The translations under genes and the position numbers were made by a program. DNA of 64,000 bases from Oculina patagonica. Lineage: Eukaryota. The notes under the pieces were generated by a model. That model saw nothing but the letters and a program-made list of their open reading frames with translations. It was not told the DNA's origin and searched no databases. This document shows, piece by piece, positions 1 through 64,000 of the stretch (its first letter is position 1; each line of letters starts with the position of its first letter). The DNA lies in the NCBI RefSeq assembly GCF_052425735.1, contig NC_135764.1, positions 9,796,001 to 9,860,000 on the forward strand, in the 5' to 3' direction.

Positions 1-1940
1 CCACGGATTTCAGGGGTATTCCGGTAGTCCATCCCCTGCAATTTCTTAAATCCATGCCAGGTTACTAAGCGCTATGATTTATCAGGTTTTTATCTGAATG
101 CAAAATCTTGCCAATACGTAGCTGAAAGCAAATAATATTCGCCTCCGCAACTTGCATCCTTGGCCTTGTCTGACAAATAATCCGATCGCAACTAAGCTTC
201 AAGATGGCATATATCAGCGGGAATATCGGAACGTTTTTCAAACCTACAGACATCAGCGATGTTTCCACGAGTCTGTTGTCTACTTGTGATCACTTGCGGC
301 AAGCGTTATTAAGACCAGTTTAATCCACATTGGGATAGTTAAAAGCCTTTCTGGACCAGGATCAAGTATTGAAGGAAAAAGCTTGGGGGGTGGTCTGTTC
401 TCGTAAACAATAAAGCCAATCAATCAAAAATTGTTACCATGGTTACGAGTTGGGTAAGACCTCTATGCAACATAAATATGGTGGAGATCGGCCGACCCCC
501 TTCTTCCGACATTTTTTAATATTGCCTGGGTTTCTGAGACAGACATTCTTAAATGCTTGTTTTCTAAAACTATTATGACGACAGCAAGCTTGCTCCACGT
601 CCTGTTTTAATACGTTAAAAATAAAAGTAAACAACTTAAATATATATCACGTGTTGTACTTATTTAATAAATTGGTGAACCTCAACCTAACATTTTTGTC
701 TGGAAACAGTTTCAATGCGACACTTGTATTACATTGTTTTTTTTTTCTATTTTCGCTCCTTTGTTGGAAAGTATACATGATAGTAAGTTTGTTGTCGTTT
801 ATATGATATTAAGAAAATTATGTTAAATAAATTGGGGAAAAGCACGAAGTTAAAGAAGGGAAAACAGCTATCAGGAAGATGGCAGGACATTTTGGGTGTA
901 TTTTTTGTCTTGTAAACACCTTGTCTCTTTTCTTGCGTGGAGGGGGGTGGGGGGGGGGGGGGCAACAATGATCTGGCAAGGTTTCTGGCTGGGTAATCAA
1001 AATAATAAGGACAGTAGAATTGTAACATGAAATAATGGAACTAATATCTTCCGACCGTTACTTGAAAAACTGAGTTATTTACATTTAACTATTTTTTGTT
1101 GTCAGTCTATGATGTTACACCATTTTCCAGCTCCCATCTTCAACTCCACTGTGCCATTCTAAAACGGTGGTTAGTCAACAATATATCCTTTTTTAATATT
1201 GAAATTCTAAAACCTTATTTTCGCTGGTAAATTAGTAATATTGTGCACACGACGTTCGCTTTGCAAGATGACAGGAGAACCCGCTTGTGTTAAAGGATTC
1301 AATAACATATAGCAGATCAATTGTTTTCCCATTTTTTTTTCTTTCGATGACGATCATTTAATATTTTGCCTCAAAGAAATAAAAGCTGAAATGATCACTT
1401 ATCTTCAGTATAACAGTTGTTCCCAAAACAAATATTGCAAAAAATATCATTTTGCTGCTATAAAGAAGTCTTCTTATTTTGGTCAAGTTTAAATTTATTT
1501 TGTTAATCTATTTAATATATCCTAGAATTTATTCTTAGAAGAAATACTTCCTGCAGGAAGAAAGACTTATCATAGTTGAGCCCCCTCGGAAACAAACGTC
1601 TCAAACCATGTGCCGATAAGCGAGTAGAACTAGTTGTTACAAAATATAAGTGCTTATTGTGTTACTATTTTATTATTCCATAATTGAAGGGGGGATGATT
1701 ACATATTTCAAGTGGTAATTCCAGTATCAGTGGTTATATTTGGAAGGTCGAGCAAAACAAGTAAATGAAATAGAAACATAGAGTAGTTGTGTAGGCAAAC
1801 TTAGGTTATTTGGCGAGCCGTACAATGTCGTTATTCATTTGGCATTGTGTGAACATGGTGCATCCGATTATCTGTCATCCAAAAGTATAAAATGCATTAT
1901 TTGGGGTTGTTCACCAGCCAGAAACGAAGAAGACTTCGCG

Positions 1941-2451
1941 ATGAACAAACTGTTCCTGTTAGCATTGGTTGGCTTTGTGCTGGCTTTAGGTTTGGCACTT
2001 CCTCTTTATGAGAATGGAGATCAAACGAATAATGACCTCAAATCAGAAGACGCTGCGAGGTGTGGTAAAAAACGTTTTCTATAAAAGACAACGATGTGGC
2101 GTGCTTTAACAGTTGCTTTACATTGTTCCAATCACACGAGCAAAATTGTTGCTGATTCGTTTTTTTTAGAATAAGTCAAACAACGCTTGTGCATTCGCAG
2201 GCAGTTTGTGTTAAATACTTATACATGTTATTGCCATTTTTTTTCGCAGGGACTTGAACTGGGATGCTGCAGATAAGGAAGATTACGATGATGATGATGA
2301 CTATGATAATGGCGAAGAAGACGAAGATGACGACAATTCTTTTTCAAATCCAATAGAGAAGTCATCAGATCGCCAAATTGTACGGCGCTTATTTCGAGTC
2401 CGTCGCTTCTTCCGCGGCACTCGTAGATTCTTCCGCCGCTTCCGTGGCTAA
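1941..2451 (+). CDS. Type A secreted cationic prepropeptide A1 (putative antimicrobial peptide precursor), 106 aa; exons 1941-2059, 2250-2451
   Basis: Signal peptide MNKLFLLALVGFVLALGLA. Phase-2 GT-AG intron (GAG|gtgtgg ... ttttcgcag|G) joins in frame to the acidic pro-region and C-terminal QIVRRLFRVRRFFRGTRRFFRRFR-G-stop. TATAAAA at 1886-1892. Confidence 0.88.
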
Positions 2452-4598
2452 AGAAGCAACACTTACCAGTTCTAGGTATGCACGCCTCAAGTTTTGAGCT
2501 TCCATGTCTTTTCTTTAGTTAAGGCTCTTTTTACTGATAATCTTAAGCCACAGTTTTAACTTGACTTCAGAAATGAGAAGTAAAGATAAGATAAGAAAAA
2601 TCAAAAATGATAAAAAAGGACTAATAGTTACAATAAATAATCATTATAGCTGGAACTTGATTGATTAAACCGACTATGGTTATCTGGGCCTGAAGTTAAA
2701 AAAACGCCTGAAAAAAAAATATCATAATGATTAGCGTGATTATCTTTAACAACTTGTATACAACTAAATTTGATGTGGCTTAGAATTTTGTGATGATGTT
2801 CTGTTGCACTGTATTTTCTTTTTAGTAACGTACCTTAATAAACGCCATGCCAAACTTTTTTTTTTGTTCTGTTCTCTTATTTTGCATTTTTTCGAAAAAC
2901 CGGTATTCAAGTTATTATTGCTCAATAAAATCTTAAAAGAAGGCCTTTTTTGTCCTGCACTTGGTTGTAATTTTATAGTTAATTTATGTTCGAAACAATG
3001 TCCGCTAATATCGAGATGCTAAGCTAAAAAATCGAAACTTACTGCTGAAAGCGGAATTAGTAATATATTTGCTAAATAAATGTATTATTTTCATAAATTC
3101 ATTTGTCCTGTTAAGAAAGCGTACACAGAAAAAAGAAAGAAATGAAATTAATGGCTTCCAAAAGTTGATATCTTCATTGTTCAATCTATACTTTTTTTTT
3201 CTCCACAGACGTACCCTCCATGAACAAAACTGAAAAAAGCCAAGCTCTGTCAATTAACAATACTAACAAGATTTGATAAAGTAAAGTTTGGAAGCTATAG
3301 TAAATAAAAGCGTAAAAATGTACTGATTTTCGTTTTGGATAATAAAAAAAAAAATAAATAAATAAACGTAGATTTTGGTTGTGATAAGTTTAATTTTTTT
3401 TTTTCATATAATTTATATGACTTCCATTTCCATTGTAAAAAACTGACAGAGGGGTATATTTCGTTTAATTTTTGATAAGAATTCAGATGCAGCTGTGGCA
3501 TCAAGCATTTATTAATTGCTTTTCGATGCATATGCAGATGAAAGTATTGGCGGTAAGTGGTCCAAGTAGAGGCAACACCGTCCACCTGTCCTTACAAATT
3601 TCCCTGAGAAGAAAAGTCGAGCATGCATTATAATTGTTATAAAGGAATGGTTTGTAAAGCTTTGCCGCCGGGGTGGGTAGTGGGGGGGGGGGGGGGAGGT
3701 GTCAAGGGGGCTTATTAGAATGCGTTTTTTTTTTTTTTTTTCAAAATATAAAAACAGTTAGGGTGCAGTTGATTTTCTCATGTTTTATTGCTGCCTTTAC
3801 ACATTTTCACACAAAACTCATAAACATTATTTGTGTATAGTTCTAACACATTTTGAAATGTAAAAATAAGATGCTCCGGGTTCATGCAATAGTTGCGGTT
3901 CCACTAGCCATCTTGCCCTCGGGAAAGTACAACTTTACCCAAATGCGAGAGGGGATTGTTTTGTGTGTGACCTCAGCACCCACATTGAAACTACACATGG
4001 AAAATCACCCTTCTCCACTGATCTGCCTACTTTTATGCCTTCTTTTTTTTCGAGAAGGTGGTGGGTGAGAGTGGAGTGTGAACGCCTTTTGTATGAATTT
4101 TACCATCTGGTGCACCCTTACATTGAGAGAACAAATTGTAATTTAGATTCCATTCGCTTTTCCCCGCACAACTCCCCTGAGGAAAGGGGATAGAATGATC
4201 AGACGCAAGAGAAATGACCGTGACTGGGGCTGTGTCACGTAATTGTATTATGTGTGTTTGCGCCCGAGCGAAACGGTTGGCATGATTATCACACACCAGG
4301 TGCTGTTTATAGTGCAGAATCGTTTTACTTATTTAAACGTCGGGTTCGGAGACACTTCTGCCGCTCAGTTGATCATTTCTCGCGGCTGTGCAGGCCAAAA
4401 CACATGTAATTGATCGAGATCCTCTTTTCAGGGTTTACCAATGATTTCATCAAAACGTTTTTGACATAAAGGAAGGATGTGAAGAGTACAAAGGTGTGAA
4501 AATAACGAAGCCGAGAAAAACGAAGGAAAAAGAAAAAAAGGAAAAAAAATGGGAACAATTTCGCAAAAAATCCAAGTTTTGCCTTATACGCATGCACC

Positions 4599-4925
4599 AA
4601 CCCTACGAAATCTTATCCAAAACTCGACAACTGGACGCCGCCATCTTGGAGCTGACGTCAATGAGCTCAGCTTGAAGTTTGGCGGGATAATTTAAATACT
4701 CGAAACTCCTTGTTTCTTCGAAGTGGCTTTTGTTTGACAAAATGCCTGTTTGTGCAGCTCCATTTTGCTCAAACAGAGCTCCAAGATATACAAAAAACAA
4801 GGAGTTTCGACTATTAAAATTTCCCCGTTAAACTTCAGGCTGAGCTCTTTGACGTCACGCATACATTACCAGCTCCAAGATGGCGGCGTTCAGTTGTCGA
4901 GTTTTGGATAAGATTTCGTAGGGTT
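4599..4925. mobile_element. Palindromic MITE nested in a decayed piggyBac-like copy (about 4370-5640)
   Basis: About 55-bp inverted arms AACCCTACGAAATCTTATCCAAAACTCGACAACTG..., plus further internal inverted similarity. Confidence 0.75.
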
Positions 4926-6039
4926 ATAGCTAAAGTTGGAGGCTGAAATTTTGGTGAATAACATATCTTTGTGTAAACTTTTTATTGGCGCAAAGAGAAT
5001 TAATGGCCATTCTGGAGTGAACTTCTCCTTTAAGCAATCACCATGAAACTTATAGGATGTATTGTACGTCCGAAACTCTTTCTTTTGGTATACGTCACGT
5101 GGGATGGTGACGTCACATCACGTGACAATTACATCATGATGTCAAAACAGCCGCCATCTTGGATCCGCCATCTTGGATTTCAAAATTTTTCCAAAATGCC
5201 AGAAAACCACCCAAAATCATTGCAAAGTACTCAAAATGAATAAAAATGTGCTTTAAACCCGTAAAACTTTAAAAACAATGCCATTTAAGTTGATTTTTAT
5301 TAACAGAAACACGCAAAATTACAAATTTGGGAAAACATGCCTGTCAAAATGCCGTTGCCATGGTGATGTCAAGTTCCTGACACATCATCCAACCCAACCA
5401 ATTTGTTGCCACATAAATTTTAGGAGAACTCAGAAAGTTTGGCAGCGTTTGGTTAAATCCTAAAAAAGTTATAAAAGTTCAAAGTCAGCGCGGGCCTCAA
5501 AAGCCCCCTCTCCCCCCTCCCGGTCTGAATAGGGTTAAGTAGAGTTAACGGAAATTCAGGATCGTAGTACGTAGCACCAAAAATTCAGTTTAACGGTAAA
5601 AAATGCGGGTTTTTTGAGATAATTAGCACTGAAAGGATTAAGCGAGACAATGGTAAATCCTGTATCATCTCCAAGTACGACCTCAATTTAAGGCTTGGAC
5701 TAACTGCACGAATAACACCTTCTGTAGCCGGCTTTTATCCCGGATTCAATCTGCCGAGCCAACTTTCAAATGACAGCCCATCCTGACAAGTAACGCCCGC
5801 CACAACTCCATGGATTTTGAGATCACCCCTTTCCACTTTACTAACATCAGCATTTACCTTTGCTTCTGCTCATTGTACTTTTCCAGTCTTTTCTCTCGCC
5901 GTTTCCAGCGCTCCCCACACAACCGAACCCCTGAAACAATCTATAAAGAAATACGTTCGGTCACTTAAATAAATGATGACCTTGTTTCAAGCCCTTTTAC
6001 CTTATTTAATCACAGTATATTCAAGAGACCGTCACTTAA

Positions 6040-8510
6040 CTTTCAACTCGTGGCAAATCTGCTCTGATGAACCAGTCAGCTCTTTTTCGAATGAGGAGCG
6101 TGCGCGCGCCGTTTTTCATGACTCTGAACGCCTGAACGGGATAAACTAAAAGAATTTAAAATACAAAAATGACGCCTTGTGTTAGGCCCTAATGCAAGAA
6201 GTATTTACCACCAAGACCATCACTAAACTCTCAACTTTTGGCAAATCTGCTCTGAGGAACCAAGAAGCTCTCCAACTCGTCCCCTGGGTCATCTCCGCTT
6301 ATCTTGAAAGAGGAGCTGGCCCTGTGTACGGGGTTGGCGATCTGTTTGTCGAAATGACACGCTGGTTTAAGATCATTACTAAAACAGTCGACTTGAATAA
6401 ATATGCTCTGAAAGGATCAGCCACCTCGTTGTCGAATTGGCACCCTTATTTACCTGTCCGAACTACAGCAAAGGAAATGGAAAAATCACAATACACGCAC
6501 TACTGCATGGATCTTATATAAAACTTATTTCTGCTATGTATTACACGAATTTGGGTCACTAAGAAGTTAGCGTGTTTCACGCTCTAATTCAGTAATCAAT
6601 AGCGTAACAACATATTCACGAGATCATCAATTAAATATCTCAATTTCCGGCAAATCTGCTCTGAAGGATCAGCGCCTTCTTTGACGAGTTGCCAGAGGTC
6701 TCAATAACCCACACAGAACTCTTGCTACCGAGTCAGAATAACAGTAACATCATTCACTTTACACGAGGATTCTGGACCAAGCTCGAAAGTAACTTCCTAA
6801 TTCTTGCAGGTACAGGTACGGGTACAGCAGGTACTTGTTATGACTAATGGAGTGGAACATTAACCTGCTACTTCAAAACTAAAATAATAACTTCTGTGTT
6901 GAAATCATTATTTAACTGTTGGAACTATCGCAGAAAAATAGCAACGAAAATAGCATACACGCTTACTGCGTGCATTGAGCACGAAACCAAGTTTTATTCT
7001 TTTGTATGTAAAAAAATTGAGTCACTAAAAAGATACTTTAACCCTTTCACTCCTAAACGCGCATTCAGGCGCTATTTGGAGGTGCAGTCATTGATTCACT
7101 TGTGACGTCATTAATAAGCACGTCAGTGGAAATTCGTGATAAGAATCTGATAGAGCTTGAATCGACCTTTCTACAGGAACTTTGCATTTTGAATATCAGT
7201 TGCATTCTGACAGAGCTAATCAAAGAAAAACAAAATCCATTTTTGGTGCAAAATCGTTGCTAAACAGGCCAGTACACCTGTAATTGGTCAAGGTCCTCTT
7301 TTCAGGGTTTTCCATTGATAATGTCAAAACTTTTTTAACCAAAAGATAGGATATGAACAGTAGAAAGTAACGAGAATAAGAGAGCGAAAAAAAAAGGAAG
7401 CAAAAGGGGCAAAAAAAAAATTTGGAACGGTTCAGCAAAAAAAAAAAAAAAAAAAAAAAAATTGGCTTATGCACATGCACCAAAGTAAAATATTGTACAT
7501 TTTTACACAGAATCTTTATGAAAATATTGCTGAAGTATAAAAAAGTGCTTCTTTAGCAAAGTTGAGGTAAATTCCAGACCATAGCACCAAAATTTCAGTT
7601 TAGCGGCTAAAAAAACGCGTTTTTTGAGGAAAATTTGGGTGTCAAAGGGTTAATTCGTGTCTTCGCTCCACATATGATGATCATCTCATATATATATATA
7701 TATAATATGAGATCATAACTAAAGCCTCAACTTGTCACTAGAACGACGCCTTTTTTCACGCGCTGATGGATCGATCAATAACAACATTTTTCTGTGGTCT
7801 TTAATAAAACATCTCAACTTGTGGCAAATCTGCTCTGATCAGCACTTTCTTTGACGAGTTATCAGAAGTCTTCATAACCCACACAGAACTCTTGCTGCCA
7901 AGTCAGAATAGCAGTGACATTATCTACTTTACACGAGGATTCTGGAACAAGCTCGAAATTAACTTCTTAATTCTTGCAGGTACAGGTACAGCAGGTACTT
8001 TTTATGGCTAATGGGCTGGAACATTAACCTGCTACTTCAAAACTAAAAAAAAAAAATAACTTCTATGTTGAAATCGTCATTTAACTGTTGGAACTATCGC
8101 AGAAAAATAGCAACGAAAAGCGCGTACAAGCGTACTGCGTGCATGTAGCACGAAACCAAGTTTTATTCTTTTGTATGGGAAGAATTTGAGCCACTAAAAA
8201 GATACTTTAATTCGTGTCTTCGCCCTATATATGATGATCTCACATATATATAATTATGAGATCATAAATAAAGCCTTAACTTGTCACTAAAACGACGCCT
8301 TTTTTCACGCGCTAATGGATCGATCAACAACATCATTTTCCTGAGGTCATCAATAAAACATCTCAACTTGTGGCAAATCTGCTCTAAAACCAGTGCGCTA
8401 TTTGCCACGTTACCAGAACGCTTTATAAACCGATTGTCTCAACCATCTGCTGTGTCAGAATAGCTGCGACATTCACTGTACACACGGATTCTGGATCGAA
8501 CTCGGAATCA
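6040..8510 (+). repeat. Diverged tandem array upstream of FGF marked by GGCAAATCTGCTCT
   Basis: Motif at about 6052, 6240, 6649, 7823 and 8372. The about 550-bp unit at 6640-7810 (minus the MITE) is repeated at 7810-8360. Confidence 0.7.
7042..7649. mobile_element. Non-autonomous piggyBac-like element
   Basis: TTAA|CCCTTTCAC ... GTCAAAGGG|TTAA. The empty site gatacTTTAAttcgtgtc is in the adjacent duplicate at about 8201-8218. Confidence 0.85.
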
Positions 8511-8845
8511 AGTCAAGTCAAGTCAAGTATTTCTTCACACGGTAACTTATTCTTGACATTTTATTGCGATTGGTAGGTAAAGGAATTGGTTCAATTTGTC
8601 TGATTTTTTCGAGTGTGCCCTAAACAACTATTCATATATAACTTCCTTTTGATAGCGAGGTGGGGGATCTTATTTACCAGGATAAGTCCCGTATTTATTT
8701 CAGAAAATACACCATGTGTTCACACAGACTATTAAATGGTGATTCGTTTTATAACTCGTATTAACGATAGTTTTCCTCTCCCTTTATTAAAAAGAAATTT
8801 GCACCCAATCGAGTGGAATCAAGATTTAATCAGTTAAATTGCAAG

Positions 8846-11800
8846 ATGAATACTGCAGGAAAAGTAAGTAATTTTTCGAATAACTCGAGTTAATAAAAAC
8901 GTAATAACGTAAGTTACTCTATATATACATGTAAACAAAGGAAGGTACTATACTTTTATAACATTATGCCCTCAACTTTTATATATATAGTTAAAAAATT
9001 GCTATAATAAGCAAAAGCTAGCTAACAATACGATACAACAAATGACGAGAGTATTTTTTTAAATTAAAATTAGTTGCGAACATGAAAGACAATTCAGCCG
9101 AAATGCCGTGAAAAGTTACATACCGTAAAACTCTTAATTGACGAAAATAAGTAGAAATAACTGAAATACCGTGATCCAGCCCCTTTTAAACCCATTACAA
9201 ACCATGACTCGTGCATTTAATTATACATAAATTATACATAACAAAACTAACTAAAAAAAAAATATTAACGTTGGAGCCTGAAGGTTGAATAAATCGTGTT
9301 TTCTCGTGAGTCTCTTGTCGTAGCAGAGAGGAAAGCACAGAAAATGTATTTTTGTAAGTTCTGTAAGTAAAATGAAATAAATAAATTAAAATAAACTGTA
9401 AAGTAATGAAACAGTGATATGTCATTACATGAAATTTTGGCGACACGTTAATTTAGCGATTTTTTCAAAAATCCGTTTTTAGCGACATTTTAAATCAGCG
9501 TTTGTTTGCAAAATCGCTAAATTCGCGAAGTTAAATTGTCGCCAAAATTTCATTTTAAAAGGTACATAATCTTGATTCAACACTAGCCTACGTGCTGATA
9601 CGTTTAAAGTCCATCCCGGAAGCGAACCTTCCAGCGCACGCGTTTTATTGGCCCTCGTTTTACTCGCCGAGAGTAGACTGTCTGCGGTGAAACCGGCCTG
9701 CCAAAACTCGGTTTTTAAAAATGTGAAAGCAAGTTTCTTCCATAAACTGGCCGGTTTCAGTAAAATGTGTTTAGAATTGTCAAGACGGAATTGCGATGTT
9801 TTTGAGTGAACCCTCCGGCATAGTTATTGCTGATTGAATGTGCGATTTGGGAAACAGCGTCCGAGTGCTGGTGAAGTATTTAAAACGAAAGTAGGATACA
9901 AACCAATCTTAAACAAATTGTTACACAAAGTAAGCTAAATATAATGAGTTTCGGATCAAGTAGAGTGCTTACTAATAAGATTTTGTTTGAATTTTGGCTT
10001 TGACATGGGGAAGCGTAATTCGATTATTTCCGGTTTTTGACAAGTTGGTGTTGTGATTTGGACCAAATAGAAAGGGGTAGTTCTTGGTAGTTTTTAAAAG
10101 CCCCCGACTAATTTTTATACCATTAAAAAGAACTCCATTTTCACTTATTCACTTGAACTGAGGAGAAAGCGACCAAAGAAGACTGCTGATAGTCACGCTA
10201 TTTCTTCCATGAATGTTCATAACATTTTCTTGGCAACTTTATGTTTTTTTTAAATACACGTTTTATACACCGCCATGTCGATCGAGTGGAATTTATGCTA
10301 ATGAACTGAATGAAGAGTCATCTGGAAATAGTTGGCCCAGCACTGCTAATCGTTTACACTACCCATTTTATTCGAGGCGGGTTTGTTTTCAGGAACACTT
10401 ATTTATTTACTTACTAANNNNNNNNNNNNNNNNNNNNNNNNNNNNNNNNNNNNNNNNNNNNNNNNNNNNNNNNNNNNNNNNNNNNNNNNNNNNNNNNNNN
10501 NNNNNNNNNNNNNNNNNNNNNNNNNNNNNNNNNNNNNNNNNNNNNNNNNNNNNNNNNNNNNNAAACATAGATTAAGAAAAAATTATTTCCAAACTTGGTC
10601 AAAGGTCCGAAATTACGCGTCAGTTAGCTCTAGAGAAAAATTCACTCACAAAGAAGTTAAAAAAGATTACCAATTAGAAGAGTATCTCACTACAGTTAAA
10701 AATCCAGCGCATCGAATAAAAATAACTAAACTAAGATTAGGGGTACATTCCCCACGCATACAGACTGGAAAATATGAAAATGCAGGAGCATCCATACCAG
10801 TTGAAGAAAGAAAGTGCTTGGTATGTAAGGAAAACCACATAGAGGACGAACAGCATTTTTTAATGTATTGCAAATGGTATAATGATATTAGAAAAGAGCT
10901 TCATTCAATCGTGTCACAAACTGATCCTCGCTTTGTAGATTTAACTGATCATGAAAAAATAAAGTACCTTCTTAAACTAGATAATTATGCTACCTCTAGA
11001 ATCATAGCTAAATATATCTTCCTAATGTTTCAAAAAAGAAAAGAAGTTTTAAATTGAAAGTTATATCAATAAATAGTTGTATAAGTAATAGTCCAATAAT
11101 TACCGTAAACGTTTGCATTGTAATTTCATTGTTTGTTATTAAGTAATTTGTTAGCATAGTTGCTATAACACCTTTATTGTAACTAGACCAATACCTCCCT
11201 TTGGAGTGTAAGGCACAATAAAGATTTACTGTTACTGTTACTGTTACTCACTCACTTACTCACTCACTTACTGACTGACTGACTGACTGTCTGACTGACT
11301 GACTGACTGACTGACTGACTAACATTCGCCATTTTTTTTTTCTTTCTGTAGAACGCAATTCTTCTAGTTATCTTCACTTTGGGCGTGAGCCGTTCAGCGC
11401 CGGTCCTTTTTAAAGTGAACTCCAATATAAGCACCATTGCGGGCGGCATACCTACTTTTAAAAGGGCTGTTCGTTTGGTTGGGAAGTATGGATGGACTCT
11501 GCAAATTGCTCGTGATGGAACAGTTAACGGAACCGTACGCTGTGCAAGTAAATATGGTAAGAGACCTGCTTTTTTTCTTTTTTTTGTGAATGAATAGTGT
11601 ACATTTACCATCACCCTTGTTTAAAGGAGTATTACCAGGGGGATTTTGCGTAATCTTCTTGTTAAGCGATTCGAGATGTTTATCAAATGATGTTTCTCAT
11701 TTTACTTTCTTACTTTTTTCAGCCAAACTTGAGGAGCAGACAGTAGCCGACAGTTTCAAGCAATTCAAAGGAATTGAAACTGGTCTTTTTGTTGCAATGA

Positions 11801-12596
11801 ACAGCGAAGGAAACGTGTATTCTTCGGTACGTTAAAAATTTCAACTCGCTAAAAACAAACTACCTTTTAAATATTTTTTTGGAATGCGCAAGGGTGGGGG
11901 AGGAGAAGGCGGGGGCAAGGGTGGGGCTAACAGTAACAGTGAGGGCTGGACTAACATTTTAGCAACGGCAGTTAAATGTTATAAAATTTGAAAACGATCT
12001 CTGGCTAAAAAACTTTAAAAACACGAGCTTTCGGCTGTTTGAACTACAGCCTTTGACGGGTAAAATGTTAAAAAGAGTAAAAAATGCAGAGTGTGAAGTT
12101 GCGAAATAAAAATGCTAATAACTAGGAATATTTGTTAAAAGGAATGTTGTACTCTCCAGGTAGAGGACAGGAATTGTTATCCGTATTGGGAGTTAGCTTG
12201 GAATGTCACGCTTCTAAATTCTTTCTAGTTCTTAAGCCGCCTTGGTCAATGACAGCTGCGTTTTCAAAGTTAAATGGTTCTAAACTGAAGCAGTTAAATG
12301 GTTCTAAACTGACGTCAAAACTTAACGATTCTAACTTTTTTTTTTTTTTTTTTTTTTCACAGAATTCAACCAATGACGAAACAATTTTCAAGGAGACACT
12401 GGAAGATAATCATTTCCACACATTTGCTTCAGCGAAGTTCTACAGAAAAACATTATATGACACATTTATATCACTTGCACGAAAAGGGAAAGCAATGAAT
12501 GGGAATTTCACCACGGCTGGCCAAAAAAAGATCCAATTTGTAATCGTCACAAACGATAGCGATATATGTAACAGTAACAAGGATTATATTGCATAA
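8846..12596 (+). CDS. FGF: Fibroblast growth factor family protein, about 186 aa; exons 8846-8863 (tentative), 11352-11556, 11723-11826, 12363-12596
   Basis: FGF core motifs LQIARDGTVNGT, FKGIETGLFVAMNSEGNVYSS, FKETLEDNHFHTFAS, ISLARKGK. GT-AG junctions in compatible phases, including the typical 104-nt middle exon. Micro-exon ATG..AAA|gtaagt gives the signal peptide MNTAGKNAILLVIFTLGVSRS. Confidence 0.85.
10418..10562. other. Assembly gap (others at 41649-41914 and 43869-44069)
   Basis: Runs of N. Confidence 0.99.
10563..11248 (+). mobile_element. 3' fragment of a non-LTR retrotransposon within the predicted FGF first intron
   Basis: ORF2-type C-terminus LRLGVHSPRIQTGKY..ERKCLVC..EDEQHFLMYC (CCHC knuckle), stop at 11057, AATAAA and (CTGTTA)n tail. 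The 5' end runs into an N-gap. Confidence 0.85.
11246..11320. repeat. (ACTC)n/(ACTG)n microsatellite
   Basis: Directly visible after the LINE tail. Confidence 0.9.
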
Positions 12597-13934
12597 AGCG
12601 AAATAGAATTAATTTGATATTTAAAATCATACTCTAAAGGGTAAAAATAATAAATTGGGGAATCTTGATCACTTTTTTCCCCCATCAAATGTGAAGTAAA
12701 ATAAGTTTTTGTTTTTTGAACGTATAACTAAACAGAATTGTATTGAGCCTGAAGCATTTGTTGGACGTGGCCGGCCTAATAAAAAGCCATAAACAATCGA
12801 CTTGCCCAAGATTTTATTCTCAAGCTCATCTCGACCTCGTGGTCGACTACATATCACGTGATTTATTCCAATTGTGTGGGGTGGGGTGGCGAACAAACCC
12901 TTACATACACCCTCTCTAAAATAGATGTTCTGCTGGACATCGGACAGACTATCGGTTTAGCTAACTACATTATGTCATTTCAGAACAAAAATTTCATTAC
13001 GGAATAAAAACCAGAATGAACTTATTCCGGAATTACTTGACGTTCGTCTTGGTATCATGTAAACAGATACAGATAAATGCATGGAGATGGAATGAATTCG
13101 TTCCGCAATGAAAGTCATTGCGGAATCGTGTAAACAGGCCCTAGGTGTAGTTAAGCAAACTAAACCAAAGCAAGTGTTACTTACAATGGAAATTGCTCTA
13201 TACGTGTAGCTATCTATTTCAAAGAAAGCGAAGCGAGAACAATCCTATGAAAAAAGGGCACCATGATTTGTTACTCATAGACGAGGCCGATATATGATTT
13301 TCACATTTTATTTATTCGTTATAAGAAATGCGAATACAAGCTTATTCTAATATCTTTTTTAATCCTATTTTATATCCCATACAAGTTTTTTGTATCTAAG
13401 AATTAACTATTAAAAAAAATAGTGTCGTGAAGACATTTTTGGTTTCTTTTCATTTCGTGAGATATTCTTGCAAGTCTGTTGAGATGAAAAAGAAGAACAA
13501 ATTCCTAGTCATTGGCGTATAACAACCCCGCGTATATAACAACCCCATGACCTGAACAAAGCATCGATGAAGTATAAGAATATTTCCCGTAGTCAAATCG
13601 TGAATGAAAAAAAATCTCAGGAAACTTTTTTTCTTTCCTTAAGCGTTCCCATATTTCTGGGAGTGACTTAAAGACTGGGCAAAATAAGTACCCAACGCGC
13701 CACCAAAATAAGGGTAAATGCCTTGTATTGGTTTATTAATTTTAAGTTTTTCACGCTTTCATGAGGTAGCTTTAGTGTGATTATTTACTGAGAAAAGATA
13801 ATGTTTGGAATATTAAAGATTGGTTCAAAAAAAAAAAAAAACTAATTTGATCGAAAACAAGAAAGGAAGTGAAATTAAAAAAACTTTGTTTTTTGACGTG
13901 CTTTTCTTTGATTTGAAACAAGTCAATACCATTT

Positions 13935-14211
13935 TTAACCCCGGCTTCTTCGGCGAAAACGTCTGAAAAATCTGTCACGGCGTGATCTACCGCGACGGAA
14001 GCGACGAACAATTCGGCGAGTCCCGCGGAAAACATGACGAACGCGAATAAAGGAAAGTATTAGAATGGTTGGATCGAATGACTTCTTTAATGTATTAGAC
14101 AAATAACTTTCTCCTTTGTCCTCCTCTTCATCGTCATCATTTTCACTTTTTTCTGGACCATTTAAGTAATCTTCATCGAAATCATCATCGCCATCATCCA
14201 TATTAGAATTG
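13935..14211 (-). CDS. Type C prepropeptide exon 2 (orphan; signal-peptide exon not found, possibly a pseudogene)
   Basis: Acceptor tcttgatcag|C, homologous to type B. Open frame NSNMDDGDDDFDED...KKSFDP-TILILSFIRVRHVFRGTRRIVRRFRRGRSRRDRFFRRFRRRSR-G*. Confidence 0.7.
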
Positions 14212-14254
14212 CTGATCAAGAAATGATAAAAGAAAAAAAGAAAGTAAAAAAAGA

Positions 14255-16485
14255 AAGAAAGAAAGAAAGAAGGATCGTTTCCCAATAGCTCGGATGTAGG
14301 TATATTCTTAATTTCACTTTATTTTTAAAACTTCTTCCGAAATAAAGGAACATAAAAAAGAGGCCCAAGACATTTACGTTCTGATCGAATTGTGCTGATT
14401 CATTCTTATGACCGTTAATCTTTGGAAAATGCCACTATAACAAATCGAAAGCAAAAACAAAAAAAAGACCACACACAAAACGATAAACTAAACGATATTA
14501 TATTCTTATAAGTATGGTGTATTCACATAATCACGTATATAATACTACAAGTATCATAAGATACTTACAGTAATAATGAAAGGTACATGATTATGTATTC
14601 ATATCCCTGTTAAAACCATCGAGTCCATGTGTGCCGTCCTTTTGGTAGAAGTTTTTTATGGATGATACTTGCAGTGTCAGTTGATTGATTTACTGTATTA
14701 GATATCAACATCAATATTTCTACCAAATGGACGGAATATATGGATTCCAAGGATTTAACGGGGATATGAATGTATAATCATTTACTTCTCTTTATTTCTG
14801 TAAGTATTATAAGATACTTACAGTAATAATAAAAGGTAAATGATTATATATTCATGTCCCCGTTAAATCCTTGGAATCCATATATTCCGTCCATTTGGTA
14901 GAACTTATTTATGGATGATACTTGCAGTGTCAGTTGATTGATTTACTGTTTTAGATTATCAACATCAAATCTACTACTAAATGCACAGAATAAATGGATT
15001 CCATTGATTTAAAGGGTATATAAATATGCAACTATTTACCTCTCTTTATTTCTGTAAGTATTTTATGATACTTACAAAACCTTCTACTAAATGTTTTGAA
15101 TGAAAAAATTACATGGATTTAGCGGGATTATCAATATAATAATCATTTCTGTAATCGTTATATTTTCAATTTCTCTGTATTTTTCTCCACAGTTTTTATT
15201 AATTATTATTATTGTTATTATTTTGCCATCCTCACTTATTTTTCCGAAATTTTGACGCACTGTAGTGAGTTCTTTGAAACTGTACAGTCCGCTGGGTTAG
15301 CACTAAGTGAAATAGTTAAAAACTCTACTTGTTTTCTAGCATTCTTTTTCAGATCAAATCAACAAAACTTACGTTCTATTTTAACAACAAGTAACATAAC
15401 CTTCGAACATCGGTAACAGCTTCCTTTAAACCATCCAACACATCTTCTACCCGTTCATCTTCAGGCCAAATTAACACTACATTCTGACCAATTATTTTCC
15501 ACTGGAATGTTACTGTGATATGCGAAAAAATGCTGCGAAAAGTAAGCACTTATATCGCTTTCGGACCAATTCAACACCCCGCCTACCTACTTTTCTTCCA
15601 TCTTTCATTACTATTATTCGTTGGATGTTGCTGCTAATTGCGAAATAAAGCCGCCACCAAAAAGTACCAATCATCTTCAGACCAAATCAATACCGCGTTC
15701 TGCCCAATTGTTTACCCTGAAATGCTACAGTAGTATGCGAAATAAAGCTGCCAAATATTACCAACAGTCATCAACGCTACATTCTGTCCACTTGTTTTCC
15801 AGTGAAGTGTTTACAACTGCTTGGCAAAAAGCTGCGAATGGTTATCAACACTAATTTGTGCCCATCTTTTTTCCACGGAGAAGTCAAGAAAAATTCATCT
15901 CTAAATTAGGTTAACATTGAACTTGAAAAAATAGTTTTAATGAAGCATAGAAAGTCCAAAGCCCCAAACGACCATAGAAAGTGTTGAGGAACATAAGTTC
16001 AGGCTTGTTTACGCACAGTTTGATACACATATTTATTCATACGAATTTCACAAGTACAAGTCGGTTATTTAAGCAGCAGCAATTTTGCACATCATTCTCC
16101 CTCTAACTGTTGGCAAAGATGCGTCGTGCGAAGTAGCCGAGCAAGCAATTAAACAGTGAAGCCATAAGAGGAGCCGTTTTATGCTACATGAGCCCAGTAG
16201 TTTCTGGCCAATGCAGTATTATCAGTGCGAAATGCGTCTGGAGTGTTAAAGAAAAAGACTTGTCAAAATCCTGGACTGCCATCTGCAAGAAGCGAGATTC
16301 CTGCGACAAAGCAATTTCAGGTAAGTTTAAGTTTAAAAGTTTGCTTGAAATTGAAATTGGCCTTAATACAAATGGATTGTCAAGACTAAAAACGTATGCG
16401 GATCAATGTCACAATGCCCAAACTTAATTTATCTGATACAGGATGGTTTTTGCTAGCGATCCAATGAGATGATATGCCTTAAGTT

Positions 16486-16518
<33 letters not shown>

Positions 16519-17195
16519 CGCTTCCCAATAGCTCGGATGTAGGTATATTCTTAATTTCACTTTATTTTTAAAACTTCTTCCGAAATAAAGGAACATAAAA
16601 AAGAGGCCCAAGACATTTACGTTCTGATCGAATTGTGCCGATTCATTCTTATGACCGTTAATCTTTGGAAAATGCCACTATAACAAATCGAAAGCAAAAA
16701 CAAAAAAAAGACCACACACAAAACGATAAACTAAACGATATTATATTCTTATAAGTATGGTGTATTCACATAATCACGTATATAATACTACAAGTATCAT
16801 AAGATACTTACAGTAATAATGAAAGGTAAATGATTATGTATTCATATCCCTGTTAAAACCATGGAGTCCATGTGTGCCGTCCTTTTGGTAGAAGTTTTTT
16901 ATGGATGATACTTGCAGTGTCAGTTGATTGATTTACTGTATTAGATATCAACATCAATATTTCTACCAAATGGACGGAATATATGGATTCCAAGGATTTA
17001 ACGGGGATATGAATGTATAATCATTTACTTCTCTTTATTTCTGTAAGTATTATAAGATACTTACAGTAATAATAAAAGGTAAATGATTATATATTAATGT
17101 CCCCGTTAAATCCTTGGAATCCATATATTCCGTCCATTTGGTAGAACTTATTTATGGATGATACTTGCAGTGTCAGTTGATTGATTTACTGTATT
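14255..17195. repeat. About 700-bp direct duplication (about 14255-14950 and 16490-17195) containing alternating inverted subunits
   Basis: Both copies start at an (AAAG)n tract followed by gatcg.ttcccaatagctcggatgtagg. Internal arms such as TTCTACCAAATGGACGGAATATATGGATTCCAAGG occur in both orientations. Confidence 0.8.
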
Positions 17196-17420
17196 AGCCC
17201 TCGGACGTACAAGCAAACTCACACCCCCACCATCGTACAAGGGGGGCCCAAATCGGAAAAAAACTGCATCACAACAATGTGTAGACTTTAAAGTCCACAC
17301 AAAAATACATGGGTTTATCTTCAGTCAAACAGTGGTAGACATCAAATATTACTCACATAGTATTATTTTGCTGCTATAACAGAAGTTTGGTTAAGTTTAT
17401 ACTAATTTTGTTTACGTATA

Positions 17421-20400
17421 TCTGACTTGATTTGATAAAAGGTGTCTCCCGAAATTTGACATGACACCGTAGTTCTGAAGCCTTATTTCTGTAACGAACG
17501 CTGAATGAGGGCTAATTTTAGCTCAAGTTTAACGTAAGGTACTCTAGTTTATGTGTTTTTTAACCAAAAAGACTGCATATACGGCATTTTGTTTAAATCA
17601 AGAATTCTATCAATTTAATTAAGAGTGTTTACAACTTGAAATGTGAGTCAAATTTAATACCAAGATAGACATAAGAAAACACTCGGCGGAGAGCTGAACT
17701 GTAGCTTTCTTAAAGCATGCACGTCTCAAATAAACTGAACTAAAGCATTCTACATCGACATTCGATTCAACTTTAAGCAAATCAGGCGAAATATCTGAGG
17801 AAGCGGGCATGTGTTATCTCAATTGTCAACTCCATTGTCGCGGCCGGAAATGCACTCGATCGCATTGCCTCCCACTAGCGAATCACAGAGAACTATGAGT
17901 GTTAGCTAGGCGGAGAACGCCTGAAATTGAGGAAACAAGAAAACTATGTACTCACATCAGCGGTTGAAGCGATTCCTTGGCTATCCACTCCGACATGTTT
18001 CTTTTAGAAATAACCGACAATGTCCCGGATGTATTTGAATGTCGTCGAGCGCGTAACGCCTGCTCCCCAAACTTCAACAGTAAAAAACTAAGTCTTTAGC
18101 CACGGTAAAGTTCAAGCCAAATATCGTTATGACCGCCTTCAAATCAGTCCGTATAGTCTAGTTCCGAGTCCTAATTGATGTGGCTAAAGACCTTTGCTGT
18201 CTAAAGCAAGCTCAACATTATCTGTACCTGGCAAAACGAGCCGACCGGTTATCTGTGTTTAACCGCCTAAAGCTCGGTTTGAGGTACGATAACAGCCGAC
18301 GCACAACTTACAAATCGTAAGACTTTCACCTTTCACCTTTATCACTAGAATTACACCTACCAGAGACTATACTTACTTGAACTGGGAACTGGTAAAAAAC
18401 AAACTGATAAAGGCTGCTAACCCCAAGAAGGCTACCGGTCCTGACCATGTTTCTCCAAGGGACCTCTCTATAATTGGCGACTCTGTCATCCACAGTCTAT
18501 TACCGATTTTTACGAAGAGTGTGAGAGATGCATCTTTCCCCTCCAGCTGGAAATTATCACGTGTCAATCCCATATTTAAGAAAGGATCACCAACAGACGC
18601 AAACAACTACAGACCTATCTCCCTTCTCAGTATCCCAGGAAAAATCTTGGAAGATATTGTGAGCGACACCTTAAACAACCATATGGATACACAAGGTTTA
18701 TTATGCAACAACCAATGGGGATTTCGAAAAAATTATTCAACTGAGAGCCTTTTACTTCATTTAACAGAGACTTGGAGAAATGCACTGGACAAGGGCCAGA
18801 AAGTGGGTGTCCTTTTTATCGATTTTCGGAAAGCTTTTGACACTGTGAACCATACTATCCTACAAGAAAAGCTAAAAGCCATTGGTGTATCAGGTGACCT
18901 GCTTTCCTGGCTTGATGATTATATGTCTGCACGTAAGCAGTTTGTCCAATTATCAGAATATCAGTCCGAGCCCAAAACCATTACGTTTGGAGTCCCCCAA
19001 GGCTCAATATTAGGGCCCAAATTATTTTCAATCTTCGTAAACGACCTTCCTGAATCGATAACAAGTGGTAATGTATTCATGTTTGCTGATGATACCACAA
19101 TTTACACAATTGGCAAGGACATCGACAATATCATCCTGACACTGCAATCCATTTTAGACCAGGTATATACCTGGTGTCAGTCTAACAGATTAATAGCCCA
19201 CGAATCGAAGACGGAAGCCCTGATAATTTCAAGACAGAGCTTTATTGGTCCCCTGCGACGTTTGACTTACGGCAGTAGCACTATTGAGTACAAACAATCA
19301 TCCAAATGTCTTGGGTTAACAATCGACAACAAGCTATCATGGTATGAACACATCGGGAACGTTTGTAAGTCCTTCAGTAACAAAGTCGCAGTCTTAAAAC
19401 GGATAAAGTTCCTACCAAAACCAGTCTTGGAAACTATTTATTATAAAACAATCATCCCCAGTGTCCTATATGGTATTGCAGTCTGGGGATCTTGTTCTCC
19501 AGCTTTGTTAGATGATATAGACCGAATTCATTTGAGAGCAACAAGAATTATTAATAGTCTACCGCATTACATCCATAGTGATTACATCAGGAACGCTTCA
19601 TATTGGAACCCAATTGTTTCATTTTACATTAAGAGACTTCTAGTTATTACGCACAATATTTACCATGGAAATAGCATCGATCCTCTAAAGGACTTACTAG
19701 TGAAACCCGAGTCTACTTATAACTTTAGAAAATCCTTAAATGTTGAGGTTGATAGACCAAGAACAGAAGTGGGAAGATCTTCTTTTAAACATCGTGCTGC
19801 ACTATCTTGGAATCTCCTTCCCGATGACATCAAGTCTTGCTCTAACCTTGATTCTTTCAAGAAAAAACTTAAGGCAAATAAGAGTCTCTTAAAATCTATC
19901 AGTTTCACTAAAGCGTCCTGCTGCGTTTCTAACAAATCTCTGGACTTCATATATTTTTAACTTATTCATTTATTTATCTTTTTACTGTATATTGTTATTA
20001 ATTCATCTATTTTACCTATCATTATTTATTCAGATATTGTAAATAAATTTTGGATCATGTATTATATAGGATCTTATTGTAATTTATTATTTTAGATAGT
20101 GCAGGTCCACATCAGGACTTAACGTCTTGCCAATTATTTTGTAACCTGCTTTATCAAATAAACCATGTATGTATGTATGTATGTACCTTCACGGGACTTA
20201 ATGATGTCCTCCGGCAAACTTCCTTTAGACGGCAGAATGGAAAGCTATAGATCACAACTGTTCTACTAGTTAGCGCGCGCAACTAGAATTCAAATGATAG
20301 AGAGGGGTTGGAGTTAGAGACTGGGCTAGACTAACCACAAGTAAATCTAGGGGGAGGGAGACGGGGGGGGGGGGGGGAGAGACAGGGAGGAAGAAAAAGA

Positions 20401-20475
20401 AAAGTAAGATTGAATTCACTACATTAGACAGGGCGACATTTCATTAAAAGAAAGCCGAACAATTCTCCGTATCCT

Positions 20476-20518
<43 letters not shown>

Positions 20519-20574
20519 AAACCCCATACATTCCTTAACAGCCCGATAGCCACCTTTTATCAAATCAAGTTAGA
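17421..20574. mobile_element. TIR DNA element inserted in a TA run, hosting the nested LINE
   Basis: Left end TCTGACTTGATTTGATAAAAGGTG; right end CACCTTTTATCAAATCAAGTTAGA is its reverse complement with 1 mismatch. The empty site is seen at about 50130 (tttacgtatatatataatatatcgtaag). Confidence 0.8.
18377..20184 (+). mobile_element. 5'-truncated L2/CR1-group non-LTR retrotransposon (RT ORF 18377-19960)
   Basis: RT motifs KATGPD, NYRPISLL, QWGFR, DFRKAFD, GVPQGSILGP, FADDT, YNFRK. AATAAA followed by an (ATGT)n tail ending about 20184. No endonuclease domain. Confidence 0.93.
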
Positions 20575-20629
20575 TATATATATATAATATATCGTAAGAA
20601 GTATTCATGTCAGGTTGAGAGCTTTTTCA

Positions 20630-20995
20630 TATTTGACCGACCCTCGGAAACCGCTCAACCAAAGCACAAGATTAACCGATAAGCTAATAGGACTGATTGT
20701 TAAAATAACATAATAAATGCACACTGATATAAAAGCTACTTATGTTACTATTTTATTATTCCACAAAGCGAGAAATTGAAGATGGGCTATTAATAGGAGT
20801 AGATAAGAATCAAACTAAATTTCTCATGATAAGGGGAACATATTGATCCTGTATTTGCAGTATTAATGGTTATGTTTAGAAGGTCGAGGAAAACAACTGC
20901 ATTATATACAAACGTAGAGTACTTGTGTCGATAAACTTACGTTATTTTGTCAATAACGTTAGCGTAGCCTTGCAGTATCGCTAATCATTTGGCAT
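20630..20995 (+). promoter_or_regulatory. Orphan paralog of the type A upstream region (second copy at about 50190-50549)
   Basis: Shares the blocks ccctcggaa, gataagctaat, tgttactattttattattccaca, gaaggtcgaggaaaacaa, tagagtacttgtg and catttggcat with 38670-38975. Similarity ends before the TATA box. Confidence 0.6.
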
Positions 20996-21192
20996 ATGGT
21001 TAACCTGATTATGTTTTGTTTTTGATGTAAAGATCAGATCTTTGCAAGTGTATTGAAACCTTAATTTTGGGAATTGTTAAAATTTGTGAAACCCAAATAT
21101 TGGTTAAAAATGGAAACTCGCGTTTTCTAGCCTCGTTAATTTTCTCATTTAGAGATATAACGGTGAAGACATAGATGTTTATATTTTTCCTC

Positions 21193-22002
21193 GGAGCAAT
21201 TCCTGGTGCCTGGCCTCTTCTTCGCCGAATTTTTCATAAACAATGCTCTTAAATGGACCATTACAGTGGTTTTTCGTTGACGCAAGCACTTTCGCCAATT
21301 CGTGTTCTTTTAAGTCTGTCAAATTTGACACACTTTTTGGAAGGTCCCATTTTCTGGAAATAAATCATGCCGTTTAAAATGTATAAAAATAACAGAGTAA
21401 CATATACAGTTCTATAGAAACAAATTTCACGTAAGAAGGTTACGAAAACTATAAAGAAATGCTTATTACATTCTTAGAAAATAGTTTAGTGAGCTCACTG
21501 AGAAAATAATTCTCGGCACAGCTCGATAAAAAATATGCTAGTCTGCACTCAGAAAGCCTGTAATTGTCGTCAGGGGCACAGTGACAGACCCGTTAGAGAG
21601 TTCAAAAGTTTATACTACCAGCGCGCGCGAAAGTAAGGTAAACGCGTGCGCAAGACGACGTTACATTGATCATTGTATCCGCTGTGTAAGCTTACTTGTA
21701 TAAGCTTTTTGTATAAGACCTTATAAGACCTTTTAAGATAATCGTCATTTGCCCTGTTCTCTTTCTCACTTCATTTCTAGGAAACCGAATTCACTACCAC
21801 CGCTACACCAGAAGGGGAATTTTGCCACCAAAACGCGGATGAACCAGCAGTACATAAACGAAACGGTCGGTGGTATTTAGAGGGAATTCTCAGCTGGGGG
21901 GACCGGCTAGTGTGCGACGCCTCCTGGAGTCCATCAAGGATCACGTCAAAAATAATGAATAATGTAAACTTCATCAAAAAACGATTTGAAAGTCATGGAT
22001 AA
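21193..22002 (+). pseudogene. Decayed trypsin-like (S1) serine-protease homolog
   Basis: Colinear S1-like motifs across frameshifts and stops: GAIPGAWP (21193), QWFFVDASTF (21264), TIKKCLLH, ELTEKIILG..KIC, DPLESSKV..ESK|gt (ends 21637), and last exon 21781-22002 FCHQNADEPAVHKRNGRWYLEGILSWG..C..NNVNFIKK*. Confidence 0.7.
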
Positions 22003-23863
22003 TTAATGAAAGAGGACGTTAGTCTTAAATACCTGTAAATGTTCTTTCAAAATATGTGTATTTGAGTAATAATATTGAACCGATTCTGCCTGTGGAACAT
22101 AAACCCTGAGCTCGCCAAACGTTCGGATAAAAAGCAGGCCGTGAAAATTGTTATCATCATTTCTTTTGCATTTGCAATGATTACCACAGAAGCGAAGTAG
22201 AGACGCAGAGTGAAGGAAGTTTGACCCTGGGAAGCGAGCCAACTTTTGCCCATGTAAATCTTTCGCTCCTTTTGACTCGCCTACAAGAGGCAATTTAGGA
22301 CATACAGAGCTAGCGCGATACAAGGAGGGTCAATTCTTGGCCCTGTTGACAGGGACAGCCCTTTTCATGTGAACGCTACTTAAAAGATGGCTTGGGACAG
22401 AGGCTAACCCTCCTCCTATCAGGGACATCTTTTTTTTCGCATAAACAGGCCCCGAGTATTGCTTCTCACAAAATTGGTTATGGTATTAATCGGACTGAAT
22501 GAGAAAGAGGCGCCAGATTCCTAAAACTATCGCAAAAAGTTGTTATGGAAACCAATGAGAACACGAATTACATGCGACGCTAAAAAAATCGCTCTTGATC
22601 CCTTTATGTAGCTGAACACCATCTAAGCGCTATATATCGCAAGAAAAAGGAAAGCAAAGCAAACCCTAGAAAAGAAAACTTTTATTGCCAATATTTTTTT
22701 GTTGTTATCGTTGTTGTTGTTGTTACTCATAAATGAAACTGGTATATAAATTTAACGTTTATTTTTTATTCTTTATGAAAGTGCCAAAAGAAGCTTTTTA
22801 ATTTGCTTTCTTTTATATTTTTCATGAGTTTTAATCTTATTTCTTAGTTTTATTTGTAGAGCATCTTATTAGTGGCTTCTTTTTTTCATCCTTGGGATAT
22901 CCTTGTCAACCTGACGAGATGAAAAAAAAAAAATATAAATACATGTAAAAAAAGCCACACAAGTAGTCTTTGCGTAAGTCTTTCAAAGTATCCCAACACG
23001 TGTTTGCACTATCACAACCCTGTTTACCTGGCGAGACAGCCAATATAGCCAATAGCAAAAACAAGATTTATTATAAGCTGATCTTGTTAACCTCGTGTTA
23101 ATCTTGTTGACCTCCTCGTAAAATAGACACATGGTTGACATAGCAAATTTTCCGCAAAGAAAGATCAAACAGCTACTAACAATTTCAGCTTTATAGTGTA
23201 AATCATCTTCACATAAAAACAAAAAAAAAAAAAACAAATTGTCAAAATCAACAACATAAAATATTAACGCCATGCAAATAAACCGATACGTTTTGAAGTT
23301 AAATTAACTTTTTAGCAATACTGAGGCAGCGGCCTTTAATGAGCCGGCATTTCTGGTGACGTAACTAACGAACGATGACGAAAAGGAATGTCTGTTGCAG
23401 TCAGACCGTAAAAGAAAACGTACATATTGGCAAAATTTAAACAATGAGAGGTAGTTGCTTTTATTATCAACCAAGTTTGAAAGAATAAAGGTATGAAATC
23501 ACATTTGGAGCTCTATCAGTCCTTAAAATAATCTCAAGATATGCGCAATTTCGGCGACTTCTTTCAAACGCACCCCGTTATTCATGGAGGAAAGGGCGGG
23601 ATGGGAAATAATTTATTCAAGTAAAAATACGGACGACTTACAAATTTGGCGCCACTGCGCTATACGTTTAGGTAGTTTATTTAGTCTAAGTTTGTATCGT
23701 TTTCTGGGAGCTTTGGTGTGAATATTCATTGAGAAAAGAAATCAGTAAAGACTTTCAACAGTAAAGAAATGGTTCGAAATGAAACATATCTGTTACAAAA
23801 CCAAAAAAAAATCATGTTTTCTTTTCTCGTTACCTTGATTTGAAATGCCTCAGTTCCAAAGTT

Positions 23864-24750
23864 TCAACCGCGGCTTCGGCGTCTACGTCGGAAGAATCTT
23901 CGAAATCGTCGTCCACGACGGGATCTACGGCGGCGAATAAGTCGGCGAGCTCCGCGGAATATAAGGAAGGGCAATATTGGATCAGAAGACTTCTCAACCA
24001 ATTCCTTGTCCAATGGATTGTCCAAAGAGTTTTCTTCCTCGTCATCTGCATCTTCATCGTTATCGTTTTCGTCTTCATCGTGGCCATCGCTATCTGTTTC
24101 GTCCTCATCGAAATCCCCATTACCCTCATCCAACTTAGGGTTGCTGAACAAGAAACGAAAAAAAGAAAGAGAAAAAAATGAAAAATGTTTTACACGATGT
24201 CTTTAAACATTGGCGCTCACTACATCAAAAAATCACTTGCACAGTTCGACATAATCATAACTAGTTATAACACACACCAAAAACGCGGGTACAGTGGTAA
24301 ATATAAATGATCAACTAACATATGAGAAAAATGTAGTATAAAAAACTGCTTCTATGTCTCTGTCCTTTAAACGTTACATTTGAAATGCAAAAGGAAAGCT
24401 AAACTTGCTTTAAATTAGGATTGCTGTAGTCAAACCCCGAAATTCCTTCTTTTTAATTTGGACATTTTAAGTGTTTTCATATCATGCCTCGCCTAGAAAG
24501 AGAATAAACTGACCATATCTAAAAAAGCAAAACAGGTTACCCTTTTTAAATAAAATGCCTTTTTCTCTTCCTCTCTTGACATTCGTTTTTCTTCACGTAC
24601 AATCACACTTATTCCTTACCTCTGAGATATGTCGTTTCCAACTTGCTTCAGTTCACCTTCATACGCCTCGGCTTCATCGTCAGTGAATGGCAATGCCAAG
24701 CCTATAGCAAGCACAAAGCCAACAAGAGCTACAAGAATCAATCCTTTCAT
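23864..24750 (-). CDS. Type B(I) prepropeptide B1, 136 aa; exons 24750-24620, 24143-23864
   Basis: Signal MKGLILVALVGFVLAIGLA. Phase-2 intron CAGAG|gtaagg ... ttgttcag|C. Acidic pro-region, then SSDP-ILPFLIFRGARRLIRRRRSRRGRRFRRFFRRRRRSR-G*. TATAAAAA at 24805-24798. Confidence 0.88.
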
Positions 24751-26509
24751 CGTGGAGACGTCTTGCTTCGAACTACTAAATGAAACTGAATGTCCCATTT
24801 TTATATCTTTGGGTAAAACAGCACTCGGATATGCCCTGCTGCCAGCGTGCCGAAAAAAGGCAAGATATTGACAAATCACGTCAATATTACTCACTTGAAA
24901 ACTAAGTTTAGTTACAATTATATACATAGTTTTTTATTTTACTGACTATTTTATGTTTTAATCGGCGAGATGCCCAAATATGATAAAGTTCTCATGTAGC
25001 CGCTGAGTATAGAAATAACTACATGTTATTAAATATAACTATATATTGAAGTTTAAAAGACCACCTCTGAGGTTAAGGCGTGGTCTTAACTTCGATCTTC
25101 CGTAAACCTTCAAAACGTTTCCCTGACGTCACTTGAAACGCCCAACCTTTCTCAACTACTTCACTTTGTTGATTAACTGAGTTAATATCGTTGGTATGGA
25201 TATGCTTTCCAAATAAAGCAAATCCATCTTTTTATATCGTTTATCAAAAAATTTAAGCGCATTCGGAGGTATTCGCCTTCAACAAAATATTTTAATCTTG
25301 GAAAAAGTTAATGTATGTTCCAATTCAATTTTGAACCCTCGACTGCTTCATTGAAGGAAATTCCAAAAAAAAAAAGGTTTGATTTGGTTTTAGAAATCCC
25401 CACCACAATGTTTTGATTTTTCATTTTTTTTTTATTAAACATGGTAAATATTTTTCTGTTACATGGCAACCGTTAAATATCCTTTTGAAAACAATCATAC
25501 ATCCGAGTACTTATAAGTGAACCCTTGTAAAAAGTAACCGGAAATGTTTGGATGTTTTGAAATAGAAAAATATTTATATATTTCTCACTATCTTGCCATG
25601 TTCGTGTCAATGAATTACTTCCAACTACGTAATCACAAGTAAAACGTCAAATCGCGGCTTCCGCTGCCTGTTCCTTGGCCAGAGAGCTCAATACTTGAAT
25701 CAGGACCGAAGTTTCACAAACAGCGAGGAACAGTGTTGTAAAAACGACTGGGTTTAAACCTTAACTTGACGTAGCTGTAGATGGAAAATGTCGCAGCAGC
25801 ACTTAATAGGTAGAGATTAATAAAATCTTATTATTCGGGCAATATTACAATTCATAATGCATTAAATATTTTCGCTCACGCGCGATTGTTTAATAAGCGT
25901 CACTTGACACAATATGCCCCAACTAAAACTAAAATTGGGAAATATCCGAGGGAAATTCCCCAAGTGATATTTCCCGTTTCCCAACTCTGTGATTTATGCT
26001 TGCACGCTCAGTGTACATGCATCTTTGAAAACTGTTCACTTCTCAAGACAGATTATGTCCGCGGACTAATATATATCTAAGCCCCCATTTTCGAGTTAAA
26101 TGGAGGCATTTTTATAAATATCAAACTTTTCCTGCGTCGTTTCGTGTTCTGTTTTAGTCTTAAAATTTCTTTAGTTTTAGAACTCTCTAACGAACGCATT
26201 TATTTAAGATTTGGTATTCTGCTCGAATTTTGCATGAAGTTGGTAAAAAGTCTTGTTTCCTTTTAGCCCTTTGATTGCCTTTTAAACCAGGACCCGTATT
26301 TATGAATTCATCCTCAGTCATAAAAGACTTCTTCGTACTTCGGGACGTATTATGTCTGAGCTTTAATTGTAAGACATATCTGTTGAGAAACTTCTTAGTA
26401 AGTTAGCAGGTCCGTTCTGTAAGGTATTCACAATACGGACCTGCTTGCTTACTAAGAAATTTCTCAACTTTCATTGTATTTTCAAGCAAACTACAATCCC
26501 ATCGACTTC

Positions 26510-26554
26510 ATCGCCTGATGAAGTCTAGCAGTATTGCAGTCGAAACGTCGCGAT
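26510..26554 (+). ncRNA. Degenerate minimal hammerhead (Penelope pseudo-LTR relic)
   Basis: ATCGC-CTGATGA-agtctagcagtattgcagtc-GAAAC-GTC-GCGAT. Stem I is perfect; stem II is imperfect. Confidence 0.6.
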
Positions 26555-26841
26555 CAACATATCTCAAAGCGATTCTATCGTGAGACAAACGAATAAACGT
26601 TCATTACCTATCTTACACCACAATGAACAATACTGATTTACATATTTAATGACATATTTCTTGTTGTACATGTACTTGGTAAATTGGTGAACCTCAGCCT
26701 AACATTTTTGTCGGGAAACAGTTTCAATGCGAAACTTGTATTTAATTGTTTAACCTATATCACTTCTTTACGTTGCCAATAAATTCAATTCAGATTATTG
26801 ATATGTTGTTGGAAAGTTCACATGTTAGTAACTTTTGTGTC

Positions 26842-26937
26842 GAGAAGTCATCAGATCGCCAGATTGTACGGCGCTTATTTCGAGTCCGTCGCTTCTTCCG
26901 CGGCACTCGTAGATTCTTCCGCCGCTTCCGTGGCTAA
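26842..26937 (+). pseudogene. 5'-deleted type A copy retaining only EKSSDR plus the mature peptide
   Basis: Upstream flank matches about 37440-37606 and then jumps to the equivalent of 39558. About 1.95 kb (promoter, exon 1, pro-region) is missing. Confidence 0.8.
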
Positions 26938-27795
26938 AGAAGCAACACTTACAAGTTCTAGGTATGCACGCCCCAAGTTTTGAGCTGTCATGTCTTCACT
27001 TTAGTTAAGGCACTCTTAACTAATAATCTTAAGCCACAGTTTCAACTTGACTTCAGAAATGATAAAAAATGACTAATTGTTACAATTAATAATCATTATA
27101 GCTAGAACTTGATTGATTAAACCGACTATGGTTATCTGGGCCTTAAGTTAAGAATGCCTGAAAAAATATCATAATGATTGGCGTGTATTATCGTTAAGGT
27201 CATTGCCCCGAAATAAAACTGAACATAGATTTTTAACCAAACTTCGCCTACTGGTTTATTGCTTCAAGGGAACTTAAATTTTGAAATAAAAAAGGGGGGT
27301 CACCAGATTCGTTTAGGAGCAGGACGACCATGTATATTCCATATAATTCCTCTGCGAGTACTGGCAAAGTACACTTTTTTAGCGATAATTTATTTTTCAA
27401 ACACATGAATTGATCTGTTTTCATTTTACAGAAAGAATTTGATCGCTACACCCAAAATATGAGAAAAAATTGATAGGTCACCAGGCTCGTTTAGGAGAAA
27501 GTGACAATTTACTTCTCTCGCGGACTAAGCCACATAGAAAGAAGCCGCCATTTTGTTGATGTGCTCGCGCGCGCGCGCTAATTACGCGTAAAATTCTGCG
27601 CAGTAAGGATGCGCAATGCAAAACAGGGCAATGACCTTAACAACTTGCATACAACTAATGTTTTGATGTTCTGTGGCACTGCATTATTTTTTAGTAACGT
27701 ACGTTATTAAATGCCATGCAAAACTGTTTTGTTTTGTCCTGTTCTCTTATTTTGCATTGTTTCTAAAAAACGATATTGAAGTTATTATTGTTTAA

Positions 27796-28409
27796 CCCTA
27801 TTCAGACCGGGCTTTTTTGGATCTTTTCAGACGGGAGGAGGGTGGGGCGGATTCCCCCCCCCCCCCCCGTCTCCGTAACTTCCAGAATATTTAAGCAATC
27901 AGCAATCACAATGAAACTTGCAGGATATATAGTATGTCCGAAAATCTAACTTTTGATATACGTCACGTGAGATGATGACGTCACATCACGTGTCAATGAC
28001 ATCATAATGCCAAAACAGCCGCCATCTTGAATCCGCCATCTTGGATTTCGAATTTTTTTCACAACGTCAGAAAACCACCCAAAATTACTGGAAAGTACTC
28101 AAAATCAATTAAAGTGTGCTTAAAACCAGTAAAAAGGTGAAAATAATTGCATTAAAGTTATTTTTCATTAATAGAAACACGAAAATTTCTAATTTGGGAG
28201 AACATGCCTGTCAAAATGTCGTTTCCATGGTGACGTCAAGTTCCTGACACAGCAACCGATCCTACCAAATTATTCACAGATAAATTTTAGATAAATTCGA
28301 AAAGTTTGGCAGCGTTTGGTGGAATATTGAAAAAGTTATTAGCGTTCAAAGTCAGCGCGGGCACTTTCCGCCCCCCCTCCCCCCCCCCCCTCCCCCGGTC
28401 TGGATAGAG
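27796..28409. mobile_element. Non-autonomous piggyBac-like element (second family); partial copy at about 5030-5534
   Basis: TTAA|CCCTATTCAGACCGG ... CCGGTCTGGATAGAG|TTAA. Absent from the paralogous type A 3' flanks (about 2920, 40110, 59320). Confidence 0.82.
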
Positions 28410-29867
28410 TTAACCAATAAAATCTTAGAAGAAGGCCTTTTTTGTCCTGCATTTGGTTGTAATTTTATAATTAATTTATGTTCGACACAACATCCGCTAA
28501 TATCAACATGCTAAGCTAATTAAGATAAAAGCTGAAAGCGGAATTAGTAATATATTTGCTAAATAAATGTATTATTTTTCTTAATTCATCTGTCCTTTTA
28601 ATAAATGGTACACAGTTAATTAAATTAATAGCTTCTAAAAGAATATATCTTCAATTTAATCTATACTTTTTTTTCCACAGACGTACCCTCCATGAACAAA
28701 ACTGGAAAGGCCAAGCTCTGTCAATTAACAATACTAGCAACGTTTAATGAGGTAAAGTTTGGAATCTAGAGTAGCTAAAAGCGTAAAACTGTACTGATCT
28801 TCGTTTTAAATAATAAAAAAAAATTAAACGTAGATTTCGGTTGTGATAAGTTAAGTTTTTTTTTTCATATAATTTATATGACTTCCAGAATTCAGAGGCA
28901 GCTGTAGCATCAGGCATTTATTAATTGCTCTTCGATGCACATGAAAGTATTGGCGATACGCGGTCCAAGTAGAGACAGCACCGTCCTCCTGTTCTTTCAC
29001 CTTTCATTGAAAAGAAAACTCGGGCTTGTAGCCTAATTGTTATAAAGAAATGGTTTGTAAAGTTGTGCCGGCGGGTTGGGGGGAGGGGGGTGGTGTGGGG
29101 GGTTTATTAGAATGCGGGGTTTGTTTTAAAATATAAAAACAGTTAGGGTACAGTGGATTTCCTCATGTTTTATTGCTGTTTTTACACATGTTCACACGAA
29201 ACTCATAATAATTATTGTGAAATGTAAAAAAGATGCTTCGGGTGCATGCAATAGTTGCGGTTCCGCTAGCCCTTTTGCCCTCGGGAAAGTATGGCTTTAT
29301 CCAAATGCGAGAGGGGATTGTGTTTTGTGTGTGACCTCAGCACCAACATTGAAACTACCCATGGGAATTCGCTACGGATACGTTAAATCAGGTATAGGCA
29401 AATGTCAAGTTACAGAAACAACAAACAACAACAACACACGCTTTATAACCAAAAGAATGAATAATGTTTAGAAATCAAACATATTGCAAGTTAAGGAAAC
29501 GGAAACATACGATGAGAACATTTTTGTAATTTGGCATTGAACTCGCACCCCATGGCCTTTCACATTCTAGCAGCTACTAACAATTTCAGCGTTATATAGT
29601 AAATCCTCTATTTCAAATGACGAAAAAATCGAAGAGGTCGATTGAAAACATTAAAGAGTTACAAATACGGCGCCAATGCGTGAGGCATTTAGGTAATTAA
29701 TTTACTCTAAGTTTTTCTCGTTTTCTTTGTGAGCTTTTGTGTGATAATTCATTGAGAAAAAACACAGGTAAATGGTCCGAAATAAAATATATTTGTTAAT
29801 TTAAAGAAATCATTGTTTTCCGTTCTCGTTACCTTCAGTTGATTTGAGGCCCCTCAGTACCGAAGCT

Positions 29868-29919
29868 TCAACCGCGGCTTCTGAACCAATTCTTTGTCAA
29901 ATGGATTGTTTAAAGAGTT
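29868..29919 (-). pseudogene. Type B(II) remnant lacking the cationic domain
   Basis: The stop/SRG end (tcaaccgcggcttc) is fused directly to pro-region sequence (aaccaattctttgtcaaatggattg). The 3' flank matches B3/B5. Confidence 0.75.
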
Positions 29920-30100
29920 GAACGAGCGGTACATGTACAAAACGGCCCTTGCATTTGGAGGGAGTTCTCAGCTGGGGAACCCTGTTTGTGGTGAGCCTGG
30001 CAACATACATGGACAAGCTGCTGTACGAGGCCTCCTCGAGTCCATCAAGTATACCATCAAAACGTAATGGATAATGTTTACAAAACGATTTGAAAGTCAT
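29920..30100 (+). pseudogene. Degenerate fragment of the trypsin-like last exon
   Basis: ggagggagttctcagctgggg ... aaacgatttgaaagtcat aligns by eye with about 21845-21996. Confidence 0.55.
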
Positions 30101-30539
30101 ACCTGTGAATTCATGTTCTTTTGAATTGTGCGTATTAGAGAGTAATAGTCATGAAATGATTCTGCCTGTGAGACAGCGTCTCTGACTTCGCTAAACGTTT
30201 GGTTAAGAAGCGAGCCGTGAAAATTGTTGACTGTTATCATCCTTTCTTTGGCCATAACTAATGTGCAGTGTTTACCCCAAAAGCGGAGTGGAGGTGCAGG
30301 GTGAACCTGCGTGGAGGGTCACTCGATTTGAAGGTAGAGTAACCCTGGGAAGCGAACCAAATTTTGTCCAGGTAAACACTTCCGCTCTTTTTGATTCGAC
30401 TACGAGGGGTAATTTCAAGACATACAGAGCTAGCACGATACAGGGAAGGTCAATGTTTGGCCCTGTTGACAGGGACAACCCTTCCTATGTAAACGATAGT
30501 TAAAAGATGGATTGGGACAGAGGCTAACCCTCCTCCTAT

Positions 30540-32029
30540 CAGGCCCGGCCAGGGGGGGTAGTGGGATACCAATATACCCCATTTTTTCCCCCTGGGATAC
30601 CAATATACCTGAAAAATGCAACAACGTTGATACCAAATACCTAGAATTATTACCTAAAAGCCATGTCCATTAAGAAAGGCTGGTGTAACTTAGAGATGGA
30701 CCATTGTTTGCTTGGAGGTAAGGTATCCAATTTTCTTCTAGATAAACTATTTTTTGTGTCGTTTTCCGTGCATGTAAACAATTTTATTCGGGCTTTGACT
30801 TCCAGTAGACATTTTTTTTTTGGTGTCCAGATAGGTGCCTTGGCTGGTTATTTATTTATAGAACTTAAAAAGACATATCCTTTTCCTCTTTGGCGATATT
30901 CCCATGAACTATCATACAATTATACTAATTGAAGTTTTTGAACAGGGCGATTTTTTTAATTTTTGCAGTGAGCAGCATCTGCGAGAACTTTAGTTAAACC
31001 ATTTATTTTTCTCCTACGTGTTTCGTGTGACCAGTGCACACCTCATTTTGATCAGGGACTATTACAGTTATACAAACAAGTAATTTAGGTTTGTCAATGA
31101 CATTTTTTGTAAGCAGCTTCCGATTAAGAATTGGTGGATGTGACCACAGAATGGGGCTGAGATGCCCCCTTTACAAGGGGGGTCTGGGGGCATTCTCCCC
31201 CAGAGAATTTTTTAAAACTAGAAGATCGGAAATGCAATTTCCAGCATTCTGGGCATCAAAAAGAGTGCTGTTGATGATGTATCATGATGTATAAATGGCT
31301 GACTATTTATTGTCGTCAAACTATTTATTTCTCCTTCTCAGGTCTGCAAACAATTTATCTGAGCCTTTTTGCTCTAGCAAACAACTTTTATCGGGATTTT
31401 TTATCTTCCCTCTCCAAAAAAAAATAATGGTCCGTCTCTAATTAACATAGCCTATTAAGGCTACCAAAGTCCAACCCCTCGTCCTCGCCGTGGTAGCTGG
31501 TAACAGGAAAGTAGGGGATTGCCGTCCAGGGCGAAGTATGGTGGAGGATTCGATCCTCCGGGCCGCTACGGTAGCCATGAAGGCCTGCACGGAACCCTGA
31601 AAACCCCTGGCTAACGGGGCTCTGGTGAAGTTTGAAGGGCTAATCACCCATCAAATGGATATTAATGATTACAGAAACCATGGGAAACATGCAATCCGTG
31701 GACCTATGCTCCATGGGGAGCGAAAGGGTTTAAGTCAAGTCTAATTAACAGCTTTTAAAAACGTCAAAACCCGACCATTCATGACCACGTAGTCACACAA
31801 TAACTGCAGATCTTTCTTTTTTTTTAAAAAAAAAAAAGTTACACAAGCACTGTGTATAAGAGTTTTTACGACACTTTAAAAAAGAAAAAAAAAACATTAT
31901 GTTTATATACAGATAACCAAAAATTCAGGAAAACAAGATACTTTATACCTATATTTGGCAAAAAAATACCGAATACCTTGGTTAAAAACACCCAAGATAC
32001 TGTATACCCAAAACCCCTGGCCGGGCCTG
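30540..32029. mobile_element. TIR element with 6-bp target duplication (TCCTAT), containing a nested MITE at 30690-31441
   Basis: CAGGCCCGGCCAGGGG ... CCCCTGGCCGGGCCTG, with empty sites at about 22415 and 51335. Inner TIR TTAGAGATGGACCATT / AATGGTCCGTCTCTAA. Confidence 0.82.
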
Positions 32030-33431
32030 TCCTATCAGGGACATCTTTTTTTCGCATAAACAGGCCCTGAGTATTGATTCTCACAAAATTGGTTAGCCTA
32101 TCTCAAAAAGTTCTTATGAAAACCAATGAAAACACGAATTACATGCGACGCTAAAAAAATCGTTCTTGATCCCTTTATGTAGCTGAACACCATCTAAGCG
32201 CTATATATCGCAAGGAAAAGGAAAGCAAAGCAAACCCTAGAAAAGGAAACATTTATGGCCAATATTTTCTGTTGTTATCGTTGTTGTTGTTGTTACTCAT
32301 AAATGAAACTGGTATATAAATTTAACGTTTATTTTTTATTCTTTATGAAAATGCTAATACAAGCTTTTTAACTTGCTTTCTTTTATATTTTTCATGAGTT
32401 TTAATCTTATTTCTTAGTTTTATTTGTAGAACATTTTATTAGTGGCTTCCTTTTTTCATCCTTGTGATATCCTTGTCAACCTGATGAGATGAAAAAAAAA
32501 AAAACACATATAAATACATGTAAAAAAGCCACACAAGTAGTCTCTGCGTAAGTCGCTCAAAGTATCCCAACACGTGTTTGCACTATCACAACCCTGTTTA
32601 CCTGGCGAGACAGCCAATATAGGCAATAGCAAAAACATGATTTATTATAAGCTGATCTTGTTAACCCTCTGGCCAAACCTCCTCGTAAAATAGACACATG
32701 GTTGACATAGCAAATTGTCCGCAAAGAAAGATCAAACAGCCACTAACAATTTCAGCTTTATAGAGTAAATTATCTTCACATAATAGCAAAAAAAGAAACA
32801 AATTGTCAATATGAACAACATAAAATATTAACGCCATGCAAAGAAACCGATACGTTTTGAAGTTAAATTAACTTTTTAACAATACTGAGGCAGCAGCCTT
32901 TAATGAGCCGGCATTTCTGGTGACGTAACTAACGAACGATAACGGAAAGGAATGTCTGTTGCAGTCAGACCGTAAAAGAAAACATACATATTGGCAAAAT
33001 TTAAACAATGAGAGGTAGTTACTTTAATTATCAACCACGTTTGAAAGAAAAAATGTATGGAATCACATTTGGAGCTCTATCAGTCTTTAAAATAATCTCA
33101 AGATATGCGCAAATTCGGCGACTTATTTCAAACGCACCCCGTTATTCATGGAGGAAAGGGCGGGATGGGAAATAATTTATTCAAGTGAAAATACGGACGA
33201 CTTACAAATTTGGCGCCACTGCGCTATACGTTTAGGTAGTTTATTTAGTCTAAGTTTGTATCGTTTTCTGGGAGCTTTGGTGTGAATATTCATTGAGAAA
33301 AGAAATGAGTAAAGACTTTCAACAGTAAAGAAATGGTTTGAAATGAAACATATCTGTTACAAAACCAAAAAAAAAAAAATCATGTTTTCTTTTCTCGTTA
33401 CCTTGATTTGAAATGCTTCAGTTCCAAAGTT

Positions 33432-34316
33432 TCAACCGCGGCTTCGGCGTCTACGTCGGAAGAATCTTCGAAATCGTCGTCCACGACGGGATCTACGGCG
33501 GCGAATAAGTCGACGAGCTCCGCGGAATATAAGGAAGGGCAGTATTGGATCAGAAGACTTCTCAACCAATTCTTTGTCCAATGGATTGGACAAAGAGTTT
33601 TCTTCCTCGTCATCTGCGTCTTCATCGTTATCGTTTTCGTCTTCATCGTGGCCATCGCTATCTGTTTCGTCTTCATCCAAATCCCCATCACCAACATCCA
33701 ACTTAGGGTTGCTGAACAAGAAACGAAAAAAAGAAAGAGAAAAAAATGAAAAATGTTTTACACGATGTCTTTAAACATTGGCGCTCACTACGTCAAAAAA
33801 TCACTTGCACAGTTCGACATAATCATAACTAATTATAACACACACCAAAAACGCGGGTACAGTGATAAATATAAATGATCAGCTAACATATGAGAAAAAT
33901 GTAGTATGGCAATGCTTCTATGTCTCTGTCCTTTAAACATTACATTTGAAATGCAAAAGGAAAGCTAAACTTGCCTTAAATTAGGATTGCTGTAGTCAAA
34001 CCCCGAAATTCCTTCTTTTTAATTTGGACATTTTAAGTGTTTTCATATCATGCCTCGCCTAGAAAGAGAATAAACTGACCATATCTAAAAAAGCAAAACA
34101 GGTTACCCTTTTTAAATAAAATGTCTTTTTCTCTTCCTCTCTCGACCTTCGTTTTTCTTCACGTACAATCACACTTATCTCTTACCTCTGAGATATGTCG
34201 TTTCCAACTTGTTTCAGTTCACCTTCATACGCCTTGGCTTCATCATCAGTGAATGGCAATGCCAAGCCTATAGCAAGCACAAAGCCAACAAGAGCTACAA
34301 GAATCAATCCTTTCAT
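33432..34316 (-). CDS. Type B(I) prepropeptide B2, 136 aa; exons 34316-34186, 33711-33432
   Basis: Near-identical paralog of B1 with intact splice sites and identical mature peptide. Confidence 0.88.
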
Positions 34317-36212
34317 CGTGGAGACTTCTTGCTTCGAACTAACAAATGAAACTGAATGTCCCATTTTTATATCTTTGGGTAAAACAGCACTCGGATATGC
34401 CCTGCTGCCAACGTGCCGAAAAAAGGAAAGATATTGACAAATCACGTCAATATTACTCACTTGAAAACTAAGTTTAGTTACAATTATATACATAGTTTTT
34501 TATTTTACTGACTATTTTATGTTTTTAATCGGCGAGATGCCCAAATATGATAAAGTTCTCATGTAGCCGCTGAGTATAGAAATAACTACATGTTATTAAA
34601 TATAACTATATATATTGAAGTTTAAAAGACCACCTCTGAAGTTAAGGCGTGGTCTTAACTTCGATCTTCCGTAAACCTTCAAAACGTTTCCCTGACGTCA
34701 CTTGAAACGCCCAACCTTTCTCAACTACTTCACTTTGTTGATTAACTGAGTTAATATCGTTGGTATGGATATGCTTTCTAAATAAAGCAAATCCATCTCT
34801 TTATATCGTTTATCAAAAAATTTAGGCGCATTCGGAGGTATTCGCCTTCAACAGAATATTTTAATCTTGGAAAAAGTTAATGTATGTTCGAATTCAATTT
34901 TGTTCCCTCAACTGCTTCATTGAAGGAAATTCCAAAAAAAAAAAGGTTTGATTTGGTTTTAGAAATCCCCACCACAATGTTTTGATTTTTCAGTTTTTTT
35001 TTTTTTATTAAACATGGTAAATATTTTTCTGTTACATGGCAACATTAAATATCCTTTTGAAAACAATCATATATCCGAGTACTTATAAGTGAACCCTTGT
35101 AAAAAGTAACCGGAAATGTTTGGATGTTTTGAAATAGAAAAATATTTATCTATTTCTCACTATCTTGTCATGTTCGTGTCAATGAATTACTTCCAACTAC
35201 GTAATCACAAGTAAAACGTCAACTCGCGGCTTCCGCTGCCTGTTCCTTGGCCAGAGAGTTCAATACTTGAATCAGGACCGAAGTTTCACAAATTTGCGTG
35301 TACGCCGCTAGTCGACGAGGAACAGTGTTGTGAGAACGACTGGGTTTATAAACTTAACTCAACGTAGCTGTAGGTGGAAAATGTCGCAGCAGTACTTAAC
35401 AAGTAGAGATTAATGAAATTTTATTATTCGGGCAATATTACAATTCATAATCCATCAAATATTATCGCTCACGCGCGATTGTTTAGTAAGCGTCACTTGA
35501 CACAATATATATGCCTCAACTAAAACTAAAATTGGGAAATATCCGAGGGAAATTCCCCAAGTGATATTTCCCGTTTCCCAACTCTGTGATTTATGCTTGC
35601 ACGCTCAGTGTTCAGCCAGAGTAAATTGTTAAATTAAACATATGGTCAATAGAACTAAACTTTTGGAACAGACCAACAATGCTTTGAACGCCAACAGAAT
35701 TATTTTAACGTTTAAACGTTTTGAGAGGAAAGTTTTCCACTATTGGCGGCCTATAAATATTTGAAGGATAATGAAAACAATAGTCGCAATTTGGCTGTAA
35801 AAAAAAGCACGGATATTTGTTCTTGGACAAAATCTGTTTCTCGAAGCTTCGCTCTCGCAAAACTGTTAACTTCTCAAGTTTAGATTATGTCCGCGGACTA
35901 ATATATATCTAAGCCTCCATTTTCAAGTTAAATGGAGGCTTTTTTATAAATATCAAACTTTTCCTGCGTCGTTTCGTGTTCAGTTTTAGTCTTAAAATTT
36001 CTTTAGTTTAAGAACTCTTTAACGAACGCAGTTTTCAAGATCTTGTATTCTGCTCGAATTTTGCATGAAGTTGGTAAAAAGTCCTCTTTCCTTTAGCCCT
36101 TTGATTGCCTCTTAAACCAAGACCCTTATTCATGAATTCATCCTCAGTCATAAAAGACTTCTTCGTACTCCGGGACTGTATTATGTCTGAGCTTTAATTG
36201 TAAGACATGTTT

Positions 36213-36308
36213 GTTGAGAAACTTCTTAGTAAGCAAGCAGGTCCGTTCTGTAAATACTTAAAGGTATTCACAAAACGGACCTGCTTGCTTATTAAGAAAT
36301 TTCTCAAC
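36213..36308. repeat. About 95-bp hairpin repeat between divergent B and A genes (copies at about 26381, 55407; half copy at about 48200)
   Basis: GTTGAGAAACTTCTTAGTAAGCAAGCAGGTCCGTT ... AACGGACCTGCTTGCTTATTAAGAAATTTCTCAAC. Confidence 0.75.
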
Positions 36309-39071
36309 TCTCATTATATCTTCAAGCAAACTACAATACCAGCGATAAGCTCTTTCCAGATGCTTTTAAAGCAGTTTTCAATTACGGTTAGGAGATCATA
36401 ATGATTGTATAGTTAGCTTTGGTCACATTTTGATAAAAAGTACAATAATACTTTTGCTCATTTAGGGTAATATATTTTCCCGTACGAGTTAGTTATAAAG
36501 ACGACGTCCACCAGTATTTGCATCTTAAATTAAATGTAAAGTCAAAAGAATTGCAAAAAATTAAATGTACATGTTGACAATGTGCCAGAAAATTACAAGC
36601 TAAGATAAGACATACAAGAATTCAAAGCCGACTTCATGGAAAGTTGTTACCGTTTTAACCCATTTTGAACAAGAAAAGACATTTAACGCAGCTTTCAATT
36701 ATGGTTAGAAGATCATATAGTTACAAAGTATACATCTTTTGGTCATTTAAGGGTAATATATTTTCCCGTAGAAGAAAACATATTCAACGAACTATTACTA
36801 GAGGTAGTCTATTAGGTTTCATTTCTATTTGCTCCAGGTGAACATTGGATAAAAAAAAGTCTGTATTGTCCCTTCTGCCACTGACTTAGGATTATTAATT
36901 TCAGCATATTTACCAGTAATTTACATCTTGAATTGTAAAGGCAAAAAGAGTACAGATTAAGACTCTGTATACATGCTGAAAATGTGCCAGAAAATCACAA
37001 GCTAAGTTAAGCTAAACGAAAGCCTTCCCGTTTTTAACCCATTTTCAATGAGAAAATACGATTATCTAATTTCAGTAATCACTGATATTGAAGATGTCAT
37101 TTCTAAAATCAATACACGACCCTTAAAATAACACAACCTAACCTATTTTCATGTTCTTGGTATATGTATGTTTTTCAAATCAAATTCACCAGAATTGATA
37201 TCAGGTTGAAAGTAAGCTGTGAGTGGATTCGAATGGTCGCATATCATCTAGAGGAGACATCATTCCTTTATTGGAAAAAAAAAAAAACTTCTGTTTTATT
37301 TCACTTCAAGGATTGTTTTCTAAAATTATTATGAAGATAGCAAGCTTGCTCACGTCCTGTTTTTGTAGATAAAAAATAAAAGTAAACAAATTTCAAATTT
37401 GTTTACTTTTAAGTTATTAGATATTTCTCGTTGTTCTTGGTAAATTGGTGAACCTCAGCCTAACATTTTTGTCGGGAAACAGTTTAAAGGCGACACTTGT
37501 ATTACATTGTTTTTTCCTAATATCGCTCCTTTACGTTTCCAATAAATTCAATTCACATTGTTGCTATGTTTTTTAGAAAGTTCACATGTTATTCATTTTT
37601 GCGTCGTTTAATATGATGTTGAAAAATAAACGTAAACATAAATCTATTGAAAATAAGTTTATTTAAAAATAAATCAGAAAAAAGCACGAAGTTAAAGAAG
37701 TAAACACAGCTATCAGAAGGATGTAATTGTTGGCGTGTAAACATCTTGGCTTTTTTGAGGGCAACAATGATCTGGCTAGGTTTATGGCTGGTTAAATCAA
37801 AATAATAAGGACATTTCTAAAAATTATCTCAAAATAAAATAATGAATTTGGTATCTTTCGCCTCTTACTTGAAAAAACTGAGTTACTTACATTCAAACAT
37901 CGTTTGATGAATGTTATAACGTCCATAGCACTTTCAATAAAATATCAAAAATCTATAATGTCACATTAAACAATTCTCCCGCTCTCCTTTAGTGAAAGAA
38001 TCCTAGAACCCTAGTTTTTTTTTTTCTTTCTTTTTACCTACTGTTATCCCATAAGGGCAAATTGTAAAATATAAAAATAAGTTAATGATTGCAAAAAGGT
38101 TCAACAATATTCATCATTCAGTAAATGGAGAGTTATTTGATATTCTATTCTTCCCTTGTGCAGTACTTAACGCATGCAGAATCATCTTGTGTCACCTCCC
38201 CGATCGACTAGCTTACAGTTTGCCTTCAATTCTCAAAAATCTCTTTATAACCGACATTTTGATTGTCCTAAGGACCGCAATTTTAATCAGGATACTGTGC
38301 CTTTCTCTTTTCAAACATGAAACTGAGGTTAGTCAACCATTCATCTTTTGTTTAGAATTGAAATTCCAGAACTTCCTTCACGAAGGTAAATTAGTAATAT
38401 TGTGCACACGATGCGTTTCGTTCGCTTTGCAGGAGAACATACTTGTGTTAGGAATTTTTTTTAATCATTCGATGCCGATCAGTCCAACAGGGGTACCCAA
38501 AACAAATATGAATAAAAAAATACCATTTTGCTGCCATAAAGGAGTTCTCTTAGTTTTGCCAAGTTTATACTTATTTTGTTAATCTACGTAATAAATCTTA
38601 ATCTATTTGTAAATAAAATTTATTCTTAGAAGAAATACATCCATCAGGAAAAAAAAAAGACTTTTCATATAAGACCACCCTCGGAAGCAAACCTCTCAAA
38701 CCATATGCCCTTTAACACAACATTAGGCGATAAGCTAATGGGACTAATTGTTACAAAAATATAAGTGCTTATTGTGTTACTATTTTATTATTTCACAATA
38801 TAAAGGGGAACGTATTGATCATATATTTTAAAAGTAGTAGTTTCAGTATCAGTGGTTATATTTGGAAGTTCGAGGAAAACAAGTGTATCAAATAGAATCA
38901 TAGAGTACTTTTGTAGATAAGGTTATTTGGCCAATAACATTAATGTAGCCTTGCAATATCGTGATTCATTTGGCATCTTGTCAACATGGTGCACCCGATT
39001 ATCTGTCACCCAAAGGTATAAAATGCACCATTTGTGGTTGCTCACCAGCCAGAAACGAAGAAGACTTCACG

Positions 39072-39653
39072 ATGAACAAACTGTTCTTGTTAGCACTGGT
39101 TGGCTTTGTGCTGGCCATAGGCTTGGCCCTTCCTTTCAATGAGGATGGAGATCAAACAAATAATGACCTCAAATCAGAAGACGCTGTGAGGTATGGTAAA
39201 AAATATGCTTAAAAGATCTCTTAAGTTTTCTAACAAAGACAAAGATGTGGCGTGCTTTAACAGTTGATGTACCTTGTTTTTCAATCGCACGAGCAAAATT
39301 GGTGCTGACTTGTTTTTTTGAATAAGTCAAACAACGCTTGTGCATTCGCAGGTAGTTTGTGTTAAATACCTATACATGTTATTGTCATTTTTTTTCGAAG
39401 GGACTTCAACTGGGATGCTGCAGATAATGATGTAGGTGAAGATGAACACGACTTTGAGGAAAACAAAGACAACAAGGAAGATTACGAAGATGATGATGAT
39501 GACGATGATAATGGCGAAGAAGACGAAGATGACGACAATTCTTTATCAAATCCAATAGAGAAGTCATCAGATCGCCAAATTGTACGACGCTTATTTCGAG
39601 TCCGTCGCTTCTTCCGCGGCACTCGTAGATTCTTCCGCCGCTTCCGTGGCTAA
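39072..39653 (+). CDS. Type A prepropeptide A2, 123 aa; exons 39072-39190, 39401-39653
   Basis: Paralog of A1. Donor GAG|gtatgg, acceptor ttttcgaag|G. Exon 2 is absent from the ORF track but is open and ends with the same SSDRQIVRRLFRVRRFFRGTRRFFRRFRG*. Confidence 0.85.
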
Positions 39654-42005
39654 AGAAGTAACACCTGCCAGTTCTAGGTATGCACGCCCCAAGTTTTGAG
39701 CTTTCATGTTTTCACTTTAGTTAGGGCACTTTTTACTGATAATCTTAAGTCACAGTTTCAACTTCACTTCAGAAATGAGGCGTAAAGATAACAAGATAAC
39801 AAAAAAAAAAATGATTAATGAATACAATAAAAAAACTTCATAGCTATACCTTGAAAGATTAAGCCGACTATGGTTCTCTGTGCCTTAAGTGAAGAACGCC
39901 TGAAAAAAAAAAAACATAATGATTAGCGTGTATTATCTTTAACAACTTGCATGCAGCTAATGTGGCGTAGAATTTCGTGTTGATGTTCTGTTATAGTAAC
40001 GTACGTTATAAAACGCCATGCAAACCGTTTTTTTTTGTTGTTGTTGTAGTTGTTGTTCTGTTCTCTTATTTTGCATTTTTTCAAAGACTAGGTAGTCAAG
40101 TTATTATTGTTTTACTAATAAAATTTAAGAAAGAAGGCCTTTTTTGTCCTGCATTTGGTTGTAATTTTATAATTAATATATGTTTGAAACAATGCCTGAA
40201 GTAAGTAATATATTTGCCGGAGTCAGTAATATAGTTGCTAAATAAATGTATTATTTTCCTTAATTCATTTGTCCCTTAAAGAAATGTACACAGAAAAAGG
40301 AAAGAAATTAAATTAATATATTCTAAAAGTAGATATCTTCATTGTTTAATCTATACTTTTTTTTTTCTCTACAGATGTACCCTCCATGAACAAAACTGGA
40401 AAAGCCAAGCTCTGTCAATTAACAATACTAGAAAAATTTGATAAAGTAAAGTTTGGAAGCTATGGTAGATAAAAGCGTAAAACTGTACTGATCTTTGTTT
40501 TATATAAAAAATTAAACGTAGATTTTGTGATAATTATTTTTAATTACAAATAGTTATTTTTTATATAAGGTTTTTTTTTCATACAAAGTTCTAACACTTT
40601 GTAAAATATAAAAAACGATTCTTCGGGTGCAAGCAATAGTTGCGGTTCCACTAGGCCTTTTGCTCTCGGGAAAGTACGACTTTATCTAAATGCGAGAGGG
40701 GATTGTGTTTTGTGTGTAACCTCAGGACCTACATTGAAACTTCTCATGGGAAATCGCTACGGATACGTTAAAGATAACAAAATAATTGCCCACGACATTC
40801 CCAGAACAAAGGGTGTATCTAACAACAAGAGTGGTTCCACACATCGGGTTGAAGTAAATGCCGAATAAAGGAAACGGACGCACATGTTGCTGGGCACATT
40901 TTTGCAATTTGGCATTGAACTCGCACCCCATGGCCATTCACATTCTAGTGTTTGCACGCAAAAGTAGGCAGAAACTCTCGGAAGTTTCTTTCCACCAGTG
41001 ATCGGCTGCTCTGTTGTTTAAAAATCTCAGGGACAAATTCTGGGGAAGAGGGAATGCCCATGCGGCTAGTAACTTGCAGACGACGAGCTCTATAATACTA
41101 AAACAGCTCCTGGAGTGAATAAAGAAATCATAATCGCGGACGCATTCTACGGATTTCCTTTAAAACAAGCTATTGGATCCGGATCGCTAAGTCACCCTGA
41201 GATCGGTGTATAGGAAGTACAAAAACGAATATACGTTTCGTTGCGGCTAGTCCAAGCTCGACCTTGTGTAACCGGAAAACTATTTGAAGTGTAACGCCGA
41301 AAATTATCCAGTAAACCTGTGCTGGCAATTCATGTCTTTGTACTAGTGTACATCACGCTGGGCGGATATTTGTATAGGAAAATAGATGTATCTTTTGAAA
41401 TACGCACTCCGTGGACCGGGCAGTCAGAAAGCAGGGACGGCGGATCAATTTCCCAAGTAGGGGGGGGGGGGGGGGGGGGGGCTGACTAATGACTTGAAGT
41501 GGGGGGAGGGGGGGCTTAAAAGACCCTTCTCTCAGTAGTAAACAAGTATCAATAAACAAGCTCCGGAGTACTTACAATACCCATTTAAACCATTCAGCAC
41601 AGACTATAACCTTAGAGACAAGGCAAATAAGTTAGCTCTACCTAAGCCNNNNNNNNNNNNNNNNNNNNNNNNNNNNNNNNNNNNNNNNNNNNNNNNNNNN
41701 NNNNNNNNNNNNNNNNNNNNNNNNNNNNNNNNNNNNNNNNNNNNNNNNNNNNNNNNNNNNNNNNNNNNNNNNNNNNNNNNNNNNNNNNNNNNNNNNNNNN
41801 NNNNNNNNNNNNNNNNNNNNNNNNNNNNNNNNNNNNNNNNNNNNNNNNNNNNNNNNNNNNNNNNNNNNNNNNNNNNNNNNNNNNNNNNNNNNNNNNNNNN
41901 NNNNNNNNNNNNNNGTGGAACGATTTTCGGAGAGCGCTCAACTTTTTAGGAGCGGTACTAAATTATTTAAAAAGGTTCCAGGCTTCAATAGTATTCCATC
42001 GATTT

Positions 42006-42059
42006 ATTGCAACAGCTCTGTTTCGTATGGTCAAAAGATGACCACACTCTTCAGGCAAT
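42006..42059 (-). ncRNA. Second copy of the hammerhead ribozyme (other arm of the inverted repeat)
   Basis: Reverse complement of 43789-43842. Confidence 0.8.
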
Positions 42060-43788
42060 TTTTTCGAATGACCGTTAATTTGAATGCTGGCGGTTAAATA
42101 CAAAATACAAAATATACAAAATATGGTTGCTAGGTAGCAGTTGTGTAGATTACGTTACTTTAAAGTTCTTGAGGACAAATCTATTTCTATGGGGGCATGA
42201 ACTCGCTAATTCGTTGCGCTTGTTTAAGCTACAAAGATCTTTTTTACAGATAATAATAAACTTTTCGTGGAGACATAGATTACATTTCTTGCTAATATTA
42301 TTGTATGGCTGACACTTTCTTAGCACTTTCCATTTGATTTGATAGGCTTTTTTCGCGTCTTTAAGAGTCCAGATGTGTTTTGATAGTTCAGTTTCATTTC
42401 TTTTGTTGGTGTGTCGAAAGGATGCGTTGTGGTTTCTGTAGCGGTCTTTAAAGTTTGTTGCTAGTCCTACGTATGATTCCGTGGAAGTTTCGCTTGTCAC
42501 TGTTGCTTGATAGACTACATTGGTTTGGAGACATTGACCTTCCAGAGGGCACTCATTCTTTCTCCTGCAGTTGCACCCATCACGTGGCTGTTGAGTTGGC
42601 GCTGGCGTGACATTTGAGAGAATGCTTTTGTTGTGCGATGCGATAGTGGATTTCATGTTTGGCATGCATGAGTAGCTGAGCTTGATCGTGTGTCTGTTGA
42701 AAATCTTGTGTAGCGGGTGGATCTTGGGGAAGCATTTATCAACAACACAAAGAAACTTTCTTCCAAGGTTGGTTTTCAGGTTTGAATTAAATGGCGGGTT
42801 GTACCATGTTACGTTTCGTCTTCGCTTTCTCTTATTTCTCGTTGCTTGTTGTGCTTCTGGGTGGTATGTGAGCTTGTGGTCATATCCGCTTTCCTGGAGT
42901 GCTTTTTGGTAGGGAGGGATGGCTGCGTCAAAAACTTCTTTGCTAGATGAAATATTTGTTAATCTTTTGTTAATGTTCAGGGGTATGTTCTCAAGTAATG
43001 CGGGGGGATGGTTACTCTGTCGGTGGACGTACAGCAATTTATTGTTAGGCTTCATGTAAGGTTTGTAGCTACCGCTTGCGAGGTCGAAGGTCACGTCTAA
43101 GAAGTCTACGATCTTTTTGTTTGCGTCGATTGTGATTTTAAGCCCGTTTGCTTTAAATGCGTTGCTGACTTCTTGCTTAATCTTTTCAATTTCTCTGGGT
43201 GTAGCTCTACATACGGCGATGCCGTCGTCACGGTAGAGGCCTACTTCATGTTTAAACTTAGGCGCGATGAGGGACAGCATGTATGCCCCGATCAGCTCAC
43301 AAGTTTCTGCTCCGTCGTATGAGCCCATTGTCACGTCAAACATACTGTCACTGTCTCTTTTTGTCCATGGGGAGTTTTGGGGACTAGCAACAAACTTTAA
43401 AGACCGCTACAGAAACCACAACGCATCCTTTCGACACACCAACAAAAGAAATGAAACTGAACTATCAAAACACATCTGGACTCTTAAAGACGCGAAAAAA
43501 GCCTATCAAATCAAATGGAAAGTGCTAAGAAAGTGTCAGCCATACAATAATATTAGCAAGAAATGTAATCTATGTCTCCACGAAAAGTTTATTATTATCT
43601 GTAAAAAAGATCTTTGTAGCTTAAACAAGCGCAACGAATTAGCGAGTTCATGCCCCCATAGAAATAGATTTGTCCTCAAGAACTTTAAAGTAACGTAATC
43701 TACACAACTGCTACCTAGCAACCATATTTTGTATATTTTGTATTTTGTATTTAACCGCCGGCATTCAAATTAACGGTCATTCGAAAAA

Positions 43789-43842
43789 ATTGCCTGAAGA
43801 GTGTGGTCATCTTTTGACCATACGAAACAGAGCTGTTGCAAT
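43789..43842 (+). ncRNA. Minimal type I hammerhead ribozyme in the Penelope pseudo-LTR
   Basis: ATTGC-CTGAAGA-GTGTGGTCA tcttt TGACCATAC-GAAAC-AGAGCT-GTT-GCAAT: core boxes, stems I and II, and a very short stem III. Confidence 0.8.
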
Positions 43843-45392
43843 AAATCGATGGTATACTATTGAAGCCTNNNNNNNNNNNNNNNNNNNNNNNNNNNNNNNN
43901 NNNNNNNNNNNNNNNNNNNNNNNNNNNNNNNNNNNNNNNNNNNNNNNNNNNNNNNNNNNNNNNNNNNNNNNNNNNNNNNNNNNNNNNNNNNNNNNNNNNN
44001 NNNNNNNNNNNNNNNNNNNNNNNNNNNNNNNNNNNNNNNNNNNNNNNNNNNNNNNNNNNNNNNNNNNNNCCCCCCCGGCTCCGCCGTCCCTGAGTCTTAG
44101 CTTGCGTTCAATTTCAGGAATAAGCAAAACCGAACATAAACAGGAGGAGATGAAGAGATGAGCTTGATGATATTTTTTTTTTTCAAATGTGAGAAAATGT
44201 TTCACCAACTGACAGGGTTAGGCTTTTCGATAGAACGATTGTCAATTGGGTGAAAACATAAAACCAGCACCCCTTTAAAGTAATCTCTCTGGTCGGTCAC
44301 AAAGGACGCAAATAGTAGAGTGATATAAACAAACCTAGAAGCGATTGCATGTAGTTGTAGCGAAGCGCGGAAAAATGAGTGTCAGCTAGTCGTAACATCT
44401 GGCACGATTGGTAATGGCTGTACCTACGATTGGATGGGAGAAAAAGGCACCAGATTTCAAGCCAATCGCTAAGCGTACTAAAAACCAATATAATGAAGAC
44501 GCGAATTACATTGACACGCAAATGATTATCGTTTCATGCATGTAGCTAAACAGTAGCTCAGTGCACGTGGTATTTCTATCTCAATGAAAGGGAAACCAGA
44601 ACAAACCAATTAATAGAGAACATTTATTACCAACGGCTTTTTGTTACTGATAGACAAAGCTGAAATATGAATTAAATATTCATTTATTCGTTATAAAAAG
44701 GCTGATACAAGCTTATTCATATGCTTTTATATTCTACATGAATCTTTTAATTAACAGCTTAGTTTCGTTAGAGCATTTTGAAAGTTGCGTTCTGTTATTC
44801 TTCATCCGTGGAATATCCTTGTAAACCTAATGAGACGAAAAAAGTATTCATATTTTAAAGCAAAATAAGTCACGCACATACCCTTTGCGTAAGTTTTTCG
44901 AATTAGCAAAACACGTGTTTTTTTACATATCAGAACCGTGTTTACATAGTCCATGCAAAATGACGATACGGCCAATCTAAGCGTCCGTTATCCGATCAAA
45001 ATTCTAGACCTCCTTCTAAAATGGACATATGCAATGGTTGACATATCAAAACTTCCGCAAATGAAGTTTAAACAGCTACTAACAATTTCAGCGTTATATA
45101 GCAAATCCTCTATTCAAAATTACGAATAAAATCGATAGGTGATTTATGCAATTGAAAACAAAGTGTTACACAATTGGCTCCAATGCACGAGTCTTTGAGG
45201 TCGTTTATTTAGTCTAAGTCTTTCTCGTTTTCTTTGTGAGCTTTGGCGTGATTATTTATTGAGAATAAAAACATGTAAATGGTCCGAAACGAAATATATT
45301 TGTTAAAAAAAAGCATTTAAAAAACGAAGATAAAAAAAATGTTTCCGTTCTCGTTACCTTCAGTTGATTTGAAGTCCCTTAGTACCGAAGCT

Positions 45393-46339
45393 TCAACCGC
45401 GGCTTCGGCGACGACGTCGGAAAAATCTTCGAAATCTTCGTCCACGGCGGGATCTTCGGCGTCGGAAGCGGCGAGCAAGTCGGCGAGCCCCGCGAAATAT
45501 AAGGAAGGGCAGTATTGGATCAGAAGACTTCTCAACCAATTCTTTGTCCAATGGATCAGACAAAGAGTTTTCATCCTCGTCATCTGCATCTTCATCGTCA
45601 TCGTTTTCGGCGTCATCGTGGCCATCGCTATCTATTTCGTCTTCATCCAAATCCTTATCACCATCATCCAACTTAGGGTTGCTGATGAAGAATCGAAAAC
45701 AAAAAAGAAAGAAAGAAATGTAAATGTTTTACACGCCGTTTTAAAACCTTGGCGCTCACCTACATTAAACAAAATCACTTGTACTGTTTCACATAATTTT
45801 ATCTAATTACAACAAAAATACGCGAGTACACTGAATGTTAAAATACAAATGACCAACTAACATTAGAAAAATATAGCATGGCAATGTTTCTATGTCGATG
45901 ATCTTTGAAAGATACATTATTAGTCGTCAGTTGAGATATGAATTAGCACGTTACATTTAAATTGCAAGGGGAAAGCTAGACCTGCTTTAATTTGGAATTA
46001 CAGTAGTCAAACCCCAAAGTTCCCCCATTTTTAATTTCGAAATACTTTTTTTCCGTGTCGATGCTTTGCCTTGGAACTTGTTTCAAAGGGAAAAAAATGA
46101 TCATATGTGAAAAGGAAAACAAGGGAGACTTTTTTTAAATATACTCTCTTTTTCTTTTCGTTTCTCGACTTTCGTCTTTCTTCAAGTACAATTGCACTTA
46201 TACCTTACCTCTGAAATATGTCGTTTCCAATTTGCTTCCGTTCAGCTTGATAAGCCTCAGCTTCATCTTCAGTGAATGGCAAAGCCAAGCCTATGGCAAG
46301 CACAAAGCCAACAAGAGCTACAAGAATCAATCCTTTCAT
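45393..46339 (-). CDS. Type B(II) prepropeptide B3, 139 aa; exons 46339-46209, 45681-45393
   Basis: Exon 1 read manually: MKGLILVALVGFVLAIGLALPFTEDEAEAYQAERKQIGNDIFQ. Exon 2 ends ILPFLIFRGARRLARRFRRRRSRRGRRFRRFFRRRRRSR-G*. Confidence 0.87.
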
Positions 46340-49300
46340 CGTGGAGACTTCTTGCTTCTAACTAACAAATGAAACTGTATTTCGCATTTTATACCTTTGG
46401 ATAAAACAGCACCGGATATGCCTTGCTGCCTATGTGCCGAAAAAAGTAAAGATATTGACAAATCATGTCAATATTACTCACTTGAAAACTAAGTTTAGTT
46501 ACAATTATATGCATAGTTTTAACAGCTTTTTAATTTAATGACTTTTTAGGTTTTTAATCGGCGAGATGCCCAAATATGATAAAGTTCTCATGTGGCCGCT
46601 GAGTATAGAAATAGTAACTACATGTTATTAAATATAACTATATATTGAAGTTTAAAAGACCACCTCTGAAGTTAAGGTGTGGTCTTAACTTCGATCTTCC
46701 GTAAACCTTCAAAACGTTTCCCTGACGTCACTTGAAACGCCCAACCTTTCTCAACTACTTCACTTTGTTGATTAACTGAGTTAATATCGTTGGTATGGAT
46801 ATGCTTTTCAAATAAAGCAAATTCATCTTTTTATATCGTTTATCAAAAAATTTAAGCGCATTCGGAGGTATTCGCCTTCAACAGAATATTTTAATCTTGG
46901 AAAAAGTTCATGTAGGTTCGAATTCAATTTTGAACCCTCAACTGCTTCATTGAAGGAAATTCCAAAAAAAAGGTTTGATTTGGTTTTAGAAATCCCCACC
47001 ACAATGTTTTGATTTTTCATTTTTTTTTTTATTAAACATGGTAAATATTTTTCTGTTACATGGCAACATTAAATATCCTTTTGAAAACAATCATATATCC
47101 GAGTACTTATAAGTGAACCCTTGTAAAAAGTAACCGAAAATGTTTGGATGTTTTGAAATAGAAAAATATTTATATATTTCTCACTATCTTGCCATGTTCG
47201 TGTCAATGAATTACTTCCAACTACGTAAACACAATTAAAACGTCAAATCGCGGCTTCCGCTGCCTGTTCCTTGGCGGCCAGAGAGTTCAATACTTGAATC
47301 AGGACCGAAGTTTCACAAACAGCGAGGAACAGTGTTGTAAGAACGACTGGGTTTAAAAATTTACCTTAACGTAGCTGTAGGTGGAAAATGTCGCAGCAGT
47401 ACTTAACAAGTAGAGATTAATCAAATTTTATTATTCGGGCAATATTACAATTCATAATCCATCAAATGTTATCGCTCACGCGCGATTGTTTAGTAAGCGT
47501 CACTTGACACAATATGCCCCAACTAAAACTAAAATTGGGAAATATCCGAGGGAAATTCCCCAAGTGATATTTTCCGTTTACCAACTTTGTGATACGCTCA
47601 GTGTTTAACCAGAGTAAATCGTTAAATTAAACATATGTTCAATAGAACTAAACTTTTTTGAGCAGACAAACAATGCTTTGAACGCCAACAGAATTACTTT
47701 AACGTTTAAAAGTTTTGAGAGAAAAATTTCCCAATATAAGCGGCCTATAAATATCTGAAGGATAATGAAAACAATAGTCGCAATTTGGCTTTAAAAATAT
47801 GCACGGATATTTGTACTTGGGCATTATCTGTTCCTCGAAGCTTCATTCTCGGAAAACTGTTCACTTCTCAAAACAGATAATGTCCGCGAACTAATATATA
47901 TCTAAGCCTCCATTTTCGAGTTAATGGAGGCTTTTTTACTTTTTCTGCGTCGTTTCGTGTTTAGTTTTAGTCTTAAAATTTCTTTAGTTTTAGAACTCTT
48001 TAACGAACGCAGTTTTCAAGATGTGGTATTCTGTTCGAATTTTGCATGAAGTTGGTAAAAAGTCTTGTTTCCTTTTAGCCCTTTGATTGCCTTTTAAACC
48101 AGGACCCGTATTCATGAATTCATCCTCAGTCATAAAAGACTTCTTCGTACTTTGGGACGCATTATGTCTGAGCTTTAATTGTAAGACATGTTTAAAGGTA
48201 TTCACAAAACGGACCTGCTTGCTTACTAAGAAATTTCTTAACTCTCATCAAACCGTGCATGAACCTCGGCCTAACACCTTTGATGGAAAACAGTTTTAGA
48301 TACGACACTAGTATTGCATTATTTCTTTCTTTCTTCGCTCCTTTACTTTGCCAATAAATTCACATTGTCACTATAGTGTAGGTCTGTATACGTGCAATAA
48401 TTATTATTTTTTATCATTTTTATGTTATCCGTATTTTTGTTGCTTTTGCTTCGCCAGATATCAGGAAAACGCTCCCGTTTCAGGAACCAATAAGATTACA
48501 GATAAAACTTGCTGTTGTTCTTCCGCTTTTCTTTCGATGACAATATTTCCGCTGCAAAAATAAGTAGGAGTTCGTTTTAAAAAAATGTCATGAACGTGCT
48601 TGATGGATCACTTTTAATAACAGTAAAAGTGAGTCCGCTATGCGAACATGTGTGGACTTTCATTTGAATAAAAGTTGGCATTATGAATTAATCAATGAGT
48701 TACTGTAGCACTCAACAACTTCAAGTTTCGAATCGAGTAATTCGAGATACAAGGCGAAAAAACAAAGAACTTATCAATCAATTTATTTTTTACAAGACTG
48801 TTGGAAGAACAAAGTGTACTATTACTTGTATTATGTACTACGCTTCAAGAAACACACGTTACCATTGCCGCTTGGGATGTCACGCAATGTGAATGAGCGT
48901 GGTGTTACCCTTTGTCGCGTCGTTCACGACAAATGCCTTTTTTCATGCAAATAAAAACCTAGAATCCTACAAGAACAGCAGTTATTAGACCAAAAGCGTT
49001 TCCTTACCGCTAGCAAGATAGGATACTATTTTCATTAAAAAAAAGAAATGTTGCGTGGAGCACGTGAACCTTTCTCGCATTGCTTGTTTACACAACCCTT
49101 ACTTTTTGTGTAAAGCTTGTGTAAACAACTCATCGAAAAACTTATTTTCTTTCATTGAGTTTTTTTTTTTTAACCTTTTTTGGAATAATTTCTTAGTAGC
49201 TTGCGTTAAAAGGCGAAGAAATATATTTTTCTTTTCACGAAATAATCACTTGGAGTCGGTGTTTTGAGAGGCGGCGAAGGACGTTATTTGAACCGACAAT

Positions 49301-50744
49301 TAAATTATTTGTCGCACGGTTTGGATATATGCATATTCTACGGTTCGATGTTACTTTTATCCTTTCATGACAATGTTTTAGTTCAGTTCTAAATTCGACA
49401 TCGGTCTTCTGTTAAATATACCACTTGAGAGAAGTGGAGCAGGTGAATTATATCGCGGAGTCCAAGCAAGTAAAACAACATGATCAGCGAACTTGTTTTG
49501 ATACAACTCGTTGTGCATTCATTGTGTGGCAAAGCTGAAAGAAATAAATAACCAGACATTTGATTCGTTTTAATATGCGAATCAAATATGCTCAAGCCGC
49601 ACAGAAAAACAAACACTGCGGAAAGTGAGTTAAAAGTGTGAAAAAAAAAGATACGTGACCTACGACCGCAGTTGTTCAGCTCATTGGATATGCAGATTTC
49701 AGCCGTCGCGATTGTTATTTCACTTTTCATCTACGTCTCCGCTGCCTTTGAAGTTGTTCCTTAATGAATATTTTCCAGCAACCACACGCTCTTCGAAAGA
49801 TGTGTCAGAAAAGGCTTCTATATTCAATAATTAAGTGCGACTTACTCGATACTGATCGAATTTCTGGGTTTACTTCCTTGGCTGTCCATCTCACCGAAAC
49901 TTCGGATTCTCCGATCACTGTCGAAAACTTCCGAAAGCACTAACCCGAGTTATCACGGAAAGTGACCCCTCAATCGGAAAAAACTGCATCACAACAATGT
50001 GTAGACTTTAAAGTCCACACAAAAACACATGGGTTTATCTTCAGTCAAACAGTAGTAGCCATCAAATATTACTAAATATTGCTACCATAAGAGAAGTTTG
50101 GTTAAGTTTATACTAATTTTGTTTACGTATATATATATAATATATCGTAAGAAGTATTCATGTCAGGTAGAGAGCTTTTTCATATTTGACCGACCCTCGG
50201 AAACCGATCAACCAAAAGCACAAGATTAACTGATAAGCTAATAGGACTGGTTGTTAAAATAACATAATAAATGCACACTGATATAAAAGCTACTTATGTT
50301 ACTATTTTATTATTCCACAAAACGAAGAATTGAAGATGGGCTATTGATAGGAGTAGATAAGAATCAAACTAAATTTCTCATGATAAGGGGAACATATTGA
50401 TCCTGTATTTACAGTATCAATGGTTATATTTAGAAGGTCGAGGAAAACAACTGCATTAGATACAAACGTAGAGTACTTGTGTCGATAAACTTAGGTTATT
50501 TGGTCAATAACGTTAGCGTAGCCTTGCAGTATCGCTAATCATTTGGCATATGGTTAACCTGATTATGTTTTGTTTTTGATGTAAAGATCAGATCTTTGCA
50601 AGTGTATTGAAACCTTAATTTTGGGAATTGTTAAAATTTGTGAAACCCAAAATTGGTTAAAAATGGAAACTCGCGTTTTCTAGCCTCGTTAATTTTCTCA
50701 TTTCGAGATATAACGGTGAAGACATAGATGTTTATATTTTTCCT

Positions 50745-64000: not shown

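Follow-up and report, generated by a model that had tools for sequence, protein, structure and literature searches.

An acid-masked, arginine-rich peptide family in Oculina patagonica and other stony corals that resembles the arminins of Hydra in layout

Antimicrobial peptides (AMPs) of Hydra have a bipartite charge distribution, are taxon-restricted and are encoded by clusters of tandem paralogues (PMC10945409). The closest described counterparts of the genes reported here are the arminins, which have been reported as confined to the genus Hydra (PMC10945409); the active part of one of them, arminin 1a-C, is an amidated peptide of 31 amino acids with a charge of +13 that is helical in TFE (PMC6217004). 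The known AMPs of corals are all cysteine-rich and of the ShK type (PMC12496222; PMC12466427), among them damicornin, AmAMP1 and digitiferin, which have six cysteines and an ShK fold (PMC12496222; PMC12466427 Table 4). Here we describe a coral gene family whose type A product looks like an undescribed coral antimicrobial peptide, with both its ends and its activity predicted.

Oculina patagonica is a classical model of Vibrio-induced bleaching. The window that we analysed is a 64,000-nucleotide stretch of its 529-Mb genome (G000:C7:9796001-9860000), and positions below refer to the window unless they carry the prefix C7. Near its left end, 1919-3325 is a transcribed three-exon gene, A1 (Table 1). 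The 5′ ends of A1 cDNAs cluster at 1919/1920, about 30 nt 3′ of the TATAAAA box (X2 contigs), and the ATG lies at 1941; past the signal peptide, exon 1 encodes the beginning of an acidic pro-region. RNA contigs from three public runs in two studies reproduce the 2059/2250 splice joint exactly and show zero differences from the genome over 2248-2475. Since one X2 contig begins with the SMART template-switch oligo, the contigs represent cDNA. They diverge from the genome at 2475 and resume at 3209, and the gene therefore has an intron in its 3′ UTR, beginning 24 nt past the stop codon, and a third exon. The spliced model is identical to NCBI LOC144660752 (P0002, 106 aa), and P0001 likewise equals our gene model. 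Transcripts were found for A1 and for one long-form type A gene, and in a word-based protein search the annotated proteins that matched type A came from O. patagonica alone. A chance ORF or annotation artefact is ruled out by the spliced cDNA contigs together with the family-wide constraint described below. Runs from a second source ("organism B") were considered as evidence of cross-species conservation and set aside: they matched only the GAT-repeat (poly-Asp) stretch at 2287-2318, which is uninformative on conservation.

Table 1. Positions of gene A1 and of related genes and gene pieces in the window.
Feature	Position	Strand	Basis
TATAAAA box, gene A1	1886..1892	+	sequence
Exon 1, type A1 (NCBI LOC144660752)	1919..2059	+	gene model = P0002; RNA contigs
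A1 signal peptide, 19 aa, predicted cleavage after GLA	1941-1997	+	gene model
A1 intron 1, GT..AG, phase 2, 190 nt	2060..2249	+	RNA contigs
A1 exon 2	2250-2475	+	gene model; RNA contigs
A1 acidic pro-region, exon-2 part, ends NPIEKSSDR (SSDR = 2362-2373)	2250..2373	+	sequence
Predicted mature type A peptide, 24 aa	2374..2445	+	sequence
C-terminal Gly codon (predicted amide donor), 2446-2448; TAA stop, 2449-2451	2446..2451	+	sequence
A1 exon 2 end, 3′ UTR, GT donor at 2476	2452..2475	+	RNA contigs
A1 intron 2, within 3′ UTR, acceptor ...ctccacag before 3209	2476..3208	+	RNA contigs
A1 exon 3, 3′ UTR, AATAAA at 3303, end approximate	3209..3325	+	RNA contigs
Type B1a paralogue; SSDP junction, longer poly-Arg tail ending in Gly	23864..24750	-	gene model
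Type A remnant: last 96 nt of coding sequence (EKSSDR, 24 residues, Gly, stop)	26842..26937	+	sequence
A2 coding region; exon 1 39072-39190, exon 2 from 39401; mature 39576-39647	39072..39653	+	gene model
A3 coding region; exon 1 58273-58394, exon 2 from 58603; mature 58778-58849	58273..58855	+	gene model

The plus strand at 2365-2451 reads S-D-R, 24 residues, Gly and TAA. Translation bears out the composition given in a preliminary description of this stretch, 11 Arg and 6 Phe with hydrophobic residues at positions 2, 3, 6, 7, 9, 12, 13, 19, 20 and 23 (I, V, L, F, V, F, F, F, F and F, respectively), and the peptide contains neither Cys nor any acidic residue. The whole precursor is laid out like that of an arminin, in which a signal peptide and an anionic pro-region precede a strongly cationic C-terminal peptide free of Cys: the 106-aa prepropeptide of A1 consists of a 19-aa signal peptide, a 62-aa acidic pro-piece (net -20), the 24-aa tail (net +11) and the Gly, without Cys. 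The two are also alike in size and charge (31 aa and +13 for the arminin, 24 aa and +11 for coral type A), in ending with an amide (predicted for the coral peptide), and in combining taxon restriction with clusters of tandem paralogues (PMC10945409, PMC6217004). They differ in that the coral peptides are rich in Arg and Phe, whereas arminins mix Lys, Arg and Trp; in the conserved Asp-Pro junction of the coral family; and in distribution, arminins being found only in Hydra and the coral family in Scleractinia (Oculina, Pocillopora, Stylophora). BLASTP gave no alignment between the type A mature part and arminin 1a-C (31-aa active part, PMC6217004 Table 1), and because of this, and because arminins are confined to Hydra, we regard the two families as not homologous. 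On balance we lean slightly toward an arminin-like host-defence peptide family, analogous rather than homologous to the Hydra arminins, in which a transcribed gene encodes an acid-masked tail with predicted processing.

A1 is one member of a large array. Scanning 204 kb around the window, we found at least 18 intact paralogues, of types A-F, between C7:9768336 and 9933328 (about 170 kb), together with fragments and one copy with an in-frame stop. The 18 have in common a near-identical signal peptide, after which comes LPF or LPL, a conserved junction of the form ...NP-x-x-K-S-S-D-X, an acidic pro-piece with a net charge of -20 to -44 and a tail of 24 to 58 aa with a net charge of +11 to +30, and every precursor is net negative. 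Five type B genes lie in the window, namely B1a, which has the same signal peptide and acidic pro-region as type A, and those ending at 33432, 45393, 52765 and 62323. Type B served as query in a word-based search, and with the exhaustive profile search that came next it gave about 25 convincing relatives among 1.84 billion representatives: the named ones are proteins of Pocillopora meandrina and Stylophora pistillata, all annotated "uncharacterized", PFX17767.1 being a homologue from S. pistillata, and the remainder are from metagenome assemblies associated with corals, Tara samples among them. The family thus occurs in no fewer than three genera of stony corals, Oculina, Pocillopora and Stylophora, and the exhaustive profile search found no type A orthologue (DR-Q junction) in another species. 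A Pfam scan of five members gave sub-threshold compositional hits only and no domain at E <= 0.05, an ESM Atlas feature search gave no usable match, and a full-text search found no papers mentioning the accessions of the Oculina, Stylophora and Pocillopora proteins. The gene family appears to be undescribed, and the acid-masked cationic defence peptide is already known as a kind of system. With the ShK-type coral AMPs, type A shares small size, secretion, a scleractinian source and a proposed or proven antibacterial role, and damicornin-type precursors also have a pro-region; unlike them, the type A peptide lacks Cys and is, by prediction, linear, and it belongs to no Pfam domain (E <= 0.05).

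The proposal that the type A peptide would form an amphipathic helix is moderately supported by its computed helical moment. On the Fauchere-Pliska scale this moment amounts to 0.46 at 100 degrees (p = 0.04, 20,000 shuffles) and reaches its maximum of 0.65 at 105-110 degrees (p = 0.004, best of 90-110 degrees). The same calculation reproduces the published value of 0.205 for arminin 1a-C (PMC6217004 Table 1) and gives a comparable moment for magainin 2. In a single-sequence AlphaFold2 model (mean pLDDT 62), a helix is predicted over residues 80-102 with pLDDT 61-67. In its gross properties (24 aa, +11, 10/24 hydrophobic residues, no Cys) the peptide falls within the usual description of linear cationic AMPs, which are 12-50 aa long, positively charged, about 30-50% hydrophobic and free of disulfides. 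Significant helical periodicity is found in types A, C, D and E; the moment test detected no helical amphipathicity in type B tails, and one membrane-helix mechanism for all members may therefore be too simple.

For the processing of the tail, the nearest comparison is with cnidarian neuropeptide preprohormones of the Grimmelikhuijzen type. These too begin with a signal peptide and draw the amide from a C-terminal Gly; pGlu or X-Pro protects the N-terminus of their peptides, and the residues in front of it are acidic or Ser/Thr rather than basic (PMC7523074). Both kinds of end recur in the coral family: Q or Pro-containing starts follow the junction, and Gly or Gly plus a basic residue ends the precursor in 18/18 intact paralogues. 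Of 31 family-like homologues in other coral assemblies, 29 end in the same way, the other two having run-on tails that resemble gene-calling problems. Since this end is so conserved, Gly is the standard amide donor in cnidarians (PMC7523074) and the genome contains many Cu2_monooxygen (PHM-type) loci, the amide proposed in the preliminary description is a well-founded prediction with strong indirect support, and a C-terminal amide is well supported as a prediction for the family at large.

Monobasic cleavage, proposed in the same description as the step that exposes the N-terminus, does not hold as a family rule, because nearly all relatives carry Asp-Pro at the junction (SSDP, SADP, VEDP and similar); Arg occurs there only in type A (SSD-R-Q) and F1 (SSG-R-Q). 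Oculina, Pocillopora and Stylophora all keep Asp-Pro ahead of the cationic tail, also in members that have lost the Lys preceding it (QQSSDP, NEVEDP); an example can be seen in B1a at 23975-23989 on the minus strand. The pyroglutamate itself stays plausible independently of the monobasic route. In four lineages the residue immediately after the junction is Gln (DR-Q in type A, GR-Q in F1, DP-Q in P0047 and DP-Q in the ORF ending at C7:9780061). Trimming down to a Q or X-Pro is the route envisaged for cnidarian peptides, which typically lack preceding basic residues (PMC7523074); with such trimming, Gln would still become the first residue of type A. Judging from these sequence patterns, we give pGlu-Ile... 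about even odds of being the true type A N-terminus, and the main alternative would be an Arg-Gln... start, produced by cleavage after Asp. Calculated monoisotopic masses are 3309.96 Da for pGlu1-Arg24-NH2, 3326.98 Da for the form with Gln1, 3483.08 Da if the cut falls after Asp and Arg stays on, 3384.99 Da if Gly is kept without amidation, and 1847.04 Da for Phe12-Arg24-NH2, as expected from a cut at RVRR.

The type A tail also differs from neuropeptide precursors in what lies inside it, namely a full furin-type site (RVRR at residues 8-11) and four RR pairs (at residues 4, 10, 17 and 21). The 24-mer may therefore not pass through the secretory pathway intact, and its survival is uncertain. 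Taken further, this suggests a different gene product altogether: the tail might be a polyprotein-like substrate that furin or prohormone convertases cut at RVRR and RR into short peptides, such as an amidated Phe12-Arg24 or smaller, which would serve in signalling or at any rate leave the 24-mer without a role. Cnidarian preprohormones do use RR, KR and R sites together with Gly amidation (PMC7523074), and an internal G-RR in type B could yield a second amide. However, established cnidarian neuropeptides are about 6 residues long (PMC7523074; range about 4-19 aa) and often present in multiple copies, whereas each coral precursor carries a single poly-Arg tail of 24-58 residues after a long polyacidic block. 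No short motif flanked by Gly and basic residues recurs in the tails; the predicted fragments would be 2-7 residues long, mostly Phe and Arg, and without a shared terminus; and the paralogues, whose tails range from 24 to 58 aa, preserve overall charge and periodicity rather than a short core. We consider cleavage into short peptides quite unlikely as the main fate of the tail.

The preliminary description had reported the type A 24-mer as identical in A1, A2, A3 and a truncated remnant, with synonymous changes only. Both statements proved correct, and a fifth copy, A4, ending at G000:C7:9865287 about 5 kb past the window, encodes the same 24-mer. Within the window, the 24 residues plus Gly recur at 26860-26934 (remnant), 39576-39650 (A2) and 58778-58852 (A3). 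When the five copies are aligned over the 84 nt encoding SDR, the 24 residues and Gly, only two sites differ, each in a single copy and without changing the residue: the remnant has CAG for CAA, and A2 has CGA for CGG at Arg4 of the mature part. In the long-form type A RNA contig, which comes from another sample, this Arg codon reads CGT, a third synonymous state. The precursors are 106 aa (A1), 123 aa (A2) and 124 aa (A3 and A4) long, with 17 aa of the acidic region present in A2-A4 and absent from A1. This 17-aa indel, noted earlier along with pro-region substitutions, is real, but the substitutions fall mostly in exon 1, the exon-2 part of the pro-region being nearly as conserved as the mature part. 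The remnant keeps its 3′ flank and a copy of exon 3 at 28681; a gene-model search did not find its exon 1, so it is unlikely to make peptide. The motif that starts exon 3 recurs 3′ of the remnant, A2 and A3 (28681, 40375 and 59587, respectively).

Divergence between A1 and A2-A4 is 16% in the 5′ flank, 10-17% in exon 1, 7-10% in the intron and 14-16% in the 3′ flank, and falls to 2.6-4.3% in the exon-2 pro-region and 0-1.2% in the mature stretch (mature stretch versus non-coding, Fisher p 3e-5 to 3e-4). Against A3 and A4, the longest identical run in A1 is 112-119 nt at 2344-2462 (permutation p < 5e-5). Conservation of the mature stretch thus exceeds chance. What it means is less simple, for in type A exon 2 dS is only 0-0.05, in the pro and mature parts alike, against 0.07-1.5 in exon 1, and with 0 non-synonymous and 1 synonymous change in the mature part dN/dS is not estimable for type A. 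Because dS is low over the whole exon, gene conversion or recent spread of exon 2 is suggested. Exchange between paralogues is also indicated by the mosaic make-up of A2, whose exon 1 is closer to type D genes (91.6%) than to that of A3 (84%). Exon-1 identity is 83-90% within type A and 84-92% between types A and D when A1, A2 and A3 (1941-2059, 39072-39190 and 58273-58394) are compared with type D genes at C7:9892943, 9908508 and 9932594, and introns are type-specific; divergent first exons, type-specific introns and near-identical second exons together point to mosaic evolution within the array.

For type A alone, gene conversion or recent exon-2 spread would thus explain the invariance at least as well as selection, and because the synonymous sites, the adjoining pro-region and the truncated remnant, on which selection for the peptide is not expected to act (1 of 84 nt changed in the stretch, against 9-15% in its 3′ flank), are conserved too, type A invariance by itself is no evidence of function. 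One could go on to argue that it is functionally meaningless, with four or five copies sharing exon 2 through recent duplication or gene conversion and some perhaps decaying. The low dS, the remnant and the A2 exon 1 would all fit. Against this, 3/3 variants in the mature part are synonymous, one of them from another individual; A1 and the long-form type A are both transcribed; and in the sister types B-D, whose synonymous divergence is ample, the homologous part is strongly constrained. When minimal changes within types A, B, C and D were counted and summed, the mature parts showed 34 synonymous and 7 non-synonymous changes (ratio per site 0.08), the exon-2 pro-regions 27 and 34 (0.25) and the exon-1 pro-regions 18 and 27 (0.36), respectively, and the contrast between mature parts and exon-2 pro-regions is significant (Fisher p = 9e-5). 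The expectation that dN/dS would be lower in the mature part than in the pro-region is therefore borne out among paralogues of the pooled types. The cationic tail is the most constrained part within the family, and from the pooled contrast we conclude that it is a constrained product, the acidic part being freer to evolve. We think it quite unlikely that type A invariance carries no functional meaning. As for the earlier alternative of purifying selection or gene conversion, the first is upheld by the pooled types and the second suggested by the low exon-2 dS of type A, which alone is uninformative on selection; the invariance of the type A peptide would then reflect constraint combined with gene conversion or recent spread of exon 2.

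A constrained, secreted polycation need not kill microbes. Its main role might instead be to bind polyanions (mucus, nucleic acids, symbiont or nematocyst matrix) or to coacervate with the acidic pro-piece of its precursor; alternatively, the pro-piece might act in mineralisation with the tail as a mere chaperone. Such roles would suit a precursor that pairs a poly-Asp/Glu block with a poly-Arg block, and all three genera, Oculina, Pocillopora and Stylophora, are corals that calcify and live in symbiosis. The tails of type B are protamine-like rather than amphipathic, and more than the other tails they show the Arg runs with Ser/Gly spacers typical of protamines. Protamines, however, are nuclear sperm proteins without a signal peptide or acidic pro-piece, whereas the coral paralogues all carry a conserved N-terminal hydrophobic signal peptide. 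It speaks against a non-microbicidal role that the constrained part is the cationic tail and not the acidic block, which tolerates a 17-aa indel, and that the amphipathic periodicity of types A, C, D and E fits membrane action. The family motifs were not found in the searched supplement text of the O. patagonica and S. pistillata skeletal proteomes, which points weakly the same way, the files being small (PMC9532382). Overall we regard a mainly non-microbicidal role as unlikely.

With a secretory signal, an over-neutralising pro-piece, a constrained and probably amidated amphipathic tail, tandem amplification and taxon restriction all found together, a host-defence peptide is the best-supported reading. 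By analogy with described systems, the acidic pro-piece would neutralise the cationic tail during export; proteolysis at the conserved ...SSD-X junction would free the tail; its terminal Gly would be converted to an amide and, in type A, the exposed Gln would probably cyclise to pGlu; and the released amphipathic polycation would then act on microbial membranes. More tentatively, and with slightly more doubt than confidence, we suggest that this is the first linear, Cys-free, C-terminally amidated poly-Arg host-defence family in reef-building corals, occurring in Oculinidae and Pocilloporidae at least and massively amplified in O. patagonica, whose tails would be freed at Asp-Pro (Asp-Arg in type A) by processing not described for AMPs, with type A as a pGlu-capped derivative. 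Pocillopora and Stylophora, where relatives occur, are important both in reef building and as laboratory models. If the host-defence reading is true, a large, expressed and constrained linear Arg-rich family would give corals a second arm of humoral defence; peptides of this length can be synthesised, so that the defence claim is directly testable. The conserved Asp-Pro junction and universal Gly end offer a simple search rule for further members, and a tandem array with exon-level exchange between paralogues makes a compact case for studying how a defence-peptide family diversifies.

The array contains several further pieces and irregularities. Type A 5′ flank or promoter-like fragments without a gene body lie on the plus strand at 20727-20995 and 50281-50503; the first is 6 kb upstream of the remnant's exon-2 piece, with B1a (minus strand) in between, and these fragments suggest rearrangement inside a repeat unit of about 19 kb that has A on the plus and B on the minus strand. 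An orphan type C-like exon 2 with an SFDP junction and a tail ending in Gly is present at 13935-14318 on the minus strand, and a gene-model search found no upstream signal-peptide exon for it. The type D copy at G000:C7:9918457-9918654 (L006) has an in-frame TAG. Runs of N (gaps or masked sequence) inside the array at 10418-10562, 41649-41914 and 43869-44069 mean that copy counts for the window could be slightly low. Annotation of the array is uneven, since the NCBI model for D3 (P0030) quits the cationic tail after ...DPFIR and runs into unrelated sequence; P0010 is a type B model without the tail. Divergent outlying members are found at G000:C7:9768336-9769276 (+), 9775082-9774307 (-), 9779342-9780061 (+) and 9939157-9939390 (+). 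Among these, F1 combines its GR-Q junction with a Pro-rich middle, the 58-residue Lys/Arg tail of E1 gives a helical moment that is very strong over its full length (0.61), and the other two are ORFs with an acidic-then-basic layout, one of them containing Cys.

Follow-up and report, generated by a model that had tools for sequence, protein, structure and literature searches.

The Arg-rich stretch at 23864-23990 of the window (the whole 64,000-nt stretch of Oculina patagonica DNA that we analysed) is, on the minus strand, the 3′ end of a two-exon gene encoding P0001, a hypothetical O. patagonica protein of 136 residues (ACROYT_G024841). This gene, B1, is a small, transcribed and spliced coral gene, and the Arg-rich tail encoded by it and by the other type B copies is under purifying selection, hydrophobic head included. 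The family to which B1 belongs is an uncharacterised, taxon-restricted tandem gene family of stony corals, built like the precursor of an antimicrobial peptide. By analogy with known systems, we consider it probable that type B is an acid-masked, amidated, Arg-rich host-defence (antimicrobial) peptide.

The B1 gene, its copies and its family

Joining the two B1 exons (Table 1) yields a translation with 100% identity to P0001, the AG acceptor lying at 24144-24145 and the GT donor at 24618-24619 of the minus strand. Contig 17 (83 nt) of run X2 splices 24143 straight onto 24620, which is the predicted exon-exon junction. Both B1 exons are covered in runs X2 and X8, with zero depth in the intron bins from 24154 to 24580; that these two runs are RNA is the tool's guess, backed by the junction contig. 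The exon-only contigs of run X8 end near 24763, upstream of the B1 start codon, and a TATA-like box is located 48-55 nt 5′ of that codon. Runs X1 and X12 contain the B1 intron, as expected of DNA. Among public runs recorded as RNA, none contains the B1 stretch.

Related sequences from other samples carry the same elements. A TARA Pacific metagenome scaffold (L017) has a two-exon layout like that of B1, and a 1110-nt JGI contig (L018), which in our reading belongs to a metatranscriptome, encodes an unbroken homologue of 146 residues, P0016, with signal peptide, acidic part, SSDP and tail. The N-terminus of P0001 follows the pattern of a signal peptide, with Met-Lys, a 16-residue hydrophobic core and Gly-Leu-Ala (small residues at -3/-1), and an AlphaFold model places a helix at residues 2-19 (pLDDT about 88). 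From this predicted signal peptide, the type B precursor is presumably secreted.

Table 1 Positions of the type B genes and related features in the 64-kb window
Feature	Position	Strand	Remarks
Stop codon of B1	23864..23866	-	TGA
Tail of B1 (P0001:100-136)	23867..23977	-	37 codons; ILPFLIF head, Arg-rich stretch, C-terminal Gly
SSDP junction of B1	23978..23989	-	conserved presumed processing signal
B1 exon 2, acidic propiece portion	23990..24143	-
B1 intron	24144..24619	-	GT..AG, 476 nt; from sequence and junction contig
B1 exon 1	24620..24750	-	start codon, signal peptide (P0001:1-19), start of propiece; split codon at end
TATA-like box TATAAAAA	24798..24805	-	read from sequence; putative function
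B2 gene, B(I) type	33432..34316	-	exon 2 33432-33711, exon 1 34186-34316
B3 gene, B(II) type	45393..46339	-	exon 2 45393-45681, exon 1 46209-46339
B4 gene, B(I) type (P0004)	52765..53617	-	exon 2 52765-53014, exon 1 53487-53617; 10-codon deletion in propiece
B5 gene, B(II) type (P0003)	62323..63268	-	exon 2 62323-62611, exon 1 63138-63268
Type C open frame with exon 2	13935..14318	-	hydrophobic head and RVR segment absent from type B
Type A gene (P0013)	39072..39653	+	divergent, between B2 and B3; SSDRQ junction, shorter tail

The type B tails come in two variants. As an earlier sequence-only reading of this DNA had counted, Arg makes up 19 of 36 residues in B(I) and 21 of 39 in B(II), the terminal Gly being left out of both counts, and the copy identities it listed are correct at the protein level: the tails of B1 (23864), B2 (33432) and B4 (52765) are the same, as are those of B3 (45393) and B5 (62323). 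Where that reading saw LI replaced by LARRF, the variants do differ, and the difference can be stated more precisely as an Ala-Arg-Arg indel of three codons together with an Ile/Phe exchange. Most relatives (P0002, P0005, P0007, P0008 and P0016) have the longer form, L[AV]RRF, which therefore looks ancestral; the short head form is seen in another assembly too (P0010 and P0037).

A duplicated block of about 19 kb, comprising B(I), A and B(II), carries the genes of the window, and transposon remnants separate them. Flanks and introns of B1, B2 and B4 are about 95-98% identical, so the identity of these three copies partly reflects recent segmental duplication. Divergence between B(I) and B(II), compared over 23264-25350 against 44793-46939 and 61723-63868, is mosaic: identity is 91-98% in the 5′ flank and exon 1, about 77% in the intron and about 55% in the 3′ flank. 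This pattern suggests either gene conversion or that, in paralogues that are otherwise old, the promoter and signal-peptide end is constrained. The Arg-rich pattern exceeds chance: nearly all Arg-rich frame segments in the window are family members or their antisense frames, the sole exception being a short complementary pair at about 43049-43137. We rejected the plus-strand ORF at 23840-24181 as an antisense artefact of B1 codons, and the remaining Arg-rich plus-strand frames over the B genes as antisense of the same codons.

All matches to P0001 in the genome sit on one contig, at 9.736-9.933 Mb. The family cluster on this contig (9.736 to 9.94 Mb, roughly 200 kb) has at least 24 members, counted as open frames in the 210 kb read around the window. 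Family members follow one plan, in which an acidic stretch is joined through S-[SA]-D-P (or SSDRQ / SSGRQ) to an Arg-rich tail with a terminal Gly. The coding part of the type C frame spans about 13935-14213, and its signal-peptide exon was not found within the 64-kb window.

Beyond O. patagonica, searches of two very large protein collections returned only a small family. When 1.84 billion representatives were searched with a profile, 76 matched at E up to 0.001, many of these compositionally. Species with named homologues are Pocillopora meandrina, Stylophora pistillata, Acropora palmata and A. cervicornis, and weaker candidates are from Nematostella vectensis (P0090, E=5.5e-4) and the octocoral Paramuricea clavata; all of these proteins are annotated as uncharacterised. 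A Pfam scan of four members produced sub-threshold compositional matches only, an ESM Atlas look-alike search was uninformative (best score 0.75), and full-text searches with peptide strings, homologue accessions and arginine-rich coral peptides retrieved nothing relevant. Many HMMER matches with E above 1e-6 were rejected as poly-Asp/Glu plus basic low-complexity proteins. We likewise rejected as compositional a Haliotis rufescens protein, P0039 (2076 residues, E=8e-17), which has Lys/Glu-rich repeats and no DP junction; 15 of its stretches match the family profile, as repeated amphipathic basic modules.

Charge, selection and processing of the precursor

The type B precursor is divided sharply by charge. 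In P0001, 34 of the 80 propiece residues are Asp or Glu (43%), for a net charge of -30; across type B, the propiece carries -25 to -30 and the tail, which ends in Gly, +19 to +21. Ten full-length precursors of the family show an Asp+Glu share of 40-53% in the propiece, propiece charges of -20 to -49 and tail charges of +11 to +25, and their net charge after the signal peptide is negative in every case (10/10; -6 to -24). A correlation between propiece and tail charge was not relied on (Pearson -0.67, P=0.04; Spearman not significant; n=10, non-independent). In the tails of 31 members, Arg accounts for 48.6% of residues and Lys for 0.8%, and Asp and Glu are absent. Mutation in this region of 36% GC should favour Lys codons, yet the tails use Arg. 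Type B precursors have no Cys, and a C-terminal Gly is present in 47 of 56 tails.

Substitutions are distributed very differently in tail and propiece. Between B(I) and B(II) tails we counted 10 synonymous differences over 33 sites and 2 non-synonymous differences over 78 sites, whereas the propieces of B1 and B3 differ by 5 synonymous changes over 43 sites and 19 non-synonymous changes over 197 sites (binomial P=2e-4, Fisher P=8e-4 for the contrast). Over 25 codons that take in the junction, the head and the first half of the tail, comparison of B with a TARA homologue gave a pS of 0.47 and a pN of 0.056. The within-species counts, together with this low pN between species, indicate that the tail is held by selection. 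Among the tails of the five B copies, 12 codon columns vary synonymously and 1 non-synonymously, in addition to one three-codon indel. The propiece, in contrast to the tail, evolves almost neutrally: only its composition is kept, and a 10-codon deletion is tolerated in B4.

No dibasic (Lys-Arg or Arg-Arg) site separates propiece from tail; the junction is SSDP. When 17 diverse members are aligned, Asp98 does not vary, and conservation is 90% or more at Pro99 and at the preceding Ser. No basic residue beside the junction is conserved: of 56 members, 30 have Lys at position -5 and 16 have Glu, and Glu or Gln takes the place of the Lys in many. Asp-Pro is thus a real, conserved and non-basic boundary, as the sequence-only reading had proposed; its further suggestion, trimming by an X-Pro dipeptidyl peptidase, is only one of several possible routes.

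Four candidate routes may be envisaged. A cut further upstream could be followed by removal of Asp-Pro through a dipeptidyl peptidase, a post-proline endopeptidase could act at SSDP, cleavage could fall after Asp and leave an N-terminal Pro, or the junction could be opened by scission of the acid-labile Asp-Pro bond. PHM-type copper monooxygenase domains and DPP-IV N-terminal domains are present in the genome; their presence shows that amidation and trimming are feasible and does not discriminate between these routes. In promelittin, the acidic propiece is a strict series of X-Pro/X-Ala dipeptides, removed by a dipeptidyl peptidase without a basic site. The type B propiece, unlike that of promelittin, contains no such X-Pro/X-Ala run; in P0001 it is rich in Asp/Glu with few Pro or Ala, and only its final Asp-Pro fits, which excludes promelittin-style stepwise removal.

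The residue at +1 after the junction bears on where the mature peptide starts. It is Ile, Leu, Ala or Phe, and otherwise Gln. Gln occupies +1 in 5 of 31 tails and occurs 2 times elsewhere among about 1180 tail residues; the +1 cases are phylogenetically non-independent, yet they are spread over several diverged lineages, type A (SSDR-Q) among them. In cnidarian peptides, the usual pyroglutamate cap comes from Gln at the N-terminus (PMC7523074). The enrichment of Gln at +1, as for such a cap, and the conservation of the junction both support a mature N-terminus directly after Asp-Pro, at +1, which would be Ile in type B.

The contrast between a hydrophobic head and an Arg-rich remainder, set by the sequence-only reading against a simple helix, is real. 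Over the whole B(I) peptide the helical hydrophobic moment is no higher than in shuffles (0.30 versus 0.26, P=0.35), and B(I) is not a convincing amphipathic helix. Local 11-residue windows reach moments of up to 1.1, a central Arg-only, low-moment stretch being placed between two locally amphipathic segments. Corresponding whole-peptide values are 0.49 for B(II) (P=0.05), 0.58 for type A (P=0.08) and 0.53-0.57 for longer relatives (P about 0.01). In the low-confidence AlphaFold model, which was built from the 17-sequence alignment and is too poor for fold searches (mean pLDDT 60, pTM 0.20), the helix of the tail is confined to residues 100-112, with coil at 113-136.

A mechanism different from that of type A, which the same reading had drawn from this asymmetry, is unsupported: the tails of types A and B are homologous by alignment and have a common FRG[AT]RR core. 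The type A tail stops early where most members run on with RRRRSRRG, and type A looks like a C-terminally shortened family member. Relative to its nearest relatives (the P0005 type and type C), type B mainly lacks an RVRR-like segment between head and core. An I-x-P hydrophobic head with poly-Arg behind it is seen again in Pocillopora (P0043) and in other assemblies (P0010, P0037, P0042 and P0048), so type B is a conserved subtype and not an oddity.

A probable host-defence peptide and competing explanations

The case for host defence is that the layout of the family matches that of the Hydra arminins in charge, constraint, clustering, taxon restriction and transcription. Arminins are proven antimicrobial peptides with bipartite charge, encoded by tandem, taxon-restricted and fast-evolving paralogues (PMC10945409), and are confined to Hydra (PMC10945409). 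Like them, the coral precursors combine a signal peptide, an anionic N-terminal part and a cationic, Cys-free C-terminal part, and are encoded in one paralogue cluster. Unlike arminins, the coral family has tails that are about half Arg instead of Lys, a conserved SSDP and a nearly universal C-terminal Gly. The profile matches that we inspected were anthozoan DP-junction members or compositional, and no arminin homology was found among them; nor did Pfam, profile and Atlas searches find homology to characterised antimicrobial peptides. The coral family is analogous, not related, to the arminins.

As a host-defence peptide, type B would be produced in several steps. The signal peptide would be removed from the precursor first. 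The Asp/Glu propiece, whose charge outweighs that of the tail, most likely holds the tail in a soluble and harmless state within the cell that makes it. A protease that recognises a non-basic site would cut at or just after Asp-Pro, and the C-terminal Gly would give an amide, releasing a peptide of 36-39 residues with 53% Arg. The released polycation could then bind anionic microbial surfaces, with the hydrophobic head aiding membrane insertion or entry. We infer the exact peptide ends, the amidation and all activity of type B from features of the sequence.

How much of the tail remains in one piece is a separate matter. Within the B(I) tail, R-x-[KR]-R occurs six times in overlapping positions and Gly-Arg-Arg once (the single G-[KR][KR] site); because the tail is so full of furin-type and dibasic motifs, an intact 36-mer may not survive the secretory pathway. 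In a variant that we regard as unlikely but worth weighing, further cleavage of the tail by a prohormone convertase at Gly-Arg-Arg (P0001:121-123) would leave two smaller amidated products: P0001:100-120, a head peptide with about 21 residues, and P0001:124-135, an Arg/Phe peptide with about 12. Cuts at RRRR-Ser sites would fragment the tail more. Paralogue P0009 ends exactly at the aligned SRRG, which points to a natural C-terminus there, and Gly followed by basic residues is the classical cnidarian signal for amidation and cleavage (PMC7523074). The site is not conserved, however: the aligned Gly is followed by Ser-Ser in P0017 and P0021 and is missing in P0010. Purifying selection on both halves of the tail is compatible with either model.

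The same processing features bring the coral precursors close to those of signalling peptides. Cnidarian neuropeptides undergo N-terminal processing beside acidic residues, are protected by Gln or X-Pro and are amidated through Gly (PMC7523074). Like cnidarian preprohormones, the family has a C-terminal Gly (47/56), a non-basic N-terminal processing signal beside acidic residues and X-Pro, and Gln at +1, all of them typical of a preprohormone (PMC7523074). Neuron-derived antimicrobial peptides have also been reported in Hydra (PMC10945409), and type B might be a neuropeptide or hormone precursor, perhaps with secondary antimicrobial activity like some Hydra neuropeptides. We nevertheless think a signalling role improbable. 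The coral tails are 24-50 residues long and about 50% Arg, whereas established cnidarian neuropeptides are about 6 residues long (PMC7523074). Unlike cnidarian preprohormones, each type B precursor holds one polycationic tail of 36-39 residues, and the family has undergone a large lineage-specific expansion; at least 24 rapidly duplicating, length-variable paralogues are not the pattern of a ligand that coevolves with its receptor.

With 43% Asp+Glu in its propiece and a precursor predicted to be secreted, P0001 also invites comparison with the secreted acid-rich proteins that, going by titles in the literature, are used in the coral skeleton. The acidic segment might then be a calcification protein in its own right, or the whole polyampholyte a component of a coacervate matrix, with the Arg tail as counter-ion or targeting part. 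Such a role is very improbable: the propiece evolves nearly neutrally and can lose 10 codons, in contrast to the constrained tail, and there is a possible weak member, P0090 (E=5.5e-4), in Nematostella, which does not calcify.

Melittin has a hydrophobic N-terminal part, a basic C-terminal cluster and a C-terminal amide derived from Gly. Type B is laid out similarly, with a hydrophobic head, a basic tail, a Gly for the amide and an acidic propiece without a basic site, and cnidarians are venomous animals; a venom or cytolytic peptide, discharged from nematocysts or gland cells against prey or competitors, can thus be imagined. We give this very little credence, as the type B tail is far more charged than melittin, with a very low mean hydrophobicity (-0.93 versus +0.10), and the Pfam scan returned zero family matches although Pfam includes toxin families.

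Protamines are nuclear and have neither a signal peptide nor a propiece. Type B resembles them, and Arg-rich cell-penetrating and antimicrobial peptides, in containing >50% Arg, in its likely disorder and in its expected affinity for polyanions; unlike protamines, it has a predicted signal peptide and a propiece, and the Pfam scan turned up no protamine model with an E of 1 or below. Cell penetration and nucleic-acid binding, towards which the sequence-only reading leaned, are predictions from composition. A bolder proposal, which we hold to be distinctly unlikely, is that SSDP is a dedicated hexacoral processing code, unrecognised before, at which a specific enzyme cuts after Asp-Pro and releases amidated peptides of ~50% Arg, and that the hydrophobic-head products such as type B are cell-penetrating effectors. 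On this proposal type B would pass into microbes or into symbionts living inside cells and would attach to nucleic acids or ribosomes there, with no membrane lysis.

The coral antimicrobial peptides that PMC12496222 names as characterised by experiment, such as damicornin, AmAMP1 and digitiferin, are all Cys-rich ShK peptides, secreted and with proposed or shown activity against Vibrio (PMC12496222). Type B is like them a coral peptide with a predicted signal peptide and, unlike them, has no Cys and no ShK match. O. patagonica is the classic model for the bleaching of corals by Vibrio bacteria and for resistance acquired by an animal that lacks adaptive immunity. The type B family would represent a large, expressed and selectively maintained group of linear, Arg-rich peptides common to robust and complex stony corals. 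If the host-defence reading is true, these would be a new class of candidate immune or microbiome-shaping coral effectors, released at a conserved non-basic processing motif that could be tested by peptidomics; peptides active at seawater-strength salt would also be of practical interest.

Variants and fragments of the cluster

A perfect palindromic NF-kB-type site, GGGAAATTCC, is present at 25950-25960, 35547-35557 and 47550-47560, about 1.2 kb upstream of the starts of B1, B2 and B3; all of these are copies of a single, duplicated site. The count of NF-kB-type motifs in the window is not significant (10 versus 4.6 expected, with 7 of 100 shuffles reaching 10), and GGGAAATTCC may serve as a lead for immune inducibility only.

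Three family members lie within 10 kb of each other, in alternating orientation, on a contig of ERZ25067872 (L016:4079-13555), forming a small syntenic cluster. One of them is orthologous to the O. patagonica gene of FSDPQRRIRIR type, and another has an in-frame stop in its signal-peptide exon. These syntenic members, the FSDPQRRIRIR-type orthologue included, indicate that the cluster predates the species split.

Several sequences in and around the window depart from the family plan. About 11.6 kb upstream of the window (L006, G000:C7:9784112-9784405), a stop replaces Glu right before KSSDP in a B(II)-like copy whose downstream tail is intact; the copy is annotated as a truncated protein of 95 residues, P0006, and is probably a young pseudogene or the source of an acid-only product. 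What looks like a truncated piece of type A is present at 26746-26937 on the plus strand of the window: a tail of this type behind an SSD junction, lacking an acidic region and with no exon for a signal peptide close by. Two O. patagonica proteins encoded outside the window, P0012 and P0022, have the family signal peptide, propiece and SSDP followed by unrelated, non-Arg C-termini, with P0012 also sharing the first 21 tail residues of the family; this switch could reflect alternative splicing, a frameshift or misannotation.

Transposon remnants in the window include a reverse-transcriptase ORF at 18377-19960 on the plus strand (RVT_1, E=3e-35) and an ORF at 42150-43343 on the minus strand with a weak GIY-YIG match just under the Pfam cut-off. 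Masked runs of N occupy 10418-10562, 41649-41914 and 43869-44069.
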